Shown: positions 1 through 64,000 of the stretch, piece by piece
Layout: every line of letters begins with the position of its first letter
How positions within the stretch are numbered: position 1 is the stretch's first letter
IMG/VR virus record: IMGVR_UViG_3300042691_040811
From: a virus
Taxonomy: Duplodnaviria; Heunggongvirae; Uroviricota; Caudoviricetes
Direction: 5' to 3' (one strand)
Length of the DNA stretch: 64,000 nt
Position numbers and translations under genes: made by a program
The notes under the pieces: model-generated
The model's input: the letters and a program-made list of their open reading frames with translations, nothing else
Databases searched by the model: none
What the model was told of the DNA's origin: nothing

Positions 1-1106
1 TCCCCTAGTCTAGTAGAATCTACCCGAAACCCTCTATACTTTTCAACCATAGGCTTAGGCATGTCCCCCCATCTCAGCATGGCGTTCAAGTCCGAAGCCA
101 TTTTTTCATACTTAGACGGCCCCTTATACCCGGACTTCTCAGCTTGTCTAATGTCCCTTGCCACCGTAGAGTTTAATGTATACTCGTATAAAGCATAGCC
201 AACGTCTGCAAAAGAGAGAACTTTCCCCCTAACTGCGGACATGAACTTATTCCTCAAGGAGTCATAAGAATTTCTATCATTGTCACTTCTGTATAATTCC
301 CCATGGTCTACGTAAGTAGAATTTGTTATACCGAGCAACTTGGCTACTTCCAAGCTAAATTCAGCCAGCTTATTGGATAGCTTATCTGTTTTCCTTTCTA
401 AGTCCTTAAATTGCTTCTCTGTTTTAAGAGTAGATAGGGGAGGGGGAGGCTCTGGCCCCCTATCCCACATAAACTCTTTGAGAGGGGCAGATTTGCCTAT
501 CTTCTTCCCCAGTTTGTCATACAGGGCAATCAGCCTACGCTCTTGCCTATCATACTCCTCTTTATTCCTACTTTTATTAGCCTTCTTCATCCTTTCTGTT
601 ACCCCCCTTTCCGCTTTATCATACCTCTCACTAATAGCCTTATAAACTTCCCATTTCACAGGAACCTTTAGGGGTTTGACCCTTGCAGCCAATCTATCTT
701 CTGATAATTTTTTATTAAAATCTACAGCAACCTGCCTCCATTTATCATATTCAGCTTTCACTGAGAATGCCGAATTAGAGGACAACGAACTCTTTATCCC
801 ATCGGAAACTTCTTTCCAAGTTTGCTCTCTCTTTAATCTAACACCTTCGATGTGTTCTTTAGTGTAATACTTACTGGTGTCAAATAGGGAAAGCTGTTCT
901 ATTTTGTTGCTCAACTTGCCCAGACCTACGGAGGCAGGATCCGGGAACTCAACTAGGCAGGACTCTCCGGGATCAATGCAAGCGGCTGAGCACGCTTTCC
1001 CTTTCTTACACCGGGGTCTTTGTCCCCCAACTGCAAGCACTTTAGCCCGCCTGATTTCTCCTGCCGTGGGCTCATCGAATTCAAAAAATTGGGGTAATCC
1101 TGCCAT
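1..1106 (-). CDS. Cys4-N-terminal paralog family member (C-terminus lies beyond window start)
   Basis: Own translation of minus strand from ATG at 1106: MAGLPQFFEFDEPTAGEIRRAKVLAVGGQRPRCKKGKACSAACIDPGESCLVEFPDPA... then Y-D-K/E-Y-D-R repeats. The + ORFs 340..1176 are its antisense frames. Not in ORF track because no stop inside window. Confidence 0.6.
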   Translation of the reverse strand, partial: MAGLPQFFEFDEPTAGEIRRAKVLAVGGQRPRCKKGKACSAACIDPGESCLVEFPDPASVGLGKLSNKIEQLSLFDTSKYYTKEHIEGVRLKREQTWKEVSDGIKSSLSSNSAFSVKAEYDKWRQVAVDFNKKLSEDRLAARVKPLKVPVKWEVYKAISERYDKAERGVTERMKKANKSRNKEEYDRQERRLIALYDKLGKKIGKSAPLKEFMWDRGPEPPPPLSTLKTEKQFKDLERKTDKLSNKLAEFSLEVAKLLGITNSTYVDHGELYRSDNDRNSYDSLRNKFMSAVRGKVLSFADVGYALYEYTLNSTVARDIRQAEKSGYKGPSKYEKMASDLNAMLRWGDMPKPMVEKYRGFRVDSTRLG

Positions 1107-1576
1107 TGCCGCTATGCGCTACTTAGGCAATTTTACCCAGGAGGTCTACCTTACTAGACAGGAGAGTTGGCCCTAGCACTATCATGCACAGCTTTGATAC
1201 CGATGATAGGGACCATAACGAGTAGATAAGCCAAAAAACAAACAAGGACGATGTTTTCCATCGCCAAATGCACTACTCTAACCATGATAAGAAGGGGGGA
1301 GGCTTAATTAGGCTTACCCCCTTAATGACCGCTAAACCTGTTAAAAATGCCCGAATGTGTTGACACTGGGACATTGCTTAGGTATTATTACTTACCTTGC
1401 TCATGCACAATCATTATGCCTATTAAGGGGGCCACAACAAGTAAAGCCCCCATGAATCCGACAACCATAAGGTTTTGCATCACAAAATGCACCAATTTTA
1501 CAACCATCTTCCCCTAAGAGATTTAACTACAAGGCAAACTTACCCTCTTACTATTGTACAAAAGTTTTGAAATTTT

Positions 1577-2167
1577 TCAAAAATAGAGATAATCTCTCCA
1601 CTCCTCTACTTCCGAGGTGGAAATAGTTACGGAAATACGATTGTAGGGTATCTTAGGTTTGCTAACCAGAGTTGTCCCCGTTGCTCTAATTCTTTCCTCA
1701 AGCATCCCTACTTGAAAGCTATTCCACGAGAATGGCAAGGGGGCGATGTTAGTTGTTTCTTTGGAGAAAATTCTTTTTAGAGCTAAGGCCCACTCCTCTG
1801 GTGTCCTGTTATCTTTTGAATTATTACAGTCCAGGCAACTTGTGGACAAATTGGTCCATGTATCCTCCCCTCCCCGTGATTTGGGTATGATGTGATCCAC
1901 TGTGAGCCTGTCCCCTTTATATCCGCAATATTGGCAAGTGTGTTTATCCCGCTTGAGGATGAGGTTACGGGTAGGCTTGCTAGACAACATGCGTGGCTGA
2001 GGTACCTTAACGTACTCCCTAAGACGAATCGTCCTCTGAGAGATTACATGTGCTTTCCCTTTAAAGACTAATATTGTGGCTCTTTTCCACCCCATCAGGT
2101 GCAAAGGCTCGTATGTAGCATTTAGTAGTAGTACAGTAGACCCTACCTTAACAGGTACTTTATCCAT
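1577..2167 (-). CDS. HNH endonuclease
   Basis: CQYCGYKGDRLTVDHIIPKSRGGEDTWTNLSTSCLDCNNSK = HNH motif (C-x2-C ... DHIIP ... N ... C-x2-C-N). Confidence 0.8.
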   Translation of the reverse strand: MDKVPVKVGSTVLLLNATYEPLHLMGWKRATILVFKGKAHVISQRTIRLREYVKVPQPRMLSSKPTRNLILKRDKHTCQYCGYKGDRLTVDHIIPKSRGGEDTWTNLSTSCLDCNNSKDNRTPEEWALALKRIFSKETTNIAPLPFSWNSFQVGMLEERIRATGTTLVSKPKIPYNRISVTISTSEVEEWRDYLYF

Positions 2168-2252
2168 TTTTCTACAAAGATAAGGGGGTCAGGTTGTACC
2201 TTTCCCCCATGTTTCTATTTTAGCTGTTAGCCCTTTACCCCTAAAATAAAGG

Positions 2253-3743
2253 TTAAGAAGCAAGGAGGCGATTACGAATCGTGCCTAAACCGTCCTCATT
2301 GAGGACAAGGCCATTCATAAACACGGTTTTCAACTCTCCGAGGCTCTCCTGATCCCTAGTTTGCTGTTCATGGAGAACAAAATCGTCCCCTTGACGTTCC
2401 ACCCTAAGGAGCCCCTTAGCGGATTTCTTAACTCCACTATCTGTAATGGGATCTTTCATAACCTCAACGGGTTGTCCGTTGATTTGTGCCCAAGTGGTTT
2501 TCATGGCGATACCAAATGTATCACGGGTGTGGTACTGGTAGGTGTAGGAGCCGACGCCGAAAACAACGTTGCCACTAGCCCACCCTTGTTCAGCCATTGT
2601 CTGAAGGATGTCTTGGGCACGGGACAACGTAATGGAGTCCCCGTAAATAAGGCCAACACGGGGGTGCAATTCCTTGTAGCCTCTATCATTGGTGGAACCT
2701 CCGAAAAGTTCCCAAAGAAGTTGCAGGGAGCCCTTATGAGCGGGACTGCCGGGTTCCGCCTCAGGGTCACCGCAGATGATCTTTTTAGGGTTTCCGGAAT
2801 CGGGCCGGTATACCACCTTAGCCAGGCCAAGAGCGTCCGGTTGGCGATTAAGAATGGTGTCCTTAAGCTGAGCAGAGAGGTCAGTCAGAACCTTCCAGTA
2901 ATCCCAGGTGTCGCTAACAATGCTTACGATGCCCTTGGGGTAAACCTCAGAGATAAGGCGCCGATACGTCTCAACCTCAGTATCCTTCCCCCCAGCGCAC
3001 ATCACACTATGTTCAGTGGCAGGTACACCCCCGCCAATAAACTCATTGGAGCAATCGTAGTAATCCTCCAAAAAGTCGATTGCCGGAATGTTATCCGTAC
3101 CTTTGAAGCTGAACAGGTGACCAATACCGTGGGAGGCCGAATCATGCACCCCGCTAACGCCCCTCAGAGAGAAGTCGTGAGCCTGAAAATCCACGAAAGC
3201 CCTGGGGGTCCCTGTCAAATCCGCATAACGGTCCAGCAAACGCCTAAACTCGTAGGCAATCGTCGCATTGTTTACCCCCTTCCATAGCTCTGCCGACAAA
3301 GCACTTTCCACATAATTAGTAACCCAGTAAAATTGGGGCATTGTGTTTTCAATCGTCAGGAAGGGTACCCTGAGATTGACACGGGAGCCTTCTGGCAGGG
3401 CTTTGATGCGCAAGGGCAGGTAGCCCAAATCATGCAACTCAGCAATGTGTTCAATGCCTACGGCACCTTCCCCCAGAGAAGCATCCATACGCCTCTTATA
3501 CTTCCTGATAGCAACCTCTTTAGAGATCTGAAAGAAAGATTCTTGCCACAAGTCACGCAAAAACCACTTCAACGTCCCATTAACCCCTGCAACTACAACT
3601 TTGTGATCAAAGTCAGGGAGCATGTTGGCAAGGCGGTCCGACCTTGCAGTGACGTTCGAGTAGACAAACTCGGTGCCTTCAGGGTATTGGCGATAGTGCC
3701 CAGTCTTGTAAAAGTCGGTGGCGTGGGGGGCAAACAGTTTCAT
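2253..3743 (-). CDS. nicotinamide phosphoribosyltransferase-like protein (NadV / Namat-like)
   Basis: Long NAPRTase-family protein. N-terminal TDFYKTGH matches the NAMPT TDSYKxxH start. Start chosen at Met34 (cat at 3741-3743) so it does not overlap upstream gene. Confidence 0.85.
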   Translation of the reverse strand: MKLFAPHATDFYKTGHYRQYPEGTEFVYSNVTARSDRLANMLPDFDHKVVVAGVNGTLKWFLRDLWQESFFQISKEVAIRKYKRRMDASLGEGAVGIEHIAELHDLGYLPLRIKALPEGSRVNLRVPFLTIENTMPQFYWVTNYVESALSAELWKGVNNATIAYEFRRLLDRYADLTGTPRAFVDFQAHDFSLRGVSGVHDSASHGIGHLFSFKGTDNIPAIDFLEDYYDCSNEFIGGGVPATEHSVMCAGGKDTEVETYRRLISEVYPKGIVSIVSDTWDYWKVLTDLSAQLKDTILNRQPDALGLAKVVYRPDSGNPKKIICGDPEAEPGSPAHKGSLQLLWELFGGSTNDRGYKELHPRVGLIYGDSITLSRAQDILQTMAEQGWASGNVVFGVGSYTYQYHTRDTFGIAMKTTWAQINGQPVEVMKDPITDSGVKKSAKGLLRVERQGDDFVLHEQQTRDQESLGELKTVFMNGLVLNEDGLGTIRNRLLAS

Positions 3744-3772
3744 TTTTCTAAGGTGTTTATGCAGGGGGGCAA

Positions 3773-4723
3773 TTAGTTGGTGAGGGAGAGGGGCGGAGGA
3801 AGAACCTGGACAATAGGCACAAGAGGGGGAACCTCGTGGCAACCAACTGTATACGACTCCTCTGTTGGAAACTTAATCCCAGGAAAGAGATTGGGGGTTA
3901 GGATACGGTTAATCAGGAGAGACCCGTTTTCGTTAAAAACGTTGAAGCCTTTAGAGAAGATGCCATGGGTGACGTACAGAACGACTTCTTCGGCACCGCA
4001 ATTGCGCAGCACCTTGGCAAGTTCAATGAACGTCCTCCCTCCATCGCAAATGTCATCCACAATAAGCACCTTGTTGCCTGACAAATCTGGCTCGTCACCA
4101 TTCTTGTCCTTGACAAGGGTGCCAATGATAGAGCCATCATTGGAGTCCCGTTTTTTCTTACCATAGACGACGGTTTTACATCCAAGTGTGGAAGCAACGG
4201 CATTAGCCCTATCCACTGCACCAGCATCAGGGGATGCTACTACGTAAGAAGCATCCACGGAATCCCCAAACTTTTTGATAAGGGCATTTGCGCCGATGTT
4301 CAGAAAACTTATCCCTGCCCCTCTAAAGGCATCGTGGGCCTTTTTACTATGGACATCCCACGTAATAACTCTGCCTTTGGATTTAAAAGATTGCTGAGCA
4401 GCGAGAAGAGAAACAAAAGCCTCTAATGAGTTGGCTTCGCCGGGGTAGCAAACCCTGTCCTGACGGGAATAAGGGAGATACGGGAGAAAAACCGTTACAA
4501 ATCCGCTAAACCCTGAAAACTTCTCAGCTGCGTTAACGATGAGAGCAATTTCCAGGATGTCTTGACTGTCAGGGTAGCGAGACTCGATAATTAACCTTTC
4601 GCAACCTATGAGATCAGGGAGGCGAACTTGCACCTCCCCAGCCGAGAACAGAAACGTTTTCTTTTCTAGAGGTTCGGGGACGTAAAGGTTTTCCGCCCGG
4701 ATGCCGTAGAGGTTGACCGCCAT
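3773..4723 (-). CDS. ribose-phosphate pyrophosphokinase-like protein (Prs / Adps-like)
   Basis: PRPP synthetase signatures: VVASPDAGAVDRA, KVLIVDDICDGGRT (PRPP-binding loop), VTHGIFS. Start at internal Met (4723) because a conserved promoter element sits at 4745-4780. Confidence 0.85.
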   Translation of the reverse strand: MAVNLYGIRAENLYVPEPLEKKTFLFSAGEVQVRLPDLIGCERLIIESRYPDSQDILEIALIVNAAEKFSGFSGFVTVFLPYLPYSRQDRVCYPGEANSLEAFVSLLAAQQSFKSKGRVITWDVHSKKAHDAFRGAGISFLNIGANALIKKFGDSVDASYVVASPDAGAVDRANAVASTLGCKTVVYGKKKRDSNDGSIIGTLVKDKNGDEPDLSGNKVLIVDDICDGGRTFIELAKVLRNCGAEEVVLYVTHGIFSKGFNVFNENGSLLINRILTPNLFPGIKFPTEESYTVGCHEVPPLVPIVQVLPPPLSLTN

Positions 4724-4744
4724 TGGAGGTTTGGGTTTGTCTCC

Positions 4745-4780
4745 CCACTGTAGCACTGCTAAGGGTCTTGTCAACCCTTA
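4745..4780 (-). promoter_or_regulatory. conserved phage-type promoter element (family copy)
   Basis: cactgtagcac...agggtcttgtcaaccc: same -10/-35 module as the recurrent attgtagcacc...ggttgNcaacc element. Confidence 0.5.
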
Positions 4781-4804
4781 AGACAATGTGGAGTTTAAGG
4801 AAGC

Positions 4805-5074
4805 TTAAATCACGCCGTTTTTCCAGGGCCGCAACCTGTCCAGCTGACGTTGCATTTCGCAAAACCTCACAAAGTGATGCGCATCACGCATCCAGATAGG
4901 GTCATCAACATCTGTACCTGTGGGTGGTTCTCTGTCGGTGATTTTCCAGTATTCTCCCCAAGTCATAGTGGCATCTGCTACGCCATAGGCAGACTCAGCC
5001 AAAGAGCAACATACTGCCTTGACCTCACCCATGGTGAAACCCACAGCCCTAGCCCTTTCCTCAAGACTTCTCAT
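4805..5074 (-). CDS. hypothetical protein
   Basis: 89-aa minus-strand ORF in co-directional array. Confidence 0.35.
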   Translation of the reverse strand: MRSLEERARAVGFTMGEVKAVCCSLAESAYGVADATMTWGEYWKITDREPPTGTDVDDPIWMRDAHHFVRFCEMQRQLDRLRPWKNGVI

Positions 5075-5176
5075 CTCTTCTAAAATTAGGAAACTTTCCT
5101 TTTAACCAGATGCCAGTAATAATGCCAGCCCCGTACATTACCAGGGCAAAGATCAGCTCTAACGAAAGAATCGAAC

Positions 5177-5398
5177 TCATTGATCTTCGGTCGTAGATGT
5201 GGAGGGCTTAACTCCAGCTTTGAGGAGGAGGGAAGCAATTACGTTGGAAACGGGTTCTTTCAACTCGGGGAATGCCGTAATCAGGTAGAGAAAGACGCAG
5301 ATAAGGGAAATTAGGAAGTTGGGGCTGAGGGCCGCAACGACGAAAAAAGAAGAAATTTTAATCTGTTCGCTCACAGATTGGTTGTTTTCGTTCGACAT
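5177..5398 (-). CDS. small membrane protein (two hydrophobic helices; holin-like topology)
   Basis: 73 aa with hydrophobic stretches SSFFVVAALSPNFLISLICVFLYLITAF; lies next to cell-wall enzyme genes. Confidence 0.4.
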   Translation of the reverse strand: MSNENNQSVSEQIKISSFFVVAALSPNFLISLICVFLYLITAFPELKEPVSNVIASLLLKAGVKPSTSTTEDQ

Positions 5399-5462
5399 TT
5401 TGCTTTTATAGTTGTGTGTAATGGGGAGGGGGCTGCCCTTTTAGAAACAACCCCCGAAGCAA

Positions 5463-6977
5463 TCAGAAGCGGAATGTGGTTTGGACTAAGGCCCCGAAAG
5501 TATCAAGGTTCTTATTAACTTCCCCCATCGGCGCACTGAGGTAGAACACCGCAGGAGTCACGGAGATGTTATCCGTAACTTGGAACTTGTAGTAGGCCTC
5601 AAAGGCGTATTGGCCATCATTGGCACTGTTGCCGTTAATAGAAGTGATGAAAGTGGGCTGACCAAATGCCGCTCCGAGCGCATTGCCTTTTTGGAAAGCA
5701 TCTTGCCAAACCAGCCCCGTATACCACGATTGGGAAGCGGCACTGCCACCGGTTTGATACCCGACTCTATTATAGCCCCATCCTGCCGAAATCGAAGGGA
5801 TCAGCCCGGCTTGCAAGGGTTGCCAGTAACCAGCCAAAGAGAACGAATTGGATTGGCCGCCTGTAAACGAATTAGGCAAGGTTGCTGAAAGGAAATTGGT
5901 GCCCGCTACGGCAACATCATAGTTGGAATAGGTGTAGGCCCCCGTTAGATTCCAGTTTTGCCTACCATAAGAGATCTGGACAGTAGAGGAAGCACCGGAG
6001 TTACCATTAAAAATACCACCTTCTGCGGAGTTGCCTTGATCGCCATTGGCGGCGACATAAGCACCCCCCAAACTAAAACCACCACTATGATACCAAAGAC
6101 CGGCCCCACTTCCCAAAACTTGCGTATAGGTGCCGGGAGCCCCCGCATACTGAAAAACTTGCAAGATGCGGTCTGCCGTATAAACTGATGGCCACACTGG
6201 CAGCGCATCGTCTTGACGGACCTTAGGGCCGAAGACTGCCGTGAAGTTCTCACCAATCGGGAACTTGTAGAACAAACGGTTAATAGTTACGGAGTCGTTG
6301 CCATTCGTATCATTTTCTTGGAATCCAGCAGAGAGCTGGGTGAGAGGGGTGGGGTAAGCTCCGAAACCGCTATTAACGAAGTTGCCAGCCCTTAGCTGAG
6401 TGCGCAGTAGATCCTTGCCCGTAAAGGAGGTGTCAAAATTTAGCTTAACGTCGTAGTTAAACGATACGGCTTCGTCCAGATTGTAGTTGTCCTTAGTGTT
6501 GCCGCCATAGGACAACCCTCCGAGAACCCATGTCGCCTCACCACGCAACTTCGTCGTTGTAGAGAATTGAGTGGCTTCTAGTTGTCCAACCCGGCCTTCC
6601 AACCCATCAACCCTACCTTTAAGGGTTGCCAATTCAACCGCAAATTCATCCATGAGCTTGCTAAGCTCGTCCGTAACCTCAGTCACACGATCAAGGCAAG
6701 CATTGAGCAGAGCGGCAGCTTCGTAACGGGTCATGGCGTTACCGCCACGGAAGGTAGAATCTGGATAACCAGCAACACACCCGTAACGCTCCACAAGATT
6801 GCTAAGGGCTTGATAGGCCCAGTCTGTTGGGCGCACATCTGAGAACTGCGCTACGCTGGTAACTTGCCCTTGGGAGGAATATTGATTGACGGCGTTAAGG
6901 TTAAGGTCAGCGGCACTTGCCGGGGATACCAACCCCAGGGCAATAGCACCAATACCTGCAAAATTTCTAATTTTCAT
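5463..6977 (-). CDS. SLH-domain outer-membrane porin (OprB-like, cyanobacterial type)
   Basis: Signal peptide MKIRNFAGIGAIALGLVSPASA. SLH motif DVRPTDWAYQALSNLVERYGCVAGYPDSTFRGGNAMTRYEAAALL. Coiled-coil linker, Gly/Asn-rich beta-barrel body, C-terminal ...TTFRF (terminal Phe). Confidence 0.85.
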   Translation of the reverse strand: MKIRNFAGIGAIALGLVSPASAADLNLNAVNQYSSQGQVTSVAQFSDVRPTDWAYQALSNLVERYGCVAGYPDSTFRGGNAMTRYEAAALLNACLDRVTEVTDELSKLMDEFAVELATLKGRVDGLEGRVGQLEATQFSTTTKLRGEATWVLGGLSYGGNTKDNYNLDEAVSFNYDVKLNFDTSFTGKDLLRTQLRAGNFVNSGFGAYPTPLTQLSAGFQENDTNGNDSVTINRLFYKFPIGENFTAVFGPKVRQDDALPVWPSVYTADRILQVFQYAGAPGTYTQVLGSGAGLWYHSGGFSLGGAYVAANGDQGNSAEGGIFNGNSGASSTVQISYGRQNWNLTGAYTYSNYDVAVAGTNFLSATLPNSFTGGQSNSFSLAGYWQPLQAGLIPSISAGWGYNRVGYQTGGSAASQSWYTGLVWQDAFQKGNALGAAFGQPTFITSINGNSANDGQYAFEAYYKFQVTDNISVTPAVFYLSAPMGEVNKNLDTFGALVQTTFRF

Positions 6978-7074
6978 TTCAACTAATAGTATTGTATTAT
7001 GTGTTAGCTTACCATCTTAGGTCAACAAGACAGTAGACTATTGCTTGAATACACAAATCCCCTGGTTTGGGGAA

Positions 7075-7149
7075 AGCGGGTGACCGGGCACGATCCGGCA
7101 ACCTTTTGCTTGGGAAGCAAATGCTCTACCAAAATTGAGCTACACCCGC
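7075..7149 (-). tRNA. tRNA-Gly(CCC)
   Basis: Minus-strand read gcgggtgtagctcaattttggtagagcatttgcttcccaagcaaaaggttgccggatcgtgcccggtcacccgct. Perfect 7-bp acceptor, anticodon loop ttCCCaa, 75 nt. Confidence 0.7.
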
Positions 7150-7192
7150 ATAATGGGGGAAGTTACTTCCCCCCGGATTCGACTAGAGCAGA

Positions 7193-7555
7193 TTAGATGC
7201 GAGTGATGCAAACATCTGCCACACCTGAGGCAATCATACCCAGCCGCTTGGCAGCAGTTTCTGACACGTCGATGATACGTCCACCATAATAGGGACCTCG
7301 ATCATTTACCCTGAGGTTAACAGAACGACCATTGCGCTGATTGGTTACCCTAACCCAGCTACCCAGGGGGAGATAGGGATGAGCAGCGGTCATAGTTCCT
7401 GGGCGGAAAACTTCCCCATTAGCAGTGAGGTTCCCGTAAAACCCAGGCCCATAGAAGCTGGCCTCACCGCACCTTGCCCAAGCGGGAGATGCCCCCAGGG
7501 CAACACTGCCGATGAAAGCAGCGACGACGAGGCGAAGGTTGTTTTTAGATGGCAT
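7193..7555 (-). CDS. RlpA-like double-psi beta-barrel protein (lytic transglycosylase-like), secreted
   Basis: Signal peptide. CGEASFYGPGFYGNLTANGEVFRPGTMTAAHPYLPLGSWVRVTN...VNDRGPY is the RlpA/DPBB signature. Confidence 0.8.
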   Translation of the reverse strand: MPSKNNLRLVVAAFIGSVALGASPAWARCGEASFYGPGFYGNLTANGEVFRPGTMTAAHPYLPLGSWVRVTNQRNGRSVNLRVNDRGPYYGGRIIDVSETAAKRLGMIASGVADVCITRI

Positions 7556-7604
7556 TGTTTAGAGAGAACTCAGCATCCGCTTGCCCCGTGGATTGAGGTA
7601 AGCG

Positions 7605-7665
7605 GCACCGCCTGAAGCTCAGGCCTCATCATTGTAGCACCTTGCTCTTAGGGTGTCAACTCCTA
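7605..7665 (-). promoter_or_regulatory. conserved promoter + 5'UTR hairpin
   Basis: gcctgaagctcaggc hairpin, cattgtagcaccttgc (-10 TGCTACAAT on minus), gtgtcaac -35. Confidence 0.6.
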
Positions 7666-7706
7666 GGGAGGAAAGGGGGGTGAGGAAACCACCCCCCCTA
7701 ATGCAA

Positions 7707-8336
7707 TTAGGAATCAGATTCCAGAGGAATCAGCCTACGTGCATAGTCATAGGCATAGGAAGTACGAGCCCCGTGAATACCCCACCCTAGCCAACTGTGG
7801 GCGTAAGCCATGTAACGCTCGATGGGTTTACCTGGGACACGCATCTTATCTTGGATACGCAACCATTGTGGCTCCACCAGAATGTAGTTGAGCTGGGTGT
7901 CTAAAGAGGATGGGTCACCTCCAATCCGTTTGGCAAAGTTGCCTAGTCCGTAGTAACGATCCGAGGATGTAAACTGGATTAGGCCAAAGCCACCGGCCTT
8001 ACACCTTTCATAAGTGGTACGAGCACCACCTTCACAGATGTTGGGGACGAATGTAGACTCTTGCTTGATGTTCCCCAAGATAGTTGCCAAGGCATTCTTA
8101 TCTGTGATGCCCTTATCCTGAAAGAAGTTCAAAGCAGTGAGTTCGTTGTTATCACAACCTTTGCAAGTGTAGCGTTTTTCCTTAGGTTGCTCCGCAGACG
8201 GCTCCCCCATAGTTGCGGGCTGAGCGATGTTGGTAGCAATGGTAACGGGAGCTGTTTCCGGCGGTTTAGGTAAAGAAGCGGAAACAGGAGCCGTAGCCAG
8301 AACGGAAGAGGCCACAAGTGTAGTGAGGCTAAGCAT
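7707..8336 (-). CDS. secreted SLT-domain lytic transglycosylase-like protein
   Basis: Signal peptide. KQESTFVP (catalytic E-S) followed by GGFGLIQFT (GLMQ-like), typical of family-1 lytic transglycosylases. Confidence 0.6.
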   Translation of the reverse strand: MLSLTTLVASSVLATAPVSASLPKPPETAPVTIATNIAQPATMGEPSAEQPKEKRYTCKGCDNNELTALNFFQDKGITDKNALATILGNIKQESTFVPNICEGGARTTYERCKAGGFGLIQFTSSDRYYGLGNFAKRIGGDPSSLDTQLNYILVEPQWLRIQDKMRVPGKPIERYMAYAHSWLGWGIHGARTSYAYDYARRLIPLESDS

Positions 8337-8584
8337 TAAAAAGAATTGAAATCAACATCCGTTTAGAGAAAGCGCACATCCCTTTTCTCAAAGGGCAATC
8401 TCCACGGCACAAGGAATTTAAGGGCGCAATATCAGGCCCCGAGAACCTTTCTGCAAAGCAGAACCCGCTCATAACAGGTTTTCCCTGGAAGGGAAACAGG
8501 CTCAAGGGTATTATAGCTTGTTTCCCTGTCTATTTACCGCTAAAATGATAAGTTTCTCTTATGGCTGAGATAAGTTGTTGTTAT

Positions 8585-8788
8585 CTAAGAAAAGTTGTCG
8601 TCAATTCTGTTCAGCCACAACCAATCCTTAGGATCTTTTGCCATGACAGCTTGGCTTTCAAACAACTGTCCGATCATTTCTTTTTCTTCTCCTTTAGCCA
8701 TGTGGTATAGTTTCCGGGCTGCCAAACACCGCTTTCTACTAAACTCATCCGTTTTCAAAATCTCTGAAGCTTTGTTAAATAGTTCCAT
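8585..8788 (-). CDS. small partner protein of LF-like metalloprotease (paralog of 10112..10315)
   Basis: MELFNKASEILKTDEFSRKRCLAARKLYHMAKGEEKEMIGQLFESQ... Starts 1 nt after the stop of the upstream gene (TGAcATG). Confidence 0.6.
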   Translation of the reverse strand: MELFNKASEILKTDEFSRKRCLAARKLYHMAKGEEKEMIGQLFESQAVMAKDPKDWLWLNRIDDNFS

Positions 8789-8789
8789 G

Positions 8790-16845: not shown

Positions 16846-19194
16846 TTAGTTGGAATAGCGAACCCAAGCAGGTTTGGAACTTTCCGTAATGGTTAAATTA
16901 CCTAAATTAACCTTTTGCAAAATAGCAATGATTTCGTCCCTTTGACTACCAGCGGTTTCTAAAACACCGTTATTATTTCTATCAAAATAAATAGTGGTGT
17001 TTGTAGATGTGTTTCTTGAAAAATACCTACCAGAGACAAATTGCAACTTGTCCACCAACCTGTTGAAATCTGTTATTAGCAAATAATCATTGGATCCTAC
17101 AACTGAGGAAACCCCATTATTGTAAAACACTCTGGGTGCCCCCTCCCTTAGCTGCCCTAACAGAAAAATATCCGCCCCACCTCTCCCAGTCACAGTGTCA
17201 ACTTGCCCCTTCCCCAGGGCTTGTGGAGTTATGCCAGAGGCAGGTACCCCAACCATAAAATTAGGGCTGTCATTCCCTGCGAGAGCATTATTAGATGTTG
17301 TACCCCAAAAGTAAGTATAACCTGTAGAGGTATCCGCTACGGTAACTTCTTTTGAGGCAATTTGAGTCGTCCTGCCAGAGTTGCTAAAAAGTTTGAAAAT
17401 TAATATCTCGGTTCCTTCCAGAGTATTATCATTAGCCACTGTGACTGTAACAGAACCTGAATTTGAGTTTATAGTGACGGAACCTTGCAAAGGCGCAGAA
17501 GAGATGTCGGTAGAGGATACTCCACTTATGAACCAGTACAACACTGTTCCATTATTTACGCCTGACGTACTAACTGAAAAAGTTAAAGAGGAACCTTCAT
17601 TTACGGTTGATGGGGCAATGATGGAGAATGTAGGTGCAGGCCCTCCAGAGTATCTAGTGGCCATTTCTACCAGCCCCGCCAATACATTGAGTCTGCCATT
17701 AGAAGCAACAACTCCGTTTAGAGATGGGGTGGGTGAAGCAGTGGTGAGTAGAACATTTCTTAAATCTCTACGATTTGCAGTAGGAAAAGAAGATAGGAAG
17801 GAGGCTAATGCTCCAGTGACGTGAGGGGTGGCCATAGAAGTACCACTAATAGATTGATAGTTCCCTGAAGGGAAAGTAGACATTATGCCTTCTCCAGGGG
17901 CTCCCAGGTCAACAGACGTAGAACCGTAGTTAGAAAACCCAGACAGACTACCGTTTGAGGACAATGAAGCCACAGAGGTGACAGCTTCCCACCCTGCCCC
18001 TGCCAAAGTGCTGTAATTTGCAGGGTAGAATGAGTAGTAATTGTTGTCTAGACCGCTGTTTCCCGCCGCTGCCAAAAAGTGATTATTTGCGTTTGCGCCA
18101 GCCACTATAGAGTTTAACAATAGCGTAGATAAACCGCCACCCCCCCAAGAGTTGTTAGTCCCTAAGAACATCGTAGGTGAGTTTGCATTAAAAGCAACAT
18201 CTTTGCTAAGGGTTTCAGCAGTGTAATAGTCGATGGCAGAGATTGCATCGCTAAGGTAACCTGATCCGCCAGAGTTTAGGAATTTAAGGGGCATGAGCTG
18301 AATTTTCCAATTCACCCCTACAACACCCGCCCCATTGCTCCCGATGGCCCCAATGGTGCCAGCCACATGAGTACCGTGATACTGGTCGTCTTTGGGGTCA
18401 TTATCATTATTAACAAAGTCCCACCCGATCAAATCGTCAACAAAACCGTTACCATCATTGTCCACCCCATTCTCCCATCTAACGTCATTTAGTAAGTCAC
18501 CAGCATCTATGCGCCCATTGGCGTTCACATCCGTTACGAATGCAGAGTTGGCAGGATCGTTGAGATCCCTAAAGGTTATTAAGCCGTCTCCGTCAACGTC
18601 CGTCAACGACCCATAGAAAGATAATGTTTTTATTTCCCCTTGATTGAGATAGATGTTTAGGTAGAGGTCGGGGTGTGTGTAGTCAATTCCAGTATCTACT
18701 ACACCCACCACAACCCTGGAGCTTCCAATGTGTCCTAAATTCCAGGCTTGCTCAGCTTGACTACCGAACTGATTAGTTGTGCCTGCGGGGCCTACCGTAG
18801 GAGTATCCCCCGAATACATCCCCCACAGACTACCAGAGGTATACAAAGGGTCGTTGCTCAACTCTACAGCCTTGTAGACAAAATTTGGCTCTACTGATAC
18901 CACCCCAGGGACACTCTTATAGGCAGTAATGGCATCGGCAGCACTAACATCAGAAGGCAAAGAAATAACTTCTACGAAACCTTTCTCCTTCGCCCTCATT
19001 AGAGAAGTTTGAAAGCTTTTAACTCTTTGACCCTTGAATTGTTTCAAGGTGGATGCCCCAGCATTAAAAGAGTTGGTATTTGACCACTTTACTACAATCT
19101 CATTTTTCCCTAACTCTTGAGATAAACAAGGTGTAATCTGTGCGACTAAGGAGATAAAGACAAAAAGTATTCCGAATTTTTTAAAAAATTCCAT
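16846..19194 (-). CDS. secreted subtilisin-like serine protease (S8) with C-terminal beta-rich extension
   Basis: Signal peptide. Catalytic triad motifs VGVVDTGIDYTHPDL (Asp), HGTHVAGTIGA (His), GTSMATPHVTGALA (Ser). Confidence 0.9.
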   Translation of the reverse strand: MEFFKKFGILFVFISLVAQITPCLSQELGKNEIVVKWSNTNSFNAGASTLKQFKGQRVKSFQTSLMRAKEKGFVEVISLPSDVSAADAITAYKSVPGVVSVEPNFVYKAVELSNDPLYTSGSLWGMYSGDTPTVGPAGTTNQFGSQAEQAWNLGHIGSSRVVVGVVDTGIDYTHPDLYLNIYLNQGEIKTLSFYGSLTDVDGDGLITFRDLNDPANSAFVTDVNANGRIDAGDLLNDVRWENGVDNDGNGFVDDLIGWDFVNNDNDPKDDQYHGTHVAGTIGAIGSNGAGVVGVNWKIQLMPLKFLNSGGSGYLSDAISAIDYYTAETLSKDVAFNANSPTMFLGTNNSWGGGGLSTLLLNSIVAGANANNHFLAAAGNSGLDNNYYSFYPANYSTLAGAGWEAVTSVASLSSNGSLSGFSNYGSTSVDLGAPGEGIMSTFPSGNYQSISGTSMATPHVTGALASFLSSFPTANRRDLRNVLLTTASPTPSLNGVVASNGRLNVLAGLVEMATRYSGGPAPTFSIIAPSTVNEGSSLTFSVSTSGVNNGTVLYWFISGVSSTDISSAPLQGSVTINSNSGSVTVTVANDNTLEGTEILIFKLFSNSGRTTQIASKEVTVADTSTGYTYFWGTTSNNALAGNDSPNFMVGVPASGITPQALGKGQVDTVTGRGGADIFLLGQLREGAPRVFYNNGVSSVVGSNDYLLITDFNRLVDKLQFVSGRYFSRNTSTNTTIYFDRNNNGVLETAGSQRDEIIAILQKVNLGNLTITESSKPAWVRYSN

Positions 19195-19222
19195 CTCTTC
19201 ATAAGGTGTGTTTCCTTAAGTT

Positions 19223-19483
19223 TTACCCGTCGTCCAAAGGTAGTCCTAATTCCTCCCTCAGTAACCTTGTGCTAATCTCTGCATTCTTGCTTGCTTCTTT
19301 CCAGGTTAGATAGTTAGCCCACGGGTATTTACTGTTCCACCTCATTTCGAATAGGAATCGCCTCCAGACTATAAACATCTTTTTATTAAAAATTTCCAAC
19401 AAGTCTGAGAGGTAAGGTTCTGTCAAGACAAGATAAAACAAAAGCCCGAGAGTAGAAGCCCAGGCCACATGGAGATAATTCAT
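19223..19483 (-). CDS. hypothetical protein
   Basis: 86-aa ORF between protease gene and downstream array. Confidence 0.3.
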   Translation of the reverse strand: MNYLHVAWASTLGLLFYLVLTEPYLSDLLEIFNKKMFIVWRRFLFEMRWNSKYPWANYLTWKEASKNAEISTRLLREELGLPLDDG

Positions 19484-19945
19484 TTTTTAACCTCAAAACT
19501 TACATAAAGCATTTTGTCACCTTTTCTAACCCCTTTCATCTCCGGGTGATCCTTAAACTTTGGATCCTTTCTGTATCCTTTACTTTCTGTTTTAACACAA
19601 AATCCTTGGTAGCCCAGTGGGATCACTATGCTTAAAGCAGTGAGGAGGATTAAAAAAGAGTCATTACCCATTTTTATCACCTTTAGGGCAAGGAAGACCT
19701 TAGCAACCAGATGGAATGGATGATACCAAATACAAAAAGCACCCCAATCACCCCACTAATCCACCCCACCCTAACCTCATGTTGCCTTATCTTCTCATCG
19801 ACCTTTTCATCAATCAGCCTTTCAATAAAACTAATGGAGTCTTTATTCATATAGGGAAAGGGGTTGTCTAACTTTACCCACTTTGCCAGTGTAGCAAAGC
19901 TCTCAAGTAAACGACCCGTTCTTAATACTTTTTTCTAGTTTGAAA

Positions 19946-20392
19946 TCAGCTCAGAGCGCCTTGGTAGTTGACGTAGAAAATCTCGTCAATGATGCCAAAG
20001 TCAATTGCCGACTGGATCATTTTCTCTGAGGCTGATCCGTTCTTCGGTCTCTCTGAGAAATAAACCGTGTACCAATGGTCAGGATTAACGGTTTTAAGCA
20101 AGATGCCATCGGCTATAGCCTTTTTAACGCTATCGGTCCTCTGGGCACCAGGCTTCTTTCTCTTTCCGGGCTTCCCTCCCTTAGCCTGAGCATACTTTCT
20201 CAGAGTTTTGACATGGCGGCCCTTACTATCAACAAGAGGGACATCTACGACAAAGTCCATTTCTATGCCACAGTCTGGGATGGGCAAATCCCTCGCAACG
20301 ACTGTAGATCCGTTATTTGAAACCTCGTATGTGATGGCAACATTTTCGTACTCTAAACCAATTTCCGTACAAGTTGCTTTTAAACTTTTCAT
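19946..20392 (-). CDS. hypothetical protein
   Basis: 148-aa ORF. Confidence 0.45.
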   Translation of the reverse strand: MKSLKATCTEIGLEYENVAITYEVSNNGSTVVARDLPIPDCGIEMDFVVDVPLVDSKGRHVKTLRKYAQAKGGKPGKRKKPGAQRTDSVKKAIADGILLKTVNPDHWYTVYFSERPKNGSASEKMIQSAIDFGIIDEIFYVNYQGALS

Positions 20393-20585
20393 TTTTTCAA
20401 AAAATTTACTACTTTTTTAATTTCAATACCGATAGAAACTGTCTAAGGAAAAATCTGCTTGCATTTCCTTAAACGTACATCTCTTATTATTAATTTTAAC
20501 CTTTTGAAGTTTTAATCCATCCGGCAACTCTTCCCACAATTTTACAGGTGGATAGGTTTTATCTAACATTGCGCTCTTGGGCAAC

Positions 20586-20612
20586 AAAAAAAAGGGAGGG
20601 GTTTGCTCCCTC
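20586..20612 (-). terminator. rho-independent terminator
   Basis: On minus strand agggaggg-agcaaac-ccctccct followed by T8, just downstream of gene 20696..21130. Confidence 0.6.
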
Positions 20613-20695
20613 CCTATGATAGTTTGCCCCTTGCATCTCCCTACTTAGGAAACGGAAAACTTCCTTAAGTTGACCCTTTTGCTAATAATCACTTT

Positions 20696-21130
20696 TTACT
20701 GATTGAAGGCAAAGAAATCAAATTGCAGCATCAGTGGGAAACTCACCGGGGTACAATCATGCTCACCGGCAAACATGTCGTTGGATTCGACGGGTTTTGC
20801 CCCTTCCGCCATAGAAAGTGTAAGGTGAGGCTGAGCGTTTCGGCACATTGCCCTAAGGTCTACTTCCGACAGATTGTCCACTGAGGCACTGGACGGAAGT
20901 TCAACTTTCAGGGCTTGGATTTTGCTGTTAAAGCAATTAGCAACGACTTGCACCTCTACCTGCTGACCGAGAAAGGACTCAATTTCGGGGGTAAGCTCCA
21001 CCCCAAACTGCAAAGTTACGTGGAAGTGCTTAGGCAGTTCGCCAAAAACAGGATTAACCCCATTAAGTCGAAGGTCGTCAGATAAGGAATTTTGATTGGG
21101 GGCAGAAAGCCAGAAAATACCTTTTGTCAT
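20696..21130 (-). CDS. 2H phosphoesterase superfamily protein (LigT/cyclic phosphodiesterase-like)
   Basis: Two H-x-T/S-x motifs: KHFHVTLQFG and QPHLTLSMAEG. Confidence 0.55.
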   Translation of the reverse strand: MTKGIFWLSAPNQNSLSDDLRLNGVNPVFGELPKHFHVTLQFGVELTPEIESFLGQQVEVQVVANCFNSKIQALKVELPSSASVDNLSEVDLRAMCRNAQPHLTLSMAEGAKPVESNDMFAGEHDCTPVSFPLMLQFDFFAFNQ

Positions 21131-21157
21131 TTTGCTCCGGAGGTTGTGTGTTAAGGG

Positions 21158-21373
21158 TCAAGCAGGGAGAACGGTTTCTTCCGTCAGCAAGCTAACGAAA
21201 AAGTCGAAGCTCTTACGGATGATGACGGGTTGGTTGAATGTCAGAGCGGCCTTAATAGCCGCATAACGAGCTTGAGCAAGGCTCTCAAAGGTTTCCCCGT
21301 CCACCATGAGGCCGTTTTGCAGTTCAAGATGAAACTCAGGTTGGGCCAGATCAGAAGTCATGGGAGGGGTCAC
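21158..21373 (-). CDS. hypothetical protein
   Basis: 71-aa ORF; degenerate copies of the conserved promoter upstream (21395-21470). Confidence 0.35.
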   Translation of the reverse strand: MTPPMTSDLAQPEFHLELQNGLMVDGETFESLAQARYAAIKAALTFNQPVIIRKSFDFFVSLLTEETVLPA

Positions 21374-21586
21374 AGGGGTATGGGGCGAGCTACCCCCTAA
21401 TTGTAACGGGACCTTGTGGGGGGATCAAGACCGTGGTTACTTATTGTAACACCTTGCCTAAGGTGCTGGGTCCTTACTGTCTGAGCCCTCTCGCCCGCCC
21501 ACACCTCGATCTCAATGCTCTCAAATGCGTATCACAATGAGAACGACATTCCTCCGCTCCAGAGAAACAAGACCTAAAGCACCCCG

Positions 21587-22138
21587 TTAATCCCCCTCAA
21601 AGTCATCCCTAAGAGCAGTGAGAACTTGGCCCAGCCAATTTGTCCCCCTCCAATTCTTGGGGTCACTCACCCCTTCGTCATTGCAACCAAGGCCAATACC
21701 CCATACAGTATCATAAGGAGATGCCTCTACCAGATACTGCCCCCTGGTGCCCATCAAGTAGTCATAGGCATCCTTATTTTGAGAAAACTTGTAGTAACAC
21801 CCCTCATAAACAATTTGACGAGCGTGCAAATCCCAGGTTTCCTTGTCAAACCCCTTAACTTCCCTACCCAGTGCTTTCTGGTCTCTCGGGTGCTTACTTT
21901 GGAGGATTTTTTCCGCTGTTTCAGGATCATTGAAAAGCAAAGCTTTTTTGTGCATCATGTACTGCTCAGAGCAACCATAATGAATACCCGTTCTGGGGTC
22001 AGTGAAAGGCGTATTTGACCAATTAGATAGGTACCCTGTGTAGAAGAAAAAATACTTGTCGTACTTTTTTAAAAAGTTTTGCTCTTTAAATTCCTTCATT
22101 TTGCCCCTATGGTTTAAACTGTAAAGTTCAGTAATCAA
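21587..22138 (-). CDS. NADAR (YbiA/DUF1768) domain protein
   Basis: FFFYTGYLSNWSNTPF ... YGCSEQYMMHKKALLF ... matches the YbiA-family F-x-F...LSNF...SxEHxFxxxKA pattern. Confidence 0.7.
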   Translation of the reverse strand: MITELYSLNHRGKMKEFKEQNFLKKYDKYFFFYTGYLSNWSNTPFTDPRTGIHYGCSEQYMMHKKALLFNDPETAEKILQSKHPRDQKALGREVKGFDKETWDLHARQIVYEGCYYKFSQNKDAYDYLMGTRGQYLVEASPYDTVWGIGLGCNDEGVSDPKNWRGTNWLGQVLTALRDDFEGD

Positions 22139-22562
22139 CCCTAACCTTTTTCCTCTTCTTCAGATTCCTGAAAACTTTGATTTGTCTGGGAGTATGGTGG
22201 ACAATTGGAGAGGAACACGTAAAGACTTTGTTTTTAGGGGTGTTTTCAGTATTGTCACTGGGCAAGTCTACAGAAGGCGAAAAATCTGTAGAAAAATCAC
22301 TATCTTCGTGAAGGTGCTCGTATGCAGGGTTCATTACCTTGTAAGGAAGATCCTTATAGGTGAAGTATACGATACCCCTACCCCTTTCATCATAGTAACC
22401 GAGCATGGAGCGGGCGGCGCTGGCGGCCTCCCAGGGAAGCTCGTCAGAGTAGCAGACCTGGAATCCAAGGTCAGCCATAGCCTGCCCCACCTCCGCCCTG
22501 AGGGCATCTTGCTGATTGGCGGCAGTGGTAGAGAGTCTGTAAGTTCTGGTATGAGGTCGCAT
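22128..22562 (-). CDS. hypothetical protein
   Basis: 144-aa ORF. Confidence 0.45.
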   Translation of the reverse strand: MRPHTRTYRLSTTAANQQDALRAEVGQAMADLGFQVCYSDELPWEAASAARSMLGYYDERGRGIVYFTYKDLPYKVMNPAYEHLHEDSDFSTDFSPSVDLPSDNTENTPKNKVFTCSSPIVHHTPRQIKVFRNLKKRKKVRVDY

Positions 22563-22649
22563 GGTGTTCTGGAAGAACGAAGTTATCTTAACACCCTCTC
22601 CCTATTTAAGGCAAGGCATCCGGTGCGGGTTGCCCCCCCTTGAGGGTTT

Positions 22650-22685
22650 CAGTCAGGGGCAAAAAAAAAGGGGGGGGTGCCCCCC
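22650..22685 (-). terminator. rho-independent terminator
   Basis: Minus strand: gggggg-gca-cccccc hairpin followed by T9; downstream of 22711..23109. Confidence 0.6.
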
Positions 22686-22710
22686 GGTTGACTTGCCAAC
22701 AACACCCCCA

Positions 22711-23109
22711 CTAGATAAGTTGAACAAGTTTCCCAAAAAGGTCATAGATCCCTTCAAACCCTAAAGATTGCGCTAGTTCCCAGGCAAGATCGAAAGCCTC
22801 AAACCTTTTAGGATTTTCCTTCACATTGTAATACTCAAAGAGGTCAACCCTAAACTCCTCAATAAGGGATGCTATTTCAGACCCCCTCTTTTTAAAGTAC
22901 ATTTCATACTTTTCCGTGTCCAGAACTATTTGAACTACGGCTTCAGGATAATTGCCATTGGGATGCAACTCTTGGATGAAGTCACGTTCATAGATACTTC
23001 GATGTCCTTCCCAGACAACTTTGCCCTTGTCATAAACGAAGACCTTTTCAAAATCTTTCTTGCTTAAAGGTGGAGTGGCCGGGCCGCTGTAGTATTCAAA
23101 TGGTTTCAT
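22711..23109 (-). CDS. hypothetical protein
   Basis: 132-aa ORF. Confidence 0.5.
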   Translation of the reverse strand: MKPFEYYSGPATPPLSKKDFEKVFVYDKGKVVWEGHRSIYERDFIQELHPNGNYPEAVVQIVLDTEKYEMYFKKRGSEIASLIEEFRVDLFEYYNVKENPKRFEAFDLAWELAQSLGFEGIYDLFGKLVQLI

Positions 23110-23114
23110 TCTGA

Positions 23115-23471
23115 TCAGGGTTTGGTTTTTTCTTTTTTGTCTTTGAGGAGTTTGCGCAGACGTTTAGCATCCTGCTCAATGAACTTAACGAGCTTCTCGG
23201 CAAATTCCGGGCAGCGCTCAATCAGTGCCTCAAATTCTTTGCTAAAGGGGTTAACCTCGGTAACACAATTACCCATGTGTACGTAAATGGCGTGGTCGTC
23301 AGCATGGCGTGCCCTCTGCACATGAACCAAGTTGCAATGGTGGCCCAGGCCAAAATCTTTTTCTTCCATGTCAAGGCACCCCTCGTAAACCTTTTGAGCA
23401 AACTGCTCAGGGTGCTTGAGGATTTGATCGCACCCGTCATTGTAGACAGTGAACGTTGTCAGATAACCCAT
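23115..23471 (-). CDS. hypothetical protein
   Basis: 118-aa ORF directly downstream of conserved promoter 23483-23595. Confidence 0.5.
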   Translation of the reverse strand: MGYLTTFTVYNDGCDQILKHPEQFAQKVYEGCLDMEEKDFGLGHHCNLVHVQRARHADDHAIYVHMGNCVTEVNPFSKEFEALIERCPEFAEKLVKFIEQDAKRLRKLLKDKKEKTKP

Positions 23472-23482
23472 GTTTCTTTAGC

Positions 23483-23595
23483 AGTGGCGGCCTCGGGCCG
23501 CCTTACACAGGTATTGTAACATCTTGCTCTCAGGGCTGTCAACCCTGAGATTTGAGTGCCGGGACAACCTTGCTCTCAGGGTTAGCAATAACCAA
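23483..23595 (-). promoter_or_regulatory. conserved promoter + 5'UTR hairpin + one upstream half-unit
   Basis: gtggcggcctcgggccgcc hairpin, gtattgtaac (-10), gctgtcaaccc (-35), then second unit caaccttgctctcagggttagcaat. Confidence 0.6.
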
Positions 23596-23613
23596 AACCC
23601 TTATAGAGGGACA

Positions 23614-23886
23614 TTAACTATCGTCAACCAGGCTTTCCCATAGGATTTTAGCCTTTTTGAGGGAGTCATTGGGCTTCGGCGGGTTGATCAGGGTTTCTGC
23701 CAAAAGGCATTGATCTTCTTCTGATAGAAGCAGGGTTTTGCCGTCAGGGGGAAGGGGGGCATCCATGTCAATGCACACCCCCTCAGTCAGCTCTTTGAGC
23801 CTTTTTGCCAAGTCTTCAGTTATAGGGATAAGGGCAGGATCCTCCCACCAGTCATTGCTTTCCAAATTTACTGCCCCCGGAGCCAT
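23614..23886 (-). CDS. hypothetical protein
   Basis: 90-aa ORF. Confidence 0.35.
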   Translation of the reverse strand: MAPGAVNLESNDWWEDPALIPITEDLAKRLKELTEGVCIDMDAPLPPDGKTLLLSEEDQCLLAETLINPPKPNDSLKKAKILWESLVDDS

Positions 23887-24088
23887 AGAAATTTTCTAAA
23901 TTTTCCAAAGACTTCTCAGGGGAAACCTTAGCTTGCTCAACTTGTTCAATCACTTTCATTGCCTCGGCCAATTCCTTTTCACCCTCAATTGCATTGCCAT
24001 TGTGGAAATGGGCGTTGGCAGCCGATACCCTGCGGGAGAGGGCGATGAATGCTTGAGAAAAGTCAAGGCCAGTTTGATAGTAAAACAT
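23852..24088 (-). CDS. hypothetical protein
   Basis: 78-aa ORF. Confidence 0.35.
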   Translation of the reverse strand: MFYYQTGLDFSQAFIALSRRVSAANAHFHNGNAIEGEKELAEAMKVIEQVEQAKVSPEKSLENLENFYGSGGSKFGKQ

Positions 24089-24114
24089 TGCTTTAATGGT
24101 TTAGGTGGATGGGT

Positions 24115-24243
24115 CAATTTTGACGGTTAGAACTATCCTTAACAGGGACATCAAACCCCATTTTACTTTCCATGTAGAAAAGGAAGGAGAGGAGAAATGC
24201 CACGAGCGTTAGCGTTGCCATTTTGCCAAAGCGTTTCCCTGCC
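24115..24243 (-). CDS. small hydrophobic peptide (about 42 aa)
   Basis: Own translation MAGKRFGKMATLTLVAFLLSFLFYMESKMGFDVPVKDSSNRQN; immediately downstream of promoter copy 24243-24290. Below the ORF-track length cutoff. Confidence 0.35.
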
Positions 24244-24290
24244 ATGGTAGCACCTTGCTCCCCGGATGTCAACCCACCTTTGGGCACTAG
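24243..24290 (-). promoter_or_regulatory. conserved promoter element (no hairpin)
   Basis: catggtagcaccttgctccccggatgtcaaccc. Confidence 0.5.
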
Positions 24291-24296
24291 CCGATG

Positions 24297-25787
24297 TCAC
24301 TCCCTAAATCTACTTCTGTGATTAGCTTTGAACTCATCCTCTTCAATAGGGACAATTTTTCCGTTTAGAACCTTGCCACGCATGTCACCCCACCTGTCGG
24401 GAGAAGAGAAACCGAACTTAGTGTATGCCTCTTCCCTCATATCCTCTTTACCGTCACCTCTAGCCGCAGAAACCATCAACACTGTGCCATCTTTAAGGCT
24501 ACCTACAACGACATCAAACTGTCTTATTAGTTCCCTTGTCACAGCAATGGTGTCTCTACGGGGCAAATCCCCCTTAGAGACGTAGCTGTCGTTGACCATA
24601 AAAGACAAAGAATCAGGAGAAACGTTAATACTCACCTTATTACCCATTACTTTACTCTCAATGTTAACTGAGGGACTGCCGGAACCTGCGTACATCTTAA
24701 GCTCAATACTCTTAGTATCCTCTCTCCCGTCCTTAATCCCGCCCCTTTCTAGCCTATTTACAAGCTGAGCCAACCCGTAGTTATTTTCCCAAAAGGAGCC
24801 TGGATCTTTAGCAATCCCTTGCCTAATCCCCAACTTATCCTCAAACCTTGCCATCCTTCTTTCCAACTTGTCATATTTTGCCCTGTCTCCGACAACTATG
24901 GCCGCCATCATTTCGTCCTTTACTTTATTTCGGGCCTCTATGATTCTGGCTCTTGCCCAAACTTCTCCCTTAGCTGAATCTGAAGGCTTGTAACCAATTT
25001 TTTCTCCGGTTCTTTCCTGCATTTTAGCCAGAGCTTTTTCCAACCTAACATACTCCTTCCTGTTCCCATCCCTAGCAGCATCCTCAAGCTTCTCTTTTAA
25101 CATTCCCCTCATCGACGCATAATTATGTCTCCTTAACTTTCCTCTAAAATCTTTATTATATGCCTCGTTCCAAATCTCCCTTCTATTGTAGACATAGTCG
25201 TTCGGCCTAAAGTCTTTCGCAGCCTTACTCTGCATCAACATCAGAGTTTTTTCTAATTTGTCGTACGTCCCTAAATTCCCTCTCTTGGCAGCTTGCTCCA
25301 TTCGGCTGAGCAGCCTATCCAGAGTTTTTGCGTATGTTTGCTTTCTCTGCCTTAGCTTAATTTCCCGCTCGCTGGAAATAGGTTGGGTGCGGGGCATCCT
25401 TAGCTTAGCCCCCGCCCCTTTCTCCAGTCTTTCTATGCGCTTAGTTAATTCCTCAACTCTAGGGCCATTACCTCTTAGCACAGCACGGTCAATCTGCCTC
25501 TGCAACTTCCCTCTAACCCTTTCATAGTCACCTTTCAAACTTTTTTGAAATTTTTCCCTCTCCTTCGGAATAAGCAGCTTGGCCTTACTCTTTGCTTCGT
25601 AAATTTTACCACTTAGAGAAGACTTTGCTTTGGTTAAAGATGAGGATACAGCGTCGGACATTTCAACAAGACAAGCTTTCCACCCGCTTATGCAAGTTGC
25701 TGAGCAAGACTTTCCTTTGCGGCACCTGTCCCTTTTACCGCCAACAGCCTTTTGCTTAGCCCTTCTAATTTCCCCAGAGGTGACCAT
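24297..25787 (-). CDS. Cys4-N-terminal family protein with Y-x-K/R-L-E repeats and C-terminal GDG domain
   Basis: N-term KAVGGKRDRCRKGKSCSATCISGWKACLVEMSDAVSSSLTKA. Internal repeats YDKLEKTL / YVRLEKAL / YDKLERRM. C-term DGTVLMVSAARGDGKEDMREEAYTKFGFS...EEDEF. Confidence 0.7.
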   Translation of the reverse strand: MVTSGEIRRAKQKAVGGKRDRCRKGKSCSATCISGWKACLVEMSDAVSSSLTKAKSSLSGKIYEAKSKAKLLIPKEREKFQKSLKGDYERVRGKLQRQIDRAVLRGNGPRVEELTKRIERLEKGAGAKLRMPRTQPISSEREIKLRQRKQTYAKTLDRLLSRMEQAAKRGNLGTYDKLEKTLMLMQSKAAKDFRPNDYVYNRREIWNEAYNKDFRGKLRRHNYASMRGMLKEKLEDAARDGNRKEYVRLEKALAKMQERTGEKIGYKPSDSAKGEVWARARIIEARNKVKDEMMAAIVVGDRAKYDKLERRMARFEDKLGIRQGIAKDPGSFWENNYGLAQLVNRLERGGIKDGREDTKSIELKMYAGSGSPSVNIESKVMGNKVSINVSPDSLSFMVNDSYVSKGDLPRRDTIAVTRELIRQFDVVVGSLKDGTVLMVSAARGDGKEDMREEAYTKFGFSSPDRWGDMRGKVLNGKIVPIEEDEFKANHRSRFRE

Positions 25788-25823
25788 ACTACATTATGCT
25801 ATAATGTAGATTTTACCCCTTTG

Positions 25824-26177
25824 CTACGGCAGGGTCCACCCCTTATATTGCCCCTTACGCCCATTCACCACAAGAATAAGGTGCTTTCTTTCCAGCCCAA
25901 ACTCTTTGCAAAACTCTTTAAGATTTTCCCTCTTGATAATTTCCCCACCAGGAGACCTCAAAGTAATGCAACCGCAGGCCCAATTTATAAAATCTGCTTT
26001 GGTTTTGTCAGGGCGAGTCCACCCTTTGTGTTGCCAATTTTCCCCATTCACCACCTTGCTAATAAGGGTGACATCAAGATTGTTCTCTCTTGCAAACTTA
26101 GAGAGACCCCACCCCTTGACAATCTCGCCGTCAGGGCTCCTTAGCACAAACGTCTTCATTGCCCCTGGTGGCACCAT
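25824..26177 (-). CDS. small protein with two tandem about 43-aa repeats
   Basis: LRSPDGEIVKGWGLSKF...NGENWQHKGWT and LRSPGGEIIKRENLKEF...NGRKGQYKGWT. Confidence 0.5.
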   Translation of the reverse strand: MVPPGAMKTFVLRSPDGEIVKGWGLSKFARENNLDVTLISKVVNGENWQHKGWTRPDKTKADFINWACGCITLRSPGGEIIKRENLKEFCKEFGLERKHLILVVNGRKGQYKGWTLP

Positions 26178-26191
26178 TCCAGGGCATCCTA

Positions 26192-26395
26192 TCAGGTTTC
26201 TACCTCGCTTGCAACCCTCTCCTCCCTCTTTAGTTTAAAGTATAGCTTATAGTACCTCGCCTTTATTTCGTCAAATGCAGCAGTATCGTCAAGGAAGCCC
26301 ATGTGCTTTGTGAGCATGGAGCATCCTTCCAGCTCACTAAGCAACCTTGCAACATTCACACTTGTTACCTCTAGCTGATCCGACGATTCAGTCAT
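26192..26395 (-). CDS. hypothetical protein
   Basis: 67-aa ORF. Confidence 0.35.
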   Translation of the reverse strand: MTESSDQLEVTSVNVARLLSELEGCSMLTKHMGFLDDTAAFDEIKARYYKLYFKLKREERVASEVET

Positions 26396-26659
26396 TACTA
26401 TGTAATAAAAAGAGGGCCATTGGTTCTCACCAATGTCCCCAGGTTTTGAAGCAATTAGGAGAAGCGAGCGGCAAAAGCCAGAGCGTGCTTCTTATTGCGG
26501 AAACTGCGAGCCTGACGGGTGACATAGTAGCGGTCACCTCGAAGGGTATTTTCCTTCAATTCCATAACATGGACGAAGTAGGAACCGAACCCCTTCTGGG
26601 AGGGGTGTAGCGGACGCTGACTGTCCGGGCAGGGGAGTCCATGATTGATGCCTCCTTGA

Positions 26660-26725
26660 GCGAGTGGCGGGCTCAGCCGCCTTACCCCATAATTGTAGCA
26701 CTTTGGCCGGGGGCCGTCAACCCCC
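26660..26725 (-). promoter_or_regulatory. conserved promoter + 5'UTR hairpin
   Basis: ggcgggctcagccgcc hairpin, aattgtagcac, ccgtcaacc. A perfect SD AAGGAGG + ATG (26641) lies between hairpin and downstream region. Confidence 0.55.
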
Positions 26726-27483
26726 CCTGTTGGGTTGGTCAGCGGGCAACATGCTCCCGTTTGTCCAGTTCTTCTTTCAGAATGGACATGGTTGCCTCAG
26801 ATACATGCTCCTTTTGCAGTCCCCTGTAGTAGTTGAGCAGTCTGGGGGTAGGGAGTTTGAGAATGTGGTCAATGCTGTGACGATTTGGATCCATGGTTAA
26901 AGGAAATGGGGCAAAGGGGGATGCACGGATCGAACGTGCGCCTTTCCGACTGGCCAAGTCAGAAGTTTGCCTTCCCTTTACAGGGCAAACCTTTGCTTTC
27001 GACAATATTGACTTGCAGTGGGGGCAAGCAAGTCTATCAGCAAAGGTTCAGCAGGCAATCACCGGAGGTTATCCGGGCTCTACCACTGAGCTAATTCCCC
27101 TTGTGGGTGGGAGAGGCCGAAGCCTCCCCCTTTTGGAAAGGAAGGGTCGCCTCCGCCGGTTTGCCCTCCTTCCTTTGTCATTTTAGGGTCTCGGGGAGGG
27201 GCTGTCAACCCTTGGCCTTTGCCTTGGGGGATACTCCTCATCCCACACCTTGCCCCAGATCATCTGATACATGAGCTTTTCTTGCTCAGTAAGTTCCTCG
27301 TCGTCCTCATCGTCAATCGGATCAACTTCTGGACTAGTTTTCTTAGTGCTTTTAGAATCTTTCATCTTACTCGGTGGAATCAGTTTTTATTTTACCATGT
27401 TTAGCGGTGGAGCAGGGTTCGGGAAACCGACCCCTTGTCCCTGCCAGTTGGCCTGCACCTGAGGGTTATACCCCCTAAGCACA

Positions 27484-29670
27484 TCAATCTTCATAGTCAT
27501 CATCATCGTAACCCCCAGCCTTAGCCATACGATAATCATCCTCATCAATAGGGGTCATTTTTCCATTTCTAACCATACCATACATTTGCCCATTATAGTC
27601 AGGGTCAGAGAATCCAAATTTCACATACGCTTGCTCTCTCATTTCCTCCCTACCATCGCCACTGGCAGCGGTGACGTAGAAAACGGTACCATCCGGCATC
27701 TGCTTAACAATCTCCCCGTACTGTCTCATTACTTCCCGTGTGATAGCAAATTCCTCCCTCTTAGAAAGTGTGCCGGATGCGGTATACGAGTCATTTACTA
27801 GGAAGGATGTTGTGTCATTGGGGGGCACCTTAAGTTCCACTTTATTCCCCAACACCTTACTCACGACAGAGAAATCATCCGGGTCACCTTTCACCTTAAT
27901 GCTCTCAACCCCTTTTCTCTTATCTTTTTCAAGCAAGGCCTGCATCCCTTCAAGAGGCTTGCTGCGTTCTACCTCTCTCCACACATCACCCCTGGACATG
28001 TACCTCAGGTCAATGTCCCTAATAGCATCATTGCCCACCTTATTCTTAATCCTAAAGAACCTATCTTCCAACCTATCATACTTAGCACGATCCCCCTCCC
28101 TGGCAGCCTTCTCCATGTCTTCTGCCAGCTTGGATATGGCACCGCCAACCCTCTCCCGATTCCACACTTTGCCCTTAACATTTTCCGAAGGATTGTCCCT
28201 ATTCATCCTAAATAGTACCCGTTCCAACTTATTATACTCTTTACGATTTCCCGCTATGGCAGCAGCCTTAAGCTTCTCCTCAAGCTTGGGCAAATAATCT
28301 GAGGCCCTAGTTTGTCTCCAAATCTTACCTTTCGTTGCATCTGGATCTAATCTCAGCAAAGCCCTTTCAAGTTTATTATACTCTTTGCGGTCCTTTCTCC
28401 ACGCTGCTACAATCATTTTATTCCTAAGCTTGGGGATAAACTCCTTAACTCTCGCCTGCACCCGTTCCTTCCAGATACTTCCTTTCTCTAGATCAGGGCT
28501 CAGCTTAAGGAGCTTGCTTTCCAAACTATTATACTCTCTCCTGTTCCTTGAATTAGCTGCCCTAAACGTATCCCGCTTAAGCTGATCAACATGTTCATTC
28601 AAAACTTGACCTTTCTTAGAAACCGAAGATACTTCCGTGCCAGCTTGACTCCTAAGGTTCCCCAACCTCGCATAATACCACCCCATTCTCTCATAGCTTC
28701 CTTTCACCCTAAGAAACTTGTCTTCCAACTTATTGTACTTGTTTAAGTCCCCGGAAGCCAGGGCCTTATCCATCCCCTCCCTAAGTGCTTTTAACACCGG
28801 GGGAACTTTTTCATCTTTCCATAGCAACCCTTTAATTATCTTTTCCCTTTTCGTCTCACCCATAAGTTGCTGGATTCTGGGAGAAATCTTGAGCAAAGAC
28901 CTCTCATACTTCCTATACTCTTTCAAGTCACCACTCTTAGCAGCCTCTTTAGCCTTAGTTGCTAAGTAGTCATAAGTCTCTAAAAGGTTAGATTGCCTTA
29001 CGTTCTTCCTACTCATTCGGGCCATTTTCCAGAAGGTTCCTTTTTCGTAGTTGGTGGAGGAATCCTCTACACCTATACGCTTAAGCAAACCTTGTAACTT
29101 CATGTACTTTCTTTCCAGCTTATCATAAGACCCTTTCTTATCTTCTTGAGAGTATTGTTGCAACTTAAATCCCATGCTCTGAAGGTTGCGCTTAATGCGA
29201 CTCACCCTTCTCCTCAAGTCAACCTCATCTATTCTCCCTACACTGCGAACTTTCAGTTTTGATCCTACGTCACTTTCCATCTCCCTGAGTTTCTTCTGCA
29301 GTTCGGTAGATTTTTGAGAATCCCCAGATAACATGGATTTTCTAATGTCCCTGACCAGCTCAGATCTCTGCGCAATGTAGTCCGTTCTTTGCTTCTTAAG
29401 CTCAGCACTCTCCTGCAGTTTACCCTTGGCAAATTCTCTCTGCTTTTGAGCCTTTTCCTGCTGTCCTTTACGCCCTAACTTTTCACCCCTTGTCTGAATA
29501 GCTTTAACGGCCCTGGGCAACGCTCCTGCTACAGGCGTCGGAGCCTCAACCAAACAGAACTTGTTTAGGTTGATGCAGGCGGCAGAGCACGGCTTCCCCT
29601 TGCGGCATCTACGTCTTTTACCACCTACGGCCTTTCTTCTGGCTGATATAACTTCGGAACGTGTTGGCAT
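27484..29670 (-). CDS. Cys4-N-terminal family protein, long repeat version, C-terminal GDG domain
   Basis: N-term KAVGGKRRRCRKGKPCSAACINLNKFCLVEAPTPV. At least 7 repeats of A-x-x-G-D/N-x-K-E-Y-N-K-L-E-x-x-L-L-R-L. C-term DGTVFYVTAASGDGREEMREQAYVKFGFSDPDY. Confidence 0.7.
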   Translation of the reverse strand: MPTRSEVISARRKAVGGKRRRCRKGKPCSAACINLNKFCLVEAPTPVAGALPRAVKAIQTRGEKLGRKGQQEKAQKQREFAKGKLQESAELKKQRTDYIAQRSELVRDIRKSMLSGDSQKSTELQKKLREMESDVGSKLKVRSVGRIDEVDLRRRVSRIKRNLQSMGFKLQQYSQEDKKGSYDKLERKYMKLQGLLKRIGVEDSSTNYEKGTFWKMARMSRKNVRQSNLLETYDYLATKAKEAAKSGDLKEYRKYERSLLKISPRIQQLMGETKREKIIKGLLWKDEKVPPVLKALREGMDKALASGDLNKYNKLEDKFLRVKGSYERMGWYYARLGNLRSQAGTEVSSVSKKGQVLNEHVDQLKRDTFRAANSRNRREYNSLESKLLKLSPDLEKGSIWKERVQARVKEFIPKLRNKMIVAAWRKDRKEYNKLERALLRLDPDATKGKIWRQTRASDYLPKLEEKLKAAAIAGNRKEYNKLERVLFRMNRDNPSENVKGKVWNRERVGGAISKLAEDMEKAAREGDRAKYDRLEDRFFRIKNKVGNDAIRDIDLRYMSRGDVWREVERSKPLEGMQALLEKDKRKGVESIKVKGDPDDFSVVSKVLGNKVELKVPPNDTTSFLVNDSYTASGTLSKREEFAITREVMRQYGEIVKQMPDGTVFYVTAASGDGREEMREQAYVKFGFSDPDYNGQMYGMVRNGKMTPIDEDDYRMAKAGGYDDDDYED

Positions 29671-29770
29671 TTTGCTCTTTAGCTGTAACTCTTGGTATTT
29701 TACCCCCCTACAGGCAAATAAAAGAAAACCCTGCCCAATGGACAGGGTTAACAGTTTTGCCTTTTAAGGA

Positions 29771-30544
29771 TTAAACAATGCAAAGGGATGTACCGCACTC
29801 CCCGCAAAACTTGGCTGTTGCCTTATTTACGGTTCCGCATGTCTTACACTTGGCCTTGGTTTTTACAGTCACAGGTTGACGAATGGGGGCATTATCTTCG
29901 GTCTCCCCCAGCAGACGAATGTTCATTACGTTGACCCCGCCTACGGTGCCTCTCCAATAGGTTGTGGAAAAGGATTGATTGCTCAGGGAGCCTTCGACCG
30001 TTATCCCAGTGTCGTTTACGGGCGCAGAAACATTAAGGGAAGCCGTGGGGTTGCAATTTAATGCTGAGTTCACCATAGCCATGGGACCAACATCGTTCCA
30101 TGCACAGTCCATTACGGCATTGCTAATGCCCTTGACCTTAGGACTATAGTCCCTGTACCCGGTGCTCTTAGGGTAGGCAATTAAGGTAGAGAACTCGGAC
30201 TCAAATTCATAGGATATGGATACTACGCCATCATCTACCCTGATCCCCCTATGGTCTTCGATCTTGGCCGTGCGCTCAACGAACTTAAAGCAGTTGCCCT
30301 GTTCCAGGTTGCCGTTGCGAATGAACCTCTCAAGGTCCAAAGTCTGCTTAGCACCGATAACAAGTCCCCCATCCGTAACACAATCCCCGTCAATCTCAAC
30401 CTTTACCTTTACCCTGGAACCACTCAAATTTTTCAACCTGATTTTATACTCGGAGCCGAAGGGAAGATAAACAGTATCACCAAACTCACGTAAGACTTTT
30501 CCGCCGCACAAAATGGCAGCAGCAAAATTGTTAGAATACATCAT
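29771..30544 (-). CDS. hypothetical protein with C-terminal zinc ribbon
   Basis: C-term KCKTCGTVNKATAKFCGECG. Confidence 0.5.
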   Translation of the reverse strand: MMYSNNFAAAILCGGKVLREFGDTVYLPFGSEYKIRLKNLSGSRVKVKVEIDGDCVTDGGLVIGAKQTLDLERFIRNGNLEQGNCFKFVERTAKIEDHRGIRVDDGVVSISYEFESEFSTLIAYPKSTGYRDYSPKVKGISNAVMDCAWNDVGPMAMVNSALNCNPTASLNVSAPVNDTGITVEGSLSNQSFSTTYWRGTVGGVNVMNIRLLGETEDNAPIRQPVTVKTKAKCKTCGTVNKATAKFCGECGTSLCIV

Positions 30545-30715
30545 TTTTATTAAAAAGCAAGCACACAGACTAAGTGCTTATGGTGTTAAAAGTCTGTTGG
30601 CTCTCAACATGAGAACCCTTATTACTTACCCAACCCTACCTAATGGTTTTTGCTGGGGGAGGGTTTCCCCCCCCAGGGCCTTACACCATATCCTCCATGC
30701 CTTCTTCATGTGAAA

Positions 30716-31150
30716 TCAAGCCTTACCGCCATCCTCCACGTTGAAAACAGGGGCGGGGATGTTCCCTTGAGAGGGAATCATATAGATGGTTTTGTTACCC
30801 TTCTCAGCCCCCTCTTGCAACCCGGTCACCCAGAGATACGAAAGGTATTCCGTGTTTCCTTTGAGGGAATCCGCCACGATGCGATTAGCCTCAGAGACAC
30901 CTTTGGCCCTTTCGATTTCAGCCTGTGCAAGCTGCTTTGCACTTTCAAACTTGGCTTGGGACTCCAGCACAGCAACTTGCCTCGTGTACTCGGCCTTCAT
31001 TAGTTCAGCCTTGCCTTCTAGGCCTTGCTGCCAGACCGAATAGTAAGGCCCCCCAAACATGATGGCGGCAATAAACAGAAAAATTGCGACGCCTGCGGCG
31101 ATGGCAAGGTTGATGAAAATGTTTCTTTCGTAGTCCTTTGAGTTAGGCAT
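30716..31150 (-). CDS. membrane-anchored coiled-coil protein (SPFH-associated?)
   Basis: N-terminal TM helix, then alanine/glutamate-rich helical segment; immediately downstream of the flotillin-like gene. Confidence 0.45.
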   Translation of the reverse strand: MPNSKDYERNIFINLAIAAGVAIFLFIAAIMFGGPYYSVWQQGLEGKAELMKAEYTRQVAVLESQAKFESAKQLAQAEIERAKGVSEANRIVADSLKGNTEYLSYLWVTGLQEGAEKGNKTIYMIPSQGNIPAPVFNVEDGGKA

Positions 31151-31207
31151 TTTACTGATGGGGTGAACTATTAAGTGGGGGGCCAGTTAACCAGCCCCCC
31201 GGTGACA

Positions 31208-32770
31208 TCACTTTTTACCGGTGATTTTTGAGACCAGGTCAGAACCAATCTCACTCTGGGTAAAGGCCTCAATCGCTGCGGCAAGCTCAGTCCCTCCCTT
31301 GGAACTGAAGACATCCATGACCTTAGTGATTCCCTCAGGGGCGGAACCCCCGTTGGCAATCACCTTGACTTCTGCCTTTTGCAAAGACTTAGCTTGCTCA
31401 GAACCCACGGCAATGTATGCCTTAAATGCCTCAATGAGAGCCAAGTAATTTTGATAAGAAGGATTCTCACCGATCTCTTTGGCTAAGGCGATTTGGGCAG
31501 AGACGGGGGCAAGTTGCAAGGCTTTCTCAGCCTCAGCCTTGGCGACCCCTGTAACCTGAATAGCCTCAGCACTCTTCTTCTCAGATTGCAGAGCACCTTC
31601 GGCAATCAACACCATAGTCTCTTGCTCCTGAGCGGCCTTAACCAGGGCAGTTTCCTTGTCAACTTCCGCAACTTGCTGAAGTTTCTGTGCCAAAACTAGA
31701 GCAGTGTCACGGTCAATTTCGGCAGTTTTAACCTCCTCAACCCGCTTAACCGCCAAGTTTTTCTCAGTAGTTACAGCTTGCTGAGCCAAAACCTGCTGCT
31801 TAGACTGTTCTTTAGCAACGCCAACTGCCTTATCTTTAGCAGCTGACCTTTCCCCCACCTGTTGCTCCGCCTCTTGCTTACTCATGAGGATTTCCCGCTC
31901 AGCCTCCACTGCGGCCACCTCAGCTTGCCGCTTGTTTTCCACTTCGGAAACCGTGGCAATACGATTATTTTCAGCCACTGTCTTACGACTATCCCGCTCA
32001 ATTTCGGAATTTTTCTTTGCCATAATTCTGGCAATTACATCGGATTTGCTGGAATCACGGATGTCCATCAATTCCATGTTGCGGACAGATTGCACACCCC
32101 ATTCTTCTAACTGCCCTTGCACCTCCTGAGAGAAGCTGTCCCCGAAGGTAGACCTTTGAGTCATAATGTTATCGATCTTATCCGAAGCCAGCACTTTTCT
32201 CACAACACCTTGCATAATTAGACTAAGCTGGTGCTTAAGTTCGTTGACGTTGTTGATACGCTTAGCAGCGACAACGGGATCCGAAATGCGGAAAAATGCT
32301 GTTACGTCTACAAGGAAGGGCACCCTGTCTTCATCATAAGCTTCGTAGTTTTCCAGAGAAAGGTCGAAGTTGCTTACGGGGAGTTTAATTACGGAAACGC
32401 CCATCTTAGGCACCCAGAAGGGGATCTCATAGTAAACGTTGCCACCCGGCAGATTAGACCCATAGGGAACAGTCTTGTTGCCTGATTGAACAATGTGGAC
32501 TGTGTTCGTTGTTACCACACGCCTAAATAGGAAGGCGGCAAGGATGGAAACGATGGCTGTGGAGCCACCAACGGCCAGACCCGCCTTAAGCACCGTGAAC
32601 ACTAGATTGCCTTCCGATGGGGCAGGCAAGGTTGCTACGGGCGCAGCGGTAGCCACTAGCGCCAACTCCGACGAGGCCACCATGTGGCTGTGAGCCTTTG
32701 CTTCGGGGGCCAGGAAGGGGATTGTGACGGTTGCTGCCGACAGGGCCAGGGCGGCGAGGGCAAATCTCAT
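31208..32770 (-). CDS. flotillin / SPFH (band-7) family protein
   Basis: Signal/TM. SPFH core RVPFLVDVTAFFRISDPVVAAKRINNV...LRNMELMDIRD. Long EA-rich coiled coil as in YqiK/FloT. Confidence 0.75.
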   Translation of the reverse strand: MRFALAALALSAATVTIPFLAPEAKAHSHMVASSELALVATAAPVATLPAPSEGNLVFTVLKAGLAVGGSTAIVSILAAFLFRRVVTTNTVHIVQSGNKTVPYGSNLPGGNVYYEIPFWVPKMGVSVIKLPVSNFDLSLENYEAYDEDRVPFLVDVTAFFRISDPVVAAKRINNVNELKHQLSLIMQGVVRKVLASDKIDNIMTQRSTFGDSFSQEVQGQLEEWGVQSVRNMELMDIRDSSKSDVIARIMAKKNSEIERDSRKTVAENNRIATVSEVENKRQAEVAAVEAEREILMSKQEAEQQVGERSAAKDKAVGVAKEQSKQQVLAQQAVTTEKNLAVKRVEEVKTAEIDRDTALVLAQKLQQVAEVDKETALVKAAQEQETMVLIAEGALQSEKKSAEAIQVTGVAKAEAEKALQLAPVSAQIALAKEIGENPSYQNYLALIEAFKAYIAVGSEQAKSLQKAEVKVIANGGSAPEGITKVMDVFSSKGGTELAAAIEAFTQSEIGSDLVSKITGKK

Positions 32771-32882
32771 TGCTTTGGGTTGAGTCAGCCCTTATCATAG
32801 CCCCATGTGCGGGGGTATCCTTGAGAGCCAGAAAAACCTTTACAATCTTTTAGGGATTCTGCCTAAACCGTCAATTAAAAAG

Positions 32883-32967
32883 CAGAGAGTGAGGGATACG
32901 AACCCACGGGGCTTTTACACCCACGATCTTTCCAAGATCGCACCATAAACCACTCGGACAACTCTCC
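32883..32967 (-). tRNA. tRNA-Ser(GGA)
   Basis: Minus read ggagagt...gatcttGGAaagatc...; long variable arm; one T-stem mismatch. Confidence 0.6.
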
Positions 32968-32997
32968 TTAATTAGGGGATTTGAGTGTACCCCTGTA

Positions 32998-33080
32998 CGG
33001 AAGATGTTGGGATCGAACCAACGGAGGTTTTACCCTCACGGTTTAGCAAACCGCTGCATTAACCACTCTGCCAATCTTCC
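32998..33080 (-). tRNA. tRNA-Ser(GCU)
   Basis: 83 nt: ggaagattggcagagtggttaatgcagcggtttGCTaaaccgtgagggtaaaacctccgttggttcgatcccaacatcttccg. Anticodon at 34-36, long variable arm. Confidence 0.75.
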
Positions 33081-33173
33081 CCAAGGGTTAATTTACCTAG
33101 ACTTAGGCACCCTAGTTTAGTTGCGGAGCCGCAACCCTTCATTTTGCATTAGTGTCCCAAGAAGGTGGGACAA

Positions 33174-33253
33174 CTGGAGTGGTAGGAATCGAACCTACAT
33201 TGTCTCTCGACACTGGTTAACAGCCAGCCGCATTACCGTTATGCTACACCCCA
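33174..33253 (-). tRNA. tRNA-Asn(GUU) (atypical long variable region)
   Basis: Anticodon loop ctGTTaa, T arm gtaggttcgattcctac, acceptor pairs with one G-U. Variable region about 13 nt is unusual for Asn. Confidence 0.5.
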
Positions 33254-33387
33254 TTAAATCAATTTCTTAACATCCATTCACCTGGAAGTTCGTCTGGTTC
33301 CTCTCTGCGGCGGAAGACCATAGAAAGAGGTAAGATAATTGTTAAAATTCCAAAAAGTCCCATAGTCACCGGAAGATAGGAACAAAG

Positions 33388-33474
33388 CGGAAGTGGTTGG
33401 ATTTGAACCAACGGAGGTTTTACCCTCTCCTGTTTTCAAGACAGGTGCAATAAACCGGACTCTGCCACACTTCC
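33388..33474 (-). tRNA. tRNA-Ser(UGA)
   Basis: 87 nt; anticodon loop ctTGAaa; long variable arm gagagggtaaaacctcc. Confidence 0.7.
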
Positions 33475-33615
33475 ATACATTCGGTATTCGCAAATAGAGA
33501 ATGCCAATGGAGCCTAGCGAGATAAGTTAAGATAAGGCCCCTATACCCGTTTGCATTTAACAAATAATACCTGGAGGGTTAAACCAGTGTAAAGCATTTG
33601 CAACTACTTTACAAA

Positions 33616-33689
33616 TCCAGTGAGAGAGACTCGAACTCCCAACCTTCTCTTCCCAAAAGAGTCGTTCTACCATTAGGAACTACCACTGG
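33616..33689 (-). tRNA. tRNA-Pro(UGG)
   Basis: 74 nt; anticodon loop ttTGGga; T arm gggagttcgagtctctc. Confidence 0.65.
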
Positions 33690-33705
33690 TTGACCGAATA
33701 GCCTA

Positions 33706-34044
33706 TTAAACCTTACCCTTACCTTTAAGGAATAGTCTGCTCTCATCAATGATTGCATCCATAAGTTTTTGGTTGAACTCCTCCAATCTATGGAAGTAAG
33801 GGTGCTGCATTTCCTTGCACAACCTTTCCTGGTTATCCCATACCCGCCCCCATTTTGACACCAGGCTATCATAGATAAACTGATTTTCAGGGCTTTCAGA
33901 GGGGAATGTGACGGGATCCTCACCCACCACTGTAAGGTCATGTCTCACCCTTATTTGCACGTATTGCTCTTTGGTGAGGTTGTCATCCCACACTTCAGCT
34001 AGTTCATCAAATGATTGCCACAGTGCCTTCTCTTTAGTTTCCAT
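33706..34044 (-). CDS. small protein, paralog of 34073..34267
   Basis: Shares ...KEQYVQIRVRHDLTVVGEDPVTFPSESPENQFIYDSL with neighbour KDQYVARSMNDLLLSLGESPETFRTDKPENDYVYRSL. Embedded in tRNA cluster. Confidence 0.5.
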   Translation of the reverse strand: METKEKALWQSFDELAEVWDDNLTKEQYVQIRVRHDLTVVGEDPVTFPSESPENQFIYDSLVSKWGRVWDNQERLCKEMQHPYFHRLEEFNQKLMDAIIDESRLFLKGKGKV

Positions 34045-34072
34045 AACTTCCTAAATTAGTTTCTTTGCTGAG

Positions 34073-34267
34073 TCAATCTGGTGTCCCAGCTTCCCTTTCT
34101 TGAAAAACATCGTAGCATTGCTCAAACCCCGCCGCCAACGACCTATAAACATAGTCGTTTTCCGGCTTATCGGTGCGGAAAGTCTCTGGGCTCTCCCCCA
34201 ATGATAGGAGAAGGTCATTCATTGACCTTGCCACGTATTGATCTTTGGTTTCGTCTTCCATTTTCAC
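34073..34267 (-). CDS. small protein, paralog of 33706..34044
   Basis: See above. Confidence 0.45.
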   Translation of the reverse strand: MKMEDETKDQYVARSMNDLLLSLGESPETFRTDKPENDYVYRSLAAGFEQCYDVFQEREAGTPD

Positions 34268-34455
34268 TTAGATACTTAGGGGGCTATGTGGGGGAAGAGT
34301 GCCTAAGCCCTACGGCTCTCTGGTAGCCATCTCCAGAGATAAAGACCGATGCCTGCGCAGAGCGGTGACCACGGCCAAAGCCGACGCTAGAGGCTACCTA
34401 ACGGCCCCAGATAACTGAGGACTTAATACCCCTTGATGGTTTACCACAAGGGAAA

Positions 34456-34528
34456 AGCGGAGGGTGGACTTGAACCACCGGCCTCTAGGTTATGAGCCTA
34501 GCGAGCTGACCAGACTGCTCTACCCCGC
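34456..34528 (-). tRNA. tRNA-Met/Ile2(CAU)
   Basis: gcggggtagagcagtctggtcagctcgctaggctCATaacctagaggccggtggttcaagtccacc...; acceptor has one mismatch; initiator/elongator/lysidine-Ile cannot be decided by eye. Confidence 0.6.
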
Positions 34529-34667
34529 AATGTGGGCCAAGGCTTTAACCTTGGCTGGGCGATGTGCTTATTAGGCTAATCACCGGGGCCAAGCATTTCA
34601 CCTTGGCTTGGGGTATTTCAACCCGTTGTTTCTTTTGATAGCAGTAACTTCGAAGTTTACCCACCGG

Positions 34668-35438
34668 TTACCCCCTCTTTTTCCCGGCCTGAGGGACAAA
34701 TTCTGGTACATACTTCTTGAAGTGATTTACCAAGGTGGACTGAGACTTATTATACCCTAAATCAACCACAGCTTGAAAACCGTTATCAATGTACACGGAG
34801 TAGTAATACCGAATTTCTTCCAAAAACGACTCCTTTCCTTTTTCCTTCTGAAGCAAGTGACTCTTGATTATTTCATCCGCCTCTTCAACGGTGCAGGGTT
34901 TATGCCCTAGTTTCATTCTCCTAACTATGTTAGAAGCTTTTATCAAGGTTTTTCGGTCTTCTTCAGATAAGCTACTAAACTTTGCACCTTCTACCCAGCC
35001 ATCTGGCAATGGTTCCGTTTTCTTTAACCTTGTGTTTTTAAATGTAGAAGGGTTATGTATGAACCTTGTACCGAACTGAGAGTTATTAGGCCCACTAACC
35101 CTCCGTCTATGAGATTCCCTATACGACGGGTCATCCCATCTCTTCTTTAAGGAATCTATAGAGTATAGACCCCAACAGCCGGAGTTTAAACATAAGGGGT
35201 TGTTTAAATCCTTAGCTATCAGGTCCCTTTCTATGGATAGAGCTTCAATCCAATTATCATCAGAGCGATCAAACACTTTTACTATGTGTTTAATAGGCTC
35301 GTACAACTCCCAGTATCTTTTGTTGGTTACTGGGGACCCCATATAGTATTCATCGAACTTGCGTTCTTTATGAACACCCCAGTACCAATACGGCTGGTCA
35401 ACAAAGGTAATCCTATAGACGTAAATCCTGGGCTCCAT
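34668..35438 (-). CDS. GIY-YIG family homing endonuclease-like protein
   Basis: N-term IYVYRITFVDQPYWYWGVHKE...NNPLCLNSG fits GIY-(10-11)-YIG spacing. C-terminal basic region with NUMOD-like R-R-R-V-S-G-P-N-N-S-Q-F-G. Sits inside tRNA cluster. Confidence 0.6.
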   Translation of the reverse strand: MEPRIYVYRITFVDQPYWYWGVHKERKFDEYYMGSPVTNKRYWELYEPIKHIVKVFDRSDDNWIEALSIERDLIAKDLNNPLCLNSGCWGLYSIDSLKKRWDDPSYRESHRRRVSGPNNSQFGTRFIHNPSTFKNTRLKKTEPLPDGWVEGAKFSSLSEEDRKTLIKASNIVRRMKLGHKPCTVEEADEIIKSHLLQKEKGKESFLEEIRYYYSVYIDNGFQAVVDLGYNKSQSTLVNHFKKYVPEFVPQAGKKRG

Positions 35439-35567
35439 TCTCTCAGCTTGTTGGCTGAGAAGTTATACCCAAGCTCAAGTTAAGCAGGAATCATGCTAGT
35501 TGATCAAAAAGTCCAGTCTTGTTTCATTTTAGTAGATAAAGTGATGAGAAAATGCCCTAGTGGGCAA

Positions 35568-35640
35568 TGGGACATCTGGGATTCGAACCCAGGACTAATC
35601 GGTTAAAAGCCGAGTACTCTCACCGCTGAGTTAATGTCCC
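35568..35640 (-). tRNA. tRNA-Lys(UUU)
   Basis: 73 nt gggacattaactcagcggtgagagtactcggcttTTTaaccgattagtcctgggttcgaatcccagatgtccca. Confidence 0.8.
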
Positions 35641-36097
35641 TCAAATTTTACAATGTAAAATTTGGTTGAATGGAGGGGAAGTTTTTGGGTTTTCTTTTAA
35701 AGAAAACCTTTGCACCTCTTTAAACTACTTGCCAGTCCACTTAAATAGCCGGACATGCCGGTTAACCAGGGGTCGAGTCGAACGACCATTCCCCCTTCAT
35801 TCATTCTTGGATTATTATCCAAGTTGCCCTTTACTTTCGTATTGGGCGGTAATGCTGAGTTACTGTTGTTAACAGTAGTGAAACGACTTTACAGGTCGCC
35901 CCACCCTCAACATAAGGTCTTTCCCTCCGTCAATGAATTTTTAGTGTGGAATCACCACATGTGACTTCATTAACACATTGTATCAGGAACTTCACGTATT
36001 ATGCTATTCTCAGACCATGAAACCTGAATCAATCTGAGAATTCGCCCTAAAAGAATCTTTATTGGAATAAACCTTAAGATTTCTTTATTTAGGGCAA

Positions 36098-36179
36098 TGG
36101 GTGCAGTAGGACTTGAACCTACGAAGCATTAAGCAACCGGTTTACAGCCGGTCTCCTTAGACCACTTGGATACGCACCC
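36098..36179 (-). tRNA. tRNA-Tyr(GUA)
   Basis: 82 nt; anticodon loop ctGTAaa; long variable arm (class II, bacterial Tyr). Confidence 0.7.
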
Positions 36180-36405
36180 GTATCCCCAATTATACCACAA
36201 TGGTTAGGGGGGTGCCAGGGGAACCACCCCTGGACTTTTGCTGGCCAAGCGAAACCTTGCCATGTAGCGGGTTATCGGCCTTCAGGTATCCCGCAAACCC
36301 TGCACCCCTTTCATTTAACGTATTGGGGACACCCCCGACGTGATTGGGGGCGACGCTGTTTCTTTCTGGTTAGGGGGCTAACAGAGCCCTTTCCCACAAA
36401 GGGAA

Positions 36406-36487
36406 TACTCGGGAGGGGACTCGAACCCCTAAGTCAAAGACGATCGCTTTTGAGGCAATTGCGGTTACCAATTTCGCCACCCGAGCT
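36406..36487 (-). tRNA. tRNA-Leu(CAA)
   Basis: 82 nt gctcgggtggcgaaattggtaaccgcaattgcctCAAaagcgatcgtctttgacttaggggttcgagtcccctcccgagta. Confidence 0.75.
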
Positions 36488-36554
36488 TATTTGCCCCTTT
36501 ATCGTAGGGGCTTCCTTTCAGTTGTCAAGGTTCCTGGGGTGAGCCCCCCCCGTG

Positions 36555-36600
36555 CCCATCTATTGTAGCCCCTGGCAAAGCAACCTGGCAGTTTGCCGGG
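36555..36600 (-). promoter_or_regulatory. conserved-type promoter upstream of tRNA cluster
   Basis: ctattgtagcccctggcaaagcaacctggc: variant of the recurrent element, positioned 5' of the first tRNA of the minus-strand cluster. Confidence 0.4.
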
Positions 36601-36650
36601 GCAAAGTTAGCAAATCTTAACACTGCCCCCCTACAGCTTACCCCATGCAA

Positions 36651-36974
36651 TCACCCTCTCCTATAGAGGTACCCACCATACTGATCCGCATTGCTCAAAG
36701 CAGCCGCAAACGATCCCTCATCGAGAAGATTGTAGCGAATGCCCTTGGCAGCCGAGGACCACGAAGCAGCCTTATAAACATTGCCATTGGCCTTGTCAAC
36801 AAAGCAATGGGCGTGCCGGGAGATAACGGCACCCTGGGAGTTCTCATCCTGCGCCACAACCTTATAGTTCTTCCGACCCGCTTCAATAATAAACTTACGC
36901 TTCAAAACGTTGCCCTCAGAGCGCTGCTCCAGAGTCTTACACAGTTTTTTGAGATTTGTAATGATGTCGGTCAT
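36651..36974 (-). CDS. hypothetical protein
   Basis: Start moved to MTDIITNL (36974) because conserved promoter occupies 36985-37055. Confidence 0.5.
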   Translation of the reverse strand: MTDIITNLKKLCKTLEQRSEGNVLKRKFIIEAGRKNYKVVAQDENSQGAVISRHAHCFVDKANGNVYKAASWSSAAKGIRYNLLDEGSFAAALSNADQYGGYLYRRG

Positions 36975-36984
36975 GGTGCTGTAG

Positions 36985-37055
36985 CGGTGGCAGCCTTGGG
37001 CCGCCGGACTCCCATATTGTAGCACGCTGCCTCTGGGGTTGGCAACCCTAAGGGT
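36985..37055 (-). promoter_or_regulatory. conserved promoter + hairpin
   Basis: ggtggcagccttgggccgcc hairpin, atattgtagcacgctgcc, ggttggcaaccc. Confidence 0.55.
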
Positions 37056-37070
37056 CTATAGCCAGGGGGG

Positions 37071-37400
37071 CTAGTTGCGACTCAGCGCCCTTTCATGAGC
37101 AAGCTCCTTCCAATCCTCCACCCATTTAGCACCCGCAGTGAACACCACAGTGGATGTGACCTGGGTAGCTTCCCGACCAATACGGGGGCAGTTTTCCACC
37201 GTAACAACAAACCTGTTTTTGCCCTTGGGCTTAGCGGTCATAGTGCGTCGACCACCTTGAACCTCAGCTTCCACAACGATTTTTCCGTCGTCGTAAACCC
37301 CTGAGGAAGTAAACCACGGGAACCCTCCTGGCACGCTGGCCAGTGCCTTATCCTTCATTGAGAGCGAGCTGTAAGGGACGGTACGAGAGAAACGGGTCAT
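37071..37400 (-). CDS. hypothetical protein
   Basis: 109-aa ORF starting right after the promoter/hairpin. Confidence 0.5.
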   Translation of the reverse strand: MTRFSRTVPYSSLSMKDKALASVPGGFPWFTSSGVYDDGKIVVEAEVQGGRRTMTAKPKGKNRFVVTVENCPRIGREATQVTSTVVFTAGAKWVEDWKELAHERALSRN

Positions 37401-37402
37401 GG

Positions 37403-37470
37403 TGGTTAAATGGTGGAGGCCTCAGGCCGCCTTACCCCATTATTGTAGCACCTTGCTCCCAGAGTCGTCA
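37403..37470 (-). promoter_or_regulatory. conserved promoter + hairpin (best-defined copy)
   Basis: On minus strand: TTGACG-18 bp-TGCTACAAT-aatgggg-TAAGGCGGCCTGAGGCCTCCACC-atttaaccacc-ATG. Confidence 0.65.
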
Positions 37471-37526
37471 ACTACTGGGGGTTTGGGCCGGAATCAACCC
37501 CATGAAGTTAATCAAAATGTAGTAAA

Positions 37527-37600
37527 CACCCTGGGCGGGACTTGAACCCACGACCTACGGTTTAGGAAACCGCAGCTCTATCCGACTGAGCTACCAGGGC
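37527..37600 (-). tRNA. tRNA-Arg(CCU)
   Basis: 74 nt gccctggtagctcagtcggatagagctgcggtttCCTaaaccgtaggtcgtgggttcaagtcccgcccagggtg. Confidence 0.75.
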
Positions 37601-37670
37601 TTGACCTTGACATTTTAACCCTTGGGGGAGCCCCTGTCAACCCCCCTTATGCTTTATCCCGACTCCGCAG

Positions 37671-38000
37671 TTAGGCTATGGGGTTGTCAGGAGAGTAAAC
37701 AATAGCCCCACCTGCCCAAATAACCAGCTTAGTGTAGGTGTCAAGACTCAGGTCAATGCAGGCGGAGGAGGACCCTTGGGCCAGCTTACACAGTTCCTTT
37801 ATTCTTAAAACAAAATTCAAATCCTTGTACCAATCTTTAAGGGTTTCATAGGCAAAGTATTCCTCCGGGTCAGGAAGCTCGTCACTTGAAAAATAAGGAG
37901 GCTCCGAAACCGGACACTTCTTTATTTTTGAAACAATTTCTTTTATAGCCCGATCACAAAGGTCTAAAACAACGTATGTGTGAACTGGTGCAGTTGTCAT
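37671..38000 (-). CDS. hypothetical protein
   Basis: 109-aa ORF. Confidence 0.45.
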   Translation of the reverse strand: MTTAPVHTYVVLDLCDRAIKEIVSKIKKCPVSEPPYFSSDELPDPEEYFAYETLKDWYKDLNFVLRIKELCKLAQGSSSACIDLSLDTYTKLVIWAGGAIVYSPDNPIA

Positions 38001-38017
38001 TTTTTTTTTTGAAGTGA

Positions 38018-39172
38018 TTAGGTAATACGAAAAAAGTTATTGCGTGAAGTTTGGAACAACTTTCCTTCAATGGATTCCTTGTCTCTAATCAAGAAATTCT
38101 CATCTACAATTTTAACCCCCTCTAACTTAACACAACCTGCCCTAATCTTCCTTCTAGCGTCGCTGGTGCTTTCAGCCATCCCAACACTTTTCAAAAGGTT
38201 GGGGAGTTTGGTGGGGAAGTCAATCCCCTGAATTGATATTTCAGGTGCGTCTACATCTGTTGTTTTACTGGAAAGCGCAATGGATTCAGCAGCCCACTTT
38301 GCCTCAAAGGCTTTCTCTTTACCATGGAAAGTAGAAACAACCTCAAAGGCCATTCTCTGCTGCCTCTTCCTAGGTTCTGAGGGGAACTTGTCAAGGTCGC
38401 AGTCAGTTAGCAGAGTGATGTAGTCGTCTACGCAATGATCCGGTATCTTCTCAAGTTTTGAGAACATCTGGAGGGGGTGCTCGTTAATCCCGATTGCGTT
38501 ATTGAGACTTTTCGACATCTTTTGAACGCCATCAGTTCCCACCAGGATAGGCATTAGCATTCCTACCTGCAACCTGTCAGATCCAAAGTGTTTCTGAACA
38601 CCCCTACCAACAGAGACGTTAAACTTCTGTTCCACCCCTCCAAGTTCAACATCCGACTCGTACTTGAAACTATCGAACCCCTGAAGGAGGGGGTACATGA
38701 ACTCATGCAAACTGATTGGGACTTGTTTCTCAAGGCGACTTGAAAAGTCTTGCTTTGCCAGGAGCTGTTGAACCGTCATCATTGACTGAAGACGGATGGT
38801 ATCCTCCATCCCCATAGACTTGAAATGCTCTGAATTTGCCCGGAACTCACATTGAGCAGGGTTCAGGAACTTGCGGATTATGGAGAGAAAGTTTCCAGTA
38901 TTCTCCCTAACCTCCTCCTTTGAGAGTTGTTTGCGAGTCGAGGACTTGCCCGTAGGATCCCCAATCATCGCAGTGAAGTCACCGATAACAACCACAGGTT
39001 TATGACCCTCCCTTTGAAATGCCTGTAGCTTTCGGAGTAGGATTGAGTGACCTAGGTGAAGAAAATCGGAGGTAGGGTCAAACCCTAACTTGATCCTCCT
39101 TTGTTGGGAGAGGAAATCTTCAAGGTTTACTTGAGGGAATACATCTACGATTCCCCTTAAGAGATCATCCAT
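38018..39172 (-). CDS. tyrS: tyrosyl-tRNA synthetase
   Basis: GFDPTSDFLHLGHSILL (HIGH), GDFTAMIGDPTGKS, KMSKSLNNAIG (KMSKS), C-terminal S4-like segment RRKIRAGCVKLEGVKI. The GFDPT...LHLGH pattern is TyrRS-specific. Confidence 0.85.
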   Translation of the reverse strand: MDDLLRGIVDVFPQVNLEDFLSQQRRIKLGFDPTSDFLHLGHSILLRKLQAFQREGHKPVVVIGDFTAMIGDPTGKSSTRKQLSKEEVRENTGNFLSIIRKFLNPAQCEFRANSEHFKSMGMEDTIRLQSMMTVQQLLAKQDFSSRLEKQVPISLHEFMYPLLQGFDSFKYESDVELGGVEQKFNVSVGRGVQKHFGSDRLQVGMLMPILVGTDGVQKMSKSLNNAIGINEHPLQMFSKLEKIPDHCVDDYITLLTDCDLDKFPSEPRKRQQRMAFEVVSTFHGKEKAFEAKWAAESIALSSKTTDVDAPEISIQGIDFPTKLPNLLKSVGMAESTSDARRKIRAGCVKLEGVKIVDENFLIRDKESIEGKLFQTSRNNFFRIT

Positions 39173-39216
39173 GTCTAACCTTCGTTTTCTCTTTAGTGAG
39201 TTAATGGCTGAAAGTA

Positions 39217-39576
39217 CTAGGACACACCCTTGCCAAAGTTAGGATTGTTGATAAAGTCGTCGCACGGGTTGTGGATGAATAGCCTCATCTTCATTTTCCC
39301 GATACGATCCTTTTGGGTGAACCCCTCGGGTATGGGGCCATCCCAACCATTCTTACGGGCTTGCCCTGCTGAGGGGAACAGGCCCATTGCCACGGCAACG
39401 TGGGCCATTGTCCAGTGTGGCTCTATTTCCACGGACTCCTCAGGGGTGAACCCCCACCAATCGGCCTGAGGGAGATTGAACACCCCTGGTTTCACAAAGC
39501 AATGTTCCAGTTTCATCTTTTCTCTGTGCTGCACCCCCCTATCATAGCTCTTCTTGCGATGGGGAGCAAGGGTCAA
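39217..39576 (-). CDS. hypothetical protein
   Basis: 119-aa ORF. Confidence 0.4.
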   Translation of the reverse strand: MTLAPHRKKSYDRGVQHREKMKLEHCFVKPGVFNLPQADWWGFTPEESVEIEPHWTMAHVAVAMGLFPSAGQARKNGWDGPIPEGFTQKDRIGKMKMRLFIHNPCDDFINNPNFGKGVS

Positions 39577-39865
39577 AGGGCTCGGGCTTTCCCCTTAAGG
39601 TGTCCAGATGCCACCATAGGGACTTGCCTGGCCTATTTCCAATTTTTGGAAAAATCCACAACAATGCAGCACCTTCCTCAGCGGTTATACGCTCGGCCCT
39701 TCTAAACCCATTCCCCCTAAATAGGTTCCCATCGTTATCTACGATGTTGTAACGATTGTGCCAGGTGTATCCAGATAGGAACCCTACGCAGAAGTGGTCG
39801 CAAGGATCCCCATCATCCCACTTTGTCGCCAAAACATAATCACCGACTTCCAAGGGAGCAATCAT
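39542..39865 (-). CDS. hypothetical protein
   Basis: 107-aa ORF. Confidence 0.4.
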   Translation of the reverse strand: MIAPLEVGDYVLATKWDDGDPCDHFCVGFLSGYTWHNRYNIVDNDGNLFRGNGFRRAERITAEEGAALLWIFPKIGNRPGKSLWWHLDTLRGKPEPFDPCSPSQEEL

Positions 39866-40197
39866 AATTTTTCAAAGTCCTCTCTAAAAGTAGCAAGTTG
39901 AGCCTCAAGCTCTGCCTTAATCAGCAGGAGCAACCTAGGGTTACCGGCGCTCCTATTCAAATCCAGGTGAAAGCAACCGTCGCCAATCGTAAGGCTTAGA
40001 CCTCTCTCAACTCCAGGATTAGAGATCACCCCTTTGGCATTTAGCCAATTGTTAAGGGTGTCAAGGGCTTTCTCCGTGATTTTAATTAGACTGAGCAAAG
40101 TCCTTCCAGACTCAAGATCAAGTTCTGTCATTTTGCTCCTTGGGTTGTAGAACTGAGGGCACGGGCCATGTAAACAGTGCGGCCGGTGGCTGTGCAC
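39862..40197 (-). CDS. hypothetical protein
   Basis: 111-aa ORF, 4-nt overlap with neighbour. Confidence 0.4.
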   Translation of the reverse strand: MHSHRPHCLHGPCPQFYNPRSKMTELDLESGRTLLSLIKITEKALDTLNNWLNAKGVISNPGVERGLSLTIGDGCFHLDLNRSAGNPRLLLLIKAELEAQLATFREDFEKL

Positions 40198-40358
40198 ATG
40201 CCACAGTCTACCAGCTTGATCAGGCCCCGTCGCTCAAGCGACTTTGCGACCTTAACAGTTTTGTAGTCATGCGCCACGGAATGCAACCTTCCAGACTTTA
40301 CCAGAAAGTCAAACATTTGCTGTTGCAGGTAACCCAGGCGGACGGGTCGATCAGTCAT
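40128..40358 (-). CDS. hypothetical small protein (possible winged-helix)
   Basis: 76 aa. Confidence 0.35.
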   Translation of the reverse strand: MTDRPVRLGYLQQQMFDFLVKSGRLHSVAHDYKTVKVAKSLERRGLIKLVDCGMCTATGRTVYMARALSSTTQGAK

Positions 40359-40602
40359 TTTCAGGGATCCTCAGGGCATAGTGAGTGTGCTCGCAGGGTC
40401 CATCTTGTGGACGAAGGATAGTTGCCCCGATAACTTGATTGCGAGAGTTACGGTAGGGAGTGTAGCTAGCGAACGTTTCAGTTTTACTCCAATCGAGTAG
40501 CCGAAGCCGAGCACTCATAGCAGCTTCTCCGCACTCAATCTGCTCCATACCAGATTGATCGAAGATTGGTGAGTTCTTAGGCATGATGGTATAATTAGGC
40601 AT
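40351..40602 (-). CDS. hypothetical protein
   Basis: 83 aa. Confidence 0.35.
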   Translation of the reverse strand: MPNYTIMPKNSPIFDQSGMEQIECGEAAMSARLRLLDWSKTETFASYTPYRNSRNQVIGATILRPQDGPCEHTHYALRIPEND

Positions 40603-40623
40603 TGATTTAATGGGGGGTAAGGA

Positions 40624-40857
40624 TTAACCGTTGATAGAGGTCAGACGCCACTCAATGTGGAAAAGGACCCTTTCCACAAGGTAGTTGTTGCCATAACCAA
40701 TCCCGTACATAGAGACACAGTTCCGAAGAGTTTCCCGAATCAATTGGTGCGAGACTTCCCCCGACTGAAGATAGTCGGCAAGCTCCTCAGCAATCTTCAA
40801 GCAGATTTTGTTTTCTTCGTGGTTGCTGAGCCGATTGTTCAAGGTGGTGGTGGTCAT
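40624..40857 (-). CDS. hypothetical protein
   Basis: 77 aa, directly after promoter 40870-40935. Confidence 0.45.
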   Translation of the reverse strand: MTTTTLNNRLSNHEENKICLKIAEELADYLQSGEVSHQLIRETLRNCVSMYGIGYGNNYLVERVLFHIEWRLTSING

Positions 40858-40869
40858 GGGTCTGTGGCG

Positions 40870-40935
40870 GTGGCGGCCTCAGGCCGCCTTACCTATACAT
40901 TGTAGCACCTTGGCTGGGGACTTGCAACCCCTATC
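40870..40935 (-). promoter_or_regulatory. conserved promoter + hairpin
   Basis: ggcggcctcaggccgcc, acattgtagcacc, gacttgcaaccc. Confidence 0.6.
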
Positions 40936-41452
40936 ACACAAGGGGCTCAGGTGAGGCGGGGCTCAGAATCTTCCCCAGTGCGTGCTGTTTAGTGGAGGGA
41001 CAACAACTATTCTTCGAGAGATCATGAGAGTTTACAAAGATGGAAATGTCCCCGTTTTCATCCCAAGGGCCATCAAAATCCCAGCCAGCAGAGAGAGAAA
41101 CCTGATGTTTAGCCAATAAGTTTCTCAACTCATTTACGAACTTCTCCTTATTTAAGGGTACGATGACTTTTCTTTGGGCTATTAGCGTATCGAACTTAAA
41201 GCAATTGTATCTAAATCCTGAACCAAGGTTGCCATCTCCTTTGACTCTGTGGAAAAAGTAACAATAAGACTCAGGGTCATCAACCTCCTCGGGGTTTGCC
41301 TTAGGGTGAAGCCCTATCTCAACAAGTTTGTAGGAACCTTTCTTGACGCCGAGGTCGCTATTATCAAACTTGATCTTCTCTGGGAGAAATATAAAATCTC
41401 CGAGGATAAGGTTAAAGTTTTGGGTGGGTGACATTACTAGGATCCTGGCCAT
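40934..41452 (-). CDS. hypothetical protein
   Basis: 172 aa. Confidence 0.45.
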   Translation of the reverse strand: MARILVMSPTQNFNLILGDFIFLPEKIKFDNSDLGVKKGSYKLVEIGLHPKANPEEVDDPESYCYFFHRVKGDGNLGSGFRYNCFKFDTLIAQRKVIVPLNKEKFVNELRNLLAKHQVSLSAGWDFDGPWDENGDISIFVNSHDLSKNSCCPSTKQHALGKILSPASPEPLV

Positions 41453-41888
41453 TGGAACCTAAGTCTATCACAGTTACGGGGGGAATACAACCCTGCACTT
41501 GAACAGATGTGGCTGGGGGGCGCCAACCATGTTTGACGGCATCCCTACCCCACTCCGGCATCAATTCCTGCCAGTGTTGCTCCGCTACCCTCTCAGCTTC
41601 CTCTATGGCCTGCTGAAAGGTCTCAGCCGTGTCGATGATCACGGTGCGTCCACCTTCCCAACCTATCAACTTAACCCGCCACTTCCATACTCTGTCTACA
41701 ATGAAGGCAGAGCAGTGGATGTCAAAAGGGTGAATGCTGTTCCGTAACTCTCCGGCCCTTTGGGCAGAGAAGTCGCAGCTCCAGCCGCTATAGGACATTG
41801 GCCCTCTCCCCCAGTTGTATTTACCGTTAGGGGAATTAACGTCCATGGCATCAATCAACATTTCCGTATTTTGCCCGAAGGCGCTCAT
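41412..41888 (-). CDS. hypothetical protein
   Basis: 158 aa. Confidence 0.45.
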   Translation of the reverse strand: MSAFGQNTEMLIDAMDVNSPNGKYNWGRGPMSYSGWSCDFSAQRAGELRNSIHPFDIHCSAFIVDRVWKWRVKLIGWEGGRTVIIDTAETFQQAIEEAERVAEQHWQELMPEWGRDAVKHGWRPPATSVQVQGCIPPVTVIDLGSNGQDPSNVTHPKL

Positions 41889-42138
41889 ACTCTGCTTTTT
41901 CTCTTTCTTCCAACCAACTTTCCTGCTTCAGGCGCACTTGAATCTCCTCTGAAGTTTCCAACCTTTCCCTCACTGCATACGCTGAGTGATAAAGCTCAGG
42001 CCCATCTTCTACCTCAATGTGGGTGTAACCCTCCTCTTTAAGCCTATCAAGCACCTTGATTAAATCTTCCACCTCAATACTATCAATTTGCACATCTTTT
42101 CTATCCTCGACCATCTTAGGCTCATTGCTGTTATCCAT
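41851..42138 (-). CDS. acidic coiled-coil protein, paralog of 42436..42777
   Basis: Start set at MDNSNEP (42138); upstream part of track ORF overlaps terminator and small gene. Shares VEDLIKVLDRLKEEGYTHIEVED...ERLRAKYG pattern with neighbour. Confidence 0.5.
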   Translation of the reverse strand: MDNSNEPKMVEDRKDVQIDSIEVEDLIKVLDRLKEEGYTHIEVEDGPELYHSAYAVRERLETSEEIQVRLKQESWLEEREKAEYERLRAKYGNVD

Positions 42139-42149
42139 TTTTATGTAGG

Positions 42150-42180
42150 TTTTTATAAAAAAAGGGGGGGGTAACCCCCC
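42150..42180 (-). terminator. rho-independent terminator
   Basis: Minus: ccaggggggttacccccccc followed by T7. Confidence 0.55.
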
Positions 42181-42191
42181 TGGGCTATGCC

Positions 42192-42320
42192 TCAGGCCCG
42201 GAGGGACTTGACCATGTCCTCGGCCATGAGCTGCATGGCACGGATGACCACTCGCTGAGGAAACAGGGCCACAGCGGAGGCAGGAAGGGCATTCAGGAGA
42301 CGAGCGAGAGCGTCGGTCAT
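42192..42320 (-). CDS. small protein (about 42 aa)
   Basis: MTDALARLLNALPASAVALFPQRVVIRAMQLMAEDMVKSLRA; start placed after promoter-like cattattgtaacc (42360-42372) and ggctcagcc hairpin. Confidence 0.35.
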   Translation of the reverse strand: MTDALARLLNALPASAVALFPQRVVIRAMQLMAEDMVKSLRA

Positions 42321-42435
42321 TGCGTCTAGGAGCGGTGAAAGGCTGAGCCCCTCGGACCCCATTATTGTAACCGCTTGCTGCCAGGTGCGCAAGGGGTTTG
42401 CTTAGCGCAGGGGGCAGGGGCAGCACGTCTGCCCA

Positions 42436-42777
42436 TCAGTAAATACCCAGAGCCTTCTTTTGTTCCGGGGTCAACATGGCCAAAGCCTCCTCTCTTATCC
42501 TATTTATGTCTTTTCGCTCACGCTCACGTTTCAAGCGAAGCTTAAACTCTTCATCCGTTTCCTCCCTAATTTTGTAGTATTTAAGCCTAGCAACGGCAGA
42601 GTCATACTCCCCAACGAAAACATCTTTTTCTACCGAAGTAAACCCCTGATTTTTAATCGTTTGAAGGTGGTTGATCAATTCACTCAAATCACTTGGCAAA
42701 TACTCTACATTGTTCATAAGGATCCGCCCATGTGAATCCTTGGCATAGTCACGAATTTGTCGCTTGCTTGGTTCCAT
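42436..42777 (-). CDS. acidic coiled-coil protein, paralog of 41851..42138
   Basis: Start MEPSKRQ (42777). Confidence 0.5.
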   Translation of the reverse strand: MEPSKRQIRDYAKDSHGRILMNNVEYLPSDLSELINHLQTIKNQGFTSVEKDVFVGEYDSAVARLKYYKIREETDEEFKLRLKRERERKDINRIREEALAMLTPEQKKALGIY

Positions 42778-42787
42778 TTTTCTACCA

Positions 42788-42860
42788 GTGGCGGCTTCAG
42801 ACCGCTTAACCCGAACATTATACCACCTTGCGCTCAGGGGTGGCAACCGTAGGGGTGTGA
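42788..42860 (-). promoter_or_regulatory. conserved promoter + hairpin (divergent copy)
   Basis: gtggcggcttcagaccgc, acattataccaccttgcgc, ggtggcaacc. Confidence 0.5.
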
Positions 42861-42941
42861 TCTTAAAGAAAATGTCGGTTTTTCAAGGGATGTTCCGAAC
42901 TCCCCATAACTACAATAATGACAGTTTGACCATGGGAAAAA

Positions 42942-43136
42942 ATGGCTCCTAAATCAATGCTGAAGTTTGCAAAGGATTTAGGGTGGGAAATGGAGAAGGG
43001 AGGGAAGCATTATGTGCTTTACCACCCTGAGACAAAACAGAAGGCAATACTGCCCTATGGGACTCATTTCTCACCAGAAACAGAGCGACGTATTACAAAA
43101 CAGTTGAGAAAACTCAGTTCCCTTCAATTTTCATAA
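42942..43136 (+). CDS. hicA: HicA-like mRNA-interferase toxin (orphan)
   Basis: LKFAKDLGWEMEKGGKHYVLYHPETKQKAILPYGTHFSPETERRITKQLRKL fits HicA (GW...GSHH...HP...vP.H...I.KqL). Only credible plus-strand gene; no hicB seen. Confidence 0.4.
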   Translation: MAPKSMLKFAKDLGWEMEKGGKHYVLYHPETKQKAILPYGTHFSPETERRITKQLRKLSSLQFS

Positions 43137-44097
43137 GCCTATCTATAGCCTGATCAAAGTATTCACGTTTGATCTCACAAGACAAAAACCTCCTATTCAA
43201 CCTCTGGGCAGATACGCTTGCAGACGCTAATCCGGCAAATGGCTCCCACACTAAGTCTCCCAGATCTGTGCTTGCCAAGATAACCCTGTCCATAAGTTCC
43301 AAAGGTTTTTGGTTTGGATGAATCATCTTCTGCCCTAGTTTAACTCTTTCAAAACTTCTAAGCGGGGGACATTGCCATACATTAGTCACCCCATACTCAA
43401 AGTTAAACTTTGCCCTTATTTTGTTCCACTGGTTATCGCTAATTACGTCCTTCCCGTCTAAAGAAAAGTAAGGTCTACCTGACTCTTCTCCGAACGTATT
43501 GGAGTATTCTATTAGTTTAAAAAATTCTTCTTTAGGAGGGAAATACCAAAGATGATCCTTTGCAAAGTATTTTCTGGATGCGGCATTTTTAACCCCACAC
43601 GCCTTATTAGCTTCACTGAAGGGCAAACCCGTTCTTTTCCATTCCTCTCTCATCCATTCTTGAAGGCTTATCCTCTCTCCGGGTTTTAATACAAACTCTT
43701 CTTTCCTTGTATAGTGAGCACATACCTCGGTAACTACAGGAAACTTCCTCATTGTCTTTCCGTTACAGTTCCCAGCAATGTGCTTGATACCTTTATCCCA
43801 GATGTTACACCCTCTGTAAACCCATCCGTTGCTTTCTAGGGTTGGGTGAACCATGGCCCACCCTACTTCAGTACACCAAAACCACAATGTAGTTTGAGAA
43901 GTTGCCGCCCTTGACCATGCTTCAATATGCGGGGCATACATTTCATCTATATATTTGTGACTTGAACTATCCCCGTCGAATCCGTTTACCCCGTAGGGTC
44001 CATCAGAAATGATGCAAACAGGGGGCTGCCATAGGCCATAAACATTTAGGGAATTTTCACAGTAAATACTGCCCTTATCAAAATCTACTTTTAACAT
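43114..44097 (-). CDS. DNA N6-adenine / N4-cytosine methyltransferase (beta class)
   Basis: IISDGPYG (DPPY-type motif IV) near N-terminus and VWEPFAGLASASVSAQRLNRRFLSCEI (FxGxG AdoMet motif I) near C-terminus. Confidence 0.75.
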   Translation of the reverse strand: MLKVDFDKGSIYCENSLNVYGLWQPPVCIISDGPYGVNGFDGDSSSHKYIDEMYAPHIEAWSRAATSQTTLWFWCTEVGWAMVHPTLESNGWVYRGCNIWDKGIKHIAGNCNGKTMRKFPVVTEVCAHYTRKEEFVLKPGERISLQEWMREEWKRTGLPFSEANKACGVKNAASRKYFAKDHLWYFPPKEEFFKLIEYSNTFGEESGRPYFSLDGKDVISDNQWNKIRAKFNFEYGVTNVWQCPPLRSFERVKLGQKMIHPNQKPLELMDRVILASTDLGDLVWEPFAGLASASVSAQRLNRRFLSCEIKREYFDQAIDRLMKIEGN

Positions 44098-44597
44098 TCT
44101 AAAACTAAAACATCTTTGGTTTGCATAGCCAACTCAACATCCACTATCTCCCCTCCAACCTGATCCTTGTAGCCAAAGTTCTTTTCAAGAAAAGAGTAGT
44201 AATCTATTCCATTTTCCCACTTACTTGAGTAATTACAATGGTTGACTGTGGTTTTTGAAACGCTGAAGTCATCCTCAAGGACTTCCCTATAACTACCCTT
44301 ATAGACAATTAAAACCTCCATGCCGTCTGGGTATCCCATAAGTATTTTCTGTAAGTCCTTGTTTTTCAACCTTTTTCTAATACCCTCAGGAATCAATTTG
44401 AAATTACAAGCCCTTCCAGGGAAATCGAACCCTGCTCTATAGTTTACAAAACTATTGCATCGCCTCAATGCTTGAAGGGCATGGCCCTCAAAATTGCACC
44501 CTGCGTAGTGAGGGTGGTATTGAGGGTTTGGGGGCTTTAGTGCGTCTAGTCCCTTGGCATCTGTGTTACCCCTGCAAACCGCAGAAGGCAGTCGCAC
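44091..44597 (-). CDS. hypothetical protein upstream of methyltransferase
   Basis: 168 aa, 7-nt overlap with MTase gene. Confidence 0.4.
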   Translation of the reverse strand: MRLPSAVCRGNTDAKGLDALKPPNPQYHPHYAGCNFEGHALQALRRCNSFVNYRAGFDFPGRACNFKLIPEGIRKRLKNKDLQKILMGYPDGMEVLIVYKGSYREVLEDDFSVSKTTVNHCNYSSKWENGIDYYSFLEKNFGYKDQVGGEIVDVELAMQTKDVLVLEC

Positions 44598-45242
44598 ACC
44601 TCAACGTATCTGAGTTCAGATGCTTCCCCACTCGTTTAATCTAACGAGCAAATCAAATAATCCACTACGCCTTCTGTGCTTGAGACCCTGACTTGATCAG
44701 AATCTAGTCTCTCACATTTCCGACTTTCTGTACCGTGAATACAGTCTGCTGGAAGTCTTTCGACATTGCAACTAACTTTCGCCAGCGCAATTAGGGGCTT
44801 CGGTTTCATGGATCGCAGTTTTCCCTATCCTCCACCCGTATAATCCGAAGACTATAAGGGCTACGAAGAACGTAGATTTCACGGCGTGTCAGTCAACCAA
44901 CGACTAAGTTTCCGTCCTATTTCCGGGACAACTACTGTAAACCCCGGTCACCTAAGCAGCATTTATCCTTGGCGTGATACTCATGCTTAGATGTTGCTTA
45001 CGGTTTCTGCCCCCGCCAAGGGGAATTAACCGATGGAAGATTGGTGGAGTTGGCCGAGGCAATCACCTCTATTCTCCCTCTTCCTTTCCTCTATGTTTCG
45101 GTGAACCGAAACCCGACCCTCATAGGGGAGAAGTCGGTTTGCTCAGCTCTTTTCAAGCTGAGGGGGAGGACAATCCCTTTTTGCCGCTTTACTTGAGTAA
45201 AGAGGATTTAATCACCCAATTTAGGCATCTGCCGATTGGGAA

Positions 45243-45314
45243 TGGGGGATGAGGGACTCAAACCCCCGGCCCTCTCCTTGTAATGGAGCTGCGCTATCAC
45301 TGCGCCAATCCCCC
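45243..45314 (-). tRNA. tRNA-Val(UAC)
   Basis: 72 nt gggggattggcgcagtgatagcgcagctccatTACaaggagagggccgggggtttgagtccctcatccccca. Confidence 0.7.
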
Positions 45315-45709
45315 TTGTTCACCTATTATAGCAGCCCTAAGGGGGCAAGTGCCAAGAGTTAGCAAACCTTAACATTTCCCGGTGGGCAGAAAACTCAGAA
45401 GATGCCCCTAGGCAGATTAGTAGCATACTGTAGAGAAACCCTACGATTCGCCTTCCGGGTAGCAAGTAGCCACTTGAGAAAAGTGCTTTTCATTTTACTA
45501 AAATTGCTGAAAGTTTAGTGGACTAGGAGTAGAAAGCAGAGAGAAGGGTTATGACGGCATAACCCAAAGCTCCAAACACCAGAAGAAAAACACTGGTTCC
45601 TGTAAAGAAGATCCAAGGGCTCATTTGCCTCAATTTATTCCATTTACGGGAAGGGTTGAATGGGGGCAGGGGGACTTGAACCCCCACAGCCTTACGGCCG
45701 ACGATTTTT

Positions 45710-46442
45710 CCTACTACTTTCAGTTTCCTGAACCGATCTTTGGGGATCGTTGTAGTCTGGACTATATCTTCACCTACAGCTTTACCTGTTTAGGTGCTCA
45801 GTGCATAGTCTCTGAACCTTTCCCTGTACGGGGCTCGGCTGCTGATTGCCCAATTTCCCATAGTTTTTCAACTGTCACGCCCGTTGTTTCCAACCACGTT
45901 GTAGTCATGGGAACTATAAGGGTTTTCCAGCAATTCTCTGAGTTCTCATTCTTTGATTTCTCAAAGATGACTCTCTGGAGATCCAGGAATTGGTGAAGCC
46001 GATTGTGCCAAGTCCTTGTCATAACCACAAGATTCTCAACTGAGTTGTTTTTAGGGTTGTTGTCCATGTGATGGACTACTTCATTGTAGTGAAGTTTCCT
46101 GCCTAAAATAGACTCGGCTATGTTCCTATGGGTTAATCCAGGAGTGCTAATGTAGTTGTGAGTGGCTGTCTCTAAGGATTTTAACCTTACGAGTTCTTTG
46201 TAGCAATCGGAGCAAATCCTTTGAGGTTTTCTCCAAGCCTTGTAAGGTTTCTTACAGGCTTCACACTGCTTGTCCCACATATACCTGGGTTTGGATCTGG
46301 CAATTGCCTTCAACCTTTCCAAGTTACAACTATGACACAAACGACGACCTGCCTCCCTGGGGCCTCCGCAATTTTTACAAATCAGGCTTTTCTTCACTTT
46401 CCTGAAAGGGAAAGGTGCATTTTACCAGATCAGTAAAGGCCG
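45710..46442 (-). other. group I-like intron in tRNA-Leu(UAA) anticodon loop, carries HNH endonuclease ORF
   Basis: See tRNA feature. Position U34/A35, U at -1 and terminal G match the cyanobacterial/plastid trnL(UAA) intron. Confidence 0.6.
45798..46397 (-). CDS. HNH homing endonuclease (intron-encoded)
   Basis: N-terminal Cys-rich zinc fingers CKNCGG...CHSCN...CEACKK...CSDC. HNH motif HHMDNNPKNNSVENLVVMTRTWHNRLH. GTG start. Confidence 0.8.
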   Translation of the reverse strand: MKKSLICKNCGGPREAGRRLCHSCNLERLKAIARSKPRYMWDKQCEACKKPYKAWRKPQRICSDCYKELVRLKSLETATHNYISTPGLTHRNIAESILGRKLHYNEVVHHMDNNPKNNSVENLVVMTRTWHNRLHQFLDLQRVIFEKSKNENSENCWKTLIVPMTTTWLETTGVTVEKLWEIGQSAAEPRTGKGSETMH

Positions 46443-46750
46443 AAGATCGTTACGTCTACCCGATTCCGTCATGCCCCCGCAGTCAACCTTCCCTGGGAGC
46501 TTTACCCCTTAGTCACTCACTCATCGTTCCCTCCTGTGCGTCTGTCCCCTAATCATACTGCCTTGAGAGGCAGGTGGCAACCCCTCTCAGGCATTGGAAG
46601 GGGAAGACATTGTTAAAGGGTGATAGGGGGTCCCTGGGGCGGCAAGGCCATAGGCCCCTTTCAGAACCTGTTCCGGTTTGGCCCGGACTGCCCTTGCCCC
46701 CTCTATTATAGCCATTGGCTGTTAAAATAAGTGATTTAATTGTAAAGAAA

Positions 46751-47242
46751 TTAGGAAAAAGCAGGGTCCAATAGTAGATTTAGCATTTCCTGAATAACCC
46801 CATAAACAGAATCCTCCTTAGAGAAGGAAAACTTTTGCATAGCCTTGCTATCAATCCAGTCCCTAATCCCTGTGCCAAACTCGGTGGAACGAGCATACCA
46901 ATCACATACCATTTCCGCCACATAGACCCGTGGCATGTCGTGAATGCTTCCCCAGTGCTCTGGATGATGGGGGTTTATAGCCTGATGGTGCTTTACCACT
47001 TCAGGAAGCAAAGGATCTCCGTAAAACAAATGGGCAAATTCTATCCCTTTGAATTTAGAATTGTCATGAATCTGCCCATTGGCAATGAGGTTGCGACCCA
47101 ACTCAATCTCACCACGTTTCATCAACTTGATACCGAGCCTGTAGGTAAACTTCTGAACGTTCCTAATATGGTTAACAACCATCTCAATCTTTTCGATGGC
47201 ATCTTGTTCGATAGTTGCCTGTGGTTCTTTAGTATCGTCCAT
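46751..47242 (-). CDS. hypothetical protein (His-rich)
   Basis: 163 aa. Confidence 0.45.
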   Translation of the reverse strand: MDDTKEPQATIEQDAIEKIEMVVNHIRNVQKFTYRLGIKLMKRGEIELGRNLIANGQIHDNSKFKGIEFAHLFYGDPLLPEVVKHHQAINPHHPEHWGSIHDMPRVYVAEMVCDWYARSTEFGTGIRDWIDSKAMQKFSFSKEDSVYGVIQEMLNLLLDPAFS

Positions 47243-47261
47243 GGATAGTTAATAACTTATA

Positions 47262-47292
47262 GAAAAAACCCCGCCCCCATAAAGAGGCGAGG
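47262..47292 (-). terminator. rho-independent terminator
   Basis: Minus: cgcctc-tttatgg-gggcgggg then T6. Confidence 0.5.
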
Positions 47293-47316
47293 TTGCTTTG
47301 GGATAAAGTCCACCAA

Positions 47317-47688
47317 TCAATACGCCATGCTCTTATCACCCCTCTGCAGGGCATTCATGGCAAACCATGTTTCAATGCAGGCATCGTGGTAGCGGCCATC
47401 CTTAATAGAATTCTTGAAATTCGTATAATCAAGGTTGAGAACTTCGGCAGCCATAGCCTTAGCTACTTCCTCACGGGGAACCCGTGCACGGAACGCATAA
47501 TCTGCATTGGGGGTCCAATCAACCTCCACATCAGGAAAAACATTCTCAATGTGTCCGGCCTTACGAGCACGGACCAGAAGTCGTCCCCCCTCCGGATTTT
47601 CCTTATCAGCGACGACCGAAAGAAAAGAATTGCTGAGAAAAACCCACATGTTGATTAAAGCGATTTTGCGTTTTGAAAATTTCTCCAA
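47317..47688 (-). CDS. hypothetical protein
   Basis: 123 aa. Confidence 0.45.
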   Translation of the reverse strand: MEKFSKRKIALINMWVFLSNSFLSVVADKENPEGGRLLVRARKAGHIENVFPDVEVDWTPNADYAFRARVPREEVAKAMAAEVLNLDYTNFKNSIKDGRYHDACIETWFAMNALQRGDKSMAY

Positions 47689-47708
47689 AGGTTAAACCAA
47701 GGAGAAAA

Positions 47709-47790
47709 TACCCACCGGGGGACTTGAACCCCCACAGCCGAAGCCACTGGAACCTAAAACCAGCACGTCTACCAATTCCGTCAGGTGGGC
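47709..47790 (-). tRNA. tRNA-Leu(UAG)
   Basis: 82 nt gcccacctgacggaattggtagacgtgctggtttTAGgttccagtggcttcggctgtgggggttcaagtcccccggtgggta; U-U at 31-39; class II variable arm. Confidence 0.65.
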
Positions 47791-47848
47791 GTATGATAAC
47801 CATACCCATTATAGGGCAGGGGCGGTCAGAAGTCAACTTGCCTTTGGG

Positions 47849-48115
47849 TCAGTATTCACTCGGGGTAAGAGCCTCTCTTGCAGCCTTAAGCAAATCCTCA
47901 ACCACTTGAGATTTGTCATCTTCAGAGAGACCCTCCCACTCTTCTACAAAGTCATCGGGGTATTTAGAATGAACCCAAACTTTGCAGACGTCGTTAAGGT
48001 AAAACTCTTCGTCCAGGGCATATACTGAGAGAAGCTTATTAAGGAGGTGTTCAAAGCAGTAATCGTCGATGGGGCCAGTGTAGTAGTATCCGTCAATGGA
48101 ACCAGTATAGGGCAT
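47849..48115 (-). CDS. hypothetical protein
   Basis: 88 aa; downstream of 3x47-bp repeat/promoter. Confidence 0.45.
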   Translation of the reverse strand: MPYTGSIDGYYYTGPIDDYCFEHLLNKLLSVYALDEEFYLNDVCKVWVHSKYPDDFVEEWEGLSEDDKSQVVEDLLKAAREALTPSEY

Positions 48116-48119
48116 TGCT

Positions 48120-48160
48120 TTCTTAGCTATAGGACTCTGAGCCCCGGACTCCTTAATTGT
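48120..48160 (-). promoter_or_regulatory. conserved promoter -10 region (proximal to repeat array)
   Basis: ccttaattgtagcacc. Confidence 0.5.
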
Positions 48161-48164
48161 AGCA

Positions 48165-48305
48165 CCTTGCTCCCAGAGTTGGCAACCCCTGGAGCCTCAG
48201 CACCGGGGCAGCCTTGCTCCCAGAGTTGGCAACCCCTGGAGCCTCAGCACCGGGGCAGCCTTGCTCCCAGGGTTGGCAACCCTTGGAACCTCAGCACCGG
48301 GGCAA
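48165..48305. repeat. 3 x 47-bp direct tandem repeat (promoter-distal half-units)
   Basis: ccttgctcccagagttggcaacccctggagcctcagcaccggggcag x2 exact, third copy 5 mismatches. Confidence 0.9.
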
Positions 48306-48324
48306 CCCCGGAGCCCCCCAGGGA

Positions 48325-48639
48325 TCAGAGGGTGAAGCAAAGACCCGTCACATCCTCGCAAACACGCTTCAGCCTATCAGCATAGACCATTTCCTGGCTC
48401 CAAACCTCGGGGCAAGCAAGGGTGCGCTTGTTGTAACGATAGCCTTTCAGATCATAAAGATCGCTACCCTCATTGTAAGTGAGCTTAAGGTGGCTGATCT
48501 TATTTTTACCGGTCTGGCGCTTAAAGTGAAGGGTGGCCGAGTTGGTGTCGTTGTCGTAGATAATCTGGGCGCCGGTCATGGCACAGATGGGGCCGATGCC
48601 ACCGGCCTGATTGAGCATGGTGCGGATAACGTCGTTCAT
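48325..48639 (-). CDS. hypothetical protein
   Basis: 104 aa. Confidence 0.45.
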   Translation of the reverse strand: MNDVIRTMLNQAGGIGPICAMTGAQIIYDNDTNSATLHFKRQTGKNKISHLKLTYNEGSDLYDLKGYRYNKRTLACPEVWSQEMVYADRLKRVCEDVTGLCFTL

Positions 48640-48654
48640 TTTTCCGGGGCTGTG

Positions 48655-48775
48655 GCAGCTCTGGCCGCCTTACCCCAGTATTGTAGCACCTTGCCTTAGG
48701 GTTGGCAACTGTCGGGGGTTAAGGGGGCAAGGTGCTTGCCCCCCAGTGCTGGCAACTACTGGGGTTTTAGCTGGA
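48655..48775 (-). promoter_or_regulatory. conserved promoter + hairpin + upstream half-unit
   Basis: ggctgtggcagctctggccgcc, gtattgtagcacc, ggttggcaac, then gggggcaaggtgcttgccccccagtgctggcaac. Confidence 0.6.
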
Positions 48776-49118
48776 GGGCAAGCCCCTGCAGAGCGTTCCA
48801 ACAGGTCGGGTCCCCGCTGATCGGCCTTGTCTCCCACGGGGGCATCGCTGCCTCAACTACACCCTCTGACACATCCTCAGGGTATTTAGACAAGATTGTT
48901 TTAATTGTGTAGAGCAACTTTGTCAGGAAAACACTGTCGCTACCTGCGCAGTAATCCACAGAAGGTCCACAAGAACCTTCCCTCCAAGCAATTGCTCTTA
49001 CACCGAATAAAACTGGCCACACCCCGATTTTCCAAATCCCCTTAGGCAGACTCTGCCAAATTGCGGTGTAGCCTTCTATGTCTGATTGTTCAGCTTCGGT
49101 GAATTCCATTTTGCTCAA
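48756..49118 (-). CDS. hypothetical protein
   Basis: 120 aa. Confidence 0.4.
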   Translation of the reverse strand: MSKMEFTEAEQSDIEGYTAIWQSLPKGIWKIGVWPVLFGVRAIAWREGSCGPSVDYCAGSDSVFLTKLLYTIKTILSKYPEDVSEGVVEAAMPPWETRPISGDPTCWNALQGLALQLKPQ

Positions 49119-49311
49119 AGTTTTTTGAAATTTCTTAAAATTGTATGACTACAATTAAGTGATAGGGTAAGATACTGAGGTGTTAGGCAAAGAAGAACAG
49201 TGTCAGTTTAACACACTTATATAGGGGGCTAGAGTTTTTACTGTTTCCTCTAGCCGGTAACTGAAGGGTTGTGCTTGGTAACATGTGCAACCCCACCCTT
49301 TGCACCCAGGG

Positions 49312-50436
49312 TTAATAACCCTCATCCTTGGTCTCCCGGAGGGAGACTCCGACCGGGAAGATGGGGACACCGCTTTTGCTCAATTCCTGGTATCTCACGG
49401 TGAGGAAAGGATTGGTGGCAAGAATCGCCTCACGGTTATCGTAGAGGGAACGCCGGTATTCCATGTCACCTTCCATTACACACGTAAACGTGTCGGCATC
49501 CGTCGCTTTGCAGACAAAGATGGCAACACCTTTGAACCTTCCCCCTCCCTCCACAATATCCAAAATCTGAAACTCAGAGTCTACGAAATCTTTGAGTTTT
49601 TGAAGTTGGTTGTTGCGGTGGCCAATGTCATACCCTTCAAGGTCAAACCTGACCATAGAACCTTCGAACCCCCTTCCCACAAACTCGTTATGGTGAAATA
49701 GCACATCTTCGTGGCTTTCCACCAAGACCGTAGGGGTTAGAACTACTTGGGGTGCCGCTGGGAGGATGCTTTTTAGGGTGGAGAACCTCTCTGAGAAAAC
49801 CCTCAATGGGTCAATGATGTCATAAACCCAATATACCAAAGTGGGGGAAAGTTCTGGGCGGAATTTTTTAATTGCCGTCATTGTTTTCTGGAGCAAGGGG
49901 TTGCCCGGCAAAATAAGCTCCCCATCGAGAATCACCCCATCAGGAAGCCCCTTTAGCTCTGATGCAATGTGCTGGATACATTCAGGGATAATCAATTTGC
50001 CGCCACGGGACCAACCCTTATGACCATCAAAGAGCATACGTTGGCCGTTCAATTTTGGTTGAACGTAGGCAGGCCAAGTCACCTTGTGACCCCGTTCAGA
50101 GAGCTTATGAGCCAACATGGGCAACGGCAAAACTTCTGATTTTTTACCAACCTCCGCATAACCCTTATCGATCTGCTTCTTGTAGTCCCGTTCAATTTCC
50201 AAATAAGCTTGATGCTCCGGAAGCACTTCGTTAGAGCGACCCACGTTCTTACCTTCCACAAGAAAGGGCTCACTGTGTTGAACGGTGGATTGTGAACCGT
50301 CAGAATTAGTTTGCCAATAGGACGACTGGTTGTACCAGTTGCCGTTGTCGTCGCAAAGAACGTGCCCTTGCCAAAACTTTGCCTTCCCCGTCCTTGTCTG
50401 GGATTGAAGAATTGGCGTGCTGTACAACTTTTCCAT
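49312..50436 (-). CDS. ATP-dependent DNA ligase-like nucleotidyltransferase (T7-type, variant motif I)
   Basis: Motif I KLNGQR (KxDG with D to N), motif III GVILDGELIL, motif IV FEGSMVRFD, motif V NQLQKLKDF, in the order expected for small phage ligases. Confidence 0.6.
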   Translation of the reverse strand: MEKLYSTPILQSQTRTGKAKFWQGHVLCDDNGNWYNQSSYWQTNSDGSQSTVQHSEPFLVEGKNVGRSNEVLPEHQAYLEIERDYKKQIDKGYAEVGKKSEVLPLPMLAHKLSERGHKVTWPAYVQPKLNGQRMLFDGHKGWSRGGKLIIPECIQHIASELKGLPDGVILDGELILPGNPLLQKTMTAIKKFRPELSPTLVYWVYDIIDPLRVFSERFSTLKSILPAAPQVVLTPTVLVESHEDVLFHHNEFVGRGFEGSMVRFDLEGYDIGHRNNQLQKLKDFVDSEFQILDIVEGGGRFKGVAIFVCKATDADTFTCVMEGDMEYRRSLYDNREAILATNPFLTVRYQELSKSGVPIFPVGVSLRETKDEGY

Positions 50437-50472
50437 TTTGCTTCAAGTATTTTTTAAAGTTAAGAATAGAGG

Positions 50473-50832
50473 TCAAGCAATAAGGCGGCGCTCTGCCATG
50501 CGAATCCGGCGAGCCTCCTGAGCATCATAGGCCCCCAGAACTTGTGCATAGAGGGGGTGATCCTTCTTCACCCGAATCCGATCCTTTTCGAAATAGTCGG
50601 TCATGGTATCGGTGTCGTTTTCCACAGTAAACGCCTCCTTGACTTCGGCGGAGAACCCGGTATACTCACGGGCGTAGATTGTGATAGTCTCACTGTCGAA
50701 ACCATACTTCTCCATTGCCCAAGCAACAAGGTTACCCTTGGAAAAGTGGGCCTTCTGAAGCTTGCCCCCGTTGGCCTTGATGCCGTTATAGAAGAATTTC
50801 AGAGTGGGGGAGGAGATGGCGGCAGCGGTCAT
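50473..50832 (-). CDS. hypothetical protein
   Basis: 119 aa. Confidence 0.45.
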   Translation of the reverse strand: MTAAAISSPTLKFFYNGIKANGGKLQKAHFSKGNLVAWAMEKYGFDSETITIYAREYTGFSAEVKEAFTVENDTDTMTDYFEKDRIRVKKDHPLYAQVLGAYDAQEARRIRMAERRLIA

Positions 50833-50839
50833 GGGTCTG

Positions 50840-50990
50840 AAGCGGTGGCGGCTGTGCCGCCTTACCTAAACATTGTAGCACCTTGCGACGGGAGTTGGCA
50901 ACCATTGGAACCTTAGAGCCGGGAGGGGGGGCAACCCTGCTCTTATGGCTGACAACTCTTGGAACCTCAGCGCCGGGGCAACCTTAGCTG
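50840..50990 (-). promoter_or_regulatory. conserved promoter + hairpin + 2 upstream half-units
   Basis: gtggcggctgtgccgcc, aacattgtagcacc, gagttggcaacc, then gggcaaccctgctcttatggctgacaactcttggaacctcagcgccggggcaacctt. Confidence 0.6.
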
Positions 50991-51283
50991 AAAAAATCCC
51001 ACATCATGTGATAGTATCCTTCATTAATGGAATTCCAAAAATTCATGGCCCCATCTCCCATAGTCCAATGGGATTTATCGCAGAAAGTGCTATGAACCCT
51101 CAGGTTGTTCTTTGGAACCTTATCTTCTAAATCGGAATCATTCAGAATAAACATCCGATACCACCAACTCTTGTAGGCAACTACAACCCTACCCCAGTAG
51201 TAGGGTTGAAACCCCAGACTATCCCGAACCTCTTCCAAAGTCTCCAGGATGTAGTTTTTAGCGTATCCGTTTAGGTCTGCCAT
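50984..51283 (-). CDS. hypothetical protein
   Basis: 99 aa. Confidence 0.4.
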   Translation of the reverse strand: MADLNGYAKNYILETLEEVRDSLGFQPYYWGRVVVAYKSWWYRMFILNDSDLEDKVPKNNLRVHSTFCDKSHWTMGDGAMNFWNSINEGYYHMMWDFFS

Positions 51284-51307
51284 GGTTGTTTGCCTATCAC
51301 CACCCCA

Positions 51308-51919
51308 CTATAGCATGTCATCTTCGCGGTTGCAACCCCACGTATACTCCGTCTTCCACCTGTAAAAACCCTGTTCAACTAAAGGTTTTACATAGCCCTC
51401 AGCTTCCCTTCTAGTAAGAAATACTTGAATGCCACGCTTATCACAACACGGTTTTAACCTGTAGTCAGAAGTAAATGCTTTATGTTTGGTTATCTTTCCC
51501 TTAGCATATCTATAGATTTCCATTTCATGCGGAATACTGTAAGGCATTGATTCCCCTTCCCCCTCCAATGTTACCACCTCAGAAACCCAACCACCCCTAT
51601 ACACTAAAGAAGATGTTCTAAGGGAATTTTCAGGTATATTGACTTTTGCTATTAGATACTTGTCAGCGCAATCTGGGTTAAATAGAACTTTGAATGCTTC
51701 AAATGACCCCCTTTCTGGAAAATAGTCGAAGTAAGGTAGCGTAGCATTATAGAAGGAGGTTCCCCCATCCATCCGTGCCCCGTAGAACAGCGCTCCTTCC
51801 AAATGTGCGTAATTGAAAGATGCCCTTCTAAGGTCAGCTCCCCTAAAGTCAAAACCTCTCAGGTCTGCACGGTCAAAGTTATTTTCGTAATAACTTGCAG
51901 GTTTTTCCATAGTGATCAA
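51308..51919 (-). CDS. pentapeptide-repeat protein with C-terminal domain
   Basis: FDRADLRGFDFRGADLRRASFNYAHLEGALFYGARMDG = A(D/N)LXX repeats. Confidence 0.65.
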   Translation of the reverse strand: MITMEKPASYYENNFDRADLRGFDFRGADLRRASFNYAHLEGALFYGARMDGGTSFYNATLPYFDYFPERGSFEAFKVLFNPDCADKYLIAKVNIPENSLRTSSLVYRGGWVSEVVTLEGEGESMPYSIPHEMEIYRYAKGKITKHKAFTSDYRLKPCCDKRGIQVFLTRREAEGYVKPLVEQGFYRWKTEYTWGCNREDDML

Positions 51920-52548
51920 TAAAGGACGCAGCGGAAAAGGCGCACATGGTGCCGGGTGGATTTAACTCCGATGCCGTCGCTAAGCTTGGCTGAAACGCTG
52001 TCAATCTCCTCACAAGACCAATACCTTTTACTTCCCATCTTTTCAGGGATAGCGTCAATAGCTAATTTCAGTAATTGTACGGAGGGAAAGAACCATTCCT
52101 CACCGTTCAACCCTGCATCTGCCATCTTTTCGAAAACCTTGCTCCTATGAACCCAGGTCGAGTAAACTTCGGTGCTATCGGGGGCTACAAGCAACGCCAT
52201 CCCCCCACTTTTCTTAAGCAGAATAGACCCATCATCCAACTCCTCCCCCACCTCAATGTCTTCGACACTGGTGCTACTACAAAATTTCAAATTTTCCTTT
52301 TGCACCCTAAGCTCATTTTCCAACCTTTCAATTTCTTTGAGAATCTCCCTGCGGTTGCCCCCATCTATTTTCACAATGTCCAGAGGACTTTCTGTGTTCC
52401 AAAACCTTCCATCAAAGGTATATCTCTTTCCGCACACCATGAAGGCATAGGCAGAAGTGTGATCGTGCAAGGTGGCAAAACCTTTCTCAGTTTCCCCGTT
52501 CCGGTACGTCACCCTGACCCCCCCTTCCCCTTTTCCAGGAACTTCCAA
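51916..52548 (-). CDS. hypothetical protein
   Basis: 210 aa. Confidence 0.45.
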   Translation of the reverse strand: MEVPGKGEGGVRVTYRNGETEKGFATLHDHTSAYAFMVCGKRYTFDGRFWNTESPLDIVKIDGGNRREILKEIERLENELRVQKENLKFCSSTSVEDIEVGEELDDGSILLKKSGGMALLVAPDSTEVYSTWVHRSKVFEKMADAGLNGEEWFFPSVQLLKLAIDAIPEKMGSKRYWSCEEIDSVSAKLSDGIGVKSTRHHVRLFRCVLY

Positions 52549-52847
52549 AGGTTTATTTCGGGTTGTTCCTTTTCAACCTCAATAGCAGATTTATCCTCAG
52601 AGTTCATGGCTTTGATCTTCACTACTTTTTTAAAAGTTTCTTTCCAATAGGACGGGTTGCCCATAACATGCCCATCACTGTAAAAATGTCTATAAAAAGA
52701 CACCTTCTCGCCGTGCCTTAAATAGCTGCCAACTATTATGTGGTTGGCAAACCACTCAACTCTACCTTTAAAACAATCACCATTATCAAATACCCCTACA
52801 ACATCTTTACCTACAAAATCAGATAGATTGATTTGGGTTGTTTCCAT
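52509..52847 (-). CDS. hypothetical protein
   Basis: 112 aa. Confidence 0.4.
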   Translation of the reverse strand: METTQINLSDFVGKDVVGVFDNGDCFKGRVEWFANHIIVGSYLRHGEKVSFYRHFYSDGHVMGNPSYWKETFKKVVKIKAMNSEDKSAIEVEKEQPEINLWKFLEKGKGGSG

Positions 52848-52890
52848 GGTGAATCAAAGTGTTAGAATTTTTTTGAAAAATTTCCAATGT

Positions 52891-53250
52891 TTAACTCTTT
52901 AAGGAGTTGATGTATTTGATAACACTGTCAAGTTTGTCATCTACATCCTTCCCCATACCTATGCGCTTAACCAATTCAACAATCTCCTTTGCTTGCTGAA
53001 CGACTAATGATAGGGGTTTATCCTCGTCGCTAGGCAAAGATACAATTTTTCCTTCCAAGCTATCCCACCCTGTCAAGGTCACGGTGTTCAACCATTTCTT
53101 ACTCTCCAAGTACTGCAAATACTCGTCAAGAGTTTTCTCGGCAGTTTCACTGAAAGGGCTGCCTTTATAGGAACCTAAGTAGAAGCCTAAAGACTTGACA
53201 AGATCCTTAGCGATCTCTTCCAGTTCTTTGTGAATTTTCTGAGTTTTCAT
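52891..53250 (-). CDS. hypothetical protein
   Basis: 119 aa. Confidence 0.4.
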   Translation of the reverse strand: MKTQKIHKELEEIAKDLVKSLGFYLGSYKGSPFSETAEKTLDEYLQYLESKKWLNTVTLTGWDSLEGKIVSLPSDEDKPLSLVVQQAKEIVELVKRIGMGKDVDDKLDSVIKYINSLKS

Positions 53251-53355
53251 TGTTTTCAGACGAAAGTTTTTACTGTTTGCCGTAGAAATTCAAAGGTTAA
53301 ACTCTTTAAGGAAATTAGCAAGGTCTCCCATAGCTTCCTGCATCGTGTCAAAACC

Positions 53356-53595
53356 CTACCATTCCCCATCACTTCTTTTAGACGGGTTGCCTATCGGAAA
53401 TGACCATCCAGGCGGTACCTTAGGTGACTGGTCGGGGACAACGTAAGAAATAATCTTACCTTTTTCAGCTTCAGCTAAGGCCTCGCAAAATAATCCTACC
53501 GCATTTCTTATAACCTCAGCGGTGGAAATTCCATATCTCTCTGATAGGCTATTAAGTAGCCTCAAAAATTCGTCTTTTTCTTTGGATACGCCCAT
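53356..53595 (-). CDS. hypothetical small protein (possible RHH/helical DNA binder)
   Basis: 79 aa. Confidence 0.35.
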   Translation of the reverse strand: MGVSKEKDEFLRLLNSLSERYGISTAEVIRNAVGLFCEALAEAEKGKIISYVVPDQSPKVPPGWSFPIGNPSKRSDGEW

Positions 53596-53601
53596 GGTAA
53601 C

Positions 53602-54009
53602 TCAACAATCCCCGTTTTCATCACAGTCACTTAAATCTGGACCCGTTGTATCAATCACTACCTCCCCTAAAGTAATGACCCCGTTTACATAACTACTATT
53701 GGCAGCGGTGATAGGTTCGGAAAGTTCGTGAACGTGACCCATAGACGGTATATTACCCTGGATGTCACTGAGGCGAATAGCACCGATGCTACCAGAGTCT
53801 ACCTCATAAGGATTTCCAAATTGATCTATGTATTCTCCGTCCCCGTAAGCAGTTCTGTAAGAAACGAACTGCCTTCCATCTTTGAGACGGAACTCACCCA
53901 TAATCTCCTCTTCAGAGTCACCAGGAAACATGAGATCACCGACCTCACCCCAAACGTCAATCATGACGTAACCTAGGTCACCAATCCACCAAGACTCAGT
54001 GCTGTTCAT
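53602..54009 (-). CDS. hypothetical acidic protein
   Basis: 135 aa. Confidence 0.4.
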   Translation of the reverse strand: MNSTESWWIGDLGYVMIDVWGEVGDLMFPGDSEEEIMGEFRLKDGRQFVSYRTAYGDGEYIDQFGNPYEVDSGSIGAIRLSDIQGNIPSMGHVHELSEPITAANSSYVNGVITLGEVVIDTTGPDLSDCDENGDC

Positions 54010-54021
54010 TTCTTTATTGGT

Positions 54022-54219
54022 TTAGTTTTCGCTGGATTGGTTGGGACCCTTATCTCTACACTTGAGTTTAGGCCAGCCGTAATCGTGAGAAAAGCAGATT
54101 GCAGGGCGGCAAGGAGTCTCCGTGCGCCATTGCTCTGCGTAGAGACGCAGTGCGTAGGCCTCAATTTCGGACTCGGGGCTAATAACTAGCGTTCCTTCGT
54201 AGGTGATGGTGGCTTTCAT
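54022..54219 (-). CDS. hypothetical protein
   Basis: 65 aa. Confidence 0.3.
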   Translation of the reverse strand: MKATITYEGTLVISPESEIEAYALRLYAEQWRTETPCRPAICFSHDYGWPKLKCRDKGPNQSSEN

Positions 54220-54282
54220 CTCTTAAGTGCTAAAGTGTGCATGTTTACAGAGTGTTACCTTTGGGTCCCGGTAGCAAGGTAG

Positions 54283-54645
54283 TTAAACATTGGCGACGGC
54301 CTTAGGGGAAGTCCACCAAGTCCCTTTAAGTCTCTCTCCCCGACGCCCCACGATAACGGGCAAATCCCCAACCATTTCCACCACCGTTTCAACACCATAG
54401 ACTTCGATGGTAGGGGCATAGGTATTAGAGTTGACCCAACGCTTACGACCTGTAAAGCGACCGATGCGGCGCAGCCCGTGCGGCCCATTCATCTGAAACT
54501 CCCCTTCATCCAGGCAAAGGTCTTGCTCCGGCCTGGGGGAAATGTCCCACCATTGCTTACATGGGGTGCCGCAGGGGGAAGCCGAGTAACGGAAATTGTC
54601 AGAGCGGGTGACGATGGGCGTGGTGACGGAGGTTGCGTAAGCCAT
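54283..54645 (-). CDS. hypothetical protein
   Basis: 120 aa; after promoter 54676-54745. Confidence 0.45.
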   Translation of the reverse strand: MAYATSVTTPIVTRSDNFRYSASPCGTPCKQWWDISPRPEQDLCLDEGEFQMNGPHGLRRIGRFTGRKRWVNSNTYAPTIEVYGVETVVEMVGDLPVIVGRRGERLKGTWWTSPKAVANV

Positions 54646-54675
54646 CTTGCTCCTTGCGGTGGGGTCTAAGGCAGG

Positions 54676-54745
54676 GTGGCGACTCAGGCCGCCTCACCCC
54701 TAAATTGTAGCATGTTCCCCCGGTGCTTGCAACGTGAAGGGAGGT
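54676..54745 (-). promoter_or_regulatory. conserved promoter + hairpin
   Basis: ggtggcgactcaggccgcc, aaattgtagcatg, gtgcttgcaacg. Confidence 0.55.

Positions 54746-64000: not shown

Follow-up and report, generated by a model that had tools for sequence, protein, structure and literature searches.

NARP1 (NAD+ reconstitution pathway 1) is a known phage route that rebuilds NAD+ to escape NAD+-depleting bacterial defences. In the phages Bas63, SPbetaL1, FADO and ICP1 (where the genes are named NrsA/NrsB), it is encoded by a two-gene unit on one strand, Adps then Namat; the Bas63 operon came to notice through its PF14572 and PF18127/PF04095 annotations. The Adps of SPbetaL1 converts ADPR and ATP to ADPR-PP and gives no product in a control reaction for Prs (PRPP synthetase) activity, while Namat favours ADPR-PP over PRPP. 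Structures of ICP1 Adps have been solved, and FADO becomes sensitive to DSR2 when its NARP1 is deleted.

The stretch of DNA analysed here (the window) comprises 64,000 nt of a 117.8-kb source contig and carries a comparable pair on its minus strand. The Adps-like gene (3773..4723; ATG at 4723, stop at 3773) encodes a predicted ADP-ribose pyrophosphate synthetase of 316 aa with a PRPS-like fold, as judged from its ORF, Pfam and PHROG matches, tree and AF2 model, and its start codon agrees with close homologues, which are 313-316 aa long. The Namat-like gene (2253..3743; ATG at 3743, stop at 2253) encodes a predicted nicotinamide ADP-ribose transferase of 496 aa with a NAMPT fold, as judged from its ORF, Pfam and PHROG matches, structure match and tree. 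A 29-nt spacer (3744..3772, minus strand) separates the Adps stop from the Namat start. The initial annotation had described a Prs-family gene followed 29 nt later on the same strand by a NAMPT-family gene, and both ORFs and the spacer were verified at those coordinates. The short spacer and common strand would fit co-transcription of the two genes. In comparison with the closest relative (L087), the Adps-like gene has a dN/dS of 0.12 and the Namat-like gene one of 0.087; on these values of about 0.1, both genes are real and constrained by purifying selection. The neighbours of the pair in the window are phage genes (tail lysozyme, DPBB, homing endonucleases, tRNAs), genes for a T4-type RNA ligase and a terminase lie nearby in relatives of the locus, and the pair resides within the large tRNA-rich genome of an uncultivated phage whose host is probably a cyanobacterium. 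The window also encodes a tyrosyl-tRNA synthetase, a DNA ligase and 14 tRNAs.

Judged by profile matches, the family assignments of both proteins are far above chance level: the Adps-like protein contains PF13793, PF00156 and PF14572 and matches PHROG 619 (E 2e-60), and the Namat-like protein contains PF18127 and PF04095 and matches PHROG 448 (E 5e-186). We consider it likely, with a probability of roughly 0.82, that the two genes form a phage NARP1 module; since both bear NARP1 sequence hallmarks, the pair would be a new example of an already known system. Database names agree instead with a classical salvage route, in which a true PRPP synthetase and a true NadV/Nampt would make NMN and the NMNAT would come from the rest of the phage genome or from the host, as in NARP2/KVP40: the Adps-like protein exceeds the TIGR01251 cut-off (140 against 113 bits) and the Namat-like protein that of NF006629 (536 against 405 bits). 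We regard this route as unlikely. The NF006629 name is uninformative because validated Namats and NARP2-type Nampts pass that model alike, and the Adps-like protein falls below all equivalog PRPS models. On TIGR01251, E. coli Prs scores 423 bits and ICP1 Adps 98 bits; on PRK01259 the window protein, E. coli Prs and ICP1 Adps score 115, 533 and 80 bits, respectively. The corresponding ranges are 96-98 and 64-80 bits for validated Adps, versus 409-423 and 462-533 bits for true PRPS. With a custom canonical PRPS profile the window protein scores 99 bits, PRPS 530-540 and validated Adps 60-65, placing it somewhat nearer to canonical PRPS than validated Adps are (99 vs 60-65 and, on TIGR01251, 140 vs 98 bits). 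In the opposite direction, a phage Adps profile made without the window lineage gives it 240 bits versus 132-139 for PRPS. A profile from the two validated Adps alone gives it only 90 bits versus 55-67 for PRPS, and overall identity is non-discriminating, at 28.9% with ICP1 Adps versus 28.8% with E. coli Prs. In an NJ tree with only six canonical PRPS as outgroup, these separate from the rest with 100% bootstrap and the window protein groups with the ICP1 and FADO Adps, with poor resolution within the Adps clade.

The donor loop and the catalytic Lys of the Adps-like protein follow the Adps pattern. The donor (PP) loop, DDICDGGRTF (residues D223-F232; 4028..4057, minus strand), aligns with D212-F221 of ICP1 Adps, the loop that holds the ATP phosphates and that reads DDICDGAASF, versus DDM(I/V)DT(G/A)GT(L/V/I) in canonical PRPS. 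Gly228 replaces the invariant Thr and Phe232 takes the 'lid' position, as in 5/5 Adps-type sequences. Lys190 (codon 4154..4156, minus strand) aligns with Lys185, the catalytic lysine in the hairpin of ICP1 Adps, where K185A abolishes both ADPR-PP formation and DSR2 rescue (PMC13586617). The surrounding pattern K-x-R-D-x-x-x-G-x-I is common to ICP1, Barba19A and Acinetobacter prsA_2, with Asn for Asp in FADO Adps, whereas canonical PRPS has DKRR...N. Besides Lys190, residues F26, R87, H125, D166, D223, D224 and D227 are kept; changed relative to the ICP1 ligand contacts are F92 (Cys92 in the window) and F223 (Glu234). Cys92 is invariant in the window's Adps subfamily, and F92 is absent from FADO Adps as well. 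The protein lacks both the N-terminal helix and the C-terminal alpha11-alpha12 module of PRPS: its AF2 model (pLDDT 92) has a PRPS-like fold, with TM-scores of 0.58-0.67 to PRPS structures in Foldseek, no helix after residue 241 and strands only after residue 254. The loss of the DT(G/A)GT Thr and of the C-terminal module argues against a true PRPP synthetase and hence against the classical route.

Another reading takes the two as auxiliary metabolic genes: the first would supply PRPP for purine and pyrimidine synthesis during large-phage replication, next to a NAMPT-like enzyme with no connection to it. Large phages frequently bear nucleotide-metabolism genes, and the tRNA synthetase, ligase and tRNAs of the window could be viewed in the same light, but the loop that binds the phosphate of ribose-5-phosphate has been remodelled in the way seen in ICP1 Adps, and the SPbetaL1 enzyme yielded no measurable product in the Prs-activity control. 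Furthermore, the two genes are almost never found apart. A same-strand Namat homologue is present in 78/80 IMG/VR loci having an Adps relative, the order is Adps then Namat in 77/80, and the gap between the two, by HSP ends, is within 300 nt in 59 of the 78. This pairing agrees with the 97% adjacency given in the literature for the Adps clade, and synteny is kept among relatives on contigs of up to 268 kb. A role in nucleotide supply seems very improbable.

Among solved structures, the Namat-like protein best matches 9w5x/9w5w (502 bits, versus 218 bits for mammalian NAMPT), which by match of numbering and residues is the SPbetaL1 Namat of PMC12774641. Identity is 49% to the Namat of SPbetaL1, 46% to that of FADO and 44% to that of ICP1, and 28-32% to six NARP2-type Nampts (those of DSS3P8, V1VFA-S, B23 and BUCT-ZZ01, all four shown beside NadM/NMNAT, and of Miller and RSL1). 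An NJ tree whose outgroup consists only of these six Nampts places the protein on the validated Namat side, apart from the NARP2 type, with 100% bootstrap. The catalytic core is retained (D10, Y12, F191, R194, D217, R313 and D315, plus His245 in ATEHSVMC). The selectivity-clamp helix GSYTYQYHTRD (residues G398-D408; 2520..2552, minus strand) follows the published Namat consensus GS-X-Phi-X-Phi-X-Phi-TRD, in which the aromatics at positions 3 and 7, here Y400 and Y404, stack on the NAD+ adenine (PMC12774641). The same helix reads GSFTYQYNTRD in SPbetaL1 and FADO and GSYTYQYVTRD in ICP1, and all six NARP2-type Nampts have GGGLLQxxxRD at this site. In the clamp loop, Arg37 (codon 3633..3635, minus strand) is equivalent by alignment to Arg40 of SPbetaL1 Namat, which also stacks the adenine; the R40A/F392G variant loses ADPR-PP-dependent NAD+ synthesis and keeps NMN synthesis (PMC12774641). 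Relative to SPbetaL1, this loop has 5 additional residues, and it resembles that of the Acinetobacter homologue. In relatives, an intein is present in Namat.

The initial annotation had left canonical and ADPR-using variants undecided by eye and had proposed phylogenetic placement as a check. In the trees, the two proteins lie with the validated Adps and the validated Namats, respectively, at 100%-bootstrap splits, apart from canonical Prs and from the NMNAT-linked Nampts of known cyanophages, and every sequence-level discriminator applied favours Adps/Namat. Nevertheless, in vitro Namats retain the ability to make NMN from PRPP and nicotinamide, so some NMN synthesis by the window enzyme is possible.

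A classical route would also call for an NMNAT. Searches with phmmer and a profile from four phage NadM against every ORF of 40 aa or more in the six frames of the 64-kb window returned no NMNAT (E > 1), as the initial annotation had noted, and a Pfam scan of about 98 window ORFs found no PF01467, PF00293, PF04973 or PF01661; NMNAT, Nudix, NadR, PnuC and Macro genes are all absent from the 64 kb. Within +/-10 kb, 0/87 related phage loci have a NadM/NMNAT match. In relatives, no NMNAT lies in the roughly 8-10 kb that follow the pair downstream either; this stretch served as a stand-in for the sequence beyond the window's left edge, and the initial annotation had named an NMNAT near the window as evidence against its proposal. 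The window leaves about 54 kb of the contig that could encode an NMNAT, and among known cyanophages, B23 and BUCT-ZZ01 do rely on NadM plus Nampt. However, the Nampts adjoining NadM are those with GGGLLQxxxRD on the far side of the split from the window protein, and Osterman et al. reported the KVP40-type (NARP2) Nampt clade in phages devoid of Adps homologues and saw NARP1 and NARP2 together in no phage. The proposal that the pair combines an ADPR-using PRPS-like enzyme with a NAMPT-like enzyme is thus supported by the clamp motif, the donor loop, the missing C-terminal module, the trees, the gene order and the lack of an NMNAT.

If the pair acts as its characterised homologues do, from which we infer its substrates, products and counter-defence role, a TIR, SIR2, SEFIR or DSR type defence would split NAD+ into ADP-ribose and nicotinamide. 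Adps (3773..4723) would then transfer the beta,gamma-pyrophosphate of ATP to the 1'' hydroxyl of the distal ribose of ADP-ribose, yielding ADPR-PP and AMP, and on Namat (2253..3743) nicotinamide would displace the pyrophosphate of ADPR-PP to give NAD+ directly. Such a route would need neither an NMN intermediate nor an NMN adenylyltransferase. The Macro domain PF01661 was found neither in the operon nor elsewhere in the 64 kb, and the window version is therefore not expected to withstand aRES-type defences, whose product is ADPR-1''-phosphate.

A further explanation is that the pair is a bacterial, non-phage copy, that is, a chromosomal prs-nadV operon under an NrtR-type ADP-ribose-responsive regulator that serves housekeeping NAD+ recycling and not counter-defence. 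Of 80 bacterial genome loci that encode an Adps relative, 68 do have a Namat homologue and 67 an NrtR-like gene, and the phage-database Namat most similar to that of the window (62% identity) is in fact encoded on an Acinetobacter chromosomal contig beside a Nudix-wHTH protein. In contrast, NrtR-like and Nudix genes are missing from the window and from all 87 phage loci, the genes surrounding the pair are those of a phage, and Adps identity reaches 89% on metagenomic phage-like contigs versus 42% for the best bacterial relative. We consider a bacterial origin of this kind exceedingly improbable.

Directly downstream of Namat lies an HNH endonuclease gene (1577..2167, minus strand; 196 aa; PF01844, E 6e-17), which is immediately 3' of Namat in all close relatives. 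Its homologues in IMG/VR loci L007-L017, L019 and L020 are 65-71% identical, the Adps there being 38-45% identical, and its dN/dS is 0.05. The gene is tightly co-conserved with the pair and probably co-transcribed with the module upstream; its membership in the pathway is only putative. A promoter-like site, TTGACA-16-TACAGT (4747..4774, minus strand), lies 24 nt upstream of the Adps start and is a consensus match only, with 10/12 matches and a TG extension. The region holds 6 such sites against a shuffle expectation of 4.8, which is not above chance, and the site is therefore weak evidence. A terminator-like hairpin downstream of the HNH gene (1247..1265, minus strand; a consensus match only) and a terminator-like consensus match after the porin gene (5450..5470) would bracket an Adps-Namat-HNH unit, in counts not above chance.

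Compared with known systems, the pair shares folds and core catalytic residues with E. coli Prs, human NAMPT and the Xanthomonas Nampt. It differs from canonical PRPS in its scores on PRPS profiles (99-140 bits versus 410-540 for true PRPS), its altered DT(G/A)GT loop, an RF loop without the P-I-T/S-A-K segment, and the missing N-terminal helix and alpha11-alpha12 module, and from canonical NAMPT in having an aromatic clamp where GGGLLQ stands. NARP2 (Vibrio phage KVP40, with the same layout in the cyanophages Synechococcus phage B23 and BUCT-ZZ01 and in Roseobacter phage DSS3P8) likewise yields NAD+ through a NAMPT-fold enzyme and has the same predicted role of countering NAD+ depletion, but it starts from PRPP, passes through NMN, needs an NMNAT and lacks a Prs-like gene; the NARP2 Nampt, with GGGLLQxxxRD, shares 28-32% identity with the window protein and falls on the opposite side of the 100%-bootstrap split.

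The bacterial prs-nadV loci with an NrtR-like Nudix-wHTH gene (Acinetobacter, Flavobacterium, Acetobacteraceae, some cyanobacteria) contain both subfamilies, as does the NARP1 homologue of Paenibacillus foliorum, whose activity has been demonstrated. In Acinetobacter, prsA_2 is 37-40% and NadV 61-62% identical to the window proteins; prsA_2 shares the DDICDGG.TF loop and the Cys92 equivalent, and the NadV motif is GSFTYNYLTRD. These copies differ in being chromosomal and in having the regulator in 67/80 loci, whereas the window and the 87 phage loci are without it.

NARP1-AP of Vibrio phage Gary has the same Adps and Namat core plus Adpp, a Macro-domain ADPR-1''-phosphate phosphatase, whereas the window lacks PF01661. 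Rheinheimera phage Barba19A has a macro-Prs-Nampt layout like that of NARP1-AP, and its Namat is 51% identical to the window's. From the NARP1 systems described so far, the window differs in an Adps that is only 28-29% identical to those of ICP1 and FADO, has Cys for Phe92 and Arg230 for Ala219 of ICP1, and is 316 rather than about 280 aa long with a proline-rich, strand-only tail. Further differences are the 5 extra clamp-loop residues relative to SPbetaL1, the conserved HNH gene after the pair, and a host that is probably a cyanobacterium rather than an enterobacterium, Bacillus or Vibrio. In common with them, it has the same one-strand two-gene unit, Adps then Namat, the PF14572, PF18127 and PF04095 domains reported for the Bas63 operon, a donor loop (DDICDG..TF) whose first six residues are identical to those of ICP1 Adps, no NMNAT, the missing PRPS C-terminal helices, the catalytic Lys, the clamp-loop Arg and the clamp motif.

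The Adps-like gene (3773..4723, minus strand; ATG at 4723, stop at 3773) encodes a Prs-like protein of 316 aa, and 29 nt past its stop begins, on the same strand, the Namat-like gene (2253..3743, minus strand; ATG at 3743, stop at 2253), which encodes a NAMPT-like protein of 496 aa. The ORFs, the spacing, and the family matches all agree with the initial annotation, which had described a Prs-family gene followed closely by a NAMPT-family gene: the 316-aa protein matches Pfam PF13793, PF00156, and PF14572 and PHROG 619 (E 2e-60), and the 496-aa protein matches PF18127 and PF04095 and PHROG 448 (E 5e-186). The Pfam annotations PF14572 in the first gene and PF18127/PF04095 in the second are also what drew Osterman et al. 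to the operon of Bas63, later named NARP1, i.e., the pair of Adps and Namat by which NAD+ is rebuilt from ADP-ribose (ADPR) and nicotinamide via ADPR-PP. An identical copy of the 316-aa protein was found in the protein collection on one JGI contig of 117,840 bp, together with relatives at 89%, 77%, 68%, and lower identity that are all equal in length, and comparison with the closest relative (locus L087) gave a dN/dS of 0.12 for the Adps gene and 0.087 for the Namat gene. Given the exact copy, the equal-length relatives, and the low dN/dS, we consider the gene pair real and both genes constrained. To look for an NMNAT beyond the window, the rest of that contig was sought: look-ups with the exact Adps, Namat, and HNH proteins led to no record of it, IMG/VR did not contain it (best match 40% identical), and a metagenome scan with the ORF at the window's left end found no relative.

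To the question of which substrate the NAMPT-like protein is likely to use, the structure of SPbetaL1 Namat (PMC12774641) offers a sequence rule. In that enzyme, adenine is bound by a two-part "selectivity clamp", namely a helix of consensus GS-X-Phi-X-Phi-X-Phi-TRD, in which positions 3 and 7 are aromatic, and a loop contributing an Arg, Lys, or Tyr that stacks (R40 in SPbetaL1 Namat); the R40A/F392G variant loses ADPR-PP-dependent NAD+ synthesis and keeps NMN synthesis (PMC12774641). Residues 398-408 of the window protein read GSYTYQYHTRD, with aromatics Y400 and Y404, and so fit the clamp-helix consensus, the equivalents being GSFTYQYNTRD in the SPbetaL1 and FADO Namats and GSYTYQYVTRD in ICP1 Namat. 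The GGGLLQ of the PRPP-preferring Nampt clade is absent from the window protein; the corresponding motif is GGGLLQxxxRD in six NARP2-type phage Nampts (DSS3P8, V1VFA-S, cyanophages B23 and BUCT-ZZ01, Miller, and RSL1), a set in which four members adjoin a NadM/NMNAT gene and the other two, Miller and RSL1, were included by similarity. The strict clamp motif is present in 103 of 118 Adps-linked homologues, in contrast to none of the six NARP2-type Nampts. Arg37 of the window protein aligns to SPbetaL1 R40 in two independent alignments and is the predicted clamp-loop residue, although the loop is longer here than in SPbetaL1 Namat. The catalytic core, including the phosphorylatable His and the Arg equivalent to R306, is kept in the alignments: D10, Y12, F191, R194, D217, R313, D315, G368, and D369, and His245 within ATEHSVMC.

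Similarity searches and trees give the same placement. The top solved structure for the window protein is 9w5x/9w5w at 502 bits, versus 218 bits for mammalian NAMPT, and the numbering and residues of 9w5x/9w5w agree with the SPbetaL1 Namat of PMC12774641. Reference sequences came from ICP1, from FADO, and, for SPbetaL1 Namat, from the PDB; KVP40 NadV was represented by phage Nampts linked to NadM. Identity is 49% to SPbetaL1, 46% to FADO, and 44% to ICP1 Namat, versus 28-32% to the NARP2-type Nampts, and a neighbor-joining tree with a NARP2-type outgroup of six split the two groups with 100% bootstrap support and placed the window protein among the Namats. Taken together, the motif and tree place the 496-aa protein on the Namat side. 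One further PDB entry, 9ke8, scored 391 bits and carries the motif GAQTYQRNTRD; nothing in the phage database matched it closely. The NCBIfam model NF006629 was tried as a discriminator and set aside, as validated Namats and NARP2-type Nampts alike pass it.

For the Prs-like protein, pairwise identity does not help to classify it, being 28.9% with ICP1 Adps and 28.8% with E. coli Prs, and we therefore relied on profiles, motifs, and trees. The donor (PP) loop, which in ICP1 Adps is remodelled at C215-S220 and is accompanied by a catalytic hairpin Lys, K185 (PMC13586617), reads DDICDGGRTF in the window protein and DDICDGAASF in ICP1 Adps, versus DDM(I/V)DT(G/A)GT(L/V/I) in canonical PRPS; the invariant PRPS Thr is replaced by Gly228, and F232 preserves the Phe "lid". 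The hairpin Lys corresponds to K190, and F26, R87, H125, D166, D223, D224, and D227 are also conserved. The RF loop is without the PRPS P-I-T/S-A-K segment, and the alignment shows neither the PRPS N-terminal helix nor the C-terminal alpha11-alpha12 helices, there being no counterpart of LAEAIRRI...S.LF. Loss of the alpha11-alpha12 filament/regulatory module is a described trait of Adps (PMC13586617), and in an AlphaFold2 model of the window protein (pLDDT 92.4) the final helix spans residues 230-241, and past residue 254 there are just short strands. A Foldseek search of the PDB with this model returned only canonical PRPS matches (TM 0.58-0.67), which does not discriminate Adps from PRPS since the structure set searched was without the ICP1 Adps entries.

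On NCBIfam TIGR01251 the window protein scored 140 bits, validated Adps (ICP1 and FADO) 96-98, and true PRPS 409-423; on PRK01259 the values were 115, 64-80, and 462-533, and on our own canonical PRPS profile 99, 60-65, and 530-540. A profile made from phage Adps outside the window's lineage gave 240 bits for the window protein versus 132-139 for true PRPS. The PRPS cut-offs were missed for PRK01259 (115 vs 297), PRK00934 (117 vs 296), and other models alike, the only PRPS model passed being the broad TIGR01251 (140 vs a cut-off of 113). A tree covering 113 representative sequences and bootstrapped 200 times, built by neighbor joining rather than maximum likelihood and with a small outgroup, separated the six canonical PRPS from the 107 others at 100% bootstrap; within it the window protein is nested among and intermixed with the ICP1 and FADO Adps, with weak internal nodes. 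By these profiles, motifs, and trees, the 316-aa protein appears to belong to the Adps clade, apart from canonical Prs. Across this lineage, Adps evolves much faster than Namat.

At two contact residues of the ICP1 enzyme the window protein differs. For the ICP1 adenine-holding residues F18', R87, and F92, the window protein has F26 and R87, but Cys92 in place of F92 (codon 4448..4450, minus strand), and the ICP1 contact F223 is Glu234. Cys92 is invariant in the subfamily, within the motif RQDRVCxPGE, and Arg230 in the donor loop is nearly so. F92 is not universal among Adps, as the in vivo-validated FADO Adps likewise lacks it.

The pairing itself is conserved. Among 80 viral loci from IMG/VR with an Adps relative, 78 have Namat on the same strand (77 of them with Adps first), and none has a NadM-like or an NrtR-like Nudix-wHTH gene; Osterman et al. 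reported that 97% of genes in the Adps clade have a Namat homologue immediately nearby. The initial annotation had seen no NMNAT in the 64 kb, and that observation stands: none of the NadM, NatV, or NadR type was detected in the window, whether with phmmer, with a profile built from four phage NadMs, or with Pfam scans, and no NadM/NMNAT was found within 10 kb on either side of 87 related phage loci. Pfam likewise detected no Macro domain in any scanned window ORF and no PnuC- or NadR-type match in the window, and searches for Nudix or NrtR-like Nudix-wHTH homologues were negative for the window (E > 1) and for all 87 phage loci. Since NMNAT, Nudix, NadR, PnuC, and Macro domains are all missing from the window, the pair would be a plain two-gene NARP1 rather than NARP1-AP (NARP1 with Adpp, a Macro-domain ADPR-1''-phosphate phosphatase, in the operon), NARP2 (Nampt with NMNAT/NadM, as in KVP40), or NARP3 (a PnuC-like transporter with a bifunctional NadR-like enzyme).

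The main alternative is classical salvage by Prs and NadV with an NMNAT encoded elsewhere. Namats do keep NMN-forming activity in vitro, and the window covers 64 kb of the 117,840-bp contig, such that about 54 kb lie outside it and the region beyond its edge was represented by the downstream stretches of relatives. Against this, the motifs and trees point the other way, no NMNAT was found within 10 kb of the phage relatives, and NARP1 and NARP2 are reported to be mutually exclusive; we consider classical salvage distinctly unlikely. A nucleotide-supply role fits the data poorly and is very improbable. The clustering with housekeeping Prs or NadV and the nearby NMNAT gene, which the initial annotation had named as evidence against its proposal, were both looked for and neither was found, and the proposed ADPR-using pair gains support from motifs, profiles, neighbor-joining trees, and the conservation of the pair. 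We therefore favor the reading of the window pair as a putative phage NARP1 module, to which we assign, from sequence comparison, a probability of about 0.82.

Bacterial homologues have a different context. In 80 bacterial genome loci with an Adps relative (L093-L172), Namat is on the same strand in 68, and tblastn gave NadM-like matches in 54, which probably hit the Nudix domain encoded by an NrtR-like gene. That gene, an NrtR-like Nudix-wHTH, adjoins the bacterial Adps-Namat homologues nearly always (67 of 80), versus 0 of 87 for the phage copies; the phage and bacterial versions thus differ in their surroundings, and the window pair has those of the phage version. That the window pair is instead a bacterial NrtR-type operon fits these counts poorly, as neither the window nor any of the 87 phage loci has the regulator, and is exceedingly improbable. 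NrtR regulators respond to ADP-ribose, so in bacteria an ADPR sensor would sit beside an ADPR-consuming NAD+ pathway. A 62%-identical "Acinetobacter phage" match was considered as a classical nadV-nadM cluster and rejected: the contig is bacterial, and its "NMNAT/ADPR pyrophosphatase" gene encodes an NrtR-like Nudix-wHTH protein of 255 aa that lacks an adenylyltransferase domain. The records 'Acinetobacter phage MD-2021a' and 'Microcystis phage MaAM05' (loci L003, CAKLQF020000015.1; L173; and L174, MW495066.1) resemble bacterial chromosome contigs and carry fepC, an AraC regulator, dinB, trpG, and a housekeeping prs.

By analogy with characterized systems, we infer that Adps would move the beta,gamma-pyrophosphate of ATP onto the distal ribose of ADPR, yielding ADPR-PP, and that Namat would then exchange the pyrophosphate for nicotinamide, yielding NAD+. 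As the inputs are ADPR and nicotinamide, such a pathway would be active only after a defence has cleaved NAD+. SPbetaL1 Adps converts ADPR and ATP to ADPR-PP and gave no product in the control reaction for Prs activity, Namat prefers ADPR-PP over PRPP, and deletion of NARP1 made Bas63 and FADO sensitive to SIR2-HerA and DSR2.

Directly after Namat lies a gene for an HNH endonuclease (1577..2167, minus strand, 196 aa). In this lineage it is always located 3' of Namat (the window and loci L004, L087, L088, L090, L007-L017, L019, and L020), and it is absent from the remaining ~65 NARP1-bearing viral loci. Identity to the window copy across relatives is 65-90% for HNH, 67-91% for Namat, and 38-89% for Adps; where Adps has drifted to 38-68%, HNH is still 65-73% identical, and its dN/dS is 0.05. 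Such conservation is unusually tight for a free-standing homing endonuclease. One could propose jointly that NARP1 in this lineage is a three-gene unit with HNH and, separately, that the Adps subfamily binds its acceptor differently or takes another ADPR derivative, the latter suggested by Cys92 in place of the ICP1 adenine-stacking Phe and by the conserved Arg230; we regard this combined proposal as rather unlikely. Under it, HNH might act in counter-defence or as a vehicle moving the cassette between phages. In three relatives (L088, 10963-13392; L017; and L020), the Namat homologue is 809-815 aa long and contains a 314-aa intein-like insertion, which starts with Cys, ends in ...VSGN followed by Ser, and lies inside the catalytic RPD|SG motif (window R313-D315 / S316).

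All long ORFs of the window and its 14 tRNA genes (7075..47790) are on the minus strand. Neighbors of the pair include a phage tail lysozyme, a DPBB lytic transglycosylase, two proteases, homing endonucleases, a DNA methylase, an ATP-dependent DNA ligase, a NADAR protein, a tyrosyl-tRNA synthetase (38018..39172), and an IS605 OrfB/TnpB-type transposase gene (12300..13445). The tRNA set, the synthetase, and the IS605 OrfB/TnpB gene are typical of jumbo phages. Contigs of relatives, up to 268-279 kb and one with a terminase fragment just upstream, share the order lysozyme, DPBB, (porin), Adps, Namat, HNH, and RNA ligase. The porin (5463..6977, minus strand; 504 aa, SLH and OprB domains, signal-like N-terminus) matched 32 plasmid records, and all organisms listed among its matches are cyanobacteria; as it is present in the window and L090 and missing from L087 and L088, it is a variable accessory gene. 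From the phage-gene context and this cyanobacterial-type porin, the element is a large phage and its host, judged from that one gene, is probably cyanobacterial.

Two small ORFs upstream of Adps (4805..5074 and 5177..5398, minus strand; 89 and 73 aa) had no Pfam match, and the former, the one compared with PHROGs, had no PHROG match; L087 has equal-sized ORFs at the same position. Farther away lie other genes with an ADP-ribose connection, for a NADAR-domain protein (21587..22138, minus strand; Pfam E 1e-49) and a 2H/cyclic-phosphodiesterase-like protein (20696..21130, minus strand; tRNA_lig_CPD, E 9e-7). ADPR-PP decays to ADPR cyclic phosphate, which makes a link of such genes to NARP1 conceivable. 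The relative L090 encodes an ADP-ribosylglycohydrolase (2187-3035). A promoter-like site (4774..4747) and terminator-like hairpins (5470..5450 and 1265..1247, minus strand) would frame an Adps-Namat-HNH transcription unit; such sites are not enriched over shuffled expectation.

NARP1 has been described since 2024, occurs in about 4% of sequenced phages, and is structurally characterized; the window pair is a new, diverged case in an uncultivated phage lineage. The named cyanophages examined (B23 and BUCT-ZZ01) have the NMNAT-dependent NARP2 layout, and no paper in the literature searched mentions cyanophages and NARP1 together. The host range is only a modest extension of known NARP1, taking it to large, tRNA-rich, uncultivated phages with a cyanobacterial-type porin; should the host assignment be true, NAD+-depleting defences would be a significant pressure on cyanobacterial viruses. 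The main gain is one of correct annotation, as pipelines label the two genes "ribose-phosphate pyrophosphokinase" and "nicotinate phosphoribosyltransferase" and the sequence rules of the 2026 structure papers allow them to be read as Adps and Namat. The window would also provide a diverged Adps/Namat pair for comparative enzymology, its Adps sharing about 29% identity with the ICP1 enzyme of known structure.

Follow-up and report, generated by a model that had tools for sequence, protein, structure and literature searches.

Few environmental viruses have been studied as closely as the T4-like cyanophages, which are noted for the photosynthesis and metabolic genes that they carry. Genes for aminoacyl-tRNA synthetases (aaRSs), including tyrosyl-tRNA synthetase (TyrRS), are already known from phages. 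Thus, huge phages (>200 kb) encode up to 15 aaRSs per genome, which are distinct from yet related to the host enzymes and which, together with many phage tRNAs, have been read as supporting or redirecting translation (PMC7162821). TyrRS itself is carried by Rak2-like jumbo phages (Mimasvirus GAP32 and XbC2, Eneladusvirus fHe-Yen9-04, Serratia BF and Pectobacterium CBB), myophages of about 350 kb with hosts among Enterobacterales and Xanthomonas, in which it is the sole aaRS or one of very few, adjoins GroES and has been discussed within tRNA turnover. The statement in the original prediction for the present locus that aaRSs are mostly known from giant viruses therefore no longer holds.

Three further systems bear on the comparison. 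In bacterial TyrRS, a bacteria-specific C-terminal S4-like domain binds the long variable arm of tRNA-Tyr, and Asp259 of the Thermus thermophilus enzyme reads G34 (PMC1934993). This tRNA has been proven to be attacked in anti-phage immunity by retron-Eco7 PtuAB, and phage T5 evades the attack by overexpressing a tRNA-Tyr of its own, driven by a strong promoter (PMC11555353). Finally, S-SRM01 is a freshwater Synechococcus phage of the Kyanoviridae with a genome of 240.8 kb (PMC8557907).

The TyrRS gene described here lies within a 64-kb stretch of DNA, the whole of which is referred to below as the window, and is a real, not an unprecedented, case of a phage-encoded synthetase. It differs from the huge-phage account (PMC7162821) in that a single type of aaRS forms a conserved lineage of its own in cyanophage-like genomes related to T4-like Kyanoviridae.

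Sequence and predicted fold of the enzyme

The features of the coding sequence are as follows.

38018..39172, minus strand: TyrRS coding sequence, 384 amino acids plus TAA stop, bacterial Thermus/TyrZ type (open reading frame, TIGR00234, Pfam, PDB matches, structure model, Foldseek)
38288..39100, minus strand: catalytic Rossmann-fold plus helical domain, residues 25-295 (Pfam tRNA-synt_1b; alignment to 1H3E and 6BQY)
39047..39058, minus strand: HLGH motif, H39-L-G-H42 (alignment to 1H3E and 6BQY)
38507..38521, minus strand: KMSKS motif, K218-M-S-K-S222 (alignment to 1H3E and 6BQY)
38021..38245, minus strand: C-terminal S4-like, tRNA (variable-arm) binding domain, residues 310-384 (sub-threshold Pfam matches; pLDDT; full-length structural alignment)

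The open reading frame, which runs from an ATG start to the TAA stop and occupies exactly 38018-39172, was confirmed as a genuine, intact bacterial TyrRS of the Thermus type. The tyrS equivalog profile TIGR00234 scored 325.5 bits against a cutoff of 113.8, with residues 8-384 aligned to profile positions 15-404 of 406, and Pfam tRNA-synt_1b matched residues 25-295 at 2.5e-63. The class I motifs predicted from the sequence were all present (GFDPT at residues 30-34, LHLGH at 38-42 and KMSKS at 218-222), and both HLGH and KMSKS were invariant in an alignment of 27 sequences from the phage clade described below. Residue-by-residue alignment to the PDB sequence matches 6BQY and 1H3E placed the tyrosine-pocket residues at D72, Y160, Q164, D167 and Q182, within residues 25-295. 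Among these, Y160, Q164, D167 and D72 were aligned with Tyr175, Gln179, Asp182 and the GDP-loop Asp of the T. thermophilus enzyme, which are established residues of its tyrosine-binding pocket, and were invariant in the clade.

The C-terminal S4-like domain, also part of the original prediction, fell just under the Pfam cutoffs (25.9 versus 27 bits for SYY_C-terminal, 20.2 versus 22.8 for S4) but was confirmed by pLDDT values of 81-91 over residues 310-384 of an AF2 model and by full-length structural alignment. The model as a whole had a pLDDT of 83.8, with low confidence confined to known mobile loops. Its best Foldseek matches, over the full length, were two complexes of T. thermophilus TyrRS with tRNATyr, 9SDF_A and 1H3E_A (TMq 0.72, E about 1e-31); that TyrRS shares the three-domain organization of the phage protein and is 34% identical to it. 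The G34-reading Asp of that enzyme aligned with D245 (nt 38438-38440), which was invariant among the 27 clade sequences, whereas Arg198, the A73 contact, is replaced by K183, a position also occupied by Lys in cyanobacteria. Asn378 was aligned with the psi35 reader Asp423, only in an unreliable alignment segment of 1.1 bits. On these sequence and model comparisons the protein is predicted to be a catalytically competent, three-domain TyrRS, as part of an explanation that is considered probable as a whole (see below).

The replicon and its tRNA genes

Features of the surrounding DNA are listed by position.

5463..6977, minus strand: OprB/SLH porin that follows gp214 as in S-SRM01, with 47.6% identity to the 'porin' of that phage
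7707..8336, minus strand: gp214-like virion/tail-lysozyme protein, with 59-65% identity to proteins from isolated freshwater Synechococcus myophages
31208..32770, minus strand: Band_7/SPFH protein of 520 amino acids, a synteny anchor that belongs to the context and not to the enzyme
32882..37600, minus strand: array of ten tRNA genes downstream of TyrRS, among which lie a homing endonuclease and a DUF7717 reading frame (ARAGORN, Rfam)
36098..36179, minus strand: tRNA-Tyr(GUA), 82 nt, class II, G1-C72, A73, without encoded CCA (ARAGORN; Rfam 57 bits)
36189..36218, minus strand: sigma-70-like promoter, CTGGCA-18-TATAAT with TG, ending 10 nt upstream of tRNA-Tyr
37671..38000, minus strand: reading frame of 109 amino acids that starts 18 nt past the TyrRS stop codon (reading-frame list; family scans)
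39217..40857, minus strand: six tightly packed, co-oriented small reading frames (76-119 amino acids) directly upstream of TyrRS (reading-frame list)
40899..40927, minus strand: candidate sigma-70-like promoter before the small-frame/TyrRS block, TTGCAA-17-TACAAT with TG, 9/12 consensus, function putative
42162..42181, minus strand: strong intrinsic-terminator-like hairpin (GGGGGG..CCCCCC plus T-run) that closes the preceding transcription unit

The replicon is phage DNA and not a chromosome, as had been predicted, and belongs to a large freshwater-type cyanobacterial virus. The window carries a one-directional array of small reading frames, along with 15 tRNA genes; 62 of 71 frames of at least 100 amino acids lie on one strand and no housekeeping operons were found. 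It also encodes a NAMPT and PRPP-synthetase pair, DNA methyltransferases, homing endonucleases, and the virion lysozyme and porin, the last two of which are syntenic with the isolated myophage S-SRM01. By shared genes S-SRM01 is the closest isolated phage (gp214, 65%; porin, 48%; an NfeD-like protein; and genes of a psbA region at one related locus), although it contains homologues of just 7 of 121 window frames and, unlike the window phage, neither TyrRS nor tRNA-Tyr. Megablast of window positions 30-50 kb against 50,697 phage records returned no match, and thus there is no close sequenced relative among them. Capsid, portal and terminase genes (gp23, gp20 and gp17) were found neither in the window nor within 10 kb on either side at TyrRS-bearing loci, and a search of IMG/VR with the major capsid protein of S-SRM01 was uninformative, the matches listed being ordinary cyanomyophages. 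Related TyrRS loci carry homologues of psbA, RNR-beta, tail-fibre, helicase and denV genes, and at one of them (L006) TyrRS stands beside a cyanophage psbA that is 94% identical to that of S-SRM01, in a region that bears an intron and an endonuclease. Together with the gp214 and porin synteny, these homologues lend indirect support to an affinity with T4-like cyanomyophages.

The accessory region around TyrRS is hypervariable and holds many mobile elements (TnpB, HNH and homing endonucleases). The window TnpB follows the same pattern as TyrRS, with a phage-side clade and named cyanobacteria only at about 50% identity. As predicted, the flanking genes are tiny and of no known function: among ten small frames scanned, six matched no family and four only families of unknown function. 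None of the six frames directly upstream matched Pfam, and two matched phage-only PHROGs of unknown function; these six are probably co-transcribed with TyrRS. The description of the region as promoter-saturated was overstated, although sigma-70-like sites were enriched about 1.8-fold (32 versus 17.8 +/- 4.6 in shuffled sequences). All of the best ten such sites were on the coding strand and five were directly before tRNA genes, including that for tRNA-Tyr. The T4 late-promoter motif TATAAATA had no match in the window, with 1.45 expected, a result uninformative on expression class.

The ten-tRNA array comprises Arg-CCT, Leu-CAA, Tyr-GTA, Lys-TTT, Met, Pro-TGG, Ser-TGA, Asn, Ser-GCT and Ser-GGA. 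TyrRS had been placed downstream of this cluster but, given the minus-strand orientation, is transcribed upstream of it. Three more ARAGORN tRNAs and one split tRNA lie upstream of TyrRS at 44409-47790; the split gene, for tRNA-Phe and 7 kb upstream, is interrupted by a group I intron (RF00028, 68 bits). The order TyrRS, tRNA array, Band_7 is kept in relatives L301 (79%) and L298 (72%), where the array has the same position and partly the same tRNA order.

The tRNA-Tyr(GUA) gene reported within the cluster is real. The stem of its variable arm is weak, and the tRNA has the bacterial identity set (G1-C72, A73, GUA and a long variable arm), on the basis of which it would serve as a TyrRS substrate. 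In contrast, the implied pairing of synthetase and tRNA did not extend to the lineage. Thus, tRNA-Tyr was present within 10 kb of TyrRS at 0 of 14 related loci, so that the two do not form a conserved cognate pair over that distance, and the closest relative (L301) has Arg-CCT, Leu-CAA, Lys-TTT and Pro-TGG in the window's order with Tyr missing. A narrow query with the exact anticodon-arm pattern of the phage tRNA-Tyr matched one IMG/VR contig, of 197,792 bp, outside the TyrRS contigs. Tyr accounted for 3.5% of codons here, as against 3.0% in cyanobacterial flanks, while the figure for S-SRM01 was 4.5%; demand for Tyr codons is thus unsupported as the reason for TyrRS, as S-SRM01 uses more Tyr with neither TyrRS nor tRNA-Tyr.

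A phage lineage of TyrRS

Alignment-based scanning of IMG/VR with the clade alignment recovered relatives of the gene, whereas a single-protein scan with the window TyrRS found nothing there and a metagenome scan with generic patterns from the alignment returned only ordinary bacterial TyrRS at no more than 49% identity. The clade comprises about 69 protein clusters (at 90% identity) that are 56-69% identical to the window protein and occur only on metagenomic and IMG/VR viral contigs of up to 280 kb. TyrRS is the sole gene common to all related loci, the neighbours being variable. TyrRS was absent from every isolated cyanophage genome of the collection that was searched. The best tblastn 'phage' match, Acinetobacter phage MD-2021a (36.7%), was rejected as a mis-filed host chromosome with neighbours erpA, anmK and tyrS.

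The best 30 or so cellular matches were all from Cyanobacteria, and no homologue above 50% identity was found among GTDB species genomes, leaving a sharp gap between the phage clade (56-69%) and cyanobacteria (at most 50%). The nearest cellular enzymes (44-50%), for example those of Nostoc, Cyanobium, Gloeothece and Synechocystis, share with the phage protein the Thermus-type architecture and the DQKFN and IPD motifs but have about 20 more N-terminal residues (median length 405 versus 384 amino acids) and differ from the clade at 11 fixed residues. Compared with them the phage enzyme has lost no domain and has only small N-terminal trims.

The suggested phylogeny with cyanobacterial and viral TyrRS was consistent with these findings. 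In a neighbour-joining tree, the only type constructed, the phage clade was monophyletic in 200 of 200 bootstraps and branched beside cyanobacterial TyrRS, inside no genus, with moderate (72%) support for that grouping. Rak2-like TyrRS formed the outgroup, which indicates independent acquisition; these proteins are longer (about 420 amino acids), only 25-28% identical to the window protein and matched over their full length to the Bacillus/E. coli type, not the Thermus type. The GTDB ceiling, the cyanobacterial top matches, the identity gap and the tree together fit a single capture followed by retention.

Distances within the clade (0.47) exceeded those within Cyanobacteria (0.35), and the reading frame was intact at every clade locus examined. 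For unsaturated pairs dN/dS was 0.11-0.22, which indicates that the lineage's TyrRS has been kept under purifying selection; for the window gene itself, which lies outside these pairs, dS was saturated against every available relative.

Proposed role and alternatives

The best explanation, which we regard as probable, is that the gene was captured once, retained and used to charge tRNA-Tyr in support of phage translation. We infer its enzymatic activity, substrate tRNA, expression timing and fitness benefit as follows. An ancestor of large freshwater-type cyanomyophages related to T4-like phages would have captured TyrRS from a cyanobacterium, and purifying selection would have kept it in the lineage. 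During infection the enzyme would activate tyrosine with ATP and load tRNA-Tyr(GUA). For most of the clade the substrate would have to be host tRNA-Tyr, while in the window phage its own, separately promoted tRNA-Tyr could also serve. The benefit may be a supply of Tyr-tRNA-Tyr that is independent of continued host TyrRS expression while a phage genome of about 250 kb is translated, although one synthetase cannot make translation host-independent. This explanation matches the general account given for huge-phage aaRSs (PMC7162821).

It is unlikely, though worth weighing, that TyrRS instead belongs to a counter-defence module in which, alongside tRNA-repair enzymes and the tRNAs of the phage, it would re-establish the decoding of tyrosine once tRNA-Tyr had been depleted, or the host's TyrRS inactivated, by immunity or toxins. 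The immunity that targets tRNA-Tyr and the escape of T5 from it offer a precedent (PMC11555353), and the window phage resembles T5 in having a tRNA-Tyr gene inside a tRNA-rich region with its own promoter, here with a TG-extended -10 element and 10 nt upstream. In relatives, TyrRS lies near a T4-type RNA ligase (Rnl1), Rnl2-like ligases and a metallophosphatase, and at one locus (L300) it directly adjoins an RNA ligase and an enzyme of the PolyA_pol/CCA-adding family. Other putative counter-defence cargo of the window (NAMPT with PRPP synthetase, and DNA methyltransferases) and the independent gain by Rak2-like phages of a TyrRS that is about 26% identical and stands in another genomic setting, beside GroES, point the same way. 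However, the argument is one of guilt by association. No RNA ligase was found in the window, where both PHROG and Pfam class the ligase at 49312-50436 as a DNA ligase, and no tRNA-Tyr nuclease or TyrRS-targeting toxin was seen there; to our knowledge, none is known in cyanobacteria. T5, moreover, needs no TyrRS, the other members of this clade can dispense with tRNA-Tyr (absent near TyrRS in 14 of 14 relatives), and a fresh synthetase would be useless once the tRNA itself had been destroyed. A broader form of this idea, which appears doubtful, is that tyrosine decoding is a recurrent target of conflict, so that the TyrRS of cyanophages, Rak2-like phages and giant viruses may each have been captured, independently in giant viruses, because immunity or shut-off strikes tRNA-Tyr or TyrRS; here the enzyme would join RNA ligases, a CCA-adding enzyme and the phage's tRNAs in a tRNA-Tyr restoration module directed against a putative cyanobacterial defence.

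The group I intron in the split tRNA-Phe gene and the intron- and endonuclease-bearing psbA region that adjoins TyrRS at L006 raise the thought that the enzyme might act, instead of or besides charging tRNA, as a CYT-18-like cofactor for phage group I introns. Intron binding by CYT-18, a fungal mitochondrial TyrRS, depends on an N-terminal extension and insertions. Such a role is very unlikely for the phage protein, as the clade has a shorter N-terminus than cyanobacterial TyrRS and no clade-specific insertion of more than one residue, CYT-18 structures ranked only 47-50 in the fold search as generic TyrRS matches, and the aminoacylation motifs are all invariant.

Residence among TnpB, HNH and homing endonuclease genes might suggest a recently captured, functionless passenger heading for decay, a reading that is largely refuted and highly improbable in view of the depth, monophyly and phage-only distribution of some 69 clusters, the low dN/dS, the invariant catalytic residues and the intact frames. 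Also largely refuted, and scarcely credible, is that the window comes from a cyanobacterial cell, as part of its chromosome, an island or a plasmid, and the gene is the host's tyrS, for although the nearest named homologues are cyanobacterial and the window encodes a porin of cyanobacterial type and a TnpB, the GTDB ceiling of 50%, the lack of housekeeping operons in the window, the one-strand gene array, the virion-protein and porin synteny with S-SRM01 (itself porin-encoding) and the IMG/VR viral contigs of the relatives all oppose it.

The findings point to a TyrRS lineage that is widespread and selectively maintained in large freshwater-type cyanophages and that extends the phenomenon of phage translation genes to them. 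With a well-understood enzyme and cultivable relatives such as S-SRM01, it offers a tractable single-gene case for why phages keep individual aaRSs, and it raises the question of why tyrosine was captured independently by unrelated large viruses.

The tyrosyl-tRNA synthetase and its fold

38018-39172, minus strand: TyrRS open reading frame from ORF calling (384 codons, ATG start, TAA stop)

The tyrosyl-tRNA synthetase (TyrRS) scored 325.5 bits against the NCBIfam tyrS equivalog TIGR00234 (cutoff 113.8) and matched Pfam tRNA-synt_1b at 2.5e-63. The motifs named in the original prediction were found as GFDPT (residues 30-34), LHLGH (38-42) and KMSKS (218-222). The nearest solved structures were of the Thermus type (i.e., A. 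baumannii 6BQY, 3.5e-75, and T. thermophilus 1H3E, 3.4e-72) whereas scores with Bacillus/E. coli-type structures were much weaker. Tyrosine-pocket residues D72, Y160, Q164 and D167 all aligned to known structures, and D245 aligned to Tth Asp259, the reader of anticodon G34 (PMC1934993). The C-terminal S4-like domain, also predicted originally, fell slightly below Pfam thresholds by sequence alone but was borne out by its confident folding in an AlphaFold2 model (mean pLDDT 83.8) from an alignment of 27 clade sequences, in which low confidence was limited to the GDP loop, KMSKS loop and inter-domain linker, and by whole-chain Foldseek alignment to TthTyrRS with bound tRNATyr (9SDF_A and 1H3E_A, E ~1e-31, TMq 0.72). 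On the basis of profile scores, motifs, model and full-chain alignment, the predicted protein is a complete three-domain bacterial TyrRS.

A TyrRS lineage of large cyanomyophage-like genomes

Matches to TyrRS among 5.8 billion proteins formed two blocks separated by a gap, i.e., about 69 clusters at 56-69% identity (378-404 aa, contigs up to 280 kb) versus named cyanobacterial TyrRS at 50% or less (400-445 aa). IMG/VR viral contigs account for nine of the first-block members, two of these being 248 and 279 kb long. Across GTDB, with each species represented by a single genome, no cellular match exceeded 50% identity; the ~30 top matches were all Cyanobacteria and other phyla reached at most 45%. 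The phylogeny proposed with the original prediction, a neighbour-joining tree only (191 sequences, 380 columns, 200 bootstraps), recovered the phage block as its own clade in 200/200 bootstraps and Cyanobacteria in 97%, with both together at 72%; the phage clade lay beside cyanobacteria, inside no genus, and was internally more diverse than they are (mean distance 0.47 versus 0.35).

Cyanophage genes flank TyrRS in related loci. TyrRS of L006 lies between psbA (94% to that of S-SRM01, a Synechococcus myophage) and an LpxH-like gene (79%), L007 carries RNR-beta (66%), and two contigs of 243-248 kb (L013 and L300) carry tail-fibre, DEAD-helicase and denV homologues. TyrRS is absent from S-SRM01 itself, and no isolated cyanophage, whether Synechococcus, Prochlorococcus or other, was matched in a TyrRS search of 50,697 phage records.

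Phage aaRSs are less rare than originally supposed, being established in huge phages (PMC7162821) and, for TyrRS, in Rak2-like jumbo phages. The TyrRSs of the latter (GAP32, fHe-Yen9-04, XbC2) share only ~26% identity with the window enzyme, adjoin GroES and represent an independent capture. The jumbo Microcystis phage PhiMa05 has been annotated with other, weakly supported aaRSs. The novelty lies in a separate and conserved TyrRS lineage, probably of cyanobacterial origin, that is carried by large cyanomyophage-like genomes and of which no literature description was found.

Two further records were noted. TyrRS of L014 (IMGVR_UViG_3300042561_002100, 179,526 bp; 393 aa, 48% to the window protein) grouped with true cyanobacterial enzymes (97% bootstrap), outside the phage clade, and is either a second, recent viral capture or from a cyanobacterial contig mis-called viral. 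CAKLQH020000026.1 ("Acinetobacter phage MD-2021a") was rejected as a mislabelled bacterial chromosome, evident from its erpA, anmK, dehalogenase gene and tyrS; this GenBank/INPHARED record generates false "phage aaRS" matches.

The replicon and its tRNA genes

2253-4774, minus: NAMPT (529 aa, phrog_448 2.6e-186) and ribose-phosphate pyrophosphokinase (333 aa), an NAD+ salvage module
5463-6977, minus: OprB-family porin with SLH domain (504 aa), after the gp214-like protein in order
7707-8336, minus: gp214-like virion lysozyme protein, same order with porin as in S-SRM01
12300-13445, minus: intact TnpB, IS605 OrfB/Cas12f-like (381 aa)
11490-12218, 24297-25787, 27484-29670 and 61139-62320, all minus: four large ORFs without family match
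29771-32770, minus: Band_7/SPFH (520 aa), NfeD-like (144 aa) and zinc-ribbon proteins
36098-36179, minus: tRNA-Tyr (82 nt, class II, anticodon GUA)
45661-46478, minus: predicted split tRNA-Phe(GAA), anticodon loop broken by a 733-nt intron (ARAGORN intron mode)
45748-45990, minus: group I intron RF00028 (Rfam, 68.1 bits versus 50)
45798-46397, minus: HNH endonuclease ORF inside the 733-nt intron

Sigma-70-like promoters, all minus strand, 10-11/12 consensus
47836-47808: before Leu-TAG
37640-37612: before Arg-CCT
36528-36501: before Leu-CAA
36218-36189: before tRNA-Tyr
33593-33564: before Ser-TGA

The minus strand carries 62 of 71 ORFs of at least 100 aa and all 14 tRNA genes called by ARAGORN (13 confirmed by Rfam), in addition to the predicted split tRNA-Phe; if that prediction holds, a phage tRNA gene harbours a mobile group I intron and the count becomes 15. 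Other recognisable genes include NAMPT and PRPP synthetase, ATP-dependent DNA ligase, three HNH/homing endonucleases, DNA methyltransferase, TnpB, subtilase, the Band_7/NfeD pair, a Phage_lysozyme2-domain protein and the OprB/SLH porin. The tiny unknown genes originally noted around TyrRS were confirmed as such, six of ten flanking small ORFs having no family match and four matching only unknown-function families (each a phage-only PHROG, and one of them Pfam DUF7717 as well). No capsid, portal or terminase gene was seen in the 64-kb window or within 10 kb of TyrRS in related loci.

The lysozyme-domain protein shares 59-65% identity with virion proteins from the isolated freshwater Synechococcus myophages DSL-LC02, DSL-LC03 and S-SRM01, and cyanophages gave ~400 of its 657 matches. 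Any "freshwater" label for the phage is based on its similarity to such isolates, not on sample metadata. S-SRM01 (Kyanoviridae, 240.8 kb) has gp214 and then, ~2 kb on, a porin (47.6% identity to that of the window), and the NfeD-like protein is 47% identical to its "membrane protease subunit". With S-SRM01 homologues for only 7 of 121 ORFs and no close sequenced relative by megablast, the phage is, by sequence comparison, new and only distantly related to sequenced phages.

An outer-membrane porin is unusual as conserved cyanophage cargo. A NAMPT-HNH arrangement also lies ~10 kb from TyrRS of L005. TnpB has a 76% identical paralog (P0138) recorded from the same 117,840-bp contig, and its relatives follow the pattern of TyrRS, i.e., an unnamed clade at 59-92% identity and named cyanobacterial TnpBs at only ~50%. 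The four large ORFs all align, at 26-39% identity, to a single shared region of a protein (605-699 aa) encoded by the closest relatives, L298 and L301, which suggests a paralogous family, possibly of structural proteins; the 728-aa member had no match among the 50,697 phage records.

tRNA-Tyr has G1-C72, A73, a weak variable-arm stem and unencoded CCA, a normal bacterial identity set that therefore gives no hint of an orthogonal pair with TyrRS. A TG-extended -10 promoter is predicted 10 nt upstream, as for four other tRNAs, and since at least five tRNA genes (window 32000-48000) have their own sigma-70-like promoter directly upstream, the tRNAs appear to be transcribed separately, not cut from one precursor. 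Synteny of TyrRS, tRNA array and Band_7 is kept in the two closest relatives, where the Band_7/NfeD/zinc-ribbon block occupies L301 4832-7821 and L298 12224-14706 (72-86% identity); the L301 array (Arg-CCT, Leu-CAA, Lys-TTT, Pro-TGG) is that of the window minus Tyr between Leu and Lys. The pairing implied by the original prediction was not conserved, tRNA-Tyr being absent from the 10 kb around TyrRS in all 14 related loci, ten of which have no tRNA of any kind there.

The role of the phage enzyme

Tyr codon demand was not supported as the reason for tyrosine, usage being unremarkable at 3.5% versus 4.5% in S-SRM01, which has neither TyrRS nor tRNA-Tyr.

The main rival to a charging role is counter-defence, which is a doubtful reading. 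Immune targeting of tRNA-Tyr is proven, and T5 makes up for it through over-expression of its own copy of this tRNA (PMC11555353). RNA ligases of Rnl1 and Rnl2 type lie near TyrRS in relatives: T4 Rnl1 and PHA02142-type ligases lie no more than 7 kb from TyrRS in L002, L004 and L005, and in L300 (KRAE22-1 scaffold_21, a 243.5-kb ENA scaffold, 11750-13095) RNA_ligase PF09414 and PolyA_pol/CCA-adding-family PF01743 genes follow TyrRS by at most 600 nt to form a compact tRNA-maintenance cluster. This support is one of association. A splicing role like that of CYT-18, the fungal mitochondrial TyrRS, might be considered because the window holds a group I intron, but it is unlikely because TyrRSs of the phage clade are without any extension or insertion.

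TyrRS was the sole gene common to all related loci, whose neighbours mostly differ; dN/dS was 0.11-0.22 for four clade members with unsaturated synonymous sites, catalytic motifs were invariant, and the clade differs from cyanobacterial TyrRS only in small N-terminal trims (median 384 versus 405 aa) and 11 fixed substitutions, with no domain lost. A passenger gene is effectively excluded, as is a cellular origin of the window, in which no housekeeping operon was found in 64 kb, in keeping with the original call of phage.

Charging of tRNA-Tyr for phage translation, the usual account of huge-phage aaRSs (PMC7162821), is the best-supported reading and a reasonably probable one. Expression of TyrRS would come from a block of small genes of early type, and the active enzyme would keep tRNA-Tyr charged independent of host TyrRS supply. 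Because pairing with tRNA-Tyr is not conserved among related loci, we infer that, clade-wide, TyrRS normally must act on host tRNA-Tyr.
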